Shown: in pieces, positions 1 through 64,000 of the stretch
How positions within the stretch are numbered: the first letter of the stretch is position 1
Layout of the letters: the number at the start of each line of letters is the position of its first letter
IMG/VR virus record: IMGVR_UViG_3300030102_006903
Location: 32,001-96,000 of that record
Direction: 5' to 3' (one strand)
DNA length: 64,000 bases
Source of the DNA: a virus
Program-made: the position numbers and the translations under genes
Notes under the pieces: generated by a model
Seen by the model: only the letters and a program-made list of their open reading frames with translations
Databases searched by the model: none
What the model was told of the DNA's origin: nothing

Positions 1-1607
1 AATGAAATCAAGCCCGATGTATTTTGAATAGCTTCATTTGGGGTAAAGATTAATTTATAAGGTGTTCCTTGTTTTACAGTTGCATCAAAGTTTTGGTCAA
101 ATGAACCAACTCTTACTTTTCCTTCTTCAACAATGTTTGCGAAGTTTGTCATTGTATTACCAGTATCAAAGATGACATCATCTAATGTTAAAATACTTGG
201 GTCATATACAATATTAAATTGTGAACCTACCATCTCAGCAATTTGTGAATTGATTGAGAAGATGACTTGTCCATCTTTAATTTCAGATACTAAATCTATG
301 TTTGCAGTTTCTGCGTTATTAAATTTAGTACCAGGTGCCATTGAAACTCTATATTGTGAACTAACATTCTGAGCTGAAGATGTTTTTGCTCCACTAGATA
401 CTGATGGTTCATATGAATGAGAGAAGTTAACATCACCTCTTAAACCATGTGCTACATTAACAATTTTTGAGTTTGAATCTGAATCAATTGGTGTAAATGT
501 ATTTGCGAATGTTACTGCGTTATTTACATATGCACCATATGTTTCTTTAATACCACTATATTCATGTACTGTTCCTGCTTTTGTGATATAATTTGTATTT
601 CCACTTGTTACACCTTGTAGGTAAGCAAGTATTTCATAAGAATCTTGGAAATCTACTTTGTTATCTGTTCCAACAACATCAGCGATAATATCTTGTATGT
701 AGTAATCAAATGTAGTTGAACCACCACTTGGACCAGAACCTGCTCCAATTGCCTCAGCGAATACTAATGCTAAATCTGCAACAGTTACAACCTCACCTAA
801 ATACTCAGGTAAATCTGAAATAGAAACTGATATATTATATTGTATGTTATTTTCTAAACCACTAACTACTGCTTGACCTGATGCATCAAAATCACCACTA
901 GCTTTTGTTTCTCCTGCACCATTTTTGATAACATAAGAATAATCTGTTCCATCAGATACATTGTTATCTAAAAGTTTTGATGATAGGTTTAAGGTAACAT
1001 TACCTGCATTACCACCTTCCAATCCATTTAAATCGATATCTGAGGTTGGTCTACCTACTTGTATTTGTGTTCCATCTGCTTTTTTATAGTTTGCCCAATT
1101 CACTTTTAATATGTTATCCCATGAATCATAATTTGTACCGAATTTATCTTTGATGATAAATCTGTAAACTATAATCTGGTCTCCATCTGTATATGCTGCT
1201 GAAGTTTGTGCTGTGATTCTTTCTACACTCCAATCTGCTGAAGTTGAGTAGGAGTTGTTTCCTGCTTCATCTCTCCACCAAATATACTGAACATCCATAT
1301 CTGATTCAGATGTGTTTGCTTTTGGGTTAAACTTATATCCACTCCAATTGTTTCTTGCTTTAGAAGCACCACTTGGGGTTTTCCAACTTATGTCTAAGAA
1401 ACTCATAAGTTTGTTATTGTATTCAAAATCGAATTGGAGTAGTGTTGCTGCTCCTTCATCTTTTTTTGCATACTTAAATTCCACCGATAGTGTATCACCA
1501 ACTTTAGTAACAGTATTGACTGTACCATATTGTATCTCCGATGGGTCTTGTCCGAATGAAGTTAGTGTAAAAAGAACACCAACTAATAATGATAAAAATT
1601 TCTTCAT
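1..1607 (-). CDS. Secreted protein with cohesin-/dockerin-like segments; partial, runs off the left edge; not in the supplied ORF track
   Basis: ATG at 1607, open to the window edge. MKKFLSLLVGVLFTLTSFG-Q signal peptide; dockerin-like ADVVGTDNKVDFQDSYEILAYL; cohesin-like GSQFNIVYDPSILTLDDV. Confidence 0.7.
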   Translation of the reverse strand, partial: MKKFLSLLVGVLFTLTSFGQDPSEIQYGTVNTVTKVGDTLSVEFKYAKKDEGAATLLQFDFEYNNKLMSFLDISWKTPSGASKARNNWSGYKFNPKANTSESDMDVQYIWWRDEAGNNSYSTSADWSVERITAQTSAAYTDGDQIIVYRFIIKDKFGTNYDSWDNILKVNWANYKKADGTQIQVGRPTSDIDLNGLEGGNAGNVTLNLSSKLLDNNVSDGTDYSYVIKNGAGETKASGDFDASGQAVVSGLENNIQYNISVSISDLPEYLGEVVTVADLALVFAEAIGAGSGPSGGSTTFDYYIQDIIADVVGTDNKVDFQDSYEILAYLQGVTSGNTNYITKAGTVHEYSGIKETYGAYVNNAVTFANTFTPIDSDSNSKIVNVAHGLRGDVNFSHSYEPSVSSGAKTSSAQNVSSQYRVSMAPGTKFNNAETANIDLVSEIKDGQVIFSINSQIAEMVGSQFNIVYDPSILTLDDVIFDTGNTMTNFANIVEEGKVRVGSFDQNFDATVKQGTPYKLIFTPNEAIQNTSGLIS

Positions 1608-2119
1608 AATAATAAATCCTTAATAATTTGTTCACATAGTTTTTTCAACGCTATGCTCGCCGTTTGTTGATTAAATGTTCCGTCCTCTGCAACTACAAGG
1701 GTTGAAGTAGAAATTGTTCTACTCGTTCCTTTTTGAGTAGTTCTTTTTCTGACTTTACCATTGACTTCAAGTTCACCAATTGCTATAATCTGCGTTAGTG
1801 AAACATTGTTATGGAATACAGCAATGCTGGTTCCTTTATTTTTAATATCAAAAAAGACTAAACGAACATTAATTTGTTGATTCGCTTGGTCTGATAAATC
1901 ATAATCTAAATCTAAGAGAAGTTCTTCGAGAATATTTTTTACACCGATTGTAAGATTTCGGTTACCTGCAAACTTACCCATACGAATTTCGTTGGTAACT
2001 TCGCCGACCTTAATTAGGTTTTGGTCGTCTTGATGTATCTCATTGGTAGAACCATTTGGTAGTAACACTAAGATACACAAAACGAATATTTTAAATACAT
2101 TTAGTGTAGCTAATTTCAA
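1604..2119 (-). CDS. Secreted/envelope protein, possibly CsgG/TolB-N-like
   Basis: TTG start, N-terminal hydrophobic signal, 4-nt overlap with the next gene; family call is tentative. Confidence 0.45.
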   Translation of the reverse strand: MKLATLNVFKIFVLCILVLLPNGSTNEIHQDDQNLIKVGEVTNEIRMGKFAGNRNLTIGVKNILEELLLDLDYDLSDQANQQINVRLVFFDIKNKGTSIAVFHNNVSLTQIIAIGELEVNGKVRKRTTQKGTSRTISTSTLVVAEDGTFNQQTASIALKKLCEQIIKDLLL

Positions 2120-2263
2120 AGTAATCTCCTATTGTTGATTACTGTAACCAATAAATGAAACGATTTGTAAAACGCTTTGAATAAAACGGTTGTTGAAATA
2201 ACGGTGGGATTTTATCCCTTTACTAAGAATAAATATGGGGTTGAAAAAGTAAAAATAGTTTTT

Positions 2264-3157
2264 TTACTTTATTTTTTTGAGTTCCTCACCAAAATTGGAT
2301 TCAGCAATTTTTTTAAACTCTTCTCTTCTATCATAAACTGATATATGATTTAAGTAGTGAGAATTGTTACGATATTTATAGTTTTCACAAACTACGAGGT
2401 TTTTTATTTTGAATTGGTTTACTTTGACACCAAACTCTTCAACGAGTTTTTCAGATGCCCACATTACAAATGTATCTTCGTAACCATAATGCCCAAATGA
2501 TTGGGGAACACCAATTCTATTAAGAAGTTTTCCACTAATACAAGTAAACCAACCACCTGCAAATTTAAATCTTGGTTGCCCATAAAAGTTATTTGTAACT
2601 CCTCTTACTATAATATCACCTTTAACACCTGAATCTTTGTAGGGGTCATTTGTTTTTTGGTAGTTAACTTTTTCAAGTAAGAAATTATCATTAACAAGAC
2701 AATCCCATGTATCATCCCAAATTTTAACAATCTCTGGTGTTATTATAGAGTTTGGAAAACTTTGATTAGTTGATTTCATAGCGTTTTCCAAATAAGATAA
2801 AGTTCTTTCATCAAATATAATATCTGTATCTAACCAAATGAAGTAATCAGCATCTCTATGTTTTTCAAATGAGAATCTTCTCTGTGAAACACAACCTAAT
2901 ATTTTTTCAGATGTTTGAAAGTTTTTTACACACCAATCTGTATTTGATGCTAATTTTAAAAATTTATCTTCAAAATATTTTTTATTGATTGATGATTTAT
3001 CCCAATTGACCATTTCAGATGAAGTACACATTGTAACATCTAAATTCCAATCTAATGATTTATCAATATAATATGATGCTTTTTTGAGTTGATTTAGAGT
3101 ATTTTCTAACTCATCAATTTCATATGGTAAACAAAAAATAGATATTACAATTTTCAT
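2264..3157 (-). CDS. GT-A fold glycosyltransferase
   Basis: FIWLDTDIIF DxD motif, GGWF and GYED motifs. Confidence 0.7.
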   Translation of the reverse strand: MKIVISIFCLPYEIDELENTLNQLKKASYYIDKSLDWNLDVTMCTSSEMVNWDKSSINKKYFEDKFLKLASNTDWCVKNFQTSEKILGCVSQRRFSFEKHRDADYFIWLDTDIIFDERTLSYLENAMKSTNQSFPNSIITPEIVKIWDDTWDCLVNDNFLLEKVNYQKTNDPYKDSGVKGDIIVRGVTNNFYGQPRFKFAGGWFTCISGKLLNRIGVPQSFGHYGYEDTFVMWASEKLVEEFGVKVNQFKIKNLVVCENYKYRNNSHYLNHISVYDRREEFKKIAESNFGEELKKIK

Positions 3158-3972
3158 GAATATTTTTTTTCTATAAATTCTTTGAATTGTGGAATCCTAT
3201 CGTATTGATGCACTAATGGAAATACTTCTCCTTTTTGATTTGTAACGATATAATTTTCATCAACATTTGGTGTAGGTTCTAGTAACACATTTTTAAATTT
3301 TTCTTTATTTACCAAAACAGTACCCAATTGTGTTACGAATCCTTCTTCTTGTTCAACTTTTTGTACAATATTTTTAAATTGTTTTAAATTAATAAGAATA
3401 TTATATGCTGCCTGGTCTGCAAGTTGTTCTTTATTTGCTGTTGTCATACTCCATCTGTAAATATCAATAAATAAATCTCTTAGATATTCAGCGTTTCCTA
3501 CAATAGTTCCTGCACAATATGAAGTTTTATTTTGTAACCATTCCCATTCCATAGGAAAAGATGTTCCACTATTTACACACGCCCAAGGGTCATCTTTAAA
3601 AGTAATTGATTCTGAGAATGAAAGTATCTCACCATCCATATTTGCTTCTATCCATTCAGATGGGTCTTTTTGAAATATAATATCCTTTACATCAGTCCAT
3701 ATAACTGTTCCTTTTATTTCAGAACCAAGTAGTTTGTATAAATCTCTAAATCTTTGAAGGATTATATGTTGTTGAAGTTCTCCTCCATATAAATCCCATC
3801 CTTTTGATTTAAGATAATCAATAGTTTCTTGTGGTACTTCATATACCAACATTACTTTTCTACCATCAAACCCACATCTATCAATAGATTCAACATAAGG
3901 TCTAATGTCATCAGGTGAATATTTTGTTATACACCCTAAAATTGTTTTTTGGAAACTCGTTGGGTTTATCAT
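3154..3972 (-). CDS. GT-A fold glycosyltransferase
   Basis: WTDVKDIIFQKDP, DQAAYN and VHQYDR motifs. Confidence 0.7.
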   Translation of the reverse strand: MINPTSFQKTILGCITKYSPDDIRPYVESIDRCGFDGRKVMLVYEVPQETIDYLKSKGWDLYGGELQQHIILQRFRDLYKLLGSEIKGTVIWTDVKDIIFQKDPSEWIEANMDGEILSFSESITFKDDPWACVNSGTSFPMEWEWLQNKTSYCAGTIVGNAEYLRDLFIDIYRWSMTTANKEQLADQAAYNILINLKQFKNIVQKVEQEEGFVTQLGTVLVNKEKFKNVLLEPTPNVDENYIVTNQKGEVFPLVHQYDRIPQFKEFIEKKYS

Positions 3973-4730
3973 AATTTTACTAATTCTGGTTGTTTACATC
4001 CTGTCAATATTTCAAATTCTTCAAAGTTAGGTACTTCCCACAACTCACATAATTTTGTATTTTGAATAATTTCATATCCACCTAACATCATTATATATTG
4101 AAATAAAAAATCTTGCCATCCATAAATTTTATTTATTTTACAAAACTCATCAAACTTTTCTGTATATAAATCTAAAGTTCTTTCGTATGCATCAATATAT
4201 TGTTCTCTGTTAAAGATAGTTCCTCCACCACTTGCATAACCTGGACATGAATCCACACCTCCTACTGATTTAGAATATTCTAAAAATTGGTTAGGAATAG
4301 TATTTGGTCTCATTCTACCTGTTGGTGATGGTGCAGTTGGGTGAATTGCCATTGAGAAATCAAAATTTAAAATACTAATCGTATCTAATATAAAATCATC
4401 TTCTTCAAATAACATCATGTATTTTGAATCTGTTTTCTTACAGGCATTGTAAACACCTGTTAACCATTCTACTGCTTTCTCTTTAGTCCAATGTTCGTAT
4501 CCAATATCCCTATCACCAAAGTTACCACAATATCCTAACTGAAAGTTATTACGAGTAACAGTTGCTCCTAACTCTTCACCAACTTTTTGATATCCTTCTA
4601 AATCACCTTCATAATCTACATTGATAAAAAGGTCAGCATCAGAATAAAACTTCCTAAGAGTTTGCATAGATTTCTTACCTGCTTCGGTTTCTCTCCATGC
4701 CCACCAATAACCACTTATTAATTTACTCAT
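3969..4730 (-). CDS. Putative glycosyltransferase
   Basis: MLFEEDDF acidic motif, GGGTIF; cluster context. Confidence 0.55.
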   Translation of the reverse strand: MSKLISGYWWAWRETEAGKKSMQTLRKFYSDADLFINVDYEGDLEGYQKVGEELGATVTRNNFQLGYCGNFGDRDIGYEHWTKEKAVEWLTGVYNACKKTDSKYMMLFEEDDFILDTISILNFDFSMAIHPTAPSPTGRMRPNTIPNQFLEYSKSVGGVDSCPGYASGGGTIFNREQYIDAYERTLDLYTEKFDEFCKINKIYGWQDFLFQYIMMLGGYEIIQNTKLCELWEVPNFEEFEILTGCKQPELVKL

Positions 4731-5362
4731 AATTTTTCGAAATAACCACCAACTTTGAATTTAACATTTGCAGTAACACTACCTTTATCAGATGTTTTGA
4801 ACTTATCAGGATGTACTATCCTAAAATCAATTGAACATCTTGTATCTTTTTCTTCATTAGTTTGATTACCATGTAAAAGATTTGGTCCACTAAACACCAA
4901 AATTTCACCATAGGATACATCGTAACCTTTGAAATCTTCTTTTCCTTCTTCTGATTCCATCCATATGGTATTCGTTCCATACGCATCAGTAAATGGTAAC
5001 CATAAGTTAATCTCATCTACTCCATGATTGTAATCTCTATCTCTGTGCCATTCACCAACTCCTAAGTTATCAACTTGATGAACTCTGAATGTAGGAATCT
5101 TTTGATAAATAATTTCATCATACTCAAAGTGAGGTTTTACAAACTCTTCTATAAATTGTTTGTACAATGGATAAAACTCTTCTTTAAATTTATCATAATA
5201 AGTTTTATGCCACATTGTAGCCTGGTCTGTTGGTTCAGTATATCTTTCATACTTTTTAACCTCATGTAAATTCTCTAAACTTTTTTCACCTAAGATTTTT
5301 TTTATCAAAGGTCTGAATTGATACTTTGATGTATCGTATTTAATTTTATGTGTTTTTATCAT
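4727..5362 (-). CDS. StrG-like Fe(II)/2-oxoglutarate oxygenase
   Basis: WHRD (HxD), LLHGN, RCSIDFR double-stranded beta-helix signature. Confidence 0.7.
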   Translation of the reverse strand: MIKTHKIKYDTSKYQFRPLIKKILGEKSLENLHEVKKYERYTEPTDQATMWHKTYYDKFKEEFYPLYKQFIEEFVKPHFEYDEIIYQKIPTFRVHQVDNLGVGEWHRDRDYNHGVDEINLWLPFTDAYGTNTIWMESEEGKEDFKGYDVSYGEILVFSGPNLLHGNQTNEEKDTRCSIDFRIVHPDKFKTSDKGSVTANVKFKVGGYFEKL

Positions 5363-6033
5363 TCTGTTCTTTCTAATTTATATAAATTATTGTTTACTGC
5401 TGATTTAAATTCTTCATCCATCCATACAACATCATCTTCACCAACTTGATTTACCATTGGTAAATATAAGTTATGCATACCTGAATTTACTCCATGTGGT
5501 GGATTGGTTTCCATTTCAATTACTGCGTTATAAAAGGATTCTAACATTGAATGTGGGAATACTATAAATGTATCATTCACAATTGGTAAATCCATAAACT
5601 CAGGTTCTCTCCAAAGAAAACTACATTTTGTAAAATCATAATTGTATTCTTCAAATGGATTCTTAAAAAAGTTTATATCATATCTTGTTGATATAACTAA
5701 ATCTAAATCCTCATCCTTAAGTTGTTGTAAACTATTTAGATATGAAACTGTCATTATTTTCATACCATTTGATACTTTATCACCACCACCTAATTTATTA
5801 TAACCAGGTTCTACAAATGTATGTTTTATTGCTGGTGAATAATCTTCAATTATTTTATCTTGTTTTTCATTACTATAACTAAAAAGATAAAATTTTATAT
5901 CATGTCCATTTTCTCTTAATGGATTTACAACATTTTTATAAAAGTTTTGTATTGAGTTTTCATAATCTCTCAATCTACCACCTTCAATAGCATTGTTATA
6001 AGATACTCCTACTAAATTAATTCCTATTTTCAT
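5359..6033 (-). CDS. Hypothetical glycan-cluster protein (RYD motif, possible glycosyltransferase)
   Basis: Start moved to ATG 6033 (ATGA overlap); DLVISTRYD resembles the neighbouring gene. Confidence 0.5.
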   Translation of the reverse strand: MKIGINLVGVSYNNAIEGGRLRDYENSIQNFYKNVVNPLRENGHDIKFYLFSYSNEKQDKIIEDYSPAIKHTFVEPGYNKLGGGDKVSNGMKIMTVSYLNSLQQLKDEDLDLVISTRYDINFFKNPFEEYNYDFTKCSFLWREPEFMDLPIVNDTFIVFPHSMLESFYNAVIEMETNPPHGVNSGMHNLYLPMVNQVGEDDVVWMDEEFKSAVNNNLYKLERTE

Positions 6034-6740
6034 TTTACATCTTCTGGCCACCAAACTTTATCATCTCTAAGTAAGTTAAAGTTGATTCCATCGTGTTTTA
6101 TTGCGTTATCATATAATTGTATTCTATGTAAATACTTCGTAAAGTTTTGTTCAGCACCATCCATAATTCCTTGTTCTCTATTATAATTTACAATATTATC
6201 AAATATTGTTGGAAAAACTTTATCTGAGTTTTCTTGATTAGACATATAAAAATTATCATCATGTATTGGACTGTTAGGCCAATGACTATTTGATGTATAA
6301 ATTTTTGTTAAATCATAATCACTTAATTCTAAATTAGAACCAGCAATATCATATCTACTTCTTATAATACAATCATATTTAATATTTGATTCTTGTATTT
6401 TTTTATAAGTTTCTTGCCAACCATACAACATTGGAAATGCTCTGAAGTTACTAAATACATCAAAATCTGTTAGTGGTCTTGATTTATCATCTCTTGGTGT
6501 TTTAATACCTTCTCTGTACTTAGTAAACTTAATTGGTTTCTGTATATTAATGTATTTAGGATTTGGATAAACTTTTAAAACATCATCACTATCTTCATTA
6601 TTTGTTATTTCATCAGGTTTAGATTCCCATGCATGAAGATACAAATCTACATCATTATTATCTATAATGTATTTCCAATAACCATCATAACCTTCTTGAA
6701 CTTTTCGTGCAAGACCAGTTAACATTAATGCTACTTTCAT
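6030..6740 (-). CDS. Hypothetical glycan-cluster protein (RYD motif, possible glycosyltransferase)
   Basis: MKVALMLTGLAR...YLHAW...YDCIIRSRYD pattern. Confidence 0.5.
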   Translation of the reverse strand: MKVALMLTGLARKVQEGYDGYWKYIIDNNDVDLYLHAWESKPDEITNNEDSDDVLKVYPNPKYINIQKPIKFTKYREGIKTPRDDKSRPLTDFDVFSNFRAFPMLYGWQETYKKIQESNIKYDCIIRSRYDIAGSNLELSDYDLTKIYTSNSHWPNSPIHDDNFYMSNQENSDKVFPTIFDNIVNYNREQGIMDGAEQNFTKYLHRIQLYDNAIKHDGINFNLLRDDKVWWPEDVK

Positions 6741-7159
6741 TTCTTGTAAACCATTTTTAAATATTTTCTACCTCTTCTTAAACCACTCTCACCTGTTTCA
6801 ACAAATCCTAATTCTTCGTATAACTTTTTTGCATGATTATCTTCAAAAACCCAAAGGTCTGCATAATCTTTATCCTCTAAATACTTTGTATATGCTGCTC
6901 TTGCATATCCTTTTCTACGAAAATCAGGATGTATATCACATCCAATCTCATCACCATTGATTCTAATGTACCCAACCTCTTCATTATTTTCATTATAAAT
7001 CATTAACCATTGTGGTTTCATTTTTTCAAACCAATCTTCACATTCATCTAAAGTAAATGCACTATCATTTTTTAATTGAGTACGAGTTGATTCTTCATTC
7101 CTTACTAATAGTAGGAATCTTAAATTATTTTCTTTTAATGGTTCTAATCTTATTTCCAT
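6737..7159 (-). CDS. GNAT N-acetyltransferase (PseH-like)
   Basis: RRKGYA acetyl-CoA motif, N..A..LYEELGF; next to an aminotransferase. Confidence 0.85.
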   Translation of the reverse strand: MEIRLEPLKENNLRFLLLVRNEESTRTQLKNDSAFTLDECEDWFEKMKPQWLMIYNENNEEVGYIRINGDEIGCDIHPDFRRKGYARAAYTKYLEDKDYADLWVFEDNHAKKLYEELGFVETGESGLRRGRKYLKMVYKK

Positions 7160-8349
7160 TTTTTAATACAATCTACAATGTATTCTCTTTCTTCTTTTGT
7201 TACCCACCAACCAACTGGTATTGAAACTACATGACCAATTGTTTTGTCCAAATTTGGTAACGATGTTTTAAATTCTTCCATACAAGAATGTTTATCGTTT
7301 CTCTCATGAACTTGAGATACTGTAATATTACAATCTTGCATATATTTGTAGAACGATGGTCTATCATCTACTAATAGTGAGTAAATCCAAAATGCCGATT
7401 CAAATCCTTCTTCTCTTTTTAGAAGTGTAACACCATCTACATTTTGTAAGTGTTCATCATAGTACGCTGCATTATCTTTATGTTTAGTAACTATGTCATC
7501 TAAGTGTTTAAAGTTTTCTATACCAACAGCTGCACAAACATCATTCATGTGAAATTTAAATCCCCATTCAGGTATATCTGCTTCACATCTGAAATCTGTT
7601 CTACCTTTTGGGTTTCTATCAATACCATACCATCTCAGTAATTTTGCTCTTTCATACAATTCTTCGTGTGGACAATAAAGTAAACCACCATCGACTGAAG
7701 TGATGTGTTTGATTGCCTGTAAAGAATTCATTACAAAATTGTGATGATTACCTAAATATTTTCCTTTATATTTTGTACCGATTGAATGTGCTCCATCTTC
7801 AATTAATGCTGGTGCCCATCCATGTTCTTTTCTAAATCTACCTCTAATATTTCTAATCTCATCTAAATCTAATGGATATCCACCCCAATGAACTCCCATA
7901 ATTGCTTTTGTTTTTGGAGTCATCTTTCTTTCTAAATCATCCAAATCCATATTAAGAGTTGTTGGGTCAATATCCACCCATTTAATTTTTAGATTATTTG
8001 CTACGATTGGCCAATTAGATGCAGTACAAGTTAGTGGTGTTGCTAATACTTCATCACCATCTTGAATACCTGGCCAGTTGTGTTCTACAAATGCAACACC
8101 ATGGAATTCTTCTCTCCAATTTTCTTTTGGTTTCTTAAGTAAGTGTAGTGCTAAATGTAATGCAGATGTACCAGCATTTGTTGTAACTACTTTATCATTT
8201 CCAAAGTATTCTCCTAATTGTTTTTCAAATTCATCTACCTTTGGTCCTTGTCCTATATAACCACTATCTAATACTTCACCAACTTTTTCTTTTGCTGTTG
8301 GTGCCATGAATACTTTAAATAATGGTATTGATTGTTCTGGTTTATTCAT
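7150..8349 (-). CDS. DegT/DnrJ/EryC1/StrS sugar aminotransferase
   Basis: AGTSALHLAL, IEDGAHS, SLQAIKHITSVDGG (PLP lysine). Confidence 0.93.
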   Translation of the reverse strand: MNKPEQSIPLFKVFMAPTAKEKVGEVLDSGYIGQGPKVDEFEKQLGEYFGNDKVVTTNAGTSALHLALHLLKKPKENWREEFHGVAFVEHNWPGIQDGDEVLATPLTCTASNWPIVANNLKIKWVDIDPTTLNMDLDDLERKMTPKTKAIMGVHWGGYPLDLDEIRNIRGRFRKEHGWAPALIEDGAHSIGTKYKGKYLGNHHNFVMNSLQAIKHITSVDGGLLYCPHEELYERAKLLRWYGIDRNPKGRTDFRCEADIPEWGFKFHMNDVCAAVGIENFKHLDDIVTKHKDNAAYYDEHLQNVDGVTLLKREEGFESAFWIYSLLVDDRPSFYKYMQDCNITVSQVHERNDKHSCMEEFKTSLPNLDKTIGHVVSIPVGWWVTKEEREYIVDCIKKWK

Positions 8350-8785
8350 CGTTTAGAATGTTTTTATTTTGTTTAATAGTTTGTTTAGTAATTAAATCTT
8401 TAATTTTTGTAGTTGACCATCCATGTGAACGAGTTGTATAAATAATTTTAATTGGTAAATCATCACCTGTAAATGATTTTCCTATGTAATCTTCACCAAG
8501 TATTCTAACATCTGGTTTAAAAAAATTAATTAAATTTAATAAATCTTCTTCAGTTTGGTAAATATAAACCTCATCAATATATTTTATTGACATTAATGTT
8601 TTATATCTTTCGTAAATAGGTATAACAGGTTTATACTTTGATTTTCTATGTTCCGATGGGTCTCGTTGAAGAAACACTATAAATTTATCACAATGTTTTT
8701 TTGCTTCTTCAAAAGTATAAATGTAACCTGGATGTAGTAAATCAAAATTACCAGCAGTAAATCCTATTGTTTCTTTATTTGCCAT
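8342..8785 (-). CDS. Cytidylyltransferase (TagD-like)
   Basis: FTAGNFDLLHPGY (HxGH variant), RSHGWSTTKI. Confidence 0.85.
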   Translation of the reverse strand: MANKETIGFTAGNFDLLHPGYIYTFEEAKKHCDKFIVFLQRDPSEHRKSKYKPVIPIYERYKTLMSIKYIDEVYIYQTEEDLLNLINFFKPDVRILGEDYIGKSFTGDDLPIKIIYTTRSHGWSTTKIKDLITKQTIKQNKNILNDE

Positions 8786-9230
8786 AACTTATAATATTAT
8801 CAGAACAAACTCCATAACACTCTTCAACATTTTCTTTATTTATTTCTGGCATTACAGATACACAATTTTTTATTTGTGGTACACCTGGATACTTCCATAA
8901 GTGACCATGTGAAGTTATCGTTACATCATCTTTTTGATGATAAAAATAATTAATATTTGTTATTTTTTGTTCAAGTTCTAATCTTTTAAATTCCTCTATT
9001 GCATCAATATGTTTACAATGCACCCAAAGATTTTTACTTCGTTCTAATAACCATTCCAAACTAATACCATATTGTGCCTCATCGTGTCCTAAAAAGAAAG
9101 TTTCTGAAATAAACCAAACATCAATTTCAACATCATAACCTTGTTCAATTGCGGTATCAATGTAGTTTGGGTTATTCTCAAACTTTTCATGTTTACCATT
9201 TATATTTCCTCTATGAGAAATTAATTTCAT
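8775..9230 (-). CDS. Glycerophosphodiester phosphodiesterase-like protein
   Basis: ISHRGN, ENN, VEIDV, GHD motifs. Confidence 0.8.
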   Translation of the reverse strand: MKLISHRGNINGKHEKFENNPNYIDTAIEQGYDVEIDVWFISETFFLGHDEAQYGISLEWLLERSKNLWVHCKHIDAIEEFKRLELEQKITNINYFYHQKDDVTITSHGHLWKYPGVPQIKNCVSVMPEINKENVEECYGVCSDNIISYGK

Positions 9231-9580
9231 AATTCTTCTATTCTTTTTGCCTTATCATCTATTACTAAATCAAAAGATGGTTTTAGTGGATAACAAAAAA
9301 TACTTTTTCTATAACCAACTATTAAATCATTAAATTTACATCCCCAACTTTTCAATTGTTCTTTAGTTAATTCATACAAATCTCTTTCGGATACACTTCC
9401 TCTTGCTGTCCAATAAATTATTTCCCAACCTTCATCATATAGTTTGTTAATTTTATCTATGTTTTCTTGTTTAGGTATTGCGTTTTCATAAAACCTTTTA
9501 CCTTCGTAAAAACAAATAGTTTCATCAACATCAACTAATGCTCTTTTTTTATCTCTTGGATATAATTTACTTTCTATCAT
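9227..9580 (-). CDS. HAD phosphatase (BcbF/EcbF capsule-phosphatase-like)
   Basis: VDVDETIC, WTARG, IDDKA; start moved to ATG 9580, directly after a promoter. Confidence 0.8.
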   Translation of the reverse strand: MIESKLYPRDKKRALVDVDETICFYEGKRFYENAIPKQENIDKINKLYDEGWEIIYWTARGSVSERDLYELTKEQLKSWGCKFNDLIVGYRKSIFCYPLKPSFDLVIDDKAKRIEEL

Positions 9581-9581
9581 A

Positions 9582-9613
9582 CAAATATACGAAATTATTT
9601 GTAATTTTCCAAA
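9582..9613 (-). promoter_or_regulatory. Bacteroidota-type promoter TTTG-N20-TATATTTG
   Basis: Matches the -33/-7 consensus; one of 14 copies. Confidence 0.8.
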
Positions 9614-10965
9614 TAATATTTCAAATCTTCTGGTGTACCCAATCCCCACATCTTAGGAATATCATAAGTACGAATCTCTTTTCCATCCTCAATTGCTTGA
9701 TTAAATACAGGACAAACATAAAACTCATTGTTCACTCTGATATCTTTTTCAATCATATCTTCTGCATATTTTACAAAATCAGAACCATGTTTCCAATAGT
9801 AATAACCAACTGTTGCAATATCAGAGATAGGATTCTTCTCTGCAACCTCAGTTACTAATCCTTTTTCATCTATCTTTGCAAAACTCCACTTTGGATGTGT
9901 TGCTCTAAATGATACAATACCACCATCTGCATTTGTTTCATTCATTTTATATAAGAATTCATTTGAATCCCACTCAACGAATTGGTCTGAGTTAGCAAAA
10001 AACAGAGGGGTATCTTTATTTATGTATTCTTTAGCAAGTAATGCCGTACATGCTGCACCTTCTGTTAGTTTATCAACCTCTACTATTTTACAATTTGGTG
10101 TAATGAGATTTAATAAAGTATCTAAGTTATACTTTTCTCTATGTTCTTTTTGTACAACATAAACATAGTTTGCTTTGATGTTTAGATTTTCCACCACCAA
10201 CTGAATCATAGGTTTTCCCTTTACATCAATTAATGGTTTTGGAAAAGTATATCCTGCTTGTTGAAATCTACTTCCTGCTCCAGCCATTGGAATCAATACT
10301 GTAAGATTTTCATCTCTCCATGCTGGTGTTGATTGTTGTTCTCCCATTTCTATTTGTTTTAATTTATTATCTATATTACTATAATTTGTTTCTTTTGTAT
10401 TCTTTACTCTCAGTATATGTGATTTGGAACGAGCAGCTGCAAGTAATCCATATGGTGAATCTTCAACTATCAAAGTTTCCTCAGGTAAACAACTCATCAT
10501 AGATATTGCTTTCCAATACATCTCTGGATGTGGTTTTGAATTTTTTACATCTTCATTAGATATCACCAAATCCATAAACTCCATAATACCCAATTTAGAT
10601 AAAACTGTTAAACAAGTTTTTCTGATTGAGTTTGAACACACTGCAATCTTATAACCTTCACTAACTAAGTTTCTCATACATTGTATTAGACCTGTATTTG
10701 GTTCTAGTGCTCTTAACTTTTCTAATGTAAGTTTTTGTTTTAACTCCCAAATAGTTTTATGATTTTCTTTTAGTAACCCTTTTTTCTCAGATAACATTTC
10801 TAATTTTTGAGTTGTTTTCAATCCATCATAGGTTGCTAGGTGTTCATTCCAACTTATGGCGTAACCTGGTCCTAATGCTTCGTTAAGTGCTTCATAGTGT
10901 ATATTTTTAGCCTCAACTAATACACCATCTAAATCAAATATGATTAATTTAATTTTATTTCCCAT
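9595..10965 (-). CDS. HAD phosphatase fused to a BcbE-like nucleotidyltransferase
   Basis: N-terminal FDLDGVL...KPHPE...VEDS; C-terminal IPMAGAGSRF...PKPLI. Confidence 0.88.
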   Translation of the reverse strand: MGNKIKLIIFDLDGVLVEAKNIHYEALNEALGPGYAISWNEHLATYDGLKTTQKLEMLSEKKGLLKENHKTIWELKQKLTLEKLRALEPNTGLIQCMRNLVSEGYKIAVCSNSIRKTCLTVLSKLGIMEFMDLVISNEDVKNSKPHPEMYWKAISMMSCLPEETLIVEDSPYGLLAAARSKSHILRVKNTKETNYSNIDNKLKQIEMGEQQSTPAWRDENLTVLIPMAGAGSRFQQAGYTFPKPLIDVKGKPMIQLVVENLNIKANYVYVVQKEHREKYNLDTLLNLITPNCKIVEVDKLTEGAACTALLAKEYINKDTPLFFANSDQFVEWDSNEFLYKMNETNADGGIVSFRATHPKWSFAKIDEKGLVTEVAEKNPISDIATVGYYYWKHGSDFVKYAEDMIEKDIRVNNEFYVCPVFNQAIEDGKEIRTYDIPKMWGLGTPEDLKYYLENYK

Positions 10966-11695
10966 GTTTACCTTCATCTAAATGTGTAAATAATCCTTCA
11001 CCATGAGCAACTTTAAATGTTTGTTGTGCCCACCACTTTGAGATATTACCTTCTAATGCAATACCTTCACCAGCAAACTGTTTTACTGTTTGTAAATAAA
11101 AATCTTTTTTATATAAACAAGGATTGTTTGTCCAATTACCATAACGAGATGTTGTAGTAAAGTATTCACCTTCTTTTCCAATATGCTGTGGGAAACTTTC
11201 GAATGGGTCACACCAATGGACTGAATCCAATAGATGGGGTGATGTACATTCAATCTCCTTATCGTAATAATCCAATTCTCTTCCTTGGTATTTAAATGAA
11301 AAATGTGGGTGACCAGGGTTAGCTCTATGTCTATATCTAACACAAGAGTATCCATTATCTAATAACTCAATTCCACTTTTTACTCTATCGAGTGTTACAT
11401 TTCTATCTTCAATTAATTTCCAGTCATGTTCTAAAACCATTACATTATCAGTTTTAGCTTGTTCTGTTAATTGTATGAATCCTTGTCCGATTCCAATATT
11501 CTCATTCAAACCAATATAAGGAATATTAAAATGATTAGCTATTTGTTTATCTTGTTCTGATACTTCTTGAAATAAAATACATACATCATTTACTTGATGT
11601 AGAAATTCTCTATCAAAATAAGTTTGTAAAGTGTTAACAAGAGTTTGTCCACTTTTCCAAGATAAGATACCGATACTTAGTGGGAGTTTTTCCAT
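10955..11695 (-). CDS. GT-A fold glycosyltransferase
   Basis: NIGIG, LEHDW motifs. Confidence 0.65.
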   Translation of the reverse strand: MEKLPLSIGILSWKSGQTLVNTLQTYFDREFLHQVNDVCILFQEVSEQDKQIANHFNIPYIGLNENIGIGQGFIQLTEQAKTDNVMVLEHDWKLIEDRNVTLDRVKSGIELLDNGYSCVRYRHRANPGHPHFSFKYQGRELDYYDKEIECTSPHLLDSVHWCDPFESFPQHIGKEGEYFTTTSRYGNWTNNPCLYKKDFYLQTVKQFAGEGIALEGNISKWWAQQTFKVAHGEGLFTHLDEGKHGK

Positions 11696-12564
11696 TCGTT
11701 ATATTTTTCAATTAAAAATTGTACTCTTTGTTTCTGAGTATGGTTCTCTAAAACCTTTTTAAATCCATTGTTAGCAATTTTTTCTCGTTCTTCATCATTT
11801 TCATTATAATAATTTATTTTGTTGATACAATCAACTATATCATCGTAATAAACTATATCTTCACCATCTGTAAATAATTCTTCTAACTTTTTAGATTTAT
11901 TTAATTTATCACAAAGAACCATTTTACCACAAGCCATTCCTTCAAATAATCTTCTAGTTACTTCTCCCCATCTTGAATGTTGAATAATCATTTTTCCTTT
12001 ATTAAGAAATTCAGTATGTTGTTTTGAATTGAATCCATTTTGATTTCCAATTGTACCACCACCATGTTGAGTAATTGTATCCAAAAATTCTGAACCCCCT
12101 CTACCTCTTGTTGTTACCGCAACAAACTCTGGTTTAATTTCTAATGGAAACTGAACTCGTGTATCAGCAAAATGTGTCCACCAATACGCATCTCTACCTC
12201 TTTTCTTATATTCTTCAGTTGAATCTGCATCTGGTGATACTGTTATATGAAACTTATTTGATTTAGGAAAGTTTCTATCAAAGTTTTGTGGGTCATCTCC
12301 ACTTTCTTGTACCCAAAATGCATCTACTAAATTTTTATCTAAAAGAGGTGAATCAAATCTACCCCAATCCATAAAGATTACAATATCTGTTTTTGGTTTA
12401 CTGTTTAACCATTCTCTTATCTGAGTATCATTCCAATTTTGTAATCTATTAGAACCAATTGAAACTATCTCTACTTCCCATCCTAACGAACCAAATTCAG
12501 TTGCAAGGGATAATGGTGTTGACCATTCTTCATTCTCATATGCATAAATAAAAGTTACTTTCAT
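11677..12564 (-). CDS. GT-B glycosyltransferase (CgeB/Glyco_trans_1_2-like)
   Basis: RLFEGMACG...F.DGEDIVYY...IANNG..KV..NHT. Confidence 0.8.
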   Translation of the reverse strand: MKVTFIYAYENEEWSTPLSLATEFGSLGWEVEIVSIGSNRLQNWNDTQIREWLNSKPKTDIVIFMDWGRFDSPLLDKNLVDAFWVQESGDDPQNFDRNFPKSNKFHITVSPDADSTEEYKKRGRDAYWWTHFADTRVQFPLEIKPEFVAVTTRGRGGSEFLDTITQHGGGTIGNQNGFNSKQHTEFLNKGKMIIQHSRWGEVTRRLFEGMACGKMVLCDKLNKSKKLEELFTDGEDIVYYDDIVDCINKINYYNENDEEREKIANNGFKKVLENHTQKQRVQFLIEKYNEWKNSH

Positions 12565-13397
12565 GATACTGCTCTTCCTTTCATTTGTTCCCAATCTCTA
12601 TTTTTTCTTACCTCATCATTTGTATCTCTTGTTGCTTTTAGAACATTGTTAGTTGTTCCTAAATTTTCCGATACATGGATTAATGCTGATAAATCTTTTG
12701 GAAAACAGTGTCCCCCAAATCCAAAATCACCATCATGACCAGGTACCATCCAATGTGTCTTTCCTAACCTATCATCGTAAGTTGCATATTCAACAACTTT
12801 ATCATAATCAGCACCAACCTTTTCACAGATTTGATATATTTCATTAGCAAAAGATACTTTTGTAGATAAAAAAGTATTTGTCATATACTTAACCATTTCT
12901 GCGTAGGTTGAATGGGTTTTAATTAGTTTTGCATTTGGAAATACTTTTGAAAATAATCTAACTACATCAGTTGATTGTGGTCTTGGTCCACCTATAATAA
13001 TTCTTGTTTGATTATTATAATCTTCTTCTGCATTTCTTTCTGTCAAAAACTCTGGATTAAAAATAATATTCAGATATTTAAAATCCTTATTTAATTGTTC
13101 AGTTGTACCTGGTGGAATAGTTGATTTAACAATAATAGTTTTACTTCTTGCATCTTCAAATTCAATTAGAGTATTGATATCAAATAATGATTGCTGTAAA
13201 GTACTTAAATCACATTCACCACTTTTGTTCATAGGAGTAGGTAAACATACGAAAATAGTATCACACAACATTACTAAATTATGTAAAGTTGATGTTGATT
13301 TACTTTCATCTAAATCATATGTTAAAACATCGTAATACTGTTTCCATTTCTTGTAAACAGCATTACCAACAAAACCTTGTCCTATTATTCCTATCAT
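12561..13397 (-). CDS. ugd: UDP-glucose/GDP-mannose 6-dehydrogenase
   Basis: GQGFVG, CLPTP, KSTIPPGT, NPEFL, GFGGHCFPKD. Confidence 0.9.
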   Translation of the reverse strand: MIGIIGQGFVGNAVYKKWKQYYDVLTYDLDESKSTSTLHNLVMLCDTIFVCLPTPMNKSGECDLSTLQQSLFDINTLIEFEDARSKTIIVKSTIPPGTTEQLNKDFKYLNIIFNPEFLTERNAEEDYNNQTRIIIGGPRPQSTDVVRLFSKVFPNAKLIKTHSTYAEMVKYMTNTFLSTKVSFANEIYQICEKVGADYDKVVEYATYDDRLGKTHWMVPGHDGDFGFGGHCFPKDLSALIHVSENLGTTNNVLKATRDTNDEVRKNRDWEQMKGRAVS

Positions 13398-14242
13398 AGT
13401 GATTGAATATAATCGTTTAATCTATCCTCAGGTATCCAACCTAATCTTTCTAATGTGTCGTTATTTTCTCTTAATGTTTTACGATAGTTACCTGGTTGGT
13501 CTGGTAAGTAAAGAGATTCTAATTGTGGAAACCTCTCTTTAAACATATTAAACATTTCGTTTATAGAATAGTTTACTCCACACCCAAGTTCCCATGCATC
13601 TTCATGTACTTCAGTTCCAACTGCAACTTTATATAATCCATCTACGATATCTACTACATGAGTAAAATCTCTTCTTTGTTCTCCATCACCAACAATTGTA
13701 ATCTTTTCACCATCTCTAACTTGCCTTCTCCATATACCAATTACTGCTGCCCAATCTCCTTCAATTACTTCATCTGGTCCATATACATTGTAGAATCTAC
13801 AAATCTCTACATTTAAATCATAAGTTTTTTTGTATAGTTTACAAACTTCTTCACCTAAGTATTTGTATGCAGCGTATGGTGATTGTGATGGGTCATGGTG
13901 TTTTGAAGATGAACCTGCATATACAACTTTTACATTGTTATGTCTTGCCCACTCACAAACTGCTTCAGTTCCTCTAACATTAACTCTAAAAGTTTCTGTT
14001 GGATTTTCAAAAGAAGGTTGAATTCTACTTAGAGCAGCAAGGTGAAAACATAAATCATAATCTCCTTGAATATATTCAATTGTTTCAATATCACCTTCTA
14101 TATACTTTGCACCCTCAACATGATTATCTTTTGTACCAGTTTCATAATCATCTAATGAAACAACCTCATGTCCTTCATTTATTAATCTCTTAATTAGATT
14201 AGTACCAATAAATCCAGCACCACCTGTAACTAATACTTTCAT
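13394..14242 (-). CDS. NAD-dependent sugar epimerase/dehydratase
   Basis: TGGAGFIG, YAAYK (YxxxK), RFYNVYGP, RDFTHV. Confidence 0.92.
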   Translation of the reverse strand: MKVLVTGGAGFIGTNLIKRLINEGHEVVSLDDYETGTKDNHVEGAKYIEGDIETIEYIQGDYDLCFHLAALSRIQPSFENPTETFRVNVRGTEAVCEWARHNNVKVVYAGSSSKHHDPSQSPYAAYKYLGEEVCKLYKKTYDLNVEICRFYNVYGPDEVIEGDWAAVIGIWRRQVRDGEKITIVGDGEQRRDFTHVVDIVDGLYKVAVGTEVHEDAWELGCGVNYSINEMFNMFKERFPQLESLYLPDQPGNYRKTLRENNDTLERLGWIPEDRLNDYIQSL

Positions 14243-14541
14243 TTTACTATTCCTATTAATTGATGTTCGTTAAATAAAACAAACTCCTCATCACCTATTT
14301 CAATTTTATTTACTGCCTGTGATTTTTCATACATTACTGTATCTCCTACACTTACTGTCATTGGTATTCTTTCTCCACTTTGTGAGAATATACCAGTACC
14401 TACTGATACAACTTCACCATAAACTTTTTGGTTCATTGTAATGGAATCTGCAATAATGATTCCTCCTTTTGTTTTTGTTTCTGTTTGGGTAGCTCTTACT
14501 AAAACTCTATCACCCAATGGTTTAAATTTACCTGATTCCAT
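14239..14541 (-). CDS. groES: Co-chaperonin GroES
   Basis: KPLGDRVLV, TKGGII, GEVVSVG, VGDTV. Confidence 0.92.
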   Translation of the reverse strand: MESGKFKPLGDRVLVRATQTETKTKGGIIIADSITMNQKVYGEVVSVGTGIFSQSGERIPMTVSVGDTVMYEKSQAVNKIEIGDEEFVLFNEHQLIGIVK

Positions 14542-14770
14542 ATTTTATATTATTATGTTCTACTGTTCTATAAATCATGAATGAAATTGTTGAAAAAACT
14601 AATGTTTTCCAAATTCTTTTATTCAATGTCTTGTTTTCCTTTTCATTTACTCCTATTGCTTCTAAAAGAGTTGTTGGTGGTTCTTTATATTCCCATGATG
14701 GTTTAGCTGATACACAACTACCAAATAATATAATTCCACTAAATACTAATGATAATATTTTTTTTCTCAT
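14528..14770 (-). CDS. Small putative lipoprotein/membrane protein
   Basis: MRKK-hydrophobic-FGSC lipobox-like; C-terminal hydrophobic stretch. Confidence 0.5.
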   Translation of the reverse strand: MRKKILSLVFSGIILFGSCVSAKPSWEYKEPPTTLLEAIGVNEKENKTLNKRIWKTLVFSTISFMIYRTVEHNNIKYGIR

Positions 14771-15393
14771 ATTGTTTCGTAAAATTCGTTTTGTTGTTCT
14801 TGTCTATCTATTTGTTTAGGATGATACAAACACCATTGTTCCTCTGCAGGAAAGTTTGAGAATGTATCATAACCTGTTATTCTTTCATGTACTTTATTCA
14901 TCCAAGTAACATCTGGTGTGTTTTTGTAAATACGAGTTTGGTAATCAGGCCAATTTACCCATCCTTTTTCATTTACTTTCCATCCCCATTTTTGGATATG
15001 ACCATCTGTTAATCCTTCTACTGTATTTACTCTTGGTACAAATACAATATCGACAGGATTTTCTTGTAATACCTGTCCTAAATATTCCACTAAAAATTCA
15101 TGTGGAATTTCATCTGCATCTACTTGAAAAATATAATCTTTTGTACAATGTGATTTAAGATTATTTTTAAATGATGCAAAATCTTTATTTAATGGAAACC
15201 CTACAATTTTGTGATTTTCATGCATTGAATCCATTAGATTAAGATAATTCATTACTTCATCTGTTACCGATGATTCATCATATTGAATTACTATTTCATC
15301 TTCTTTTCTAATATGAAGTTGTAAAAAATTAAGAAGTTTTGTAATTTCTTGTATTTCATTACAAACTGTGATTGCGTAACTAATTGTTTTCAT
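14767..15393 (-). CDS. GT2 glycosyltransferase
   Basis: ITVCNE, FQVDADE, PDYQTRI, VHER. Confidence 0.85.
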   Translation of the reverse strand: MKTISYAITVCNEIQEITKLLNFLQLHIRKEDEIVIQYDESSVTDEVMNYLNLMDSMHENHKIVGFPLNKDFASFKNNLKSHCTKDYIFQVDADEIPHEFLVEYLGQVLQENPVDIVFVPRVNTVEGLTDGHIQKWGWKVNEKGWVNWPDYQTRIYKNTPDVTWMNKVHERITGYDTFSNFPAEEQWCLYHPKQIDRQEQQNEFYETI

Positions 15394-16129
15394 TTTTATA
15401 ATATGTTAAAGTATAGTAATTCGGTACATCTTCAGGTATTTGGTCAGCGTTTTTTAAAGGAACCATTTCACCTTTTTCATTAAAGTATTCTGGTCTAACA
15501 TAATACTCTTTATACTTTGGTTTAATAGTAGTTTTATCACCATATTTTTCTAAAAATAATTCTTTTGGAACAACTCTTAAATCTTCTAAAAATACGATTC
15601 TACCATTATCTGTTAAATGTTTTTCAAAGTTATCTATAAGATTATCATGTAATTTAAAATCTAAATCTAAAGTAATCCTTCTTGATGTCTTTTCTCTTTT
15701 TTCTGTGGTTATCCCCATAAATTTTTTATGGTGTTCAAATTGTTCTTCAGTAATAAAAAATGGTGGATTCATTACTATTAAATCTACCTTAGGTCCATCA
15801 TAATTTTTAAAACCATCACTATGATAAAAATTTAATTCTTCATTATTTTTTTCACAAGTAACTTGTAAATCTTCTTCAACTGGTTTGTGTATATCTAAAA
15901 AATGAACTGAATCCATATTTAATGATTTATACAAATACCATCCGATAAAACCTGGTCCACTACATACTTCTAAAACAGATTTACAATCTTTGTGTTCTTC
16001 TAAAAAATCATCTTTACCGAAAAGGTATTTAATCATCAAGGGCCCTCCACCATTATGTCCAACTTGATAGTAGACATAAAAGTTACAACCCATTAAATCT
16101 TTTTTAACACAATATTTTCGGTTTACCAC
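15380..16129 (-). CDS. Class I SAM methyltransferase (NPPF motif, HemK-like)
   Basis: LEVCSGPGFIG and IVMNPPF; GTG start, exact start uncertain. Confidence 0.75.
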   Translation of the reverse strand: MVNRKYCVKKDLMGCNFYVYYQVGHNGGGPLMIKYLFGKDDFLEEHKDCKSVLEVCSGPGFIGWYLYKSLNMDSVHFLDIHKPVEEDLQVTCEKNNEELNFYHSDGFKNYDGPKVDLIVMNPPFFITEEQFEHHKKFMGITTEKREKTSRRITLDLDFKLHDNLIDNFEKHLTDNGRIVFLEDLRVVPKELFLEKYGDKTTIKPKYKEYYVRPEYFNEKGEMVPLKNADQIPEDVPNYYTLTYYKNENN

Positions 16130-16135
16130 TTTTTA

Positions 16136-16678
16136 TTATATTATTGTTTGATTATTTTCTTCATCAATATCGGATATCTCATCTCTAAGAATATTTCTTT
16201 TTTCTGATGTTGTGGTTTTTGTTCCGAATAATCTATCTAATACATCTTGTTCAAACCTTATCTCATAGACATTTACAACCTTATCTAAAATGTAAGTTCT
16301 GTAATTATCTAATTCTTTACGATATAAGTTTCTATTATTTTTTACTGCAGAATTAAAAAGTTGTGCACCATCTCTTGAAAATCGTTTCAACATATATTCT
16401 AACCTTAGTTGAGAATTTGGTTCGATTCTTTTATCTCGTAACTTTCCAATAAATTGTGTAAAATGTAAAGGTAAAATAGGATTGAGTTTGATGCAGTGTA
16501 CTTTATTTTCAACTATACCTAAAACAAAAACATATCTTGATTCCTCTGCTTGTTTCGTTGCAGGAGTACCTCCTTTGTATGTAATTATACGATAAATATT
16601 TCTCGGTCTTATTTGTGAACGAGGTATCCTTTTTTCAGGTTTTAAAAATTTAGTATATTGTCTTGTATAAACAGGCAT
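16136..16678 (-). CDS. Hypothetical basic phage protein
   Basis: 180-aa ORF coupled to its neighbour; no motif recognised. Confidence 0.5.
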   Translation of the reverse strand: MPVYTRQYTKFLKPEKRIPRSQIRPRNIYRIITYKGGTPATKQAEESRYVFVLGIVENKVHCIKLNPILPLHFTQFIGKLRDKRIEPNSQLRLEYMLKRFSRDGAQLFNSAVKNNRNLYRKELDNYRTYILDKVVNVYEIRFEQDVLDRLFGTKTTTSEKRNILRDEISDIDEENNQTII

Positions 16679-17937
16679 TATAATTTTTTAATTTCTGGTA
16701 ATTTTAGTTCCACATGCTGTTGAATCTTTACATATTGGTCAACAATACTTTTTAATTTTTTTGTCATTTCATTTAATGTAAAATTAGTATTGATATTTGT
16801 TTTAAGTCCAGCAGATTTTTTAAGATGTGTTTTATAGTTTTTATAAACATCAAAAATCCTTTGTGCAGCAGTTGAATAGTTTACATAAAACCATTTTGAT
16901 TCTGGTAATAAGAATTTATTCTGTGCAGATTGATGTACTTCTTTCAATTCACCATCTAAATAAACTGTATTTTCTTCTGGTAAGAAATCTGTATGTCCAC
17001 TCCACTTAGATACAATAATTGGTTTACCTGTTGTTGCAAACTCTGCAAGTGGTCTACCATATCCTTCTCCTTTTGTAAACATAATAAAAGATTTTACCTT
17101 CTCATCATTGTATAAATCATTTAATTCTGATTCAGATAAATCTCCCCATACTAAATGAATAGGAGGACACTTATCACCAAATTCTTTTGTTATCTCTTCT
17201 ACCTTTTCTTTTATAATTTCTCTATCACCAACTGAAAATCCTGCTGAAGATGTTTTTAAAATTAAACCTGGTTGTTGATTTTTTGGTAAACCTTTAAAAA
17301 CAGTACAGAATGTTTTAATCATCATACCTGTATCTTTTCTATCATGTCCTAAATCTCCACTTAACCAATGACCAACATATAAGAAATTAAAATCTGTTTC
17401 AACTGAATCTAAAATTGAACTTGAAGATTTTCCATTGAAAATAGTAGTATCAACTCCTTCAAATAAAACTTCAATTGGTTTTTCAACTTTTATTTCACCT
17501 ACTTGTTTTTGTGTTCTTTTATCAACTTGTGTATATTTAGTTTTTTCTAACACATCTTTTGTAAATTTAGATGGAGTTATAATTAAATCCATTTGATTAG
17601 AACCTTGAATAAAATCTTGTGGTGCAAGAGTCGTTTCAACCCCAGCAGTGATACCAATATTATACTTTCCAACTCTTCTAAATTCATTGGCAACTGATAC
17701 TTGGATGAAAACATCAATTTGTTTATCTACCTTCGTAACAATATTTTGTAATATTTTTTGACCAAATTCAGTTTGTGGATTGATTTGGTCTTGTGGAGTG
17801 TTTCCCCATCTCGTTGGTACTATTTTTATATCAAATTTATCTAATTCGAATAATGATTTCAAGATATCTCTTGAATGGTCACCATAACCACTTCTTGTTG
17901 CTATTGGTGCCTGAAATATTAATAATGGTTTATTCAT
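16678..17937 (-). CDS. GT-B (GT4-like) glycosyltransferase
   Basis: SGYG, RKD, TKGEGYGRPLAEF, SGHTDF. Confidence 0.85.
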   Translation of the reverse strand: MNKPLLIFQAPIATRSGYGDHSRDILKSLFELDKFDIKIVPTRWGNTPQDQINPQTEFGQKILQNIVTKVDKQIDVFIQVSVANEFRRVGKYNIGITAGVETTLAPQDFIQGSNQMDLIITPSKFTKDVLEKTKYTQVDKRTQKQVGEIKVEKPIEVLFEGVDTTIFNGKSSSSILDSVETDFNFLYVGHWLSGDLGHDRKDTGMMIKTFCTVFKGLPKNQQPGLILKTSSAGFSVGDREIIKEKVEEITKEFGDKCPPIHLVWGDLSESELNDLYNDEKVKSFIMFTKGEGYGRPLAEFATTGKPIIVSKWSGHTDFLPEENTVYLDGELKEVHQSAQNKFLLPESKWFYVNYSTAAQRIFDVYKNYKTHLKKSAGLKTNINTNFTLNEMTKKLKSIVDQYVKIQQHVELKLPEIKKL

Positions 17938-18208
17938 TTTCTAATTCTCTTATTCTGTTTTCTTCTTCTTGTCTTAAACATCTATCAATTGATATCTGAG
18001 TAAGTTTTGTAATTTCTTCTAAAGTTTCAGGTTCATGTGGTGAATTGTAACATTCGAACCTTGTTGTTTCAATTTCATTATCTTGTAAAACAATTAAATG
18101 ATAATCTTCATTTAGTTCTTTTCTATCATATAATGCCTTTCGAGATGCTTGAACTTGTTTATTTGTCCAATAACCAGGAAACCTTACAATAAAAATTGGT
18201 TTACTCAT
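17930..18208 (-). CDS. Hypothetical protein
   Basis: 92-aa ORF overlapping both neighbours. Confidence 0.55.
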   Translation of the reverse strand: MSKPIFIVRFPGYWTNKQVQASRKALYDRKELNEDYHLIVLQDNEIETTRFECYNSPHEPETLEEITKLTQISIDRCLRQEEENRIRELENE

Positions 18209-19602
18209 TACTTCAGTTTATATACATTAAACTTTTGTTTTGGTTTCCAATTTTTTATTGCCTTTTCTATTCCATCTGCCATGCACTTGTTTTGGTATTT
18301 AGCATTCAATCCCATCTCACCTAAGAATTCTTTTCTACCTTTCTTTCCTGCCTTATCTCTTTCTTGAGGTGTTTTATCATACCAATACTTAATTGCATCT
18401 GCGACTTCATGTACATCTACCTTATCATCGATAATGTAAGGTGTTGGTATAGAACCAACCATAGTTTGAACTCTTGGCCATACTGGTTTTACCCACTCAC
18501 CATGAGTTACTTTATCTTCCCATTCTCTGTAATTATGAAGTGAACCGATTTGTTTATAATCATCTGCAGTAAAGTATTTTCCATTGGATTTCTTTTTGAA
18601 TCCACATTGGTCTTGCATACCACCAGTCACATTAACGATTATTGGTGTTTCTGCCATAACTGATTCAGCAGTTACTAAACCAAAACCTTCATTACCTGCG
18701 ATATTAATTGTACAATCTGCAATGTTATAAATGTAATTAAGTTCTTTTTGTGATATTCTTTCAGTTGAAAACTTTATATCACACTCAGGTGCAATTTTTT
18801 CTGCTACTTTAAATAGGTTTGTACCATTAGGGTCTTTTGGTGCAGTATGCATAATTAAACAAACCTTATCTTTATCTTCTTTTGGTAGAGTATCAACAAA
18901 CTTTTTAAACGCCCATATTACATCTGATGGTTGTTTTCTTTTGATGTTTCTGTTCATCCAAAATAAAATAAATTTATAATCTTTACCTGTGGTTACTTTA
19001 TCATGAAAATCTTTAGGTACTTCAACTTTTTTGTATGTTTCAGAATTGATACCATGTGGTACATAATCTACCTGCCAATCTTCAAGTGGTTTGATTGTAT
19101 TAGAATCAATCTTACCAACTCTACTTACAATACCATAAGTTTGTCTTGAAATACATCCTAACCAATCACAACTTTCGTAGTAATCTCTATTGTAATCGGG
19201 GTCTGGTAAATCATCCCATATATGATAAAACAGAATAGGAATATTTTGTCTTATTTCTGATTCCATTTCATACAACCACTTCCAATATCTAGGGTCTGTA
19301 AAGTGTAGAATTGCATCTGGTTGATGTCTCATAATTAGTTCTCTTAGAATATTAGCATCACCATAACCAGTCCAAGGAATGATTTTTAGAGAGGCATCTT
19401 CAATGCCAGTTTCTTTTCTGACATCAGCTCCTAAATCAATTTCTTTACCTTTTTCTGGATGATTAACTGCTGCTCCTAATTGTACCCAATGAAATTTATC
19501 CAAAGTACCTAATACGAATTCTTTGGAAACAGTTGCTATACCTGATGACATTCTCAGGTCATCTGATAATAGAAGAATCTTCTTCTTTTTGTCTTTTGCC
19601 AT
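18208..19602 (-). CDS. GT-B (GT4-like) glycosyltransferase
   Basis: SGIA, NRNIKRKQ, NEGFGL..AES, TGGMQDQ. Confidence 0.87.
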   Translation of the reverse strand: MAKDKKKKILLLSDDLRMSSGIATVSKEFVLGTLDKFHWVQLGAAVNHPEKGKEIDLGADVRKETGIEDASLKIIPWTGYGDANILRELIMRHQPDAILHFTDPRYWKWLYEMESEIRQNIPILFYHIWDDLPDPDYNRDYYESCDWLGCISRQTYGIVSRVGKIDSNTIKPLEDWQVDYVPHGINSETYKKVEVPKDFHDKVTTGKDYKFILFWMNRNIKRKQPSDVIWAFKKFVDTLPKEDKDKVCLIMHTAPKDPNGTNLFKVAEKIAPECDIKFSTERISQKELNYIYNIADCTINIAGNEGFGLVTAESVMAETPIIVNVTGGMQDQCGFKKKSNGKYFTADDYKQIGSLHNYREWEDKVTHGEWVKPVWPRVQTMVGSIPTPYIIDDKVDVHEVADAIKYWYDKTPQERDKAGKKGRKEFLGEMGLNAKYQNKCMADGIEKAIKNWKPKQKFNVYKLK

Positions 19603-19612
19603 TAACCTTTAT

Positions 19613-19753
19613 TTAAATTGTTCTAAATCTTCTTCGGTTATTCAACTGTACTCTCATCGTGTTTCCGAGATATTGTTTTGTTTTAACTCTATCGTTAAAT
19701 TCTTCACGAGTTTGATTAAGTTGAGTATTACCGTTATCTTGTTGTTGTCTCAT
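19613..19753 (-). CDS. Small hypothetical protein (46 aa); not in the ORF track
   Basis: MRQQQDNGNTQLNQTREEFNDRVKTKQYLGNTMRVQLNNRRRFRTI; fills the gap between co-oriented genes exactly. Confidence 0.6.
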   Translation of the reverse strand: MRQQQDNGNTQLNQTREEFNDRVKTKQYLGNTMRVQLNNRRRFRTI

Positions 19754-19755
19754 GC

Positions 19756-19950
19756 TTAAAATTGTGAACCACTAACTTGTAGGTTCTCGTAATTGTTAAT
19801 TTCAGTTCTAAAATCTTCGTCCTCAATATACTTGTCAACTGAACGATTAACAAGTTTCTGAAGTGTGATATTGGAATCAAATGAAATCCTTTTAAATTTT
19901 GAGTAAATATCTTTAATGATTTTTACTGTTGTTAATTTTGTATCTGCCAT
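19756..19950 (-). CDS. Small ribbon-helix-helix-like DNA-binding protein
   Basis: KLTTVKI beta-strand then two helices (IYSKFK, TLQKLVNRSVDKYI). Confidence 0.55.
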   Translation of the reverse strand: MADTKLTTVKIIKDIYSKFKRISFDSNITLQKLVNRSVDKYIEDEDFRTEINNYENLQVSGSQF

Positions 19951-19972
19951 AACTCTCCAATTTGTTATTTTA

Positions 19973-19981
19973 TATAAATAT
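19973..19981 (-). promoter_or_regulatory. ATATTTATA motif (putative phage-specific/late promoter)
   Basis: Recurrent motif upstream of minus-strand genes. Confidence 0.5.
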
Positions 19982-20014
19982 ATATAAATTTATAAAAAGT
20001 ACAAAAAATGTTAA

Positions 20015-20875
20015 TTAATTCCATGCAGAACAAAGACCTCTTTGTTTAAATTCGCACCAATCACAATGTCTACCTTTTGTATGAGGAAATACTTCTTGTA
20101 TAACATTTCCTCCTTCATCAAATACAGAATCAACAAATCCCATGAACCCATCCCATGCTCTTTTTACTGAAGGTTTACCATTTGCTGGTACAAACTTGGA
20201 TATTCTTGGAATAGGAAATTCGTAATTTTCGTTTATCTTTCTTTTTAGGATTTGATATTCTACTTTAATTTTATCTAAAGGTATATCGTATTTCTCAGAG
20301 TAAAACTTTTTATATAGTAACATCTGAGAAGTTTTTATTTTGTTTGCTTTTTGATATTTGTTCCAACCTCTTGTAGATGTTTTCAAATCTATGATAACAT
20401 ATTCTTGGGTGGTTTTATCTTTTAGTAATACATCAATAAACCCAACAAAATTTACACCTTCTTTAATTTTTGCGTTCAGAACTTGTTCTATTGCAACTAA
20501 TTCAAAACCACTCTTGGTGTATAATTTATCTAATTTTTTTGTGAAGTATGATAATATTAGTTTACCATCTTGAAAGAATTCACCTAACTCTTCTTTTTTA
20601 CATGGATACATTCCTTCATCCATCTTTTCTGATTCTTTCTTAAAATGTTCTACCATTTGATTGTACAACATTGTTTCTAAATCTAATTGCAGTGCCTGTT
20701 TCTTGGTTACATTATACATAACATCCAAAAAGTGTTGGATGGTTTCGTGCATTGCACTACCGAAAATTGTGTGGATATTTGCTGAAGAAGTTCCTAACTT
20801 ATCAATATAATTTAGTTTATATTGTTCTTGACAAGTTGAGTACATTCCATATTGTGAGTAACTTACTCTCGCCAT
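20015..20875 (-). CDS. PD-(D/E)XK exonuclease, Cas4/RecB/AddB-like, with an Fe-S staple
   Basis: N-terminal C, GSAMH, E..GFIDVL..IIDLKT, Q..LY, C-terminal CDWCEFKQRGLC. Confidence 0.85.
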   Translation of the reverse strand: MARVSYSQYGMYSTCQEQYKLNYIDKLGTSSANIHTIFGSAMHETIQHFLDVMYNVTKKQALQLDLETMLYNQMVEHFKKESEKMDEGMYPCKKEELGEFFQDGKLILSYFTKKLDKLYTKSGFELVAIEQVLNAKIKEGVNFVGFIDVLLKDKTTQEYVIIDLKTSTRGWNKYQKANKIKTSQMLLYKKFYSEKYDIPLDKIKVEYQILKRKINENYEFPIPRISKFVPANGKPSVKRAWDGFMGFVDSVFDEGGNVIQEVFPHTKGRHCDWCEFKQRGLCSAWN

Positions 20876-20883
20876 AATACTTT

Positions 20884-20926
20884 TATTTACTATGTAAATA
20901 TACGAAAAATAACTGAAAAATCCAAA
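20884..20926 (-). promoter_or_regulatory. Bacteroidota-type promoter with an overlapping ATTTAC-N3-GTAAAT palindrome
   Basis: TTTG-N20-TATATTTA; palindrome at 20885-20899. Confidence 0.8.
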
Positions 20927-20928
20927 TT

Positions 20929-22185
20929 TTAGATGGACTTTTTTCCTTCTATTTTAACTGGTGATATATCTTCAAATTTACCACCATGTAACTCTTCAAT
21001 TTTTCTTATATGTTTTGTTCTCCAATCAGTCGATACTGTCGATTCATCAAACTTTTCATAGGATTCCATATAATCAATCATAGCATCAATTTCATTTTGT
21101 GTTTTTTGTGGATATTTCTTTTTACTTTTATTTAAGAAAATCTTTATTTTATCTTTTTCTACTTGAGATATTTCTGCTAATGAAAATTCTGCTGGAGACC
21201 AAGCATAATAAAAATCAATATGTTCTGAGGTTTTTATGTGTTCCTTTTTTAACATATATTCAATAAAATCAAATATATGATAAACATTCATTATTGTTGT
21301 TGTATATTGAAACCCATACATTATACCCTGTCCAATCTCAAATGGGGTTTTTGGTTCAGCATATTTTTTTATTATTTCTAAATTACTTTCAAATCTCTTA
21401 GTATTAAAACCAGTCCTTTGATATTCACCAACCTTTCCAATACCATCACATGAAATCGATAAGTAAACTCTTTCAAATCCCCTCCATAAATCGATTAAAC
21501 TTTGTTCATCATATTTTATTACTGATAAGTTTGTATTATAATGTATTGATAATTTTCTAAGTTCTTTCGTTTCACCTTTCCAAAACATGGTATGAATTTT
21601 CATATTTTCATGCAGATGTTTTAAAACTTTGAAATGTTCTGGCATTATAAGAGGTTCACCACCAGCAAAATAAAAACTTTTAATGTTACTTAAATGAGGG
21701 ATTAAATCTTCAACAATCGTTTCACTTGCTCTAATTACTTTAGTTTTTTTATCTAAGTTATTAAATGGATGTAATTTTTTATAATCCTCATACCAGTTTG
21801 AAGAAAAATCATGATTACACATTCTACATTTAAAATTACATAAATTAGAAAATCTTATATCGATATGTTGAAAATCTGATGGTACTGAAAAATCATCTGC
21901 AACTTCTGGTTGTACCCATAAAGAGTTTTTATTGAAATCTATTCTTGGTGAGTGGCCTGTACTATCTTCTCGTTTGTAACAAATATCACAAGCCTTATTT
22001 CTTTTCCCCTCCAACATATCCTTTCTAAGGTTTTTCATTTGTGGAGAATTGAATGCGTTTTCAATACTCATCTTTTGCAGATTAAGTGCTTCATCAAAAC
22101 CTCCTGCGATACAACAAGGTTTTACTTCACCATCCGCTTGTGAATACAAATGTAGAAAGGGTAATTTACAATATGTGGAACTCAT
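20929..22185 (-). CDS. Radical SAM protein with an N-terminal twitch/SPASM-like domain
   Basis: CKLPF..PCC..CDIC; CNFKCRMC; GGEP. Confidence 0.88.
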   Translation of the reverse strand: MSSTYCKLPFLHLYSQADGEVKPCCIAGGFDEALNLQKMSIENAFNSPQMKNLRKDMLEGKRNKACDICYKREDSTGHSPRIDFNKNSLWVQPEVADDFSVPSDFQHIDIRFSNLCNFKCRMCNHDFSSNWYEDYKKLHPFNNLDKKTKVIRASETIVEDLIPHLSNIKSFYFAGGEPLIMPEHFKVLKHLHENMKIHTMFWKGETKELRKLSIHYNTNLSVIKYDEQSLIDLWRGFERVYLSISCDGIGKVGEYQRTGFNTKRFESNLEIIKKYAEPKTPFEIGQGIMYGFQYTTTIMNVYHIFDFIEYMLKKEHIKTSEHIDFYYAWSPAEFSLAEISQVEKDKIKIFLNKSKKKYPQKTQNEIDAMIDYMESYEKFDESTVSTDWRTKHIRKIEELHGGKFEDISPVKIEGKKSI

Positions 22186-22631
22186 ACCTTTAATTTTAAC
22201 TTTGTGATTTGCTTCTTTTCAACACCATACTTCTCACATAAATATTTAATATTTTCTCTTCCCTCTCGTGTTGCATAAAGAATTTCACAATAATCAAGTG
22301 CCTCAGAGGAAGAACATTGGAAATCTTGTTGAATTAACTCCAATAAGAAACTTTCATACTTAGTTTCTTTCTTTCCTTTAGTGTATTTTAAGTAATACCT
22401 TCCCTTAGGCAACAATCCAATTAAAAGTTGATATAGTTGTTTAGGTTCTAATGTTTGTGTAAATGGTTGGATTTCTGATATAGTTTCAATCCAATCTGAA
22501 TTCATAGATAAGAAACGATGAATCATGTAGTTACTCCATGTTTTCTTATCACTTTCTTCAAGTTTATCCCAATAATTGGGGTCTTGAAATTGTGTAACTG
22601 CTTTTATATGGTCAAATAATGTTTTAGCCAT
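22182..22631 (-). CDS. Clamp loader small subunit (gp62-like)
   Basis: LFDHIKAV...YMIHRFLS pattern; near the gp44-like gene. Confidence 0.65.
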   Translation of the reverse strand: MAKTLFDHIKAVTQFQDPNYWDKLEESDKKTWSNYMIHRFLSMNSDWIETISEIQPFTQTLEPKQLYQLLIGLLPKGRYYLKYTKGKKETKYESFLLELIQQDFQCSSSEALDYCEILYATREGRENIKYLCEKYGVEKKQITKLKLKV

Positions 22632-22890
22632 CTAAATCTGTAATTACAGGTTTTAATTCTTCTGGTAATAATTCCTTACAAATCTCACCACAATCACCAC
22701 AGAGATATAACTCAACTGGTATGATTGCATCTTTTGCTTGACCTGTAACTAATCTTGATATTTTTAAAAATTTATTTGCAGGAATAAATACTGACCCATT
22801 ACATTCTTGACAAGTCATTTCCTTTGCATCTTTTAAATCTACTTTTGGTTGTTGAGGTGGTTGTCCTCCTCCTCCTAATATTTGTGCCAT
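22624..22890 (-). CDS. Zn-ribbon hypothetical protein
   Basis: CQEC...CGDC. Confidence 0.6.
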   Translation of the reverse strand: MAQILGGGGQPPQQPKVDLKDAKEMTCQECNGSVFIPANKFLKISRLVTGQAKDAIIPVELYLCGDCGEICKELLPEELKPVITDLDG

Positions 22891-22902
22891 ATTATTATTT
22901 GT

Positions 22903-23121
22903 TTAATCGAACCACTGGTCTCTATTCGTCTTTATTTTATGAATACCAGTCTTTCTAAGTGTATCTCTTTTCTTTTCTTTGAACTCTTGTACTTTTTTCT
23001 TAAAGTTTTTCTTTTTGAATGCCTCTACACCATCAAGATATTCTAAAAAAGAATCAAAATCTTCTTTTCCTAACTTATCAAGTTGTTCATCAGTTAAAGG
23101 GTTTTTAGGGTCGTACTTCAT
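22903..23121 (-). CDS. Hypothetical protein
   Basis: 72-aa ORF downstream of a promoter. Confidence 0.6.
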   Translation of the reverse strand: MKYDPKNPLTDEQLDKLGKEDFDSFLEYLDGVEAFKKKNFKKKVQEFKEKKRDTLRKTGIHKIKTNRDQWFD

Positions 23122-23139
23122 GTTTTATAATTTATATTA

Positions 23140-23171
23140 CAAATATAGTAAAAATATTTGAATTATCCAAA
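23140..23171 (-). promoter_or_regulatory. Bacteroidota-type promoter
   Basis: TTTG-N20-TATATTTG. Confidence 0.75.
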
Positions 23172-23471
23172 TAATTTATCAAAAACTTTTTGAACTATTT
23201 CTTTTTCGTTTCCAAATTCTTTATGTACTTCTTTTCCATTTTTGAATGCAACCACCATTGGAATATTAGTTAAATCAATCAAACTTCTACTCTGTGGAGA
23301 TACATCTGGATTTATAAGTATAAAGGGAATATTTTTATGTTCTTTTGAAACTCTTTCATACTCTGGTTTTAAAATATCACAATTACCACACCAATCAGTG
23401 CCAAACATTACCATTAGTTTAGGTTGTGTTCTCAATAAAACATCGAGTGAATCTGTTTCTAATTTTATCAT
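23163..23471 (-). CDS. Thioredoxin
   Basis: WCGNC active site; start moved to ATG 23471 (ATGA overlap). Confidence 0.85.
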   Translation of the reverse strand: MIKLETDSLDVLLRTQPKLMVMFGTDWCGNCDILKPEYERVSKEHKNIPFILINPDVSPQSRSLIDLTNIPMVVAFKNGKEVHKEFGNEKEIVQKVFDKLFG

Positions 23472-24415
23472 AAAATACCAACAATCTGAATTATACAACT
23501 CATGAAAGTAATTTCTTTATCTACAACTAATGCATCTTTATGTTGTGCCTCTGAAAGAATAAGAATAATATTAGAAGTATTACCACCACCATATTCATCT
23601 ACTTTTTCGTAAAGGAAAGAATATAGTTCTGTAAAATCTTGTATTCTTGCATCTGCAACTGCCTGTCTAATATCCTTCCATTTATTCTTTTTATCATTTT
23701 TAGATTTAAGAATTTCAACTACCTTTGATTTAATATCTGAATCAATTACAGAGGTTGTGTTAATCTTTAATTGTCCTTTGGTAGAATTTAATTGACAAGT
23801 ATTAATAATCTTTCTAATATCAGGATATGAACTGTCAATGATAGGTACAAGGTCTGTTGGTTGGAAACTAACTCCTTCTTTACCCAAAATCTGTGAGATT
23901 TGTACCGCAACATCTTTTTTAGTTGGTGGTACGATTTGGAAAGTTTGACATCTACTTTGTATTGGGTCAATAACTTTCTCAACATAATTACAAGTTAGGA
24001 TAAATCTACAATGTTTTGAGAATGTTTCCATCAAGTTTCTAAGGATTGCTTGTGCATTTGGTGTCATGTAATCAAACTCATCTAAGATGATTACTTTCAT
24101 ATCCTTAAAACCAATCGTGGAAGCAAAACCTTTTACTTTATTTCTAACAGTATCTACATTATTCTCATCAGATGCATTTATAATGATATAATCACAACTA
24201 ATTGAATTAACAATTAATCTTGCTAAGGTTGTTTTACCTGTACCTGCCTTACCAAAAAATAAAAGGTGAGGTACATCTCCACTTTGAAGATAATCACTTA
24301 CCTTTTGTTTTAGATGTTCATTACCAACATATTCTGTTAGTTTACGAGGTCTATACTTCTCAACCCATAGTGAGTTGTTTACCTCTTTACTTGTTGTATC
24401 TTCAAAGAATGACAT
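23468..24415 (-). CDS. Clamp loader ATPase subunit (gp44/RFC-small-like)
   Basis: WVEKYRP, GKAGTGKT, NASD, ILDEFD, SRC. Confidence 0.93.
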   Translation of the reverse strand: MSFFEDTTSKEVNNSLWVEKYRPRKLTEYVGNEHLKQKVSDYLQSGDVPHLLFFGKAGTGKTTLARLIVNSISCDYIIINASDENNVDTVRNKVKGFASTIGFKDMKVIILDEFDYMTPNAQAILRNLMETFSKHCRFILTCNYVEKVIDPIQSRCQTFQIVPPTKKDVAVQISQILGKEGVSFQPTDLVPIIDSSYPDIRKIINTCQLNSTKGQLKINTTSVIDSDIKSKVVEILKSKNDKKNKWKDIRQAVADARIQDFTELYSFLYEKVDEYGGGNTSNIILILSEAQHKDALVVDKEITFMSCIIQIVGIL

Positions 24416-24416
24416 A

Positions 24417-24629
24417 TTAAAATGAGGAGTTTTTAACTTCTTTACAGAAGTCTGATAATTTTTCTAATTTAGTTATGATAGATTGTTTTCTGTTTTCGTC
24501 AATTACACCAAGATTTAATTCTGATATAATATCATTTACTGATGATTGTACTATTAACAATCCATCTTCTTTTGAATTAAGAAAGTTTTCAGATACTCTG
24601 AACTTTCTTGCTATTTCTGTTAAATTCAT
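24417..24629 (-). CDS. Hypothetical protein
   Basis: 70-aa ORF directly after a promoter. Confidence 0.55.
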   Translation of the reverse strand: MNLTEIARKFRVSENFLNSKEDGLLIVQSSVNDIISELNLGVIDENRKQSIITKLEKLSDFCKEVKNSSF

Positions 24630-24652
24630 AATTTATATAATTTTAGTTGGTA

Positions 24653-24684
24653 CAAAGATACGAAATTTTTTTTTAATATCCAAG
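24653..24684 (-). promoter_or_regulatory. Bacteroidota-type promoter
   Basis: CTTG-N20-TATCTTTG. Confidence 0.7.
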
Positions 24685-25212
24685 TAATTTTAATATTTTT
24701 TTTACTGATTTTGGTCCTACTTTTATTGTATGATATGGAAATCCATTATCATCTAAAACTTGTTTACACAATTTATCAATTGCTACTGCTTGTTCGTAAT
24801 CTTGAAATCTTTCTTTATTATTGTGAACAGTATCACCTCTTTCTAAAAGGATATTAATATTATCATATTGATTGTGTAAATCAATTACCAAATTGTGAAA
24901 AGGTTCTCTGTAAAAACTTGCAGGATAACCTTTTGTGTAATATCTGTGATAAATAGTAGAGAAAAGGATTGGTGAATCGATGATTATATAATCAACTTTA
25001 CCATAACATTCTGCAATTCCTCTATGTTGATTTGCAAAAACATATAACTGGTCTGATATTGCTGGTATGTTTTTATCCCATGCTAATCTTTTTGGAAATT
25101 CGTATGGGTTATTACAACTTATATGTTGTTTTTTTAATTTATAAGTAACCCCATTTGCAATTGAGGATTTACCTATACCTGCTCCACCGAATAAATTAAT
25201 CAGTTTGCTCAT
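24673..25212 (-). CDS. P-loop kinase (NadR/Ttd14-like, possible nucleotide kinase)
   Basis: GGAGIGKS Walker A, IIIDSP, R..RFQ lid. Confidence 0.7.
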   Translation of the reverse strand: MSKLINLFGGAGIGKSSIANGVTYKLKKQHISCNNPYEFPKRLAWDKNIPAISDQLYVFANQHRGIAECYGKVDYIIIDSPILFSTIYHRYYTKGYPASFYREPFHNLVIDLHNQYDNINILLERGDTVHNNKERFQDYEQAVAIDKLCKQVLDDNGFPYHTIKVGPKSVKKILKLLGY

Positions 25213-25927
25213 ACTCTCTCCAATATCCTAAATCTTTTTTAAACCATTTTATATTTTTGTAATTGAAATAATTGAATAAATTTATTTTTAAAAAATTTAA
25301 ATATCCAAATTTCAAAAATCTTCTATTATCTTGTCCAATATATTCATTGAGTATTTTGAACCTTGATTTTGGTACCTCTTTCGATAACCAAAAATCTTCT
25401 GAATTTTGTAAAGTTTCATCGAACCCACCGAGTTCATTAAATTTCTTTTTAGAAATTAAAAAGAAACAACCTGTACAAAATGTGATTGGCATTATATTTC
25501 TCATCCAATCTAATATCTTATAAGTCCAAATAGATTTTTTATCATGAGTAGTTAATGATTTTTGTTTTACTGAAATGATATCGTATCTATTTAAATTTTT
25601 ATGTGCTTCATTTAAAACATTTCTACCTATAAGAACAGAATCAGCATCCATGAATAAAATGTAATCTGTTGATACAAATGTAGCACCATTATTTCTTGCA
25701 AAACCTACTTTACCACCTTGAACCACCTCTATTTGTAGATTAGAGAAATCCTCAGAGGCTTTTGATATATACTCAAGTGTTTTATCAGTAGAGTTATTAT
25801 CTGCAATTACAACTCGTAATACACCTTGGAAGTTTTGTCTTGATATTTTCCAAAGAGTATTGTAGATGTAGTTTTCCTCGTTATAACAAGGAATTATTAT
25901 TGTTAATAAATCAGTTATTGTTTTCAT
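25196..25927 (-). CDS. GT2 glycosyltransferase
   Basis: IIPCYNEE, DNNSTD, ARNNG, FMDAD, GGFDE...ED; start at ATG 25927. Confidence 0.9.
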   Translation of the reverse strand: MKTITDLLTIIIPCYNEENYIYNTLWKISRQNFQGVLRVVIADNNSTDKTLEYISKASEDFSNLQIEVVQGGKVGFARNNGATFVSTDYILFMDADSVLIGRNVLNEAHKNLNRYDIISVKQKSLTTHDKKSIWTYKILDWMRNIMPITFCTGCFFLISKKKFNELGGFDETLQNSEDFWLSKEVPKSRFKILNEYIGQDNRRFLKFGYLNFLKINLFNYFNYKNIKWFKKDLGYWREYEQTD

Positions 25928-25930
25928 GTG

Positions 25931-25959
25931 AAAAGAAAGTGGGGGAGTTTCCTCCCCCA
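25931..25959 (-). terminator. Rho-independent terminator after the TonB-dependent receptor gene
   Basis: TGGGGGAG-GAAA-CTCCCCCA then CTTTCTTTT on the minus strand. Confidence 0.9.
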
Positions 25960-25978
25960 ATATTTCTTTAGGTTGTTT

Positions 25979-28687
25979 TTAGAATCTGTATTTGAATGAA
26001 GCATTCCATGTACGTCCGAATCCGAACCATACTGAATTTCTTGTATCAATACCATTCCATGTTTCTGAAGCTGCTCCAGCATGGATGTTTGAGTTAGATT
26101 CTGCAATGTAGTAAGTATCAAGTAAGTTGTTGATATTTACTCTGAATGAAGCATCATTTCCGAATAAGTTGAATCTAAAGGTTGAACCTAAATCAACTAA
26201 TCCATAAGATGGTAACTTCAATGCACCCGCATTGTCAGGTGCTGTAAATTCTGAATCAGTAATTGAGTAATCTGCGTAAAGATTATCTACAAATCTATAT
26301 CCTAAATCTACATTTAACTTGTTTCCAAGTTTATAATCTGCTTCTAAGTAAGAAACGAATTGAGCTGCATCACCAACTTTAGCATCTTTTAAGTACAATG
26401 TACCTGTTCCGATTTGTTGGTTTTCATCATCAAATAACGCTGCTTCAAAATCTTTAGTATATCTCCAATCACCGATTGATAACATACCTTTTAATCTTAG
26501 TTTAGAATTATAATCATAAGTTGCCTCAACTTCTATACCGTTGTGAACTACATCGATATCCTTGAATTGTGCGAATCCATCAACACCTTGTTGGTTTGAT
26601 AAACTTCTTGTAACAAATCTGTTACCCCATACTGTTGAGTATGCGTTTACATTTGCTCTGAAGTTATTTCCAATGAATCCATATCCTAATTCAACCGATT
26701 TAATTTCCTCATTTTGTAAATCAGGATTAACAGTATTAGCATAGTTAGGGAATACACCATCAAAGTTTGGTTGTCTTGAGATGAAACCAGCATTGAAGAA
26801 TACATTATTCTTTTCATCAATGTTATAGTTTGCACCACCTTTTAGATAACCACCACCAACATTCTTAGTATCAGATATTGGATTACCTGGTTGTCCAAAG
26901 TAATCAATTCTTTGGAAAGATTGATTTGATAAACCAGCTTGTAATACAGCAGATAAAGTAGAGTTGTTATATTCAACTAAACCATTTAAACCTTGCCAAC
27001 CAACTTTACCAATATTATAGTAAGCGATTTTAGGGCCTCTGATACCTGTATCTTTGAATGGATTTGCTTCAACTAATGTATTAATTATTTGTCCTGCAGA
27101 GTTATCATTACCAGTTGAGTAATAACCATCTAATCCCATTAGGTGGTTTAATGCTCTATAATGATATCCTTTGTAGTTTCTTAAATCAATACCGATTGAA
27201 GTTTTCCAATTCCCTTTCTCATATTCTAAGTTAGAGATTGCTCCAACCCAGTCATGAGAGTTCATAGAAGCTCTTCTAATAAGTGCACTTCTGTTAACAC
27301 CATCAGCATTGAATCCATTTGAACCAATCAATTGACCTGTAAATGGTAAATCACCACTATATGGGTCTGTGTTTGCTTGGTTATATGCAACTACTGCATC
27401 AAAATCAATAAATCCTTCTGGTGTTCTTGAACCTCTACCATTTTCTAAGTAGTGTTCAGTAAGGTCTTTTCTAAATGGTAAGATATCAGTTTCCGAGTTG
27501 TAATAACTTTTACCTCTTGGACCTGTTCCTCCACCTCTACCAGCTGAACCATATAATGATGTAGCTAATTTAAGGTTAGAATTAATATCCCAATCCCAAT
27601 TCAGAGTTGCTAATGGTTTGTTGTAGAAGTTTCTTCTCATTGAGAATTCTTCTCCATTTAAAACACCACCATTTGTATTCCATCTTCTATCAATTCCTTC
27701 TGTACCAAAGTTTTGGTAGTCTCTAATAGAAACCCAAACATCTCTTTGGTGGTGCCATTGACCAGCACCTAAGAAAGAAAAGTTAACTGAGTGCTTAGAA
27801 TCTTCAGGTGCATATCCTAATGCAAAGAAGTAAGTATAACCCTCACCACTTGTATTATAGATATATCCATCACCTTGCCATCTACTTAATAAGAAAGATG
27901 AAGCCCAACCATTGTCATTAAGACCTGTTGAGTGAGAAACAGTAGTTTTGAAATACCCATCATTACCAAATGTTTGAGCAATTGAACTACCACTTCTTGC
28001 TTCAGCTGCCTTAGTAAAGATTGATACAGTTCCACCTACTGATGGTACTGCTAATCTTGAAGCACCTAAACCTCTCTGTAATTGGATTCCACTTGCAACA
28101 TCAGTAAGACCTTGCCAGTTAGACCAATAAACCCATCCATTTTCCATATCGTTAACTGGTTGCCCATTGATAAGGAAAGATGTATTTCTTTGGTCGAATC
28201 CTCTTAAAGAGATTCTCGAATCACCATATCCACCACCTTGTTTGGTTGCGTAGACACCTGGTGTTCTGTTCATTATCTCAGGAAACTCTTGGTTACCTAC
28301 TTTGAGTGCGATTTCTGATGGTGAAATAGTTGAAACTGCTACAGGTGTTTCTCTCACCTTTGCAATATCAATTACACCAGAACTTACAACAACCTCACCA
28401 AGTACATTCAAGTCAGGTGTTAAACCTACTTTCGTGTTACCACTTGATTCAATTACTGTGGTTTCGTACCCTAAGTAAGAAACAACAAGTGTTGTTCCCT
28501 CAGATACATCAAGAATAAATGTCCCATCAAAACCTGATATTGTACCATCTTGAGTTCCCTCAATGATGATAGTAGCACCTGGTAAAGGGTCATTTGTCTC
28601 GACATCATAAACTAATCCACTTATTTGGGAAAAGCTTGCTGTTATACTTCCAAATAGGAATAACAGACTTAACATTAAATTTCTCAT
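25979..28687 (-). CDS. TonB-dependent outer-membrane receptor (Bacteroidota type)
   Basis: Signal peptide ending SFS-Q; CarboxypepD_reg-like PLPGATI..DGTF; plug TPGV..ISLRGF..LINGQP; barrel end NNLLD.YY..GRTWNASFKYRF. Confidence 0.93.
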   Translation of the reverse strand: MRNLMLSLLFLFGSITASFSQISGLVYDVETNDPLPGATIIIEGTQDGTISGFDGTFILDVSEGTTLVVSYLGYETTVIESSGNTKVGLTPDLNVLGEVVVSSGVIDIAKVRETPVAVSTISPSEIALKVGNQEFPEIMNRTPGVYATKQGGGYGDSRISLRGFDQRNTSFLINGQPVNDMENGWVYWSNWQGLTDVASGIQLQRGLGASRLAVPSVGGTVSIFTKAAEARSGSSIAQTFGNDGYFKTTVSHSTGLNDNGWASSFLLSRWQGDGYIYNTSGEGYTYFFALGYAPEDSKHSVNFSFLGAGQWHHQRDVWVSIRDYQNFGTEGIDRRWNTNGGVLNGEEFSMRRNFYNKPLATLNWDWDINSNLKLATSLYGSAGRGGGTGPRGKSYYNSETDILPFRKDLTEHYLENGRGSRTPEGFIDFDAVVAYNQANTDPYSGDLPFTGQLIGSNGFNADGVNRSALIRRASMNSHDWVGAISNLEYEKGNWKTSIGIDLRNYKGYHYRALNHLMGLDGYYSTGNDNSAGQIINTLVEANPFKDTGIRGPKIAYYNIGKVGWQGLNGLVEYNNSTLSAVLQAGLSNQSFQRIDYFGQPGNPISDTKNVGGGYLKGGANYNIDEKNNVFFNAGFISRQPNFDGVFPNYANTVNPDLQNEEIKSVELGYGFIGNNFRANVNAYSTVWGNRFVTRSLSNQQGVDGFAQFKDIDVVHNGIEVEATYDYNSKLRLKGMLSIGDWRYTKDFEAALFDDENQQIGTGTLYLKDAKVGDAAQFVSYLEADYKLGNKLNVDLGYRFVDNLYADYSITDSEFTAPDNAGALKLPSYGLVDLGSTFRFNLFGNDASFRVNINNLLDTYYIAESNSNIHAGAASETWNGIDTRNSVWFGFGRTWNASFKYRF

Positions 28688-28774
28688 AAATTAAATTAAT
28701 TTAAATTAATAATACTATAACTGATTATAGTAACGCTTGAGATACTTGCATACCTCAATATCTTCAATATTTTT

Positions 28775-28897
28775 CTAATTGGGTTTTTCATTAAAATCTT
28801 GGGAATAAAAAGTAATCCTATCAGCAGTGACTGATGGTTCTTCGAAATACGGACTTTTGAAATAACTTGCAAAATTTATAATATAAGTTTCACTCAT
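28775..28897 (-). CDS. Possible 40-aa ORF upstream of the TonB-dependent receptor
   Basis: MSETYIINFASYFKSPYFEEPSVTADRITFYSQDFNEKPN; ATG 5 nt after an ATACTTATA motif. Confidence 0.4.
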   Translation of the reverse strand: MSETYIINFASYFKSPYFEEPSVTADRITFYSQDFNEKPN

Positions 28898-28902
28898 CTT
28901 TG

Positions 28903-28911
28903 TATAAGTAT
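28903..28911 (-). promoter_or_regulatory. ATACTTATA motif (putative phage-specific/late promoter)
   Basis: Variant of the recurrent ATATTTATA. Confidence 0.5.
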
Positions 28912-30546
28912 TTAAGGTTTATAAAAAACGAAGATTGGTTCAAATTTATACACTTTCCCGTCATGTTTGACCGAGTTCTTTATACCACTTTTAGATGGGT
29001 CTAACCCAACCATCCTTGTCATCAACATTTTTAACTTACCTTTATATTCACATCCTAACTCATTTAAGATATCAATTGAATCTTGTTCAAGTGGATAATA
29101 GATTGATTTACCTATCTTGATATCAGCAATATTCCATAAAATATACCTATCATTCTTTAGATACTCATAAATCGTTGTTAGAGTAGGTTTTAAGAAGTTA
29201 TCTCTCCAATCTTCATATTCACCATATGCTTTAAAAGATTGGTTCTCATCTTGAGAGTATTGTTCTCTGTTAAAATATGGAGGTGAAGTAAATGCAATAT
29301 CTAACTTACCTTTATATTTTTGAAATTTTGGATTATTTGAGATTACCTCAGAACCATCTTGAAATAATTCGTAAGTGTTTCCTTGTTTTTCAACATTAAA
29401 AAATGATGTAAGTTTATCTGAGAAATCATCTACACAATTATCATTATAAAACTTAGCAACATATTCGTAACGAGAAATACCTAATTCATCTAAGAAGTTA
29501 TCTGGATTAGGGTCTGTACCAACATAGTGAACTTTCTTACGAGAACTCATCGCACCGATGATTCTACCACCCCAACCACTTGATGAATCGTAAATATGTA
29601 ATGGTTCATCTGTATCGATGTGGTTAGTATAATTTTCGTAAATCCACTTTGCAGTTAGTGCAGGAAAGTTTACTGCAGGTTGTCCACAACTCAATCTAAA
29701 TACTTGTAATATCTTTGGGAAGATACCAACTGTCTTATCATACCATCTTATTAGGTATTTGTATTTAGTGACTGTTCCTGCCTCTGAAGTTGTTGAATCA
29801 ACTATTTCACCAAGATTTGATGTTTGAGTACTATTAAGATAACCAGTCGCAAGTAAACCATTTACTTCTTCTGAATTTAAATATAAGTTACCAAATCCAA
29901 CATATTGTTCATTGAATGTTCCATAGTTTTTAAGAGTAGATTCTTTTACTCTCGCTAAAACAATTCCTAAATCAGAATATTTTCCTTTAAACACTTTACC
30001 ATCATGAACATCTTTTATAAACTGAACCCCATCTTGTCCATTCCAAAAAGGATTCTCATCTTTTTTATCTACAAGTGAACGAGACCAAGAATACATAGAA
30101 TCTCTTTTAACTGCTCGTTTCATAATATTAACGAACTTATCTTCCATACTTGTATCGGAAAAATGGTCATAAATAGATAAACCATTATCAGCAGATTTAC
30201 CAACTGATATTTTTGTTTTTAACATTGTAGGAAAAAACTGATTTACAACTGATGCATCTTTATTAAAGTTTTGTATTACTCCTAAAGATTCTTCATCACC
30301 ACTTGTATCTTTTTTCCAATACTTTGCTGGATTAGATTTAAGTTTCTTGAATGATTTTATAATACCCTTTTCATTCTTACCAATAACTGGTGGAGTTCCT
30401 CTATCATCCCATTGTTCAGTAACCTCCTTACGAAGCAAACGAGCCCATTGAACGAACTCATCATCAGTCATTTCTAACAACTGATGATAAGTCGTATTGG
30501 ATTTAAACTCAGAAAATCTGCTTTTTTCGTAAAAGTGTTTACTCAT
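28912..30546 (-). CDS. Amino-methyltransferase-fold protein (DNA MTase-like)
   Basis: YDSSSGWGGR motif I, then FTSPPYF motif IV. Confidence 0.8.
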   Translation of the reverse strand: MSKHFYEKSRFSEFKSNTTYHQLLEMTDDEFVQWARLLRKEVTEQWDDRGTPPVIGKNEKGIIKSFKKLKSNPAKYWKKDTSGDEESLGVIQNFNKDASVVNQFFPTMLKTKISVGKSADNGLSIYDHFSDTSMEDKFVNIMKRAVKRDSMYSWSRSLVDKKDENPFWNGQDGVQFIKDVHDGKVFKGKYSDLGIVLARVKESTLKNYGTFNEQYVGFGNLYLNSEEVNGLLATGYLNSTQTSNLGEIVDSTTSEAGTVTKYKYLIRWYDKTVGIFPKILQVFRLSCGQPAVNFPALTAKWIYENYTNHIDTDEPLHIYDSSSGWGGRIIGAMSSRKKVHYVGTDPNPDNFLDELGISRYEYVAKFYNDNCVDDFSDKLTSFFNVEKQGNTYELFQDGSEVISNNPKFQKYKGKLDIAFTSPPYFNREQYSQDENQSFKAYGEYEDWRDNFLKPTLTTIYEYLKNDRYILWNIADIKIGKSIYYPLEQDSIDILNELGCEYKGKLKMLMTRMVGLDPSKSGIKNSVKHDGKVYKFEPIFVFYKP

Positions 30547-31265
30547 TATGATTGTATCTCCACTAAATAATAATTTGATTCATAGTTATCTACTTCGAAT
30601 GAAATATGTGCTAATCCTTGAGATGAAATCTTAAGAGTAGCATCTGTTGCTTCTTTATTTGCAACTAGGATTTCTTTTAAGAAGTTTGCTGAGAATGAGA
30701 TTGGTTCTACTTTATCTTTTGAACAAGTACAATCAACATCAATGTTAATTCTATTTGTATTGATATTAGAATATCCTAAGATAATTTGACCGTTTTCACC
30801 ATCTTTACAAGTAAATGTAAAGTTATTCTCATCTGCTAAAGCACCTTTTGCTTTGATGAATTTTGAAATAAAGTTTGAATCTAATTTAATTTCTGAATCA
30901 AACTCTGGTAATTGTTTTAAATCAGGTACATTAGGGATAACTGATAAATCAGCTAACATATAGTTTACTGATGTAGAACCATCTTTGAATTTCAAAGAAA
31001 CTGCTTTACCATCAATATCGTTGATTGAGAAATCAACATCATTTCCTAATACTGATAACATTTTTGTAAGTTTTGAAGTATCATATACACCAAAGGTTGC
31101 ATCTGATGAATCAAACTCTTTCATAGTAACACTACCCAAAACAGATTTATCATCTGAAATGAACGATGTTGTTAGAGAACCTTCTTTAGATTCCCACTTT
31201 ACAGATTCTACTAAACCTGCAAGATTGTACTTCGATACGAAGCGATTTAATGATTGTTTTTCCAT
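30546..31265 (-). CDS. Sliding clamp (gp45/PCNA-like)
   Basis: 239-aa acidic two-domain pattern, FGVYDTSKL, YYLVEI terminus; adjacent to polB. Confidence 0.75.
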   Translation of the reverse strand: MEKQSLNRFVSKYNLAGLVESVKWESKEGSLTTSFISDDKSVLGSVTMKEFDSSDATFGVYDTSKLTKMLSVLGNDVDFSINDIDGKAVSLKFKDGSTSVNYMLADLSVIPNVPDLKQLPEFDSEIKLDSNFISKFIKAKGALADENNFTFTCKDGENGQIILGYSNINTNRINIDVDCTCSKDKVEPISFSANFLKEILVANKEATDATLKISSQGLAHISFEVDNYESNYYLVEIQS

Positions 31266-31295
31266 GTTTTTATTAAATTATAATTTATAGTTGTA

Positions 31296-31327
31296 CAAAT
31301 ATACGAAAAATTTTTGATATATCCAAA
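31296..31327 (-). promoter_or_regulatory. Bacteroidota-type promoter
   Basis: TTTG-N20-TATATTTG. Confidence 0.8.
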
Positions 31328-33844
31328 TTAAAATGTAAAAAATTTCTCTGCTGTTCTTTGTTCACTTACAACATCACCCCAACCAATTGCATCATAAAAA
31401 TCTTGAAGTTTACCTTTTAACTCTCTTTCAAAAATTTTATTGTGGTCAATGTAAGTGTTAATGAATTCATTTATTTCTGATGGGTCTTTATAACCTGTAA
31501 ATGCCAAACCACTTAATCCAAGTGGATTATCTTTTAAATAAACCCATTTTACCTTATCACCATTTTTCATAGGTTCATATTTGAATGGTGCATCAAAATG
31601 TTTCAAACAATCGTTATATGCGATTGCAGCTTTTACATGAGCGGGTGTTCCTTTCATAAATTGAAACAAATTTCTTTTTCCTTTTGGTAAATACTTTTTA
31701 AGATTTTTAACTGCTGAATTCTTTGCAATTACTTTCATATCTTGATTTACCATAGATTTTTTAAAATCTAATACTTTATCTGATATTTCTTCTTCTGTTT
31801 GTCCTCGTAGAATTGATATAAGAACATCTGCCATGATTTCTTGAAATGCTTTTGGGAATGAACTTCTTTTAACATCCAAACCTTTTACATCTAATTTATC
31901 AACAGGTACTCCATTATCTGAAATAATCCATTGAGCATATCTTTTCTTGGCAATCCACAATCCAGCCTTTGCAACATATTCCTTTTTGATTTCTAATCTA
32001 TGTTTATCCTTATCAACATTAAAAATTCTTTTGGAAAGTATATTATAGAAATCATTAAGATAATCTTGCATCTCTTCTGCTATAACATTAACATACCCAG
32101 CGATAGTATCTTGTTCTTCATCTTTCCAATTAGGATATCTTTTATCCATCAGAGGAACTGCAGAAAAGAAAACTGAATCAGTATCAATATAAATGTTTGA
32201 ATCAGCATCTGGTGTATTTAATTCTTTGTTGTACTTAATATTCCCCATATCCGCAGTGGATTTAATCACAGTTTGACCTGTGGTTGTAACTGCCTCAGCA
32301 TTATCAACATCATAAAATCTAAATGCAGGTAAACCTAATACACCATACAATGAGTTTAATAAAATCTTTTGAACCAATTGTCTTTTATGATAAAACGCAT
32401 ATTTTTCTTTGTTACCTGCTTTACCATATTTTTTCATTGCATTTTTAAAATCTACTCTTTGATTAAACCAAAGGTTAAGAATATCTGGTATACAACCAAC
32501 TTTATCAGTTCTATACAATACACCATTTGATGATACTGAAAAATTAGATTGTTCTAAATATTTTTTTAGATTATCTCGTGAGATTGTATCTTCACCGATA
32601 AAGTAAGTATCTACCTCACCTTTAAGAAATTTATTTGCATCCCAATCTCTAATTTTACCAATCTTTGATTCTGGTGAAATATTCAAAGTCATAATGATTG
32701 ATGGATATAGAGAGGTTAAATCCAAATCATATACCCAATCGTATTTACCAACTATTGGTGATTTAACATATGCACCAATAAACTTCTCTTCATTGTTATC
32801 TCTAATTGCCTGCATCTTTTCCTGTCTATCTGCAGGTTTGTTTGGTGCAACTAAGTTTTTTCTTCTAAGGAATGAAAGTAATGCACCTTCAAGATATTTT
32901 GATGAATAAACAAAATCTTCATAAGGAACATGTCCTGCATGAGTAATACCTCTACATAAATCAATAAACTGAAGTTTCTTATCAAATTCAACTACCAACT
33001 CAACATCTACTAAGTTATACTCAATAAACTTTTCAATATCTTCTTTAAATAATTGGTCAAGATTTCCTTGATATTCAATCTTACCTCTACCTAATTCAAT
33101 TTGTCCAATGGTATCTAATCGATAATTTGGTAGTTCATTGTAATTAAATTTTTTGTATAATGTTATGTAATCTAAATAAGATACACCTGCCATGAAATAT
33201 CTTTTACGATATGGTGAATAGAAACATTGTCCAATTGGTGATAATCTATTCGCTTGTCTCTGTCCCAATAATCTTTTGATTCTATTGTATAACATTGGTG
33301 TATCGAAATAATCAATATTCCAACCTGTAACGATAGATGGATTAATGTATTCATATAATTCCAAATATTTCATCAACATATCTCTTTCATCTGCAAAAGG
33401 GATTACAATACATTTATCAGTAGTTTTTTCTTCAAGAATACCTTCGTTATCCATAACCAATACCCAATATTGATTTGTAGCGGAATCATGTAGTGCAATA
33501 GAAGTAATAGCATTCTTTGCTTCTTGTGGGTCTGGTGTTCCACTTTCCATTTCACACTCAATATCGTAAGTAAGAATAACATGACCAGTTGATGGTTCAT
33601 CTGAATCTGAGTATAAATCTACTAATGCTCTTGTAGTTTCTGGTACATCTGATTCAAATAAGTTTGCATCATCTTTACTGAATTTATAAATTTTTGTTAA
33701 TTTATCTCCATAAATAGAAGTATATTCACCTCTTTTAGCAGGTTCATATGCATATCTAGTATAAGGAAAAGAACGATATCCTTGTTTATCATCCCAAAGA
33801 TGAATTAGATTTTTTTCACGCTGATAATAAATGTTTTGATACAT
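31328..33844 (-). CDS. Family B DNA polymerase (gp43-like)
   Basis: Exo YDIE, GWNIDYFD, YNLVD; pol DLTSLYPS, KILLNSLYG, YIDTDS, KKRY; C-terminal clamp-binding-like AEKFFTF. Confidence 0.96.
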   Translation of the reverse strand: MYQNIYYQREKNLIHLWDDKQGYRSFPYTRYAYEPAKRGEYTSIYGDKLTKIYKFSKDDANLFESDVPETTRALVDLYSDSDEPSTGHVILTYDIECEMESGTPDPQEAKNAITSIALHDSATNQYWVLVMDNEGILEEKTTDKCIVIPFADERDMLMKYLELYEYINPSIVTGWNIDYFDTPMLYNRIKRLLGQRQANRLSPIGQCFYSPYRKRYFMAGVSYLDYITLYKKFNYNELPNYRLDTIGQIELGRGKIEYQGNLDQLFKEDIEKFIEYNLVDVELVVEFDKKLQFIDLCRGITHAGHVPYEDFVYSSKYLEGALLSFLRRKNLVAPNKPADRQEKMQAIRDNNEEKFIGAYVKSPIVGKYDWVYDLDLTSLYPSIIMTLNISPESKIGKIRDWDANKFLKGEVDTYFIGEDTISRDNLKKYLEQSNFSVSSNGVLYRTDKVGCIPDILNLWFNQRVDFKNAMKKYGKAGNKEKYAFYHKRQLVQKILLNSLYGVLGLPAFRFYDVDNAEAVTTTGQTVIKSTADMGNIKYNKELNTPDADSNIYIDTDSVFFSAVPLMDKRYPNWKDEEQDTIAGYVNVIAEEMQDYLNDFYNILSKRIFNVDKDKHRLEIKKEYVAKAGLWIAKKRYAQWIISDNGVPVDKLDVKGLDVKRSSFPKAFQEIMADVLISILRGQTEEEISDKVLDFKKSMVNQDMKVIAKNSAVKNLKKYLPKGKRNLFQFMKGTPAHVKAAIAYNDCLKHFDAPFKYEPMKNGDKVKWVYLKDNPLGLSGLAFTGYKDPSEINEFINTYIDHNKIFERELKGKLQDFYDAIGWGDVVSEQRTAEKFFTF

Positions 33845-33849
33845 AAGTA

Positions 33850-33881
33850 CAAATATACGAATTATTTTTCAAATATCCAAA
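33850..33881 (-). promoter_or_regulatory. Bacteroidota-type promoter of polB (probably leaderless)
   Basis: TTTG-N20-TATATTTG; ATG 5 nt downstream. Confidence 0.8.
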
Positions 33882-35112
33882 TAGGTTCACAAAAAGTTTT
33901 ATCTTGATTCTCTTCTGTATTCTTAAGAGTTTCTTCTTTGTATTGATTTTGGTTATGTTCGGTTTGTTTAACAGTTCCTGCTCCTCCACTATTAGGTCTT
34001 TTAGCAAGTTCCATACCTATACAACCTTTATATGTTAATCCTTTTGATTCTAAGAATTCACACATCGGTTGTGTAATTTCTTTCCAATCTTTTCCACCTC
34101 CACCTTTTTCTGAAGTGTAAACATCTGCAATATTAATTGCCATCTTACCACCTTTTTTCATAGTTGGTATAATTTTTTCTAATGCTTTATGAAGAAAATA
34201 TTCATTCCATGCTTGAATAGATTGATATCTAATCCAACTTTGAGTTTCATCATCTCCATATCTTTCTACATTAAAGTAAGGTGGTGAAGTGAAAACCAAA
34301 TCAAAATAATCATGATATTCTGAATAATCAAAATCTTCTGCAGGTGATTGATGTAAATCTACCTTTGTTGGGTTCTCAAAGAAAGAAGTATGTTTTTGAT
34401 AAAATTCAGCTTGTTGTTTGTATATTGGATGATTTTCTTTTCTTGGGTCGATTCCAACATAATGATTTACTGTTGAACTAGCACAGGCACCAGATAAACG
34501 GTCTCCCCAGCCAGCAGAAAAATCTAACATTTTTTCACTTCCAAAATATTCTGTTAAACATTTAGTGACATTTGGTTTATGTTGAGATGCTATATATTTA
34601 CGAAGTGAAATCATTAACCTTAATTCCTTCTTTCCAATTTTATCTAATTTTAAACTATATGCTGCACCCATCAAAGTAACCATAAATGCTCTTGTTCTCC
34701 ATGTCCTTGCTGGACCTGGATATCCACTTGAACAGATTGACCATCTGTTTTTTTCTTGCCACCAATTACTAGAGAGGTTACCTACATTATATCTTTTAAA
34801 GAAAAGAGGTTTACCTTCATATGTCAAAGAATATTTAGATTCTCGTGATTGTCTTTGAAACCATTCTTTTCCTTCAATTAATAATTCATTCCAGCGTATT
34901 CCTTTTAATTTAAAGTAATCATCTCTACAATTTTTTTCTGAATATTTTTCTGTCTGATATGGTAGAGGATATGTCATACACAAATCTGCAAGTTTTTCTT
35001 TAACCTCATCCTTCGTGTACATATCTTTTATATTTTGCCACTCTTCCTCATTTATCTCTAAATAAGGTTTCATATCATAAAATTTTTCAAAGTAATCTTC
35101 TCCGCCGTGCAT
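33862..35112 (-). CDS. Amino-methyltransferase-fold protein (DNA MTase-like), last gene of the putative modification operon
   Basis: LDFSAGWGDR motif I, FTSPPYF motif IV. Confidence 0.8.
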   Translation of the reverse strand: MHGGEDYFEKFYDMKPYLEINEEEWQNIKDMYTKDEVKEKLADLCMTYPLPYQTEKYSEKNCRDDYFKLKGIRWNELLIEGKEWFQRQSRESKYSLTYEGKPLFFKRYNVGNLSSNWWQEKNRWSICSSGYPGPARTWRTRAFMVTLMGAAYSLKLDKIGKKELRLMISLRKYIASQHKPNVTKCLTEYFGSEKMLDFSAGWGDRLSGACASSTVNHYVGIDPRKENHPIYKQQAEFYQKHTSFFENPTKVDLHQSPAEDFDYSEYHDYFDLVFTSPPYFNVERYGDDETQSWIRYQSIQAWNEYFLHKALEKIIPTMKKGGKMAINIADVYTSEKGGGGKDWKEITQPMCEFLESKGLTYKGCIGMELAKRPNSGGAGTVKQTEHNQNQYKEETLKNTEENQDKTFCEPIWIFEK

Positions 35113-35957
35113 TATTTTAAGTTTAATGATTTTCTATATGAACCACCAATATTCCAAAATAGAATCTTACCATCTAAGTTCTGAATATTATTTTCTAACC
35201 ACCACCACATTTTTCTTTCCCAAAACTCATTCATATCAAATGGATATTCGGTAACACCATCCATAAAATCATCGAATGCGTATTCTGATTTATAAATGTT
35301 AATATTATTTAAATCACCTGCCTTATTTTGATTTAAAATCTTTTTAGTAGATTCTATTGCTGACATTGTTACTGTGTGTACTTTTCTTCTATTGTTAAGT
35401 AAATCTTTCCAATCTTTATATTGAAGAAATTCTCTAATCAAACCAGATGCTGTTACACCACTTCCAATCGATACAACGAGATGGTCAAAATCTTGTTCTT
35501 CCAAAACTTCTTTCATTCTATCTTGCATGTAAGAAACATACGAAGGATGATTGAAAGCATACGGTAATTGTTGCCAACCTTCCTTTTTTGCGATACCACC
35601 AAGTTTATTCTCAAGTAATTTCATCATATTTGGTTTCAATGGATTTAGTGTTGCACCATTTCCTTTAATGATTTCTAATATTTCTGGTGGATATGATTTT
35701 GAATTAGGGTAAGATGATATAAACTCAATACCATATTCCTTACACATCTTTGACAATGTCCAACCAGTCCAACTTCCATATACTGAAAGATGGGTTAGTG
35801 GTTTTGATTTATCAATGTAATCAGATTCTATAATCTTTCTAATACCTTCAATCTTAGCCCATCGTGGATAGTTTACACCATCCCCAACTAAATCATCTCT
35901 TTTGACATGAACTACTTTACCTTTTAATTTATATTCTTCGATTGGTGTTTGTATCAT
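35112..35957 (-). CDS. Fold-type II PLP enzyme (D-cysteine desulfhydrase/ACC deaminase-like)
   Basis: VKRDDL...AK (PLP lysine), SIGSGVT phosphate loop, FWNIGG. Confidence 0.8.
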   Translation of the reverse strand: MIQTPIEEYKLKGKVVHVKRDDLVGDGVNYPRWAKIEGIRKIIESDYIDKSKPLTHLSVYGSWTGWTLSKMCKEYGIEFISSYPNSKSYPPEILEIIKGNGATLNPLKPNMMKLLENKLGGIAKKEGWQQLPYAFNHPSYVSYMQDRMKEVLEEQDFDHLVVSIGSGVTASGLIREFLQYKDWKDLLNNRRKVHTVTMSAIESTKKILNQNKAGDLNNINIYKSEYAFDDFMDGVTEYPFDMNEFWERKMWWWLENNIQNLDGKILFWNIGGSYRKSLNLK

Positions 35958-37459
35958 ATAAATTTGTATATTCCAACATTGTTATTCTTAACTCTTTCTC
36001 TTAATTTCTTATGTGAAAATCCATGTATCTTTTCAAAGTTATCACAAATAACATGAAACAATTTTTTTCTGTTTTTAAAGTTTATATTTGAATCTTCTAA
36101 AATAATAGTTTCTATGTACTCTTTAAAATTTGTACCTTTTTGAAAAGCCCTTTTTTCTTGGTCTAATATTTCATCAGGTAATTTACCTCTAAATGCATCT
36201 GCAAGTGGTCTTTTCCATTGTCCTTTATCTGATAAAAATTCATCTTGTAAATTTGTTGTATAATTTAAAAACTCTGTATCAAAGAATGGACATCTAAGTT
36301 CGATAGTTCCATAATTCATAAAAATTGTATTACCTCTTAACAAATTACCATAATGTTGTTTCTCAAATAAATTCTTTCTAACATCACTCCAATCTGGCTT
36401 TTTACTAAACATTCTAAATGTACCATATGAACCATACGATTCATCAGAACCCTCACCACTAAATGCAACTTTGATTCCATCCTTTACCATCTCTTCTGCA
36501 ATAAACGATTGTAATATACCAACTTCCATTTGAACTGTTGATGGGTATTCTATTACACTTATAGAATCAATGAATCTTTGTTTGATTATCTTTTCATCTC
36601 TTGGTACAAATACCTCAATAAGTTCAACTCCAATTGAATCTGCACAAACTCTTGCTTTTTGTAAATCTTTTGAATCTTGGTCAAAAGCAATTGTATATGC
36701 TTTGATATCTGGTATTCTTTGTGCAAGTAAATATGTAATGATTGCTGAATCTATTCCACCACTTAATGAAGTTGCAATAGGTACATCAGATAATAATCTT
36801 TTATCAACTGCATTTTCTAATAGTTTAAATGTAGTTTTACCAACCTCTTCATGTGATTTTGGTTTAGTTACCTCATCTGAAAATTGGAAATAAAAGTTTT
36901 CGTGTATTTTAAAATCATCTGTATCTAAATCGATTTCTATAAGAGTATTTTTAGGTACAATTTGAATATCATTTATTCCTTCTTGAGTTAAAATTGATTT
37001 TATCTCAGATGCAATGATATATTGATTGGTATTATGGATGTAGAGGGGTATTTTACCCACCCAGTCACGAGATAATATGATTTTGTTCGTATCATATATA
37101 ACAAAAGAAAACATCCCATCTAACCTCTCTAATTCGTTTTCTTTGTAAAGATATAAAATTATCTCTGAATCTGAATTAGATTTGAATTTATATCCTCTCT
37201 GTTCGTATTCTTTACGCAATTGTGGATAATTCCAAATCTCACCATTTACAATTAAATGAGTATCTTCAAATTCCATCGGTTGATTACCTAATGGAGATAT
37301 ATCATTTATTGATAAACGATTATGACCAAGATGAATTGTTTTATCTTTGTATAAAAATTCTTTTATACCACGATTATCTTTTCCACGATGAGAAATCTCT
37401 TCTAACATCGTATCTACATCACTATGTTTATAACCAATCGTTGCTACGATTCCACACAT
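35954..37459 (-). CDS. asnB: Asparagine synthetase B-like glutamine amidotransferase
   Basis: N-terminal MCGI, HRG, RLSI, NGEIWN, LSGGIDS, SGEGSDE. Confidence 0.92.
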   Translation of the reverse strand: MCGIVATIGYKHSDVDTMLEEISHRGKDNRGIKEFLYKDKTIHLGHNRLSINDISPLGNQPMEFEDTHLIVNGEIWNYPQLRKEYEQRGYKFKSNSDSEIILYLYKENELERLDGMFSFVIYDTNKIILSRDWVGKIPLYIHNTNQYIIASEIKSILTQEGINDIQIVPKNTLIEIDLDTDDFKIHENFYFQFSDEVTKPKSHEEVGKTTFKLLENAVDKRLLSDVPIATSLSGGIDSAIITYLLAQRIPDIKAYTIAFDQDSKDLQKARVCADSIGVELIEVFVPRDEKIIKQRFIDSISVIEYPSTVQMEVGILQSFIAEEMVKDGIKVAFSGEGSDESYGSYGTFRMFSKKPDWSDVRKNLFEKQHYGNLLRGNTIFMNYGTIELRCPFFDTEFLNYTTNLQDEFLSDKGQWKRPLADAFRGKLPDEILDQEKRAFQKGTNFKEYIETIILEDSNINFKNRKKLFHVICDNFEKIHGFSHKKLRERVKNNNVGIYKFI

Positions 37460-37460
37460 A

Positions 37461-38159
37461 CTATCTGTTTAATACTTCTAATAACTTTATTGTTTTCTTT
37501 TTTTCATTATCCATATCACCGATATGACATGAACATGCAAGTGTAGTTACTTTTTCTAATTCTAATCCACTTTGTTCAGCAAGGAAATGTCCCATCTCTG
37601 TTAACGCTGTATAATCTGCGTAACCACTTTTAGATACTCTATTTGAACGAAGAATTGATGTAAGGTATAGTTTACCATTTCTTGGTTTTAAATCAATCAT
37701 ACACATACAAGGTTGTGAATAAGGATTCCTTGCATCTTTAGTGGGGTCAAAGATAATTAGTTCACATCTTTTTACTGCTTTTCCACTACTTAAAATTTTA
37801 ATTACATTCTCAACCTGATTGAATTCACCTTTCCAAGATACCATTCTACCCCAATAAGATTGATGATAATGTTCTTTTATAAATTTATAATCCAAACCTT
37901 GTTCTGTTTCAAAAAATGGATTATCAGATTTCTTTTCTTCTGGTTTTAAAAATGTAACTGTCTTTGCAAAATCAATTCTATCATCACCCATTACCTCTCT
38001 AAAATATCCATCGAACCAATCATCTGATTTAAATTCTGTAATTTCAGTTACAACATTTAATTCTTCTGTAAGATTTCCCACTCTCACACCATTTTCCAAT
38101 AAATGTTTTGATACTTTCACCCATGCATCGCCAGGAGAAGTTGCTTCAATAATAGTCAT
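37461..38159 (-). CDS. Divergent thymidylate synthase/dCMP hydroxymethylase-fold protein
   Basis: SYWGRM, QPC catalytic Cys, KLYLTSILRSNR, GYAD, SCHIG. Confidence 0.75.
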   Translation of the reverse strand: MTIIEATSPGDAWVKVSKHLLENGVRVGNLTEELNVVTEITEFKSDDWFDGYFREVMGDDRIDFAKTVTFLKPEEKKSDNPFFETEQGLDYKFIKEHYHQSYWGRMVSWKGEFNQVENVIKILSSGKAVKRCELIIFDPTKDARNPYSQPCMCMIDLKPRNGKLYLTSILRSNRVSKSGYADYTALTEMGHFLAEQSGLELEKVTTLACSCHIGDMDNEKKKTIKLLEVLNR

Positions 38160-38160
38160 A

Positions 38161-38376
38161 TTATATTCTATTAATTGGTATTGTTATTAAATGATAATCT
38201 GAAAATTGTGGGTGTTGTTGTGTAAAATCAATTTTATCATTTAATTTTTTTTGGTATGCATAATGTGTTTCAATAAAATACATAACCTCAGTTCCATCGA
38301 TACTTTTAAGTTTTTTACTTTTGTTGATAGGAACTTGTGGAGTTCCTTTAATTTTAGTTGGTTTTTTTTCGTCCAT
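38161..38376 (-). CDS. Hypothetical protein, first gene of the putative modification operon
   Basis: 71-aa ORF between the promoter and the TS-like gene. Confidence 0.55.
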   Translation of the reverse strand: MDEKKPTKIKGTPQVPINKSKKLKSIDGTEVMYFIETHYAYQKKLNDKIDFTQQHPQFSDYHLITIPINRI

Positions 38377-38395
38377 AGAATTTATTTAAGTTATA

Positions 38396-38427
38396 CAAAG
38401 ATAAGAAAAAAATTTTAATTTTACAAA
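38396..38427 (-). promoter_or_regulatory. Bacteroidota-type promoter of the TS-like/AsnB/PLP/MTase operon
   Basis: TTTG-N20-TATCTTTG. Confidence 0.72.
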
Positions 38428-38609
38428 TGTTTCCAAGTTTTTCTTTTGCCAATTTCTTCCACATTCCAAGGACTTATGTTAAAATTCCTTGCAATTATGT
38501 TTGAACTAAACCCCTTTTCGTACAAATCTCGTATCTGATATACTTGATTATTATTTAGTTTAGCTCTAGGATGTGATTCTCCTCTTAATATTTTACGAGT
38601 TGATTTCAT
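38421..38609 (-). CDS. Stand-alone HTH domain of the kind found at the C-terminus of HNH homing endonucleases
   Basis: RGESHPRAKL....V..IR...IARNFNIS...I..RKTWKHL. Confidence 0.65.
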   Translation of the reverse strand: MKSTRKILRGESHPRAKLNNNQVYQIRDLYEKGFSSNIIARNFNISPWNVEEIGKRKTWKHL

Positions 38610-38856
38610 TTAAAGCATTTGTATAGGCAAGTTCTGATTGTAATCCTGCGAATCTCTGAAGTTCTTCTCCATCTTTCTCAATAATTACAGTAGGGACTGA
38701 CCTTACATAATACTTTTGTGCAACTTCGAACTGAGAATCGATATCGATATCCTCAAAATTAATTGTTGTGAACTTTGTTTTTACTTGTTCCATAATCGGT
38801 GTTAGCATTTTACATGGGCCACACCATTCTGCGTAAAATTTTTTAACTGTTATCAT
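38593..38856 (-). CDS. trxA: Thioredoxin
   Basis: WCGPC, VRSVPT; downstream of nrdA. Confidence 0.9.
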   Translation of the reverse strand: MITVKKFYAEWCGPCKMLTPIMEQVKTKFTTINFEDIDIDSQFEVAQKYYVRSVPTVIIEKDGEELQRFAGLQSELAYTNALNEINS

Positions 38857-38871
38857 TTTTTTCTCCTATTT

Positions 38872-40653
38872 TTAACCATCACACGCAACACAATCTGGGT
38901 CTACTGCTCTAGTTGCAATATCTCCTCTAAGAACTGATTCAGTTCTCATATAATATAGAGTTTTAATTCCTTGTTTCCAAGCCTCTAATGTAACTTGATT
39001 TATCCACTTCGGTGTTGCAATCGAAGGGAAAGCTAAATTTAATGAAACTCCTTGGTCAATATACTGTTGTCTAACACCAGCCTGTTTTACCAAGTCCATT
39101 TGATTAATTTCTTTGAATGTTCTAAAAACATCTTTTACAGGATAAACTTTTTCTCTTTCTCCATTAGTAATTTCTTCACAAAGTACCATTTTACCTTCTA
39201 AGTAACACCACTTATCAAGTTCTTTGATATCTTGTACTGAACCACCATCTTCCAAAATTTTATCCCAAGTTTCTTTATTATTAACACCTGCTTTTCTTAA
39301 TACCTTTACTAACTCACCATTTTTTCTGATGAATGTACCTTTTGAAGTTTGTTCAGTAAATACATTCGCTGCCCATGGTTCGATACCAGCAGATACATTT
39401 CCAGCTAATTTAGAATTACTTACTGTTGGAGCAACTGCTCTTAAGTGAGTATTTCTAAATCCACTTTCTCTACACCATAGAGGTTCACCCATTTCAGATG
39501 CCATATCTCTTGATGCTCTTTCTGATTCTATCTTTAACTGAGAAAAAATCTTACGAGTTTCAAATTGTGCCTCCATACCTTCAAATGGAATACCATTTTG
39601 TTGTAGGTAAGTGTGCCATCCTAAAACTCCTAATCCTAATGCTCTACCTTTTTCAGCAGATGCAACAGAGTTTTCAAATCCTCTCATGTTTTTTGCTTTT
39701 TGAATAAACTCTGAAAGAACACCATCTAAAAACCAAGTTGCTGTATAAACTAAATCAGTATCTCTCCACTCATTGTATTTAGCAAGATTTACTGATGATA
39801 AACAACAAACAAAGGAATGGTTTTCATCTGTGTGTAAAGTAATTTCAGAACATATGTTTGTCATATGTACTTTCAATCCATTTTTTTTGTACATCTCAGG
39901 ATTAGATTTATTAATATTTCCTTTGTACATGATGTATGGTTCACCAGTTGCTTTTCTTTTTTGTAGTAATTTTCCCCACCTTCTTCGTGCATCAGGTTCT
40001 CCTTGTTCAAGTTTTCTCATAAACTTATCACCTACAACTGCACATTGGTGTAGATTAAGTGATTGTCTATTTACATCTCCTTTAGGTTCTCTGATTTCTA
40101 ACCAATCTTCAAAATCTTCATGTTCGATATTAAGGTTAACAGATGCTGCTCCTCTTCTTACTGAACCTTGGTTTGTAGCAAGGATTGTAGAATCATATAT
40201 TTTACAGAATGGTACAACACCATCAGATGTTCCATTACCTGTAATGGTAGCACCAGCAGGTCTTATTTGGTTTACACCAATACCAACTCCACCACCATGT
40301 TTAGCAAGTAACATTAGTTCTAAGTTTTTAGAACCAATATCGTATATTGAATCGGCAACATCAATACCAAAACAAGATATAGGTAATCCTCTATCAGTGC
40401 CAGTATTTGAAAGAACTGGTGTTGCTAAGTTTAACCAACCTTTCCATATATAATCAAAAAACTTAGTTGCCAGTTGAGGTTTGTTTAATCTTTGAGCAAC
40501 TCTTGTTGCAACTCTCCAATAAGCATCTTTTGGTTTTTCACCTGGTAATAGGTATCCTTTAGATATTGTTTTTACATAAATTTCTGTATTTCCCCAAGAA
40601 GGAAAATCAACATCGATTTCCCAACCTAATTCTTCGCCGTAGTTTTTTGCCAT
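38872..40653 (-). CDS. nrdA: Class I ribonucleotide reductase alpha subunit (no ATP cone apparent)
   Basis: ATPVL, ISCF, TNICSEI, APTVS, KTLYY, C-terminal CVAC. Confidence 0.95.
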   Translation of the reverse strand: MAKNYGEELGWEIDVDFPSWGNTEIYVKTISKGYLLPGEKPKDAYWRVATRVAQRLNKPQLATKFFDYIWKGWLNLATPVLSNTGTDRGLPISCFGIDVADSIYDIGSKNLELMLLAKHGGGVGIGVNQIRPAGATITGNGTSDGVVPFCKIYDSTILATNQGSVRRGAASVNLNIEHEDFEDWLEIREPKGDVNRQSLNLHQCAVVGDKFMRKLEQGEPDARRRWGKLLQKRKATGEPYIMYKGNINKSNPEMYKKNGLKVHMTNICSEITLHTDENHSFVCCLSSVNLAKYNEWRDTDLVYTATWFLDGVLSEFIQKAKNMRGFENSVASAEKGRALGLGVLGWHTYLQQNGIPFEGMEAQFETRKIFSQLKIESERASRDMASEMGEPLWCRESGFRNTHLRAVAPTVSNSKLAGNVSAGIEPWAANVFTEQTSKGTFIRKNGELVKVLRKAGVNNKETWDKILEDGGSVQDIKELDKWCYLEGKMVLCEEITNGEREKVYPVKDVFRTFKEINQMDLVKQAGVRQQYIDQGVSLNLAFPSIATPKWINQVTLEAWKQGIKTLYYMRTESVLRGDIATRAVDPDCVACDG

Positions 40654-41771
40654 TATATTAAATTTTTTACTAAATCGTTATTTTTTACAAGTATCAATAT
40701 TTGATATTTTTCATTTTTTGTAACACTTTTATAAGTTACATGCTGGTATGGTTTATAAATTAAACATTCACCAACTTTTGGTTTTATTAATGAAAATGTA
40801 TTTCTATCGTTTTTATACCATTCATCATAAACCTCAACCTCACCACCTTCATAATCATCATTCAAAGTTATATCATAGGTAGTAACATATTGTTTTTTAT
40901 CATCAAAAGGCATATCTTTGATTGTTTCTACATGTCTATCGTATTTATTGCCTTCTTCATATTTTACAAAAACACAATCTACCTTATTCATATCAATTGG
41001 TTTAAATTTTGAAAATAAAGTATTATTGATAATTTTTTCAAATTCTTTATTATACTTTAGTTTTCTTCTAAACCACTTTCTTTTATGTAGTATTCCTTCA
41101 ACTTCTTTTTCTACATCCTCAAAAGACAAATTATCTTTGTTTTCTGAAATTAATTTACTACATAATTCTGTTGTTAAAATATTTTTAGAATCGTAAAACT
41201 TATCTTTTCTAAATTCCCCACCTACAAAATATGTCCAGCATATTGTATGGTAAGGTTTTAACAATAGTTCGTAACCTTCTTGTTGTAGACCCATTGCTTT
41301 TGAATTTAGTAAATCTAAACTTTTAAGTTCAGCATATTCATAAATCGATAAACAACAATTTTCATTTGAGATTAATTTTGCATAATCTTCAAACTTTGAA
41401 TAATTTTTATCCTCATAGGTATCCATAAAGATACCATCAAATTTTTTACTAAGAGTTGGAATTACATCTATCCAATCTCCGAAGATAATTTCTACATTAT
41501 CTTTATCTTTTGCCCACTCAATTGCTGTATCATAAATTTGTTTATTGATTTCGATACAAGTGTAACTCTTAACACCCATAGAGTAAAATCTATTAGCAGA
41601 GTAACCTAAACCAAAACCAATATCTAAAATATGACCACCACCTTTTCCAACTACATTACAAAACTCTTCTGTAAGTGGTTTTGCTATTTTATCCATAACG
41701 ATACCTTTATTTTTGATACCATCAGAATAAAATATTCTATCCTTTGTTATCGTAACCTTTTTATTTTTCAA
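40653..41771 (-). CDS. GAMT/Rmt2-like SAM methyltransferase fused to a 2OG-Fe(II) oxygenase-like domain
   Basis: LDIGFGLG, CIEIN, GDW, FDGIFMDTY; C-terminal KYEEG.KYDRHVE, LNDDYEGGE. Confidence 0.75.
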   Translation of the reverse strand: MKNKKVTITKDRIFYSDGIKNKGIVMDKIAKPLTEEFCNVVGKGGGHILDIGFGLGYSANRFYSMGVKSYTCIEINKQIYDTAIEWAKDKDNVEIIFGDWIDVIPTLSKKFDGIFMDTYEDKNYSKFEDYAKLISNENCCLSIYEYAELKSLDLLNSKAMGLQQEGYELLLKPYHTICWTYFVGGEFRKDKFYDSKNILTTELCSKLISENKDNLSFEDVEKEVEGILHKRKWFRRKLKYNKEFEKIINNTLFSKFKPIDMNKVDCVFVKYEEGNKYDRHVETIKDMPFDDKKQYVTTYDITLNDDYEGGEVEVYDEWYKNDRNTFSLIKPKVGECLIYKPYQHVTYKSVTKNEKYQILILVKNNDLVKNLI

Positions 41772-41774
41772 ATT

Positions 41775-42770
41775 TTAAAATAAATCGTCCCAATCCTCAC
41801 CTTCATTTGCTTTAGAATAATCGGTTGGTCTAATAGCGAAGAAATCGGTGTGAGTGTGTCCACCAGTTAAATGATAGAACCATTCTAAGTTTTCTGCCTT
41901 CTTTTTATCGAATTCAAAAATTGGTTCGTATCCTAATTCTTTTAATTTTGTGTTTGTTCTATCTTTGATAAATTCTTTTAAATCTTCTTTTTTAAGATTT
42001 TCTAAATCACCTAGTTCAAACATTTTATCAATAAATTTAGATTCTAATTCTACAATAAGTTTTGCAGCCTTTTGAATTGATTCTTTACATTCATCTAATA
42101 ACTCAGGATATTCATCACACATATGTCTGAATAATTGACAACCCATTCTTGAATGTAGAGATTCATCTCTTACACTCCACTTCATTTGTTGTCCAATACC
42201 TTTTAGTAAGTTTCTCATTTGAAATGAGTAAAGTACCGCAAAAGAAGAATATAAACTAACTCCCTCTGCGAATGCTGAAAAGATTGCTAAACTTCTACCA
42301 ACCTCTTGTCTTGCTTTTGGATTTGTTGCCAAATCTTCATGTTTCCATTCAGCGGTAGTTGAGGTTAGGAGTTCAAACTTCTCTGCTACTGCAGGTTCAT
42401 GCAAGAATGCCGAGAAGTCCTCTAATCCTAATGTTTCATTTAGATACGAATAAGCTGTAGCGTGAATTGTTTCTTGTGAACCAAACATCATTGCCATTTG
42501 TCTGATTTCATGTTTTGGAAACCAATCAGTAACCATGTTAGTCCAATAATCAGAAACTGCACATTCGGTTTGAGCAAATCCAAGTAGAATGTTCCCAACC
42601 AAATTCTTTTCTTCAGGTGTTAACTTTTCGTTCCAATCTTTAACATCCATTTGCATGGGTATTTCTGTGTGTAACCAAAATGCTTGTGCCTGTTTTAACC
42701 AACCTTCTGTATAATAGATTGGATATTCGAATGGTTTAAATGGGATTCTTTCTTGGAATAATTTGCTCAT
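41775..42770 (-). CDS. nrdB: Class I ribonucleotide reductase beta subunit
   Basis: W...EI, ETIHA.AY, EGV...SF, RDESLH, DFF. Confidence 0.95.
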   Translation of the reverse strand: MSKLFQERIPFKPFEYPIYYTEGWLKQAQAFWLHTEIPMQMDVKDWNEKLTPEEKNLVGNILLGFAQTECAVSDYWTNMVTDWFPKHEIRQMAMMFGSQETIHATAYSYLNETLGLEDFSAFLHEPAVAEKFELLTSTTAEWKHEDLATNPKARQEVGRSLAIFSAFAEGVSLYSSFAVLYSFQMRNLLKGIGQQMKWSVRDESLHSRMGCQLFRHMCDEYPELLDECKESIQKAAKLIVELESKFIDKMFELGDLENLKKEDLKEFIKDRTNTKLKELGYEPIFEFDKKKAENLEWFYHLTGGHTHTDFFAIRPTDYSKANEGEDWDDLF

Positions 42771-42786
42771 GATATAACCTATGTTT

Positions 42787-42957
42787 TTATTTGTTTTCTT
42801 CTACTGATGCTTTTCTGTAATCTGTTACTAATTTTTTGATTTCACCAATTGCTTTTCTAGCTCTTGATTTAGCTGCTTTTGATGAACCATTGTGTTCTGT
42901 TTCGAATTGAGTATATAACTCTTTAATTTGTTCGAAGATTTCGTTTGAATTTGCCAT
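42787..42957 (-). CDS. Histone H1-like (Hc1-type) small DNA-binding protein
   Basis: KAAKSRARKAIGEIKKLVTDYRKAS; start at ATG 42957 with an AAGGAA site upstream. Confidence 0.75.
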   Translation of the reverse strand: MANSNEIFEQIKELYTQFETEHNGSSKAAKSRARKAIGEIKKLVTDYRKASVEENK

Positions 42958-43011
42958 AAAATATTCCTTTTTTAAATTTATTTTTGAAGTGACCAACATA
43001 CTGGTCGTGTT

Positions 43012-43020
43012 TATAATTAT
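43012..43020 (-). promoter_or_regulatory. ATAATTATA variant of the recurrent motif, followed by a small leader hairpin (42991-43006)
   Basis: Motif variant; hairpin GACCAG-TATG-TTGGTC. Confidence 0.4.
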
Positions 43021-43116
43021 TGTATATATTGAAAAACGAAAAGAATTTCATATTATTTTTTATTTTACCATACAATAAAGGTTTTCTATCTATCTCTGTT
43101 AAAATTTTTTGATATA

Positions 43117-44475
43117 CTAACCCATATTTTCTACATACTTTTTGTGTAAAAGTTTTTTTGTTTCTAATTGTCCACTTGCAGCTTGTTTTTGAGCAATAAC
43201 ACCATCTGGTGAGTTCTGTTCAAAAACTTCAATGTAACCTGTATTTGTGTTCATTTTACATGGGAATGTAATTCCATCAGGTCCAAATCTGTTTTTCATA
43301 ATATGTGCTCGAGCAGTATCATTTAGTTTATCTTTTGATTTTCTACTCCAACTCATAATGAAATCTGCATTCATTACTTTTGCATATGAATCAGCAATTT
43401 TATCTGCTTCGATAACTTCTGAATCAATGGCTGAACGATTGGTTTGAGATGCAGTCCATATTGGAATTTCCAATTCACCACTCATACCACGAAGGTCGAT
43501 GTAAACCCCTCCTTGTTCCGCATAAGTAGAGTCTGTCTTATTGGAATGGGAGAGTAAAAGGTCTGCATAATCTACAATAATAACATCGGGCTTGTTATCT
43601 GTTGCAATCATCTTCTCTATGTGTTGTTGTAACTTTTTGACTGTAACACCTTTTGGTGGAAAATACTTAATAAGTAGTTTTCCTTTTAACCCTTCTATTT
43701 TACTTCTTACTTCTTCTTTTCTGTCTTTTATATCAACAGAAGGTATTTGTGTAAATACAGTATCATATCTTGCACCTACATAGTGTTCAGATAATTCTAA
43801 TGTATAGTGAACTACACTCAAACCTTGTCGAACAGCCGAAGCTCCTATTGCGGTAAGTATCCATGTCTTACCAACACCAGATGGGGCAACAACAACTCCA
43901 AGTTCACCAGGTCCTAAACCACCATCCATCAAATCATTGATTGGTTGCCAGTTGGTTGGTACAACATTTCTTTTGAGTTCTGTAACCCTATCTTCAAAAC
44001 TTTCTATATAATCAGTTCCTAAATCTGTATCATTACCGATTTTAGTTGCTTTATCAACTAAATCTTTAATTCTATCATAATTTCCTGCTTTTAATAAATC
44101 TACTGATTGTAGAATTACTCCTTTTAGGTTTTGGTTTATACAAAAGTTTGTAAATTCGTTTTTAATGTAATCTAAATCAACATTACCGATTTGAGTAAAA
44201 ACATGACGGAGTTGTTCCACCACAGTTTTCTTAAGTATCTCATTATCTAACTTTGCTAATTGTCCTTTGAATACATCAAGGGTTGGAGGTTTTTTGTAAT
44301 CTTCGTGATATCCAAGTATTTCAGATACAATCCATTTATTTGCATCGTTCTCGAAAAACTTAGAAGTTGTTACTTCAGATATTGTATCTAAAAACTTACC
44401 ATCTGTAAGTAATGCGGATACAACCTTAGATTGAAAAGATTGTCCATATTTTGATAAAGTATCTATATCCTGCAT
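43117..44475 (-). CDS. Replicative DnaB/gp41-like helicase
   Basis: APSGVGKT, TLEL, IIVDYADL, TASQ.NR, KNRFG. Confidence 0.92.
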   Translation of the reverse strand: MQDIDTLSKYGQSFQSKVVSALLTDGKFLDTISEVTTSKFFENDANKWIVSEILGYHEDYKKPPTLDVFKGQLAKLDNEILKKTVVEQLRHVFTQIGNVDLDYIKNEFTNFCINQNLKGVILQSVDLLKAGNYDRIKDLVDKATKIGNDTDLGTDYIESFEDRVTELKRNVVPTNWQPINDLMDGGLGPGELGVVVAPSGVGKTWILTAIGASAVRQGLSVVHYTLELSEHYVGARYDTVFTQIPSVDIKDRKEEVRSKIEGLKGKLLIKYFPPKGVTVKKLQQHIEKMIATDNKPDVIIVDYADLLLSHSNKTDSTYAEQGGVYIDLRGMSGELEIPIWTASQTNRSAIDSEVIEADKIADSYAKVMNADFIMSWSRKSKDKLNDTARAHIMKNRFGPDGITFPCKMNTNTGYIEVFEQNSPDGVIAQKQAASGQLETKKLLHKKYVENMG

Positions 44476-44497
44476 TTATTGACTCTAATTGTAACTA

Positions 44498-44529
44498 CAA
44501 ATATACGAAAAATATTTTTAAAATCCAAA
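44498..44529 (-). promoter_or_regulatory. Bacteroidota-type promoter
   Basis: TTTG-N20-TATATTTG. Confidence 0.8.
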
Positions 44530-45585
44530 TTATTTTGTAATAATATTTCCAAAAGTAATTTTTAACCAATCATTAATATCACCAAAGTTATTAACAACTT
44601 TATATTTTAATAAAATTTTTAAGAAATCAATTTTATTAAGTGGTTTTATTTTTTCATTAAATCTATCTAAAACTTTCATTTTTATCTGACCCGATATATC
44701 AACATCTTTCAATTGCATTAATTTTTCATTTAGATATATTTGTTTCTTGGCTTTTAAAATATCATTGTATATTTTTATTTTTCCTTTTGTTTCTTCTATC
44801 TTTTGTTCAGTTAATTCAAACAAATCATCAACTGTAACTAATTTTTCTTCTGTTATCTCTGGAAATCTTTTGATTAAAGTTTTGATACCACAACCATAAA
44901 CTCCAGGTATATTATCAGATTTATCACCATCAAGAACTCGATATACTAAAATATTTTTAGCATCAATTCCATATTCTTCAAAAACTGATTTTCTATTATA
45001 AATTTTCTTTTTGGTTGGTGACCAGACGATAGTATTTTCATCAACTAATTGTAGGAAATCCTTATCAGTTGACATTACTACCGCCTGTTCTTTATCTTTA
45101 AGAATGTGTGTAGTGATATACGCCATAACATCATCAGCCTCAACACCATCGTAAATCATAGTTGTGATTGGTAATCCATCTAACATTTCATTTAACCAAA
45201 CGAACTGTCTTTTCATAGATTCTCTCTCATCTTCATCATTCATTAAATCTGAATATGCACGATTTACTCTGAGTTTATTCTTATCTCTGTTAGCTTTATA
45301 ACCACTAAACTGTTTTTTTCTTTTTATAGAGCCACCCTTACCATCAAATACTACAACAACACGAGTCGGTTGTACTTGTCTAATTGCGTAACCTATTGAT
45401 TTTAGAGCACCAGTAACACCACCAACATGGTCACCATCATCATTCATTGTAGGAATGGATGACCAACATCTGATGAATGTATTTAGACCATCGATAATTA
45501 AAACTCTATCGTTTTGTTTTCTATCGATATTTTGGTCATGGTCTCTTTCAACCGAATCTAATATGTTTTTGTAGAGTTGTTTCAT
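44530..45585 (-). CDS. 5'-3' exonuclease/flap endonuclease (T4 RNase H-like)
   Basis: IIDGLN, VFDG, YKANR, EADD, STDKDF.QL, GDKSDNIPGV.G.G.KT. Confidence 0.92.
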   Translation of the reverse strand: MKQLYKNILDSVERDHDQNIDRKQNDRVLIIDGLNTFIRCWSSIPTMNDDGDHVGGVTGALKSIGYAIRQVQPTRVVVVFDGKGGSIKRKKQFSGYKANRDKNKLRVNRAYSDLMNDEDERESMKRQFVWLNEMLDGLPITTMIYDGVEADDVMAYITTHILKDKEQAVVMSTDKDFLQLVDENTIVWSPTKKKIYNRKSVFEEYGIDAKNILVYRVLDGDKSDNIPGVYGCGIKTLIKRFPEITEEKLVTVDDLFELTEQKIEETKGKIKIYNDILKAKKQIYLNEKLMQLKDVDISGQIKMKVLDRFNEKIKPLNKIDFLKILLKYKVVNNFGDINDWLKITFGNIITK

Positions 45586-45815
45586 TATAATACTTCTTTT
45601 GTTGAGAAATACTTCTCTAAAGTTTCTAATCTTTCATCTGCAGATGCTAATAATTTCAAAGCAGCAGTTGCGTTATCCCAAAAATCTTTAGTAGAATGGT
45701 CTCCTATTCCACTTGGAAAGTTTTTAAGTAAATCTAACGATAATAATGCTTTGTTCTTATCAGCCTCAGCTTCTGACTTTAACATATCATAAAGTCTTTT
45801 ATCTATTTTTGCCAT
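45585..45815 (-). CDS. Hypothetical protein
   Basis: 76-aa ORF with a GIGDHS motif. Confidence 0.6.
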   Translation of the reverse strand: MAKIDKRLYDMLKSEAEADKNKALLSLDLLKNFPSGIGDHSTKDFWDNATAALKLLASADERLETLEKYFSTKEVL

Positions 45816-45824
45816 AATTTAAAT

Positions 45825-46949
45825 TTATTCTGTGCTACCTTCAGTATCAAGTTCCATTGAGTCAATATCAAGTGTATCTGATTTATATTGTAAGATTGAT
45901 TCTTCACAAATCTTTTTGTAAATTTGTTCTCTTACATCATCTCTATCTTCCATCAAACCAATAAATTCTTTTGATTGGAATTTAATCTCTTCACCTGTAT
46001 CAGTATCAACATAAGTGTACCAGGCACCAGCTTGTTTTACTAATTTATTTTCTTTCATCACCTTTAACCAAGAACCATAGTTATCGATTCCTCTATCAAA
46101 ATAGATTTCAAAATCTGCTGCTCTTAGTGGTGGTCCCATTCGGTTTTTAACAACCTGACAACGAACTTTCATACCAACAACTTTATCGTTGCCGTTTACC
46201 TTTTGTTTGATTTGTCCCATTCCCTTCAATCTCAATCTTACAGAGGCATGGAAAGCAAGAGCTTTTCCACCACTTGTAGTCCATGGGTCACCAAACGGCA
46301 TTGCGTTCATTTTTTGTCTTAATTGGTTGGTAAATACCAAAGTAATTTTCTGTCTACCAATCATATTGGTAATCTTTCTCATCGCCTTTGATATAATAAT
46401 TGCTTTATCAGTAGCATATCCATCTTTGTTGTAATCAGATGCCAACTCGTTTTTAGTTGAAGCAGCTGCAACTGAATCTACTACGATAGTAACCAATTTA
46501 TCTCTATCAGTAGTTCTTACCTTTTCGATGATAGTTTCTGTGAAATCAAAGATTTGTTCAACTGAATCTGCTGATACATAAAGAAGTTTAGAGACGTCAA
46601 CACCGATTGCCTCTAAAAATTCTCTACTTACTGCAGTTTCTGTATCAATCAATACAGCAACTCCACCCAATTTTTGCGTTTCAGCTAAAAGGTGTGCAGA
46701 TACTAATGATTTTCCACTTTGTTCTAAACCAGTAATTTCTGTGATTCTACCAACTGGTAAACCACCATAAGGACGATTAGAAACAGCAACATCCAACATA
46801 GCACAACCTGTCGATACCCACCCTTCTACATTGGTAGGTGCTTCATCTGAATCAAGGAAGTATGCTACTTTTTGGTCTTTGGAATATTTGTTAAGTTCAC
46901 CCGCAAGAACATCTGCTAGGTCTAGCTCTTTTGCTTTCTTTTTCGCCAT
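45825..46949 (-). CDS. recA: RecA/UvsX recombinase
   Basis: GLEQSGKS, DTE, VVDSVAA, NQLR, GGKAL.F.ASVR, KNR. Confidence 0.93.
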   Translation of the reverse strand: MAKKKAKELDLADVLAGELNKYSKDQKVAYFLDSDEAPTNVEGWVSTGCAMLDVAVSNRPYGGLPVGRITEITGLEQSGKSLVSAHLLAETQKLGGVAVLIDTETAVSREFLEAIGVDVSKLLYVSADSVEQIFDFTETIIEKVRTTDRDKLVTIVVDSVAAASTKNELASDYNKDGYATDKAIIISKAMRKITNMIGRQKITLVFTNQLRQKMNAMPFGDPWTTSGGKALAFHASVRLRLKGMGQIKQKVNGNDKVVGMKVRCQVVKNRMGPPLRAADFEIYFDRGIDNYGSWLKVMKENKLVKQAGAWYTYVDTDTGEEIKFQSKEFIGLMEDRDDVREQIYKKICEESILQYKSDTLDIDSMELDTEGSTE

Positions 46950-46960
46950 ATAGTTTTGTA

Positions 46961-47779
46961 TTAATTGTTAAACAAGTCATCGAATGCAGCTGCAACATCA
47001 TCAGTTTTCTTTGAATCTGATTTTGTTTCTACTGAACCACCATCATTAGATGTAGTAGTTTTAGTTTCAGTTACAGGTTTAGTTGAAAGAGATTCTTGTG
47101 AAACTGATTCATCTTTACCTTCTGCAGTTGGATTCAACCATCCTTCTAATACTGATTTTAATTCATCATAAGATAATTCAGAATATAAATCTGTAATTTC
47201 AGTTTGTGATTCAATAAATGAAGTTGCCTTATCTGTATCCTCACTCAATGGTGTTTCGCTTGGTTTAACTCTAATAGTAGTAGTTGGATAAGTGGTACCA
47301 GCCTGTTCTGCTGATTTATATTCGATTGTTAAATCTCTACCACTTGTAGGGTCAGTAATATCACCATAATCTGGGTCTGCAATATAACCAAGAATCTCTT
47401 GATATACAGTTTTACCAAATCCCCAAAATCTTACTCCTTCACCTTCTTCACCTCTTACAATAACAGGTACGAAAGTTCTTAACTTTGGTTCCATAGCTTT
47501 TGCAGCTTTCCAATCATCTTTATCACCCATTCTTTTTAGTTTATCCGCAAACTCTACAATAGGGTCTGGTCTACCAAATGATTGTGGTGATAAATAAGTT
47601 TTGTTGTTAATGTTGTAGTGAAAATAAAGTTCAATGAAAGGATTATCTCTGTTGAACTTATAGGGAACTATTCTTACAGTATGTTTCCCTGGTGTTGGTT
47701 TCCACAAAGCATCTGTTTTTCTTTGTGTGTTTTGTAGTTTGTTCAGTCTACTTCTGATTGCATTAATGTCTAGTGCCAT
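46961..47779 (-). CDS. Single-stranded DNA-binding protein (gp32-like)
   Basis: WKP..G...VRIVP, FGKTVY..I, D...GRDL, acidic tail DDVAAAFDDLFNN; adjacent to recA. Confidence 0.8.
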   Translation of the reverse strand: MALDINAIRSRLNKLQNTQRKTDALWKPTPGKHTVRIVPYKFNRDNPFIELYFHYNINNKTYLSPQSFGRPDPIVEFADKLKRMGDKDDWKAAKAMEPKLRTFVPVIVRGEEGEGVRFWGFGKTVYQEILGYIADPDYGDITDPTSGRDLTIEYKSAEQAGTTYPTTTIRVKPSETPLSEDTDKATSFIESQTEITDLYSELSYDELKSVLEGWLNPTAEGKDESVSQESLSTKPVTETKTTTSNDGGSVETKSDSKKTDDVAAAFDDLFNN

Positions 47780-47813
47780 AATTACTCCTTTTAAATGTTA
47801 TTAAATTAAATTT

Positions 47814-47849
47814 TAAGTTTAAGTTTTGAGTGTCAAACTTACAACACTC
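47814..47849 (-). promoter_or_regulatory. H-type RNA pseudoknot in the SSB mRNA leader (T4 gene 32 operator-like)
   Basis: GAGUGUU-G-UAAGUUU-GACACUC-AAAACUU-AAACUUA: S1 7 bp, L1 1 nt, S2 7 bp, last loop 7 nt. Confidence 0.75.
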
Positions 47850-47857
47850 GGTGTATA

Positions 47858-47866
47858 TATAAATAT
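47858..47866 (-). promoter_or_regulatory. ATATTTATA motif upstream of the SSB leader
   Basis: Recurrent motif. Confidence 0.55.
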
Positions 47867-47913
47867 TAGAAAATCCCAAAAACACACCGAAATTTAAGGA
47901 ATTTATTAACAAT

Positions 47914-48342
47914 TTACTTGGCCCATTTACCACTTGAAACTAATTGTGCAATGATACCATAAACTGATAAATCTTGGAAGGTATCTTCACATGATTCACC
48001 TATATTATCTTGTTTACCTAGTATAACTAATTGTTTTAATCTTTGAATCTTATCATGCATTCTAAACCAAAGACCTGTAAGAGATACTTTCTTTTCTTCT
48101 TCAGTTTGTAAATTACTACAAACCGAAATATTTTCTGGTCCATAGTTAGATTGTTTTAAACAAAATAATTCATATTGTGTAAACATAATTCTTTTAAACT
48201 CTGCTGTCATTTCTGGCCATTGTTTTTCCATTTCCTCAACAACCTTTGGGTTATCATATTTGATAACTTCATCATATTGAGGTTTAACAATCTCTGGTTT
48301 AAATTTATGATTTTTTGATTTTTTTCTAACAGTTTTCTCCAT
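47914..48342 (-). CDS. Nucleotide-modification-associated domain 1 (Nmad1/DUF1599)-like protein
   Basis: KQSNYG, RMHDKIQRL, ESCEDTFQDLSVYGII. Confidence 0.75.
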   Translation of the reverse strand: MEKTVRKKSKNHKFKPEIVKPQYDEVIKYDNPKVVEEMEKQWPEMTAEFKRIMFTQYELFCLKQSNYGPENISVCSNLQTEEEKKVSLTGLWFRMHDKIQRLKQLVILGKQDNIGESCEDTFQDLSVYGIIAQLVSSGKWAK

Positions 48343-48361
48343 AATTAAATTTTAATTTATA

Positions 48362-48393
48362 CAAATATACGAAATTATTTTTATAATTCCAAA
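48362..48393 (-). promoter_or_regulatory. Bacteroidota-type promoter
   Basis: TTTG-N20-TATATTTG. Confidence 0.8.
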
Positions 48394-48414
48394 TAAAAAT
48401 AAAGTTTTTTTTTC

Positions 48415-48603
48415 TTAAATTGAAAGATGGTTTAATTTTTCTTTCAATCTTTTCATGTGTTTACAAGGTGAATATGGTCTAAATTGTCTAGCCATACACT
48501 CACAATCATCAATCTTATAATCAGTAACTCGTACTTGGTAGTATTTAAGATTACCTTTCTTATCTCTACTACCCATTTCTCTATAATACCAACTATCAGC
48601 CAT
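48415..48603 (-). CDS. SWIM zinc-finger protein
   Basis: Y.V...CEC.A..F...PCKHM. Confidence 0.75.
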   Translation of the reverse strand: MADSWYYREMGSRDKKGNLKYYQVRVTDYKIDDCECMARQFRPYSPCKHMKRLKEKLNHLSI

Positions 48604-48911
48604 TACAAATAATTAGGACCATAAAAATTCCACTTATCACTACCATCAAAAATATTACCTCTTGAGTGTTTTGCTGGAGAGTTCCAACTTGCAGGTTTTA
48701 ATAAATCACCCTTTAAAACAAGTGAACCTTTATTTACACCTTCGAACATAGAAACGAAAGCCCATACTGAAGAACCATCAATAATTTTCATGTATTTTTT
48801 ACCTTTTGATATTGATAGGGGTTCGTATTCTTTATAATCGTAATTGGCATCCCAATACTTTTTTCTTTTTTGGTTGACTTTTTCTAACCAAATTTCAAAT
48901 TGTGATTTCAT
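48603..48911 (-). CDS. Phage hypothetical protein (early-gene type)
   Basis: GKKYMKI..SVWAFV..GDLLKPASW..PAKH.RGNI pattern familiar from large phages. Confidence 0.6.
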   Translation of the reverse strand: MKSQFEIWLEKVNQKRKKYWDANYDYKEYEPLSISKGKKYMKIIDGSSVWAFVSMFEGVNKGSLVLKGDLLKPASWNSPAKHSRGNIFDGSDKWNFYGPNYL

Positions 48912-48927
48912 ACTTTAAGTTTTAATT

Positions 48928-48970
48928 TATTTACATAGTAAATATACGAAAAAAAAATGAGAAATCCAAA
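48928..48970 (-). promoter_or_regulatory. Bacteroidota-type promoter with the ATTTAC-N3-GTAAAT palindrome
   Basis: TTTG-N20-TATATTTA; palindrome at 48929-48943. Confidence 0.8.
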
Positions 48971-48981
48971 TAAAAAGTGAA

Positions 48982-49383
48982 TTATTTTTGATTAAATTCT
49001 ATTACCTCGAAGATTCTTGTAGAAATTTTCTTTGTGCCTTCTACATTGGTAACGATGATTGAGTTTTTAAATTTATCCCAATCGATAGAAAATGATTTAT
49101 CCAATACACCATTGTTTTCTTCTTTTACTAATTCATTAAGAGCATTAATAGTATAAAGAGTGTTACTTTGTTTTTTACGATGCACTAATATTGTATTATC
49201 CAAAGGTTTCTCTGGTTTATATTGTGTATCTATATTATAAGTTACGAAAAGTTCATCCAAATTACCCTTATTTTGGAGTACATAAATATAGTTGTAAACT
49301 ATGTGATATGTCTCTCTTATAAGTTGTAGGGTATTTTGAAGTTCCTCTTTGGTTGTAAAGGTACAGAGTAACTGTGTTTGCAT
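48982..49383 (-). CDS. Hypothetical protein
   Basis: 133-aa ORF, HRKKQSNTLYTINALN. Confidence 0.6.
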   Translation of the reverse strand: MQTQLLCTFTTKEELQNTLQLIRETYHIVYNYIYVLQNKGNLDELFVTYNIDTQYKPEKPLDNTILVHRKKQSNTLYTINALNELVKEENNGVLDKSFSIDWDKFKNSIIVTNVEGTKKISTRIFEVIEFNQK

Positions 49384-49412
49384 ATGTTTTCCTATCTATA
49401 TAATTATTCACT

Positions 49413-49421
49413 TATAAATAT
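49413..49421 (-). promoter_or_regulatory. ATATTTATA motif
   Basis: Recurrent motif. Confidence 0.55.
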
Positions 49422-49483
49422 AATTTATATTTTGGAAAACTACGAATAATGTACTTTATAATATACGGCTCGTAATATCGTTG

Positions 49484-51604
49484 TTATTTAGAACTTTTTC
49501 TTCTTGAATCTACCTTAGAAGAGATACAATCTCTCATATCTTTACCAAAATGACTGGCTACTTTTTGTGAAGTACCAGCAGTTCTCCAAGTATCTTCACA
49601 TATTTCAGTTGAACCATTTTCATTTGTAATGATGATTGCACCTGATTTTGAATCTACTTTACATCTTTCTCTAAGATGTTTTTTTAGTTCTTCTCTACCT
49701 TCAGTTGTGGATAAATCTCCATTGAATCCACTCTTTTCTCCTAAACACCCTCTAATATCTTGTGGTTGTGCTCCTCTGATTCCCATTTGTAAAATCATTT
49801 TACCATCACCACCATCTATATAAGAATCAAAATGCATTGCATCCATTACTGTTCCTATATATCCTTGTACATGAGGACCATTTTTACCATCTTTTGGAAA
49901 TCCAAGTTTTTCATCTGCACCTTTAATATCTTCAACTACTTTATTATGTGAATTTTTAACAGCATTTTTTTCATTTTGTTTGATGGTGATACATTTTTTT
50001 ATAGATGATGATTCAAAATCAATTGATGGGTTTTCTTCTTGGAATTTTTTTGTTTGTGTAAACTCACCAATCTTTGTCGAAATTTTACCATAAGGTTCAA
50101 ATGCAGGATTTTTTCCATTTGCAAGTAAAAAGTTAGAATGTTCTTGCATTAGTTTAAGTTTTTCTTCAGTACTTAATGAACTATAAGATTTACCCTTATC
50201 CTCAACATATTTTACAAAAGCTTTATTATCATCAAGTGTATCTATATATTTTTTCATTTGTGGAAGTTCACAAACTTTTACGAAATTTTCATCTATATCA
50301 ATTAAATTAGTTGCTTTAACTGATGCCTTTTTTACATCTGATACTAACTCAATACCATTATCAATTGATTTGACAACTGATTTTGCAACATCTTCACCAA
50401 ATCTTTCTTTGATAATATTGAATCTTTTTGCTGGTGTGGTGTTATTTTGAGGGTCTCTTAAATCATCACCTTTTTTATTTGAGATTGAAACCACACACAT
50501 TCTACCTTCAGAATCTTGTCCAACTGTATATGTATCGTGATATTTTCTAAATTTTTGGAATGATTTTAATTCTTTTGTAAAGTAATCAATATCTTCTTGA
50601 TTATTATTCTTTTTTGCATTTTCTAATCTTTTAGATATTTTAGATTCTAATTCATCATCAATTTGAGTTTCAGATTGAATTGTAGTATTAGGTTTACTCA
50701 TATCCATATTAGTATCTTCATCTAATATTTTACGAGTTGCAAGAGTACCATCATAAGAAGCTCTCATCCATTCAAGATATGGTTCATCTTTACCATTAAA
50801 ACCTTTTTTACCTTTTAAATAAAATACAGAATTATCAATATTTTTAATTCTATCCAATTCTTGTTGAGCAAATTCTTCACGAGTTGCAAGATAATTATTA
50901 AATTCATCACTATTAGGGTCTAATCCTATTGCTTCTGCCGTTCTTACTTCTACTGCTGTTTTTTTTCTATCTAATCCCTTTTGTCTTTCTTCTATTTTTT
51001 CTTTATTTTTTTCTTTGAAATCCGATTCGTTGAAAGTATTCATTGTATTACAATATCGAGATTCACCTTGAGATGCAACTGGTCCACCTGCACCTGCAGT
51101 TCCCATATCTCTTTTTTGTTGTAAATCAGATTGAGTTTTTTCTAAACTATTTTTTACTTGTTCATTTGATTGAGGAATTGATTCAGAATCAGTAGTGCCT
51201 TCACCATCTTCTTCTTCTTTTTTCTTTTTCTTAACATCTGGTCTATCAGCAAAATCTTTTGCACCTAACTTTGTTGGGTCTTTTTTCTCTGGTTCATCAA
51301 CTTTTGTTTTATTTTTATTTCTGAGAGCATCTGCTGCTTTATATTGAGGAGATTCTTTATCTGCTGCAATTGCATTTCTATAAGTAGTTTTTTTTGTTTC
51401 ACCTTTTTTGTTCTGATAAGTAACTTCAGTATCATCATCTATTTCGGTAAGGAATTCAAATATAGTATCTTTTACTTCATACTCACCCCATTCTGAAAGG
51501 ATTTCAGACATAATAGATTGGTGTTCCTTATTATGTATATTAGGAATTCCAACTCTAAATGAGAGTTCTTTTACTAATTTATCTATGATTTGTTTATAAT
51601 CCAT
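49484..51604 (-). CDS. Large hypothetical protein (706 aa, highly charged)
   Basis: Long ORF; no motif recognised with confidence. Confidence 0.6.
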   Translation of the reverse strand: MDYKQIIDKLVKELSFRVGIPNIHNKEHQSIMSEILSEWGEYEVKDTIFEFLTEIDDDTEVTYQNKKGETKKTTYRNAIAADKESPQYKAADALRNKNKTKVDEPEKKDPTKLGAKDFADRPDVKKKKKEEEDGEGTTDSESIPQSNEQVKNSLEKTQSDLQQKRDMGTAGAGGPVASQGESRYCNTMNTFNESDFKEKNKEKIEERQKGLDRKKTAVEVRTAEAIGLDPNSDEFNNYLATREEFAQQELDRIKNIDNSVFYLKGKKGFNGKDEPYLEWMRASYDGTLATRKILDEDTNMDMSKPNTTIQSETQIDDELESKISKRLENAKKNNNQEDIDYFTKELKSFQKFRKYHDTYTVGQDSEGRMCVVSISNKKGDDLRDPQNNTTPAKRFNIIKERFGEDVAKSVVKSIDNGIELVSDVKKASVKATNLIDIDENFVKVCELPQMKKYIDTLDDNKAFVKYVEDKGKSYSSLSTEEKLKLMQEHSNFLLANGKNPAFEPYGKISTKIGEFTQTKKFQEENPSIDFESSSIKKCITIKQNEKNAVKNSHNKVVEDIKGADEKLGFPKDGKNGPHVQGYIGTVMDAMHFDSYIDGGDGKMILQMGIRGAQPQDIRGCLGEKSGFNGDLSTTEGREELKKHLRERCKVDSKSGAIIITNENGSTEICEDTWRTAGTSQKVASHFGKDMRDCISSKVDSRRKSSK

Positions 51605-51611
51605 ACTATAC

Positions 51612-51620
51612 TATAAATAT
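51612..51620 (-). promoter_or_regulatory. ATATTTATA motif
   Basis: Recurrent motif, 7 nt before ATG. Confidence 0.55.
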
Positions 51621-54607
51621 TAAGGTGCAATATTCTTGTAAGGATGGTCACTCGGTAGAGAACTTTCCAATCCCCATTTGTGTGCAAGATAACCTTCTGC
51701 TTTTTCTAATGTTGATATATCAGTACCACTTGTACCAGGTATATCTGCTACTGCAAAGAATTCACCTAATTTACCAAATAATCTTTGTGATGACCTGTTT
51801 CTCATTATTCTTAATTGTTGGTTTGTTTGTAATGAGTTATCATAATCATTGACTGGTGTAAATGCATTTGTACCATCTACTCTAACACCGATTTGGTTTC
51901 CACTCTTATTGAAAAAACATGCAACTACATGCCATTGGTTTTGTGTTAAACTTACTGCATTCCAAACTTCTGTATTACCAATGGTACTACTAATTCTGTT
52001 ACTAGATAAGCCATCTAAATCTAATTCACCTGTGAATGAAGAATTGTTACCACTACTAACCGCATAATCTCTTTTTGGTGAACCATTTGTTTCGTAACTC
52101 CAAAGAGAATCTTTATTACTATCTACTCCTACATATCGAAATACTCCAATTGCCCAATGGTTACCTGAGGATACTTGTGCTGCATAAGTTGTACTTGTTA
52201 AATCATCACCACCATCAAACTCAAACACATTCAATCCATTTTGAGTTACCATATTAGTTTGTGGATTACCATTAACTGTCAATGTAAATGTTCCTGATTT
52301 ATCAGTTACACTTGTTAAAGTGTCTCCAATTTTTGTGTGAGTTGAAGAATCTGATGCATCAATCCAAGCAACAGTTGTTATATCTGTACTTGGTGACCAA
52401 GAAGTTGGAGTACTACCTGTAAAATTAAAATTCAATCTATTATTAGTTACAAATACTCCATCACTTGAAGTGGTATGATTCCAAGTTATACCAGCTTCCC
52501 ATGTATCACCATTATAAGGCATTGCACCTATATCTTTTGTTAATACATCATCACCAGATGGATTGAATTCATAATTAGTATATGTAGTATTTCCTGCATC
52601 TACTATTGAACTATCATTTATTGGTCTGAAGTCAAAACTTGCTGTATTTATTAAATAATCTTCTACATTAGATGCAGTAAAATTATTTGAACTTGTAATC
52701 CAACTTTCAAATGCTACATCATCACTTCTATGTCCACTCAATGTTTCAGATAAGTTATTCATTACTACTGAACCATAGTTTATGTTCTGACCTGCTTGTA
52801 CATTTAGTACCATTATATCATTCTTCACCGTACTATTGAAAGCAGTGTTATTATATACAAAATGACCACCAACATTATCTCCATTACCATCCAACATACC
52901 ACCTTTTGCCATAATTGCACCTTCACAATTCCATCCTATATTATGGTGAATACTTCCATTGAATCCTTCACCATCACCATCGAATCTGATACCATATTTA
53001 ATTGTATCATGAACCCAATTAAATCTTACTTTAGAACCTGATTGTTGAGCTGCCATAAGATGTATCATAGCACCATCACTTTGTAGATATCCACTTTCAG
53101 CTAAATCATTATATTCTATAATCGGTGCATTACCTGAATTCAATGTAGATGAAGCTGCTGTTTTTCGGAAAGTATTATTTCTAACAAAGTTATCATCACC
53201 CATTAATCTAAGTGTTGTCATTACAGATGATAAATTTGCAACAGTTTTATCTATATAATTAAAATAACAATCTATAATTGTTGTATTCCCACCTTGTGTG
53301 TGAATTACATCACCATCAGTATATCTAAACGAACATCCATTAAAAGTAACATTTGGACTACTTGTAAATCTTGTTTGAGTTTCAAAAACTTCATTACTTG
53401 CTGGAGCAATAGTTGAACCAGAATTAATTTGATTTAACATATGAGCATAACAACTTGCATATAAGAAATTACAATCACGAACTACTAATCTATGAGCACT
53501 ATTTCCTTTGAGTGTGGTAGAGAAAAAATTAATCTTTTCAACAGATACATCATCTGAGGTTATATTTAGAGAATAACTTTGTTGTTTTGCTCTTATATTT
53601 GTTAAACTTGGAACCGCATCACTTGGTAACCAAACATATAGGTATTTTGTATCATTATCAAAGAACCATTCGTTTTCACTATTTAGATATTGTAATTTAT
53701 TTTCCAAATAGTAGTAATGGTGTTTTTCTTTCCATGTTGCAACATCATCGTAAGATAATCTAATAACATTATTACTACTATCTAATGATTGTGAATTTAC
53801 TAATTTAGAATAAGTTCTAAATGAACCAACATTTAAATTAATCATAGAACCAGAAGTAGTAAATGAAGCATCTATTCCTTGTTGAGTTGTAACGAAATCA
53901 TATAAACTAGCACTATAACTTCCACTAAAACTATGTGCTACATCAACTATTTCTCCATTTTCATAATAATAATGACTACCAGTACCGGTACCTAAAACAG
54001 TACCATTAGCATTTTCGATATCTCCATTATTTTTTAAATCATAATATCCATGACCCCAATTATTCCAATCATATACTCCCTCATCACTCCATTGAGCACT
54101 TGGATATCTTGCATTTATAACTTCATCTCTATTATAAAAAAGTTGCCAGATTTCAACATCTGAATTTAATTTAATTTTATAAATTGTTTTACTACTAATT
54201 GTTTGGTTAGTATCTGTAACAATATCAGTAGTGTGTGTTTGCCAGTTTCCGCCATTTACAGAAGTATCTCTTAAATCAGAAATAGGTTTTGTTCCATCAA
54301 ATGTAACTTTTTCATCTTTGTATCCTTGTATTGATAAACCATTATTTGATATTTCTTGTTCATTAAATTCATAAGAACCTTCTCTAAGATATATTGTGTT
54401 TTGGTCTGTAATTCTTGAAATAGCATAATTTAAGGTTTGGAATGGATTATTTATATCTCCATTACTACCTGATGCATCGGTTCCATCAATTGATACATAA
54501 TATGCCCTTGGTGGCCAAATATGTTGGTTATCACGATAAACATCATCTACCCCAACATTATTTAAAAAAATGCTTTGTGCTGTATTAATTCTGAGTCGTC
54601 TACTCAT
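51620..54607 (-). CDS. Putative virion fibre/spike: right-handed beta-helix plus a C-terminal LamG-like domain
   Basis: YYVSIDGTD..NG...NPFQTL..AI...IYLREG.Y; Asn-rich beta-helix repeats; WIDASD...EGYLAHKWGL. Confidence 0.7.
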   Translation of the reverse strand: MSRRLRINTAQSIFLNNVGVDDVYRDNQHIWPPRAYYVSIDGTDASGSNGDINNPFQTLNYAISRITDQNTIYLREGSYEFNEQEISNNGLSIQGYKDEKVTFDGTKPISDLRDTSVNGGNWQTHTTDIVTDTNQTISSKTIYKIKLNSDVEIWQLFYNRDEVINARYPSAQWSDEGVYDWNNWGHGYYDLKNNGDIENANGTVLGTGTGSHYYYENGEIVDVAHSFSGSYSASLYDFVTTQQGIDASFTTSGSMINLNVGSFRTYSKLVNSQSLDSSNNVIRLSYDDVATWKEKHHYYYLENKLQYLNSENEWFFDNDTKYLYVWLPSDAVPSLTNIRAKQQSYSLNITSDDVSVEKINFFSTTLKGNSAHRLVVRDCNFLYASCYAHMLNQINSGSTIAPASNEVFETQTRFTSSPNVTFNGCSFRYTDGDVIHTQGGNTTIIDCYFNYIDKTVANLSSVMTTLRLMGDDNFVRNNTFRKTAASSTLNSGNAPIIEYNDLAESGYLQSDGAMIHLMAAQQSGSKVRFNWVHDTIKYGIRFDGDGEGFNGSIHHNIGWNCEGAIMAKGGMLDGNGDNVGGHFVYNNTAFNSTVKNDIMVLNVQAGQNINYGSVVMNNLSETLSGHRSDDVAFESWITSSNNFTASNVEDYLINTASFDFRPINDSSIVDAGNTTYTNYEFNPSGDDVLTKDIGAMPYNGDTWEAGITWNHTTSSDGVFVTNNRLNFNFTGSTPTSWSPSTDITTVAWIDASDSSTHTKIGDTLTSVTDKSGTFTLTVNGNPQTNMVTQNGLNVFEFDGGDDLTSTTYAAQVSSGNHWAIGVFRYVGVDSNKDSLWSYETNGSPKRDYAVSSGNNSSFTGELDLDGLSSNRISSTIGNTEVWNAVSLTQNQWHVVACFFNKSGNQIGVRVDGTNAFTPVNDYDNSLQTNQQLRIMRNRSSQRLFGKLGEFFAVADIPGTSGTDISTLEKAEGYLAHKWGLESSLPSDHPYKNIAP

Positions 54608-54609
54608 TG

Positions 54610-55077
54610 TTATCCTTGTATGATATATAAAGTACCACTAACTGGTGTAATGAGTGCATAAGATGCAGATGTCATTACTTCTATAACATTAGCGGAAGAT
54701 GAACTTACATATCCATCTAATTGAGATGAACCACTTACAATATTACTTGGTACTGAAGTAACATCAGTATAATCAACTGAACCACTTGATGTTAAATACG
54801 AAGATGTTGCTGCATTTAATGATGTATTAGCATTAGATGCAGTAAATGCATTTAACGAAGTATTTATTGAAGATTCAGATATAAATCCTAAACCTGTTAT
54901 TTGTTGTGAACCACTTATAATACCATCACCATTCGTATTAAGATATCTTGTATCAAAAGTTGATGTGGTATTTGCAGAATCAACTAACCATGTTGTTCCA
55001 TTATAACGATAAACCGTCCCATTACTCGCAGTATGGGTATCTCCACTTGATGCTCCATCAGGAAAGTTGAAAGCCAT
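54610..55077 (-). CDS. Putative virion accessory protein (Ser/Thr-rich)
   Basis: MAFNFP...GDT...NG..Y.YNGTTW; ISGS/VSGS repeats. Confidence 0.55.
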   Translation of the reverse strand: MAFNFPDGASSGDTHTASNGTVYRYNGTTWLVDSANTTSTFDTRYLNTNGDGIISGSQQITGLGFISESSINTSLNAFTASNANTSLNAATSSYLTSSGSVDYTDVTSVPSNIVSGSSQLDGYVSSSSANVIEVMTSASYALITPVSGTLYIIQG

Positions 55078-55096
55078 AATTAAATCTCCTTTTTAT

Positions 55097-55105
55097 TATA
55101 AGTAT
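55097..55105 (-). promoter_or_regulatory. ATACTTATA motif
   Basis: Recurrent motif variant upstream of a virion-type gene. Confidence 0.55.
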
Positions 55106-55716
55106 TAGTTAGTACAATCTACCTCATATTCTTCCCAACCTTGTGTCGGTTTTTCATTAGGGAAAACAAACTTTCTACAAGTTCCATCTTCTTCAAAGTA
55201 AATTGTTTTACTCATATGAGTTGGAATATGACCACCACTTGGTAGAATTTCATACCCATCTTCCCATATTAGTTCAACTGTGATTGTAAGGTTTTGTTCA
55301 TCATCCCAAACTCTTTCTTGTTCTTCTAATAATCTCCACTCACCTCTATTTAGGTTTTGTTCTTGTAGAGCACAATTTAAAAACGAAAAGGTTTGTTTTA
55401 GATTCACCATAGAATCAGAATATGTTGCAGCTGGTGCAAGATGTCCTTTATCCCAAATGTTTTGATAATAATCAGCATTATCAGATGTATGATAATCTGG
55501 TTCAGTATAAAAATTCATATTTCCTCTATCAACATTCTTAGGTCTATCTGTTGAGGTATAAACTAATTTTACTGGTTGTTCTTTTACTTCATTGTACCAA
55601 ACTTTAAAAACTTGGTTCTCTACTATCACTTCCTGTCTTAATTCTTGAGCGATGATTTGTTCTGCCTCACATCCACTTAACAATAGAGCGAGTAGTAATA
55701 TTTTAAATAATTTCAT
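55105..55716 (-). CDS. DNA/RNA non-specific endonuclease with a lipoprotein signal
   Basis: MKLFKILLLALLLSGC lipobox; DKGHLAPAA, Q...LNRGEW..LE; start moved to ATG 55716. Confidence 0.88.
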   Translation of the reverse strand: MKLFKILLLALLLSGCEAEQIIAQELRQEVIVENQVFKVWYNEVKEQPVKLVYTSTDRPKNVDRGNMNFYTEPDYHTSDNADYYQNIWDKGHLAPAATYSDSMVNLKQTFSFLNCALQEQNLNRGEWRLLEEQERVWDDEQNLTITVELIWEDGYEILPSGGHIPTHMSKTIYFEEDGTCRKFVFPNEKPTQGWEEYEVDCTN

Positions 55717-55742
55717 AATTTTCCTTAATTTTTTTATGTATA

Positions 55743-55751
55743 TATAAATAT
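55743..55751 (-). promoter_or_regulatory. ATATTTATA motif
   Basis: Recurrent motif. Confidence 0.55.
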
Positions 55752-57010
55752 TAAACTTTGGAGTAATCGGAACCCCAATCTGCTTTGACGGGAAAACCAA
55801 AACTTTCGAGAACGGTCTTAACCTTTTTAATAGTATCAACCTCAGAATCATCAAACTCGAAAAGGAATGAATCATATGTGTATAAAATAGGTAGGGGTAG
55901 GTCGTTTTCTTTTAACTTTTTTATCGCCTCGATATTGAACTCGGTTTCGGTTGCTTGTAGTAAATAATTAAATAATTTTTGTGCATTTGGTTGTTCAATC
56001 CAATCCAATGGGATGGTTCTTCCTTTTGGAGTTTCTATATATCCATTTTGGAGTGCCTTATCATTTAAGGATTTTATGAACTTATCCACCTTATCAAAGA
56101 ATGGTATCTTTCTATCATCATCGGATACTCCACCATACAAGATTCTAAAAGTTCTTCCTTTGGATTCATCATAATCTACACCGTATTGGTCTGCTAACCA
56201 TTGGTGAACCGATGTTTGGGGTAATTTATGTTTTATCAACTTTCCAATAATCCTTACATGATATGCATCGTAATCAAATTGTAAGAAGAGTTTCCCTTTT
56301 TGTGGTACGAAGATTTCTCTACTACCATCTTTTTTATTCAATGCGGAGAAATTAATCCCTAAATGTCTATTGGATGGTCTTGAAGTAATGGTATATGGGT
56401 TATATTCGGTGAATACTCGTGAAAACCAAAGTGATTTACGATTATCGGGCCATCTATCAAAAAATTTTTCCCTATCGACTTGGAGGCCCTTTTGTTCGAT
56501 TTCTGAGAGAATGGGTATCATTGTATTGTCAATCCAAGGTAAACAAGGTTCTAAGATACCAAAATCATCTCTAACACCCTTAAGAACCTCTATAAACTTC
56601 ATTATAGGGATTGATTTACCTAAATCATCTCTTATACCCAATCTATGATAAAAGTTCGTTAGAACCTCTATTTTCTCATAAAAAGGGTATAATTCATTCT
56701 TATTAAAGAATAAAGATGATTGTACATCTTTGAGATTGTTTATATTTAAGTTTGCTTGTAATAATCCTTTTTTATTCCAACAAAACTTTATTTGATTCGA
56801 GGTTGATAAATCTATTTCTAATTTTTCACAATCATTGTGATTAAAAGGTAAGATAAAATCCTCTTCGGAAAAAGCAATATAAAGAAAGGACACATCTGTG
56901 GTAACAGAGTGTCTATCCAAATCTTCCCAAATTGGAATAATAGTAGATTGTTCATTATTCCAATATTTGAGAAATTGTTCTTTCTCTTTATTGGTTTCTA
57001 CTATAATCAT
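55751..57010 (-). CDS. Compact divergent family A DNA polymerase
   Basis: TITSRPS, motif A QFDYDAYHVR, motif B SKGRTFRILYG, NYLLQATE, motif C YTYDSFLF. Confidence 0.8.
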   Translation of the reverse strand: MIIVETNKEKEQFLKYWNNEQSTIIPIWEDLDRHSVTTDVSFLYIAFSEEDFILPFNHNDCEKLEIDLSTSNQIKFCWNKKGLLQANLNINNLKDVQSSLFFNKNELYPFYEKIEVLTNFYHRLGIRDDLGKSIPIMKFIEVLKGVRDDFGILEPCLPWIDNTMIPILSEIEQKGLQVDREKFFDRWPDNRKSLWFSRVFTEYNPYTITSRPSNRHLGINFSALNKKDGSREIFVPQKGKLFLQFDYDAYHVRIIGKLIKHKLPQTSVHQWLADQYGVDYDESKGRTFRILYGGVSDDDRKIPFFDKVDKFIKSLNDKALQNGYIETPKGRTIPLDWIEQPNAQKLFNYLLQATETEFNIEAIKKLKENDLPLPILYTYDSFLFEFDDSEVDTIKKVKTVLESFGFPVKADWGSDYSKV

Positions 57011-57144
57011 TCAGTAACTCCTGCGTTATTTTCTAATAGAATTAGTTCGGCAGTTTCTTCATCTACCCAACCATCACCATCGATATCTACTATATCACCG
57101 ATATAATACATACCTTCTTTTTGTTTTAATTCTGATTTAGTCAT
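57007..57144 (-). CDS. Small acidic protein (45 aa) with a DxDxDG motif; not in the ORF track
   Basis: MTKSELKQKEGMYYIGDIVDIDGDGWVDEETAELILLENNAGVTE; follows a promoter; ATGA overlap with the polA-like gene. Confidence 0.7.
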   Translation of the reverse strand: MTKSELKQKEGMYYIGDIVDIDGDGWVDEETAELILLENNAGVTE

Positions 57145-57163
57145 AGTTTAAAATTTAATTGTA

Positions 57164-57195
57164 CAAATATAAGAAATTATTTTGATAATTCCAAA
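57164..57195 (-). promoter_or_regulatory. Bacteroidota-type promoter
   Basis: TTTG-N20-TATATTTG. Confidence 0.78.
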
Positions 57196-57974
57196 TGTTT
57201 TTCCCATTTTTTATCAAACCAAAAGGTTCTTTTTTGTTTATCTTTTATTTTTTCTCTTCTACCATAGTATTGCATCCAATCATCCCAAGTAATACTAAAA
57301 TCAATAGCAGATTCGTTTTCATTCATCCAGGTGTACAAACTACCACCACCTAATCGGTATGACCATCGAACTTGTGAAATTAAATGGTCTAAGAACCCGT
57401 CTTGTTGAACTAGATTCCTAATAGGTTGAAATGGATTTTGACCCCATTTTCCCAAGATTTCTGCTCGTAGATAGTTACCAATACCATTCCACCATTTTTG
57501 ATTCATCAACTGTTCGTGTGCAGGTTTATCGAAATCTCTATGTTCTATGTTTTGAAGAATATGTTTTCTGAATCCTTCTTCATCATCAAATAAATCAGGT
57601 CCTCTGTTTTCATTCCAATCTTTACCTAATGATTTGCCGAACCTTCGTATATCACACCAAGTAAAGTATTCACCATCATCCATTTTAAATCTTATATGAG
57701 AATGTTTCCAAAATTTATTTGAATCATCACTTGGTTCTGTAAAGTTTTTAAAACCTCCACTCATTCCTAATGTGATAACTACTGGCTCATTATCAAATAA
57801 TAACTTCATCTCTTTTCCTCTACTTGTTGCAGATAAAGTTTTTCCAATTACATTTATATTTTCAATTTCTTTGAGTTTGTTTGATTGTAGATATTCTACA
57901 TCAACAATTTTTCTATTTCTGTTTCTTCTTGTTACAAACTCTGATGTTATTCTTACTTCTGATATTTCTGGCAT
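57177..57974 (-). CDS. Fpg/Nei-family DNA glycosylase/AP lyase, NEIL1-like
   Basis: N-terminal MPEISE, RGKE, LGMSG, DIRRFG, H2TH NGIGNYLRAEIL, Cys-free finger DKQKRTFWF. Confidence 0.9.
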   Translation of the reverse strand: MPEISEVRITSEFVTRRNRNRKIVDVEYLQSNKLKEIENINVIGKTLSATSRGKEMKLLFDNEPVVITLGMSGGFKNFTEPSDDSNKFWKHSHIRFKMDDGEYFTWCDIRRFGKSLGKDWNENRGPDLFDDEEGFRKHILQNIEHRDFDKPAHEQLMNQKWWNGIGNYLRAEILGKWGQNPFQPIRNLVQQDGFLDHLISQVRWSYRLGGGSLYTWMNENESAIDFSITWDDWMQYYGRREKIKDKQKRTFWFDKKWEKHLELSK

Positions 57975-57978
57975 AATA

Positions 57979-58010
57979 CTAATATACGAATAAATTTTTA
58001 AATTTCCAAA
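57979..58010 (-). promoter_or_regulatory. Bacteroidota-type promoter (probably leaderless)
   Basis: TTTG-N20-TATATTAG; ATG 4 nt downstream. Confidence 0.72.
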
Positions 58011-60026
58011 TTAAAACAAGGTTTTCTTTTTTTCATCCCAAGTTCCTTTTCCTTCCCAATCAAAATTAAAACTAAAGTTTTGTGTATTATTTAAATACTT
58101 TTCTTCCTTGTGTAATTCTTTGATTTCATCTTCAGTTCTACTACCATCTCCCCACTTTGGTTCAGCAAAAACTCGTACCCTTTCAATTACTTGAGATTTT
58201 TTTTGAGAGAAATCTAAAACACTAAAAGGATTTTCTGGTTGAAGATATTTTGCATCTACTTTTGTTTCCCAATCTCCATTATCATTTATTTTAAACCAAA
58301 AGTTTGCCCAATAAGGTGTTTTTACTGAATATCCAAATTCTTTGTAATCTAATTCTTCATCAAATTTAAGATTCATTTCAAACCCACCCTTTACTTTCCA
58401 TAAGAAGTAAAAGAAATAAAATGGTTCCATAATAAGATTTGATTTAAATTTATTTGAACCAAATTTTAACATATTAAGTTTTTTATCAAAATATTTAATT
58501 TTTTTAGATATTTTTTTGTTGTATTTTATATCATACATTTTTTTTAAAAGAGGTCTATCTGGTGTTTGTATGTTTGTAAATTCTTTAACAAATATATCAA
58601 AGAGTTTTGCTCTTGTTAAAATATGTGGTTTACCGAAACTAAAATCATCCTTAATCCAATTTTTATCATATGTGAAATTAGATAAACCAAATCTTTCAAA
58701 GTTTTGTCCAACTATTGTTTCAGCGGTTAATTGATAACCAGGTGTACTTGATATACGATGTATTGTATCTTGAGTATTGTTTATAAAAGTTAATGTTTCT
58801 AAAAAGTTATTTGAGGTTTCAGTTGGAAACGCTTGAATCCAAGTTGTAATTACTTGAATACCTAATTTTTTACAATCTATAAAATTTTCCTCCATCTCAA
58901 CATTAGTAACTCGTTTTTTCATATCATCCAAAACTTTATTACTTGCAGATTCTGCACCAAACTTCAAACCAAAACAACCTGAATCTTTTAATACTTTCAA
59001 GTATTCATAATCCATTCTCTTATCACATCGTGCATACCCAATCCATTTTATTTTTAATCCTCTATCAATAACTCCTTGTGCAAAACCTTTAAGTTCTTTA
59101 AGATTTCCATTTACTAAGGAATCCACGAACCAAATTAAACGAGTGCCTTTATTATACAAATATTCAACTTCATCTAATACTGAAGATGCATTTCTTTGTC
59201 TATAATTCCAAAAATGAGTTTCTGCACAAAATGTACATTTAGCAACACAACCTCTACTTAATTCTGTTAATGCACCATCACCAATTTCGTATTTGTTAAA
59301 ATCAAAATCTTCGTAATTTGGAATTGGAAAATTATTTAGATTTATTCTCTGAGTGATGGGTTGTGTCATAATTTTCATTCCTTTATGAGTTTTCCCTTTT
59401 TCTATTTCATCTAATACATCTAAAATTATAAGTTCTGATTCACCAACAATACCATAATCAAATAAGGGTTTACCATCATCATCACAATATATTAATCCTT
59501 TTTTGATATCATCTTTTCTGAAATGTAAATTAGGTCCTCCGCCAAATATTTTTGTATTAGGTAATTTTTTTCTTAACTCTGATACAAACCATTGTACCGC
59601 ACCTTCATTACAAAAGTACAGAGTAATCCCAATAACTTTTGGATTTATTTTAATAATAATATCAATATATTTTTGAAGGATGGGTTTTACATATTTATGA
59701 AGATATTTTTGATATTCTTCTATCTGCCATTTTTGGTAGTTGTTACCACCATAAGGGTCAAATCCTAATTCTTTATGCCACTTTTTTGATTCTTGGTATG
59801 TTTCTACATTAACATCTAAACAACTACTTTTATATCCTGCTTCATTTACAAGTGCAGATAATCTAGCAATATTATATGGAGGTAATGCTGCAGCCCATTG
59901 AGGGAGCAATACAAAAAGTACATCAGAATTCCTTTCTAACCTTTCAATATTGACATCTGTCAATTTTTTATTAGAGGATTCTGATAGTTTTTTTATTTCT
60001 TCAAAAACTAATAAATCACCACTCAT
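58011..60026 (-). CDS. Cobalamin-binding radical SAM protein
   Basis: PPYNIA.L, GGPN, GESE, SRGCVAKCTFC, FGAESAS..VL..M.K. Confidence 0.88.
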   Translation of the reverse strand: MSGDLLVFEEIKKLSESSNKKLTDVNIERLERNSDVLFVLLPQWAAALPPYNIARLSALVNEAGYKSSCLDVNVETYQESKKWHKELGFDPYGGNNYQKWQIEEYQKYLHKYVKPILQKYIDIIIKINPKVIGITLYFCNEGAVQWFVSELRKKLPNTKIFGGGPNLHFRKDDIKKGLIYCDDDGKPLFDYGIVGESELIILDVLDEIEKGKTHKGMKIMTQPITQRINLNNFPIPNYEDFDFNKYEIGDGALTELSRGCVAKCTFCAETHFWNYRQRNASSVLDEVEYLYNKGTRLIWFVDSLVNGNLKELKGFAQGVIDRGLKIKWIGYARCDKRMDYEYLKVLKDSGCFGLKFGAESASNKVLDDMKKRVTNVEMEENFIDCKKLGIQVITTWIQAFPTETSNNFLETLTFINNTQDTIHRISSTPGYQLTAETIVGQNFERFGLSNFTYDKNWIKDDFSFGKPHILTRAKLFDIFVKEFTNIQTPDRPLLKKMYDIKYNKKISKKIKYFDKKLNMLKFGSNKFKSNLIMEPFYFFYFLWKVKGGFEMNLKFDEELDYKEFGYSVKTPYWANFWFKINDNGDWETKVDAKYLQPENPFSVLDFSQKKSQVIERVRVFAEPKWGDGSRTEDEIKELHKEEKYLNNTQNFSFNFDWEGKGTWDEKKKTLF

Positions 60027-60034
60027 GTATGATT

Positions 60035-60274
60035 TTAAATATTATATTCTCTTTTTATAGTGTAATTGTAAAGTGTTCCGCAATCATCATCTTCATCTAC
60101 AATATTTTCAGTTATTGTTAGATATTGAGGTAGGATTTTTTTCAAACCATCTAAATCAACTGATTTCCAATAACCAAATCTAAGTGTTAGTGCATCGGTA
60201 TCGTATCCGATTTCAAAATCGGATGAACCATACCATTTTTTAATTTCTTTAAATTTTTTATATCCTAATCTCAT
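60035..60274 (-). CDS. Hypothetical protein
   Basis: ORF in the small-gene cluster; LRFGYW, DDDCG. Confidence 0.55.
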   Translation of the reverse strand: MRLGYKKFKEIKKWYGSSDFEIGYDTDALTLRFGYWKSVDLDGLKKILPQYLTITENIVDEDDDCGTLYNYTIKREYNI

Positions 60275-60275
60275 A

Positions 60276-60824
60276 TTATACAAGGTTTAAATTAGATACT
60301 TTTTCAAACTCTTTATCAGTCATATAAGTTTTATTCTGATTTAAAAAGTCATTAGAGTTAACATAGTTATCTTTCAATTCGTTCCATTGATTTAACCAAT
60401 ACTCAGGTGAACCCCATTTTGGTTTGTTTTCAATAAACACATATGATGGGAAATACTTCATTGAAGTTCCTTTATCAGTAGCAGGAGAATCTTCTCTATA
60501 ATTGTAGATATCATACATACCATCGAAAGAACCACCTTGTAGAATAGATTTCCATTCAGATATCTTTTCAAAATCAATAGGATTTACTTGAGAACCATCT
60601 TCGTTACAAACTTCAACTCTTACAGAAGAACCACCACTATAAACATCAGAACCAGCCCATACTTTTAAGTTGGGGAAGTTTTTCTTAACATATTGTTTGA
60701 TTATCGAAGCACACAATTTAGCTCTCATGTGAACATAAGTCTCATTATCATAAGAACATTTTTGAATACTTGTAGAAGGGATTAGGAATTCGTTTCCTTG
60801 AATTGATATTTTTACTTTTTTCAT
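60276..60824 (-). CDS. Early-type protein with an LPD29-like (polyvalent-protein-associated) domain
   Basis: IKQYVKKNFP..KV...S..YSGGSSVRV...GSFDGMYD.Y.Y. Confidence 0.55.
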   Translation of the reverse strand: MKKVKISIQGNEFLIPSTSIQKCSYDNETYVHMRAKLCASIIKQYVKKNFPNLKVWAGSDVYSGGSSVRVEVCNEDGSQVNPIDFEKISEWKSILQGGSFDGMYDIYNYREDSPATDKGTSMKYFPSYVFIENKPKWGSPEYWLNQWNELKDNYVNSNDFLNQNKTYMTDKEFEKVSNLNLV

Positions 60825-60848
60825 ACTTTTAAGGTTTAATTATTAATC

Positions 60849-60890
60849 ATTTACATAGTAAATATACGAAAAAAAGCTGAGAAATCCAAA
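60849..60890 (-). promoter_or_regulatory. Bacteroidota-type promoter with the ATTTAC-N3-GTAAAT palindrome
   Basis: TTTG-N20-TATATTTA; palindrome at 60849-60863. Confidence 0.8.
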
Positions 60891-60911
60891 TTTTTTCGTA
60901 CTTTTTTTTAC

Positions 60912-61232
60912 TTAATATCCAATAAATTTATAGGGAACATCATCTACTAACCCATTCTTTACTGCGTATGGATAATTATCATTTAACCAATAGTTTTGAA
61001 CATCGTTTACATGAGATAGAGTATCATCATATAAATCTTGGATGGCAAATCCATCACCATATCTGATACCTCCACATAAATCCATTAGTTCATTAAGGTT
61101 ATCCCAATTATTTTTATTTTTGTGAATAGATTTGATGATATTGTTTTTCATCATATCTGCTACCTTGTCATTGTAATCGTACATATCCTTTGACCAGGGT
61201 TTTGTTACTTTAGGTTTTATTAATACATTCAT
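60912..61232 (-). CDS. Hypothetical protein
   Basis: 106-aa ORF. Confidence 0.55.
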   Translation of the reverse strand: MNVLIKPKVTKPWSKDMYDYNDKVADMMKNNIIKSIHKNKNNWDNLNELMDLCGGIRYGDGFAIQDLYDDTLSHVNDVQNYWLNDNYPYAVKNGLVDDVPYKFIGY

Positions 61233-61242
61233 ATTTTAAATT

Positions 61243-61701
61243 TTAAAAATTACCAGGTGCTACCTGAAAACAAGAGATACCATTAGCTCTCCACATATCT
61301 ACTACCTTTTGTCTATCATCAAAGACACAAAGGATATCTTTTTTATCTAAATCATTCAACCAATTCTGTTTTAGAACATCATCTGGTGTGAATTTATCTT
61401 TTTTATTATTAGGTCTCATTTGAAGATTATCAAATGGTACATTCCAATATTTTAACCAATTAATAGTAACATCTTTACTATTATCTAATCTACCACTAAA
61501 TATAAAAATTTTGAAACCTTGTTTTTTGAAAGTTTGTGCAGTAGTAATTACTGACATATTAGGTGCATCTAATGCTACATTCTTTGGGTCGAAAAAGAAA
61601 TCCCAATCTATCTTACCACCACCTATATTGATAGCGGCTGCTCTTCTTTGGTCTATATCCGCCAAAGTTCCGTCTAAATCAAAAATTACTATTTTACTCA
61701 T
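61243..61701 (-). CDS. HAD polynucleotide 3'-phosphatase (T4 PseT/PNKP phosphatase domain, stand-alone)
   Basis: FDLDGTLA, SGR, LQMR..D..PD..LK, FDDRQKVVDMWR..G..CFQVA.GNF. Confidence 0.85.
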   Translation of the reverse strand: MSKIVIFDLDGTLADIDQRRAAAINIGGGKIDWDFFFDPKNVALDAPNMSVITTAQTFKKQGFKIFIFSGRLDNSKDVTINWLKYWNVPFDNLQMRPNNKKDKFTPDDVLKQNWLNDLDKKDILCVFDDRQKVVDMWRANGISCFQVAPGNF

Positions 61702-61709
61702 ATATCAAT

Positions 61710-61752
61710 TATTTACATAGTAAATATACGAAAAATAATTGACATTTCCAAA
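61710..61752 (-). promoter_or_regulatory. Bacteroidota-type promoter with the ATTTAC-N3-GTAAAT palindrome
   Basis: TTTG-N20-TATATTTA; palindrome at 61711-61725. Confidence 0.8.
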
Positions 61753-61769
61753 TTTTTTTGGAACTTTTT

Positions 61770-62525
61770 TTAAGAAATTTTAGCTGAACCTACATCGATT
61801 GGTTCTCTCTTCATATGATTTCCTTTAGCAAAGTTTGCTCCTTCTCTGATGTAACCAGTTAAGAATGCTCTTCTAAATCTTTTTGATGTATTTGGTTCAG
61901 AACCATGAACTACATTTGAATGAAGTAATGCAACTTGTCCTTTTCTTAGATATCCATCTATATGTGGAAAGTTGTGGTCCTTTGGTAGTACACAAGGTTT
62001 ACCCCTTTCGTTTCTCCAATTTTTTGGATTTGAACCTGCCCTTTCTTCATCAACTTCAATTGGAAGTTTACCTAATCTATGTGAACCTTCTAAATACCAT
62101 ACTGAACCATTATTAGGGTCGTGATTATCAAATGCAATAGATACATTGATTATTTCGTTAGAATTACATTGTGTATAAAATATATTTTGATGCATATCTC
62201 TACCTAATTGACCTGGTGGTTTAAAGTATGCCCAAGTTTGAACTCCGAATATTTTTCCACCCATCAAAAATTCACATGCTTCAATAACTTTTGGATGTTT
62301 CATTAAACCAGTAAGAACCTTAGATTCTTTATGTGGATACATATATGGGTCATAATCTCCCCATTCACCTTCTGTATCATTCTCTTGTCTTTTTACTCTG
62401 ATTCGTTCTAATTCATCCGCACATGCATCTACTTCACTATCTGTAAGTAGATTTAAAATAGATACTCCTTTGTATCTCCAATCAAATTGTAATTGTTGTT
62501 TTTCTAATTCTGTAAGATAACTCAT
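61770..62525 (-). CDS. PhyH-family Fe(II)/2OG dioxygenase
   Basis: FKPPG, HQN (HxD variant), NG....GSH, VVHGS.PN.S...RR. Confidence 0.82.
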   Translation of the reverse strand: MSYLTELEKQQLQFDWRYKGVSILNLLTDSEVDACADELERIRVKRQENDTEGEWGDYDPYMYPHKESKVLTGLMKHPKVIEACEFLMGGKIFGVQTWAYFKPPGQLGRDMHQNIFYTQCNSNEIINVSIAFDNHDPNNGSVWYLEGSHRLGKLPIEVDEERAGSNPKNWRNERGKPCVLPKDHNFPHIDGYLRKGQVALLHSNVVHGSEPNTSKRFRRAFLTGYIREGANFAKGNHMKREPIDVGSAKIS

Positions 62526-62558
62526 ATAACCTTTATTTAGTTTGTATATTAATATATA

Positions 62559-62945
62559 TTAACTTTTGTAAAATTGTTGTAGATTTGGTAGGTATAATTT
62601 TAAACTTGGTATAAGATGAGATTTATTTTTAATTGCTATATTATTTGATATTGCTACTCCTTTATCGATTTCATTACCTTGTGAATCATATTTTGGAGTT
62701 AAGGAACCAGATATCCTCCATCTTATACTAATTACTTGATATGTTACATTGGTTCTTAATTTTTTGAATGTTAGATTATCTATTTCAAATATAACCGAAC
62801 CTTTATCGTTTGCTCGTTGAGCAAAATATCTTCTAATATAACCAACTTTGTAATCGTTTTCGGTAGGTCTAGGCACAGAGGTTTTAAATTTGATATTAGA
62901 ATCAAAGTTTATTTTTTTTACTCTATTATATCTATTTACACTCAT
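62559..62945 (-). CDS. Hypothetical protein (likely tail/baseplate-associated)
   Basis: PRPTENDY..G.I.RYF...W.ISG; coupled to the upstream gene. Confidence 0.5.
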   Translation of the reverse strand: MSVNRYNRVKKINFDSNIKFKTSVPRPTENDYKVGYIRRYFAQRANDKGSVIFEIDNLTFKKLRTNVTYQVISIRWRISGSLTPKYDSQGNEIDKGVAISNNIAIKNKSHLIPSLKLYLPNLQQFYKS

Positions 62946-64000
62946 TATATTTTATTTGGGTATTCTTCCAAATTTTCATTATTTTTAAAATCTGCTGTTT
63001 CATTTCTAAGTTTACCTCTAACAGTAGTAGTCCAAATACTTTGTTCAATACTATGAGATACTTCAACAATCTGAAATACTTTATCATTATATCTTGGTAA
63101 ATCTGTAATTGAAAAAGTATCTCCAATTTTAAATCCACTAACACCAGGTAATGTAAACTCAAATTCTATTGGAAGAAGAGGGATATTTGCAACACCATTT
63201 TTAGTAAATTCTTTTGCTTCATCAACATTTTTGATTGTTCTTAATATCTGAAAATCTTTCCATGAACTTACTTTTGCCACCACATCTAAAGTTGAGTTAT
63301 TTCCTCTATTTAAATCAAAAAAACCTTGAATTAAATCTAAATTTGCTTTTCTATCTTGTATAGCAGGTACTACATTTGCATTACCTAAGATTAATTCATA
63401 GTTTGAATTTCTTACTTCTTTTATATCATCCTCTTCAACAAAAATATGTTTAATATCTTGACCAACCTCCGAAAGCCAATCACCTGCTATTTCATACCAC
63501 GCTTTGTCTTTTTGTTCTAATTTTTGATTATACTCTTCATCTGAAATAATTCCTTTTTCTTTAGCAGCCTTTTTTTCATTTTCTTCTTTTCTCTCTTGTT
63601 CATCAGCTACTTTTTCATTGAATAAATAAATTTTTTCTGCTACCTCATCTCCTAGTGTAGAAAACAATTTAGAAAAATCTTTTTCTTTTTGTTCTGAATT
63701 AGGGTTTTTTACACCACCACCTTTTTTTCTTTGTCCTACAACTTGACCTTTCATCGATGCAGGAATATCAAATTTAAGTGATGCAGCAGTAAATGGTGAA
63801 TTAATTCCTCTTGATTGAAAACCACAACGACCAAATGTTGGTACATCTTTCTTTTTACCAAAAAATGTCATATCAACAACATGAAGTTCTTCTTGACCAG
63901 GAGTTGGGTTTGCATCTCCTTTACATCCTCTAATATTTTTAGCATACCATTGATAAAATGGGTCTGAATCATTCCCATTTTTATCCTTAGCACCGTTATA
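62945..64000 (-). CDS. Large tail/baseplate-hub-like protein; partial, frame stays open to the right edge
   Basis: No stop in frame from 63871 to 64000; C-terminal LPGVSGFKIGDTF..LP..FQIVEVSHSI...WTTTVRG resembles hub/gpD C-termini. Confidence 0.55.
   Translation of the reverse strand, partial: YNGAKDKNGNDSDPFYQWYAKNIRGCKGDANPTPGQEELHVVDMTFFGKKKDVPTFGRCGFQSRGINSPFTAASLKFDIPASMKGQVVGQRKKGGGVKNPNSEQKEKDFSKLFSTLGDEVAEKIYLFNEKVADEQERKEENEKKAAKEKGIISDEEYNQKLEQKDKAWYEIAGDWLSEVGQDIKHIFVEEDDIKEVRNSNYELILGNANVVPAIQDRKANLDLIQGFFDLNRGNNSTLDVVAKVSSWKDFQILRTIKNVDEAKEFTKNGVANIPLLPIEFEFTLPGVSGFKIGDTFSITDLPRYNDKVFQIVEVSHSIEQSIWTTTVRGKLRNETADFKNNENLEEYPNKI

Follow-up and report, generated by a model that had tools for sequence, protein, structure and literature searches.

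This uncultured large phage carries a compact block of five minus-strand genes, flanked by genes for ribonucleotide reductase and for DNA polymerase, and the question it raises is what these genes make together. In the window (the whole 64,000-nucleotide stretch analysed here) the block extends from position 38376 to 33862, and each ORF in the ORF list overlaps its neighbor or lies 1 nt from it (Table 1). Read 5' to 3', the spacing is a 1-nt gap, a second 1-nt gap, a 4-nt overlap and a 1-nt overlap, followed by 17 nt to polB. Thioredoxin, nrdA and nrdB are located upstream, polB belongs to a T4-like replication module with gp32-, RecA- and clamp-loader-like genes, and no minus-strand terminator-like sites were found inside the block. 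The ORF coordinates confirm the preliminary description of five tightly packed genes between the nrdAB/trx block and polB. We consider it probable that this block works as a self-contained phage module, its product being a hypermodified cytosine for virion DNA.

Table 1. Features of the block and its surroundings (positions in the window).
Feature	Coordinates	Strand	Basis or location
Promoter-like motif TTTG-N20-TATCTTTG	38396..38427	-	within the 44-nt gap ahead of the block's first ORF
Small ORF, 71 aa	38161..38376	-	ORF list; ends 1 nt before the TS-like gene
TS232, divergent thymidylate-synthase-fold enzyme, 232 aa	37461..38159	-	Pfam, NCBIfam, alignment, Foldseek
AsnB501, glutamine-hydrolysing ATP-dependent amidotransferase, asparagine synthetase family, 501 aa	35954..37459	-	Pfam, alignment
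PLP281, fold-type II PLP enzyme, phage M6 gp52 clade, 281 aa	35112..35957	-	PHROG, gp52 alignment
MT416, class I SAM-methyltransferase-like protein, 416 aa	33862..35112	-	Pfam, motifs, fold comparison
Second 32-nt promoter-like copy	33850..33881	-	overlaps MT416 3' end, just before polB
polB	31328-33844		directly downstream of the block
Paralogous SPPY methyltransferase-like protein, 544 aa	28912..30546	-	beyond polB and a clamp-like gene
P-loop kinase	24673-25212
Nmad1-like protein	47914-48342

The block had been thought to be driven by a single promoter. The motif ahead of its first ORF fits the pattern TTTG-N20-TAnnTTTG, which occurs 13 times in the window (5.1 +/- 2.3 expected; none of 100 shuffles reached 13), and eight minus-strand copies have a 32-nt consensus in common; a plain sigma-70 scan was not above chance. 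Two copies bracket the five genes, and the one before polB marks the downstream edge of the unit. Close relatives likewise have copies just before polB, as well as copies ahead of the module, either directly before the TS gene or at a greater distance. The enriched motif lies where the promoter had been placed and may act as one.

About a hundred other phage contigs also carry the module. Of 100 evaluable loci, taken from IMG/VR and metagenomes and not deduplicated, 85 have TS, AsnB and PLP genes in this order, with ORFs that abut or overlap; the co-occurrence in other phages that the preliminary description had put forward is therefore borne out. Across loci, identity falls to 49% for AsnB and 46% for TS, and a PLP281 homologue is present in about 95% of them. 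The most constant pairing is that of TS with an amide-forming PP-loop enzyme, which is also found in L041 and in two of the radical-SAM variants, L148 and L160; a CmoY-like ligase or a radical SAM enzyme is present in other loci. Fusions join TS to AsnB (L033), TS to the radical SAM enzyme (P0163), and the radical SAM enzyme, which is B12-domain-like, to an N6_N4 methyltransferase (L148). The order kept in about 100 loci, together with these fusions, supports a functionally linked module. Most loci have an MT416-like gene no more than 7 kb away, and in distant groups this gene immediately precedes TS. The 71-aa ORF has no Pfam, PHROG or NCBIfam match; in a comparison of 76 loci it was found in only 3, and its membership in the pathway is doubtful. 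One of 185,579 species genomes scanned has a relative (on a MAG contig), the remaining relatives are viral or metagenome contigs, and none was found in the cultured phages of the searched database.

TS232 passes the Pfam Thymidylat_synt model (25.9 bits, cut-off 24.3) and matches the NCBIfam methanogen-type TS model below that model's cut-off (7.9e-21). In the alignment it retains the catalytic Cys (Cys151) and equivalents of Arg166/Ser167 (Arg171-Ser172), Tyr94 and His207, and Asp182 occupies the position of E. coli N177 and T4 D179, the place of the cytosine-specifying Asp. The folate-contacting Asp (D169) is Arg174 in TS232 and either Arg or Ala in all 13 TS-family representatives; as Ala is found in part of the clade, the Arg is not an essential substrate contact. 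A canonical ThyA (300-316 bits) is encoded elsewhere in the complete relatives G001-G003, so TS232 is not the phage's thymidylate synthase. These observations support a cytosine-type enzyme, and the earlier view of a non-housekeeping paralogue with cytosine as its target holds; its likening to T4 gp42 does not, because the folate Asp is missing and the nearest of four references are the flavin-dependent 5-hydroxy-dCMP synthases. Among these four characterised TS homologues the TS-family profile matches RB69 gp48 best (96%, E 3e-9), M6 gp58, ThyA and T4 gp42 score lower, and gp42 is the weakest. The top Foldseek matches are the flavin-dependent dCMP hydroxylase AfhB (9iqc, 9iqu) and MilA, the CMP hydroxymethylase of an antibiotic pathway, which is also the best PDB sequence match.

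AsnB501 contains GATase_7 (1e-31) and Asn_synthase (2e-42) domains, with an MCGI N-terminus, an SGGIDS PP-loop and an EGSDE motif. Its glutaminase and PP-loop are intact (Cys1, Arg49, Asn74, Gly75, Glu76, SGGxDS, Glu348 and Lys449 are retained). It scores above the cut-off of TIGR01536, the broad model for asparagine synthase in NCBIfam (288, cut-off 267), but falls below the AsnB equivalog model (255 versus 499). Most of the residues that we take to line the aspartate site are retained, and with TIGR01536 passed as well, true asparagine synthesis is compatible with the sequence. The best phage relative is gp124 of Streptomyces phage TurkishDelight (30% identity), to which AsnB501 is closer than to E. 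coli AsnB; the gp124 gene sits between a C5-methyltransferase and a CmoA-like gene, and D384N is common to AsnB501 and the CmoX-linked phage enzyme. This GATase-bearing ligase class has been predicted to amidate 5-carboxymethylcytosine, the protein being insoluble according to the authors (PMC12783734). In L122, whose flanking genes are 93% identical, the AsnB slot is filled by a 308-aa PP-loop ligase without GATase; its only relatives in the phage database are CmoY of S-B43 and of a Staphylococcus phage, both located between CmoA and CmoX. We count AsnB501 and the 308-aa ligase together as pointing to a carboxylate on a pathway intermediate.

PLP281 falls below the cut-off of Pfam PALP (28.9 bits, cut-off 35) and matches phrog_7093 (9e-20). 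The PHROG label of its family is threonine dehydratase, and gp52 of phage M6 belongs to the same family. PLP281 aligns end to end with gp52 (95% of length, E 2e-21), the Schiff-base Lys is retained (Lys35, aligned with gp52 Lys36), and the phosphate loop reads GSGVT. Since gp52 and ViI gp226 act on DNA, where they decarboxylate C-alpha-glycinyl- and O-seryl-thymine (PMC8989533), the closest characterised relative is a decarboxylase, not a beta-replacement enzyme. This homology we count for an amino-acid moiety in the pathway. A relationship of both the AsnB and PLP proteins to enzymes that tailor groups on DNA bases is supported by these comparisons.

MT416 scores below the cut-off of Pfam N6_N4_Mtase (23.9 versus 26.7 bits). 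Its motif I (DFSAGWGDR) and motif IV (SPPYF) are of the amino-methyltransferase type, DxSxGWGxR and SPPYF being invariant, and its fold is that of a class I methyltransferase resembling the tRNA/rRNA amino-methyltransferases Trm11 and METTL5; the N-terminal 190 aa match no known family. The 544-aa paralogue has all invariant motifs in common with MT416 (29% identity over the catalytic half, E 3e-22) and is possibly related in function to the module, but has no synteny link to the TS-AsnB-PLP trio. Neither of the two helpers proposed earlier is supported as an obligate one: among four near-complete genomes that carry the module, the P-loop kinase is absent from one and the Nmad1-like protein from two.

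In our reading, the block encodes a phage pyrimidine hypermodification, apparently aimed at cytosine, by a hitherto undescribed gene set. A literature search found no published pathway with this set, in agreement with the preliminary description, which had recognised none. The product is most likely an amide-bearing cytosine in viral DNA. We infer the substrate, every chemical step, the step order and the level (nucleotide or DNA) as follows. The Cys151 thiolate of TS232 would add to C6 of cytosine, and C5 would then be functionalised without methylene-tetrahydrofolate, given that the whole clade has Arg or Ala in place of the folate-contacting Asp; genome position and retained phosphate contacts point to dCMP as substrate, with cytosine in DNA as the alternative. 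The C5 group would have, or gain in a step assisted by PLP281, an alpha-amino-acid-like part (primary amine and carboxylate). AsnB501 would adenylate the carboxylate and turn it into a carboxamide using glutamine-derived ammonia, thereby removing the negative charge, which M6 and ViI remove through decarboxylation, and MT416 would methylate an amino group on the side chain or on a DNA base. We put this specific route from amino acid to amide forward tentatively. The chemistry suggested earlier, a Ser- or Cys-derived C5 side chain that would be amidated and then methylated, is plausible. An amidating enzyme and a decarboxylase homologue compete for the same carboxylate, so at least one of them acts differently from its characterised relative.

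A sub-variant of this reading has a defined first step. TS232 might be a flavin-dependent 5-hydroxy-dCMP synthase like RB69 gp48, DLP3 gp80 or AfhB of phage HY126 (PDB 9iqc/9iqu; Lee et al. 2026, PMC13326640), so that 5-hydroxycytosine enters DNA; the 5-OH would receive a serine-derived aminoacrylate through PLP281 (or be alkylated by another enzyme), and AsnB501 would amidate the new carboxylate on DNA. The TS fold, catalytic Cys, Asp at the N177 position and loss of Asp169 are shared with these synthases, as is the gene position just upstream of the DNA polymerase gene, and among characterised homologues they provide the best profile and structure match. ViI gp226 relatives act on O-substituted serine on DNA (PMC8989533), and the window holds a large glycosyltransferase cluster of the kind that accompanies 5hoC in RB69 and DLP3 (PMC13326640). 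However, the diagnostic D169N and L143E (PMC13326640) are absent, the family having Arg or Ala at 169 and Ser or Gly at 143; the Arg126'/Arg127' pair is Lys-Arg or Lys-Thr, and Tyr209 is Gly, His, Arg or Ala. Where the synthases have arabinosyl- or glycosyl-transferases as partners, TS232 has an amidotransferase and a PLP enzyme. Foldseek gives AfhB and MilA practically the same E-value. A search for relatives of the T4 gp1 dNMP kinase found none; in the assays of RB69 and DLP3, the dNMP kinase of the respective phage was co-expressed (PMC13326640). Beta-replacement is known for no member of the gp52 clade. We regard this route as unlikely. Quite unlikely is the alternative that TS232 itself places a one- or two-carbon unit with a carboxyl group on C5 (through carboxylation or addition to glyoxylate, for instance) and so replaces CmoA and CmoX, with AsnB501 or the CmoY-like ligase making the amide and PLP281 or the radical SAM enzyme making a co-substrate or tailoring the ligated amine. 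The constant pairing of TS with the PP-loop enzyme and the relationship of both ligase types to CmoX/CmoA-cluster enzymes would fit, as would the absence of C5-methyltransferase and CmoA from five records, and an unfavourable carboxylation at C5 could be drawn forward by an amidation that consumes ATP. Yet such electrophiles are not known as substrates of any TS-fold enzyme, Arg174 is not invariant, and PLP281 would have no defined role despite its wide presence.

The target might also be something other than virion DNA, i.e., tRNA or other RNA, a metabolite of the free nucleotide pool, or a nucleoside-type secondary metabolite, as with MilA in mildiomycin synthesis. The match to MilA, the RNA-methyltransferase-like fold of MT416 and the failure to find a dCTPase or dNMP kinase agree with this. 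The module does, however, lie between ribonucleotide reductase and polymerase genes in the window and closer relatives (neither gene adjoins it in the most distant loci), its relatives are almost all viral or metagenome contigs, AsnB and PLP relatives of known function act on DNA, and a canonical DNA N6/N4 methyltransferase domain is found fused to a radical SAM partner; we consider such a target very unlikely. Ordinary auxiliary metabolism is disfavoured and appears highly improbable; here AsnB501 would make asparagine, PLP281 would be a serine/threonine dehydratase and TS232 either a thymidylate synthase or a simple dCMP hydroxymethylase, all of them neighbors by chance or co-regulation. It would agree with the TIGR01536 score, with the name thymidylate synthase given to the TS family in source databases and with the PHROG label threonine dehydratase; but the family with that PHROG label includes gp52, a demonstrated DNA-base decarboxylase (PMC8989533), TS232 has the Asp at N177, lacks D169 and has relatives where ThyA coexists, AsnB501 fails the equivalog model and carries D384N, near-identical genomes swap its slot for a GATase-less ligase, and the order is rigid across distant phages, with fusions.

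Hypermodification of cytosine in phage DNA thus remains the reading that we, on balance, accept as the best explanation as a whole. It has further counterparts in three other known systems. Synechococcus phage S-B43 makes 5-carboxymethylcytosine and its glycine amide with CmoA, CmoX and CmoY (Yang et al. 2025, PMC12783734); like it and TurkishDelight, the block has an ATP-dependent asparagine-synthetase-family enzyme predicted to amidate a carboxylate on cytosine C5, and the alternative 308-aa ligase is a CmoY relative, but TS-fold and PLP enzymes take the place of the CmoX C5-methyltransferase and the CmoA Cx-SAM synthase. Thymidine hypermodification in Pseudomonas phage M6 and Salmonella phage ViI uses a dUMP hydroxymethylase, 5-HMUDK, AADT, the radical SAM isomerase gp53 and the PLP decarboxylases gp52 and gp226 (Lee et al. 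2018, 2021; PMC5889632, PMC8989533). There too a TS homologue starts the pathway, PLP281 is a full-length gp52 homologue with the same Lys, radical SAM enzymes occur (here in variant loci), and tailoring genes are swapped combinatorially among relatives; the block differs in its probable target, cytosine rather than uracil or thymine, in its core amidotransferase, and in a radical SAM partner unrelated to gp53. Neither AADT (PF18724), 5-hmdU kinase (PF18748), C5-methyltransferase (PF00145) nor SpCmoA was found in the record or in four 95-100% complete relatives. With the T4 pathway (gp56 dCTPase, gp42, gp1 kinase, glucosyltransferases) the block has in common a cytosine-specific TS homologue adjoining the polymerase gene of a T4-like replication module, but TS232 lacks the folate Asp and no homologues of gp1 or gp56 were found in the relatives, so full replacement of dCTP by a modified nucleotide fits poorly. 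If the proposed reading is correct, the virion DNA would contain a bulky, neutral or cationic C5-substituted cytosine that would protect it against host nucleases.

The five closely packed minus-strand genes of the block are best read as a cytosine hypermodification module, and we consider this reading probable. It draws on the linkage of the genes, their virus-only distribution, a cytosine-type TS-fold enzyme that has lost its folate site, and two partners akin to enzymes that tailor carboxyl and amino-acid groups on DNA bases. The enzymes are named here by type and length (TS232, AsnB501, PLP281 and MT416). Successive ORFs are separated by 1 nt and 1 nt and then overlap by 4 nt and 1 nt. The gene polB begins 17 nt past MT416; upstream of the block lie thioredoxin, nrdA, a methyltransferase/2OG-oxygenase fusion and nrdB. 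The domain assignments made for the block in the preliminary description are correct, with the PLP and methyltransferase matches falling under the Pfam curated cut-offs and backed by other evidence. The record, a 113-kb fragment of a virus from IMG/VR, has an estimated completeness of 59%. Its replication genes are T4-like (gp32-, RecA-, clamp-loader- and DnaB-like), the closest cultured polB is that of Microcystis phage Mel-JY01 (53% identity), and the operon DNA matched none of 50,697 phage records, among which it has no cultured representative.

Features of the module and copies of the 32-nt element (window coordinates)
Feature	Position	Strand	Remark
71-aa ORF	38161-38376	minus	first of the five-ORF block
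TS232	37461-38159	minus	TS-fold, 232 aa
AsnB501	35954-37459	minus	AsnB-type amidotransferase, 501 aa
PLP281	35112-35957	minus	PLP enzyme, 281 aa
MT416	33862-35112	minus	methyltransferase-like, 416 aa
polB	31328-33844		
32-nt element	9582-9613	minus	
32-nt element	23140-23171	minus	
32-nt element	31296-31327	minus	
32-nt element	33850-33881	minus	directly precedes polB
32-nt element	38396-38427	minus	fits TTTG-N20-TAnnTTTG
32-nt element	44498-44529	minus	
32-nt element	48362-48393	minus	
32-nt element	57164-57195	minus	

A generic sigma-70 scan of the window returned 51 sites where 49 were expected, which is chance level, and the single element TAnnTTTG is not enriched in the window. Enrichment is limited to the bipartite motif TTTG-N20-TAnnTTTG, with 13 sites in the window against 5.1 +/- 2.3 expected, a count that 0 of 100 shuffles reached. 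Eight minus-strand copies have a common 32-nt consensus, TTTGGA(A/T)...TTTC(G/T)TATATTTG, and the majority lie a short way upstream of an ORF start. In close relatives, copies are found immediately upstream of the TS gene (loci L003 and L004) or farther upstream of the module (L006 and L020), and directly before polB. The copies at 38396-38427 and 33850-33881, mirrored in this way, make the five genes look like one unit bounded by two promoter-like elements. The 32-nt element is probably a phage promoter class. Its layout of a -33 TTTG and a -7 TAnnTTTG matches the Bacteroidota sigma-A consensus, which hints at a Bacteroidota host.

Searches with AsnB501, MT416 and an alignment of the TS family gathered about 150 loci, which came from IMG/VR, from metagenomes and, in one case, from an Ignavibacteria MAG contig. 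Gene order was counted in the 100 loci, not deduplicated, that have enough sequence downstream of the TS gene. TS, AsnB and PLP genes follow one another in that order in 85 of these 100. Another 8 were classed as holding, in the AsnB slot and followed by the PLP gene, a PP-loop ligase of the 308-aa type that lacks a glutaminase domain, and in about 5 a B12-domain-type radical SAM enzyme lies beside the TS gene; among the latter, L148 and L160 also carry a PP-loop ligase and L041 carries both AsnB and PLP. MT416-like genes occur near the module in most loci, in variable position. A single in-frame TS::AsnB fusion (L033:5353-7485, 710 aa) is missing the last ~15 TS residues and the first ~14 AsnB residues, the glutaminase Cys (Cys2) included; either a natural deletion or an artefact of assembly could explain it. 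In the distant TS-family protein P0163, the TS-like enzyme is fused to a B12-domain-type radical SAM, and in L148 (7627-9981) an enzyme of the latter type is fused to a canonical N6/N4 DNA methyltransferase domain; the radical SAM parts of both have weak similarity only to ArsL, HpnR and BchE-type enzymes. A related-locus search of IMG/VR found none for P0163 or for P0166, another distant family member.

Other gene arrangements were met in the same set. In a 251-kb IMG/VR contig (L070:4030-8443), the corresponding genomic position, between an RNR gene and polB, is taken by an AsnB-like gene (36% identical), a GNAT acetyltransferase gene and two tandem MT416-like genes; neither a TS nor a PLP gene was detected within the 13-kb locus, and the cassette looks like a second, related modification module. 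ORFs of 140 aa, alike in length, are present at L006:1736-2158, L012:4035-4457, L014:5573-5995, L023:10826-11248 and L056:4657-5079. Their location varies by locus, and in L014 the ORF sits between the TS and AsnB genes. In L140, a GIY-YIG gene (9181-9807) separates the radical SAM gene from polB. These ORFs and the GIY-YIG gene may be mobile homing-endonuclease genes.

TS232 falls in PF00303 (25.9 bits against a Pfam cut-off of 24.3), and its AlphaFold model (pLDDT 81) has more than 390 PDB TS-fold matches at E <= 0.001. In alignments with E. coli ThyA, T4 gp42, RB69 gp48 and M6 gp58, Cys151 (corresponding to Cys146) and Arg171 and Ser172 (the phosphate contacts Arg166 and Ser167) are invariant across the family, and equivalents of Tyr94 and His207 are retained in TS232. 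The position of N177, the dUMP-specificity Asn of ThyA, is taken by Asp182; Asp at this position (T4 D179) is an established determinant of cytosine over uracil (cited in PMC13326640). Arg174 stands where the folate-contacting Asp169 would be, Lys-Arg replaces the Arg126'/Arg127' pair, Gly replaces Tyr209, and the family has Ser or Gly at position 143. A profile search over 1.84 billion representatives yielded 13 full-length representatives of the family (50% identity or less), each of which carries RSx[R/A]xSK[S/A]GY[A/G]D; remoter relatives go back to RSxD. Family matches at E <= 0.001 number 1,118, and the TS-like enzyme forms 193 protein clusters at 90% identity, some from Tara Oceans samples. 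A role of Arg174 as a carboxylate binder, by analogy with Arg350 of CmoX, was dropped because the residue is Ala in 4 of the 13 representatives.

These residues separate TS232 from each enzyme class to which it might be assigned. It is not ThyA proper, which would have Asn and Asp at positions 177 and 169, and three complete relatives encode a canonical ThyA (300-316 bits) separately. As a T4-type dCMP hydroxymethylase it has the N177D exchange, but position 169 is Arg or Ala rather than Asp and position 143 is not acidic. The 5-hydroxy-dCMP synthases are diagnosed by D169N (Lee et al. 2026, PMC13326640) together with N177D; the latter is present, and position 169 is Asn in 0 of the 13 representatives. 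With Arg or Ala there instead of Asn, TS232 belongs, by its residues, to none of the three characterised TS-homologue classes, and the coexistence with ThyA marks it as an additional, specialised paralogue. The top PDB neighbours of the model are the flavin-dependent dCMP hydroxylase AfhB (9iqc, 9iqu) and MilA, with nearly equal scores. In hhalign comparisons the family profile matches RB69 gp48 best (96%, E 3e-9), ahead of M6 gp58, ThyA and T4 gp42, the last at a probability of 7% or less.

AsnB501 begins with MCGI and so has the N-terminal nucleophile Cys, and it retains Arg49, Asn74, Gly75, Glu76, the SGGIDS PP-loop, Glu348 and Lys449 of E. coli AsnB. Since the glutaminase residues and the PP-loop are kept, the enzyme should hydrolyse glutamine and adenylate a carboxylate. 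True asparagine synthesis is a possible function: AsnB501 exceeds the broad NCBIfam asparagine synthase model (TIGR01536, 288 against a cut-off of 267) but scores 255 against the cut-off of 499 of the AsnB equivalog (NF006949). In BLASTP it reaches 241 bits with a second phage clade, 229 with gp124 of the Streptomyces phage TurkishDelight and 164 with E. coli AsnB, and it has in common with that clade and gp124 the exchange of Asp384 for Asn. TurkishDelight gp124 is flanked by a C5-cytosine methyltransferase and a CmoA-like methyltransferase. This context matches a class of GATase-bearing ligases for which Yang et al. 2025 (PMC12783734) reported linkage to CmoX and CmoA and predicted the use of ammonia from glutamine, and which proved insoluble in their hands. 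The ligase variant is represented by the 308-aa protein of L122, a 275-kb contig with flanking genes 90-95% identical to those of the window. It scores 52-76 bits with CmoY proteins, and within the phage database it has just two relatives, the characterised CmoY of S-B43 and a homologue from a Staphylococcus phage; both lie between CmoA and CmoX. A complex prediction for AsnB501 with TS232 scored 0.00 against a mark of 0.32, was run without controls and carries no weight either way.

PLP281 aligns over residues 4-271 with M6 gp52 (E 2e-21), its Lys35 falling on gp52 Lys36, the proposed Schiff-base lysine (PMC8989533). Lys35, which is invariant, and the GSGVT loop are conserved across 12 homologues. 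The best PDB match of the family profile is the ACC-deaminase homologue 1j0a, the reported template for ViI gp226. Decarboxylation of C-alpha-glycinyl-thymine and O-seryl-thymine within DNA has been demonstrated for gp52 and gp226 (PMC8989533). Two forms of the PLP gene, ~85% and ~47% identical to PLP281, occur among otherwise close relatives (homologues are found, e.g., at L012:6876-7712 and L014:7497-8336); the AsnB and TS genes of these phages are ~80-88% identical. This suggests that the cassette has been exchanged within the operon.

MT416 and nine diverse homologues have invariant DxSxGWGxR (motif I), GxD, SPPYF (motif IV) and NIA, and the SAM motif I with (D/N/S)PP(Y/F) is characteristic of N6-adenine/N4-cytosine methyltransferases. 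It scores 23.9 bits with PF01555 (cut-off 26.7). The model is a class I methyltransferase whose nearest folds are generic or RNA amino-methyltransferases, the closest low-rmsd neighbours being amino-methyltransferases such as Trm11 and METTL5. A natural guess for its target is an exocyclic or side-chain amine. A 544-aa paralogue lies on the far side of polB. The fusion protein inserted between nrdA and nrdB (40653-41771, minus strand, 372 aa) joins a class I methyltransferase to a 2OG-Fe(II) oxygenase. We rejected it as a CmoA analogue: it has no CmoA similarity, and a homologue (52% identity) was detected in only 2 of the 76 loci compared (L006 and L007).

The module shares with the M6/ViI thymidine pathway a gp52-clade PLP enzyme with its Schiff-base Lys; it differs in that the 5-hmdU kinase (PF18748) and the amino acid:DNA transferase (AADT, PF18724) were not found in G000-G004, that is, the record and four module-bearing genomes that are 95-100% complete. 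The M6 proteins of the kinase/transferase step had no match in the record, and the P-loop protein of the window is unrelated to M6 gp54. With the CmoA/CmoX/CmoY system the module has in common an amide ligase of the asparagine-synthetase family, whereas CmoX and CmoA have no counterpart in it: the C5-methyltransferase PF00145 (CmoX type) is absent from the same five genomes, while control genomes matched, and no relative of SpCmoA was found in them. Neither was ThyX, and homologues of T4 gp1 and gp56 were undetected there at single-sequence sensitivity. The preliminary description had named a P-loop kinase (24673-25212) and an Nmad1-like protein (47914-48342) as helpers. The former is present in 3 and the latter in 2 of the 4 near-complete genomes, and G004 has neither, so that neither is supported as an obligate helper. 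Elsewhere in the window, minus-strand genes encode a SPASM-domain radical SAM protein (20929-22185), a 671-aa radical SAM protein whose match to a B12-binding domain is weak (58011-60026) and a PhyH-type dioxygenase (61770-62525), none syntenic with the operon. The two radical SAM proteins were rejected as module parts, as they are unrelated to M6 gp53 and have only generic likeness (E 8e-5) to the TS-linked radical SAM. A family-2 glycosyltransferase (25196-25960) adjoins a 902-aa ORF (region 25196-28687). Since 5-hydroxy- and 5-hydroxymethyl-cytosine phages glycosylate their own DNA, this glycosyltransferase might conceivably be linked to base modification.

What the module makes may be approached through its partners. 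A carboxylate on the intermediate follows from the ligase family, and a primary amine beside a carboxylate or an acidic C-H from the gp52 family. An amino-acid-like side chain at C5 would be the simplest intermediate with both groups. Because amidation and decarboxylation would draw on one and the same carboxylate, we infer that amidation by AsnB501 would be the charge-removing step and that the role of PLP281 would differ from that of gp52. PLP281 may install the amino acid via beta-replacement, a chemistry typical of its fold. Alternatives for the first step are a 5-hydroxycytosine handle or the direct installation of a carboxyl handle. As the substrate of TS232, dCMP is favored by the retained phosphate contacts and the gene position, and DNA by the missing kinase and dCTPase, together with partners that act on DNA.

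A more specific version of the amino-acid reading, which we regard as unlikely, has the C5 carbanion that would form after Cys addition at C6 attack an amino-acid-derived electrophile made by a partner. This electrophile, which would stand in for methylene-folate or for oxygen activated by flavin, would be a PLP-bound aminoacrylate from PLP281 or, in variant loci where the partner is a radical SAM enzyme, a dehydroglycine-like or radical species made by that enzyme. The new C-C bond would give a (cytosin-5-yl)-amino acid, whose carboxylate AsnB or the CmoY-like ligase would then amidate and which the SPPY enzyme would N-methylate. This would account for the lost folate site, for PLP and radical SAM enzymes as alternative partners, for the TS::radical-SAM and TS::AsnB fusions, and for the absence of all known amino-acid-installing enzymes.

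The module falls within TS-homologue-initiated pyrimidine hypermodification, as a variant, and there is a real chance that its first step is a new reaction type. A literature search found neither the gene set nor the candidate products described. Amidoligase and glutaminotransferase genes in thymidine clusters are mentioned only as unexplained (Lee et al. 2021, PMC8989533), which also relays the prediction of 5-HMUDK and aGPT-Pplase by Iyer et al. 2013. Phage contigs of marine and freshwater origin carry the module widely; it comes without any known pathway starter and has a TS-fold active site unlike the three characterised classes. Hypermodification of phage DNA governs how readable the genome is to restriction enzymes, CRISPR nucleases and sequencing chemistries, and has been a source of enzymes for epigenetic sequencing and DNA labelling. 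Solving this module would probably reveal a new natural DNA base, could extend the thymidylate synthase fold to a new type of reaction, and would provide the first assayed glutamine-dependent DNA amide-forming ligase.
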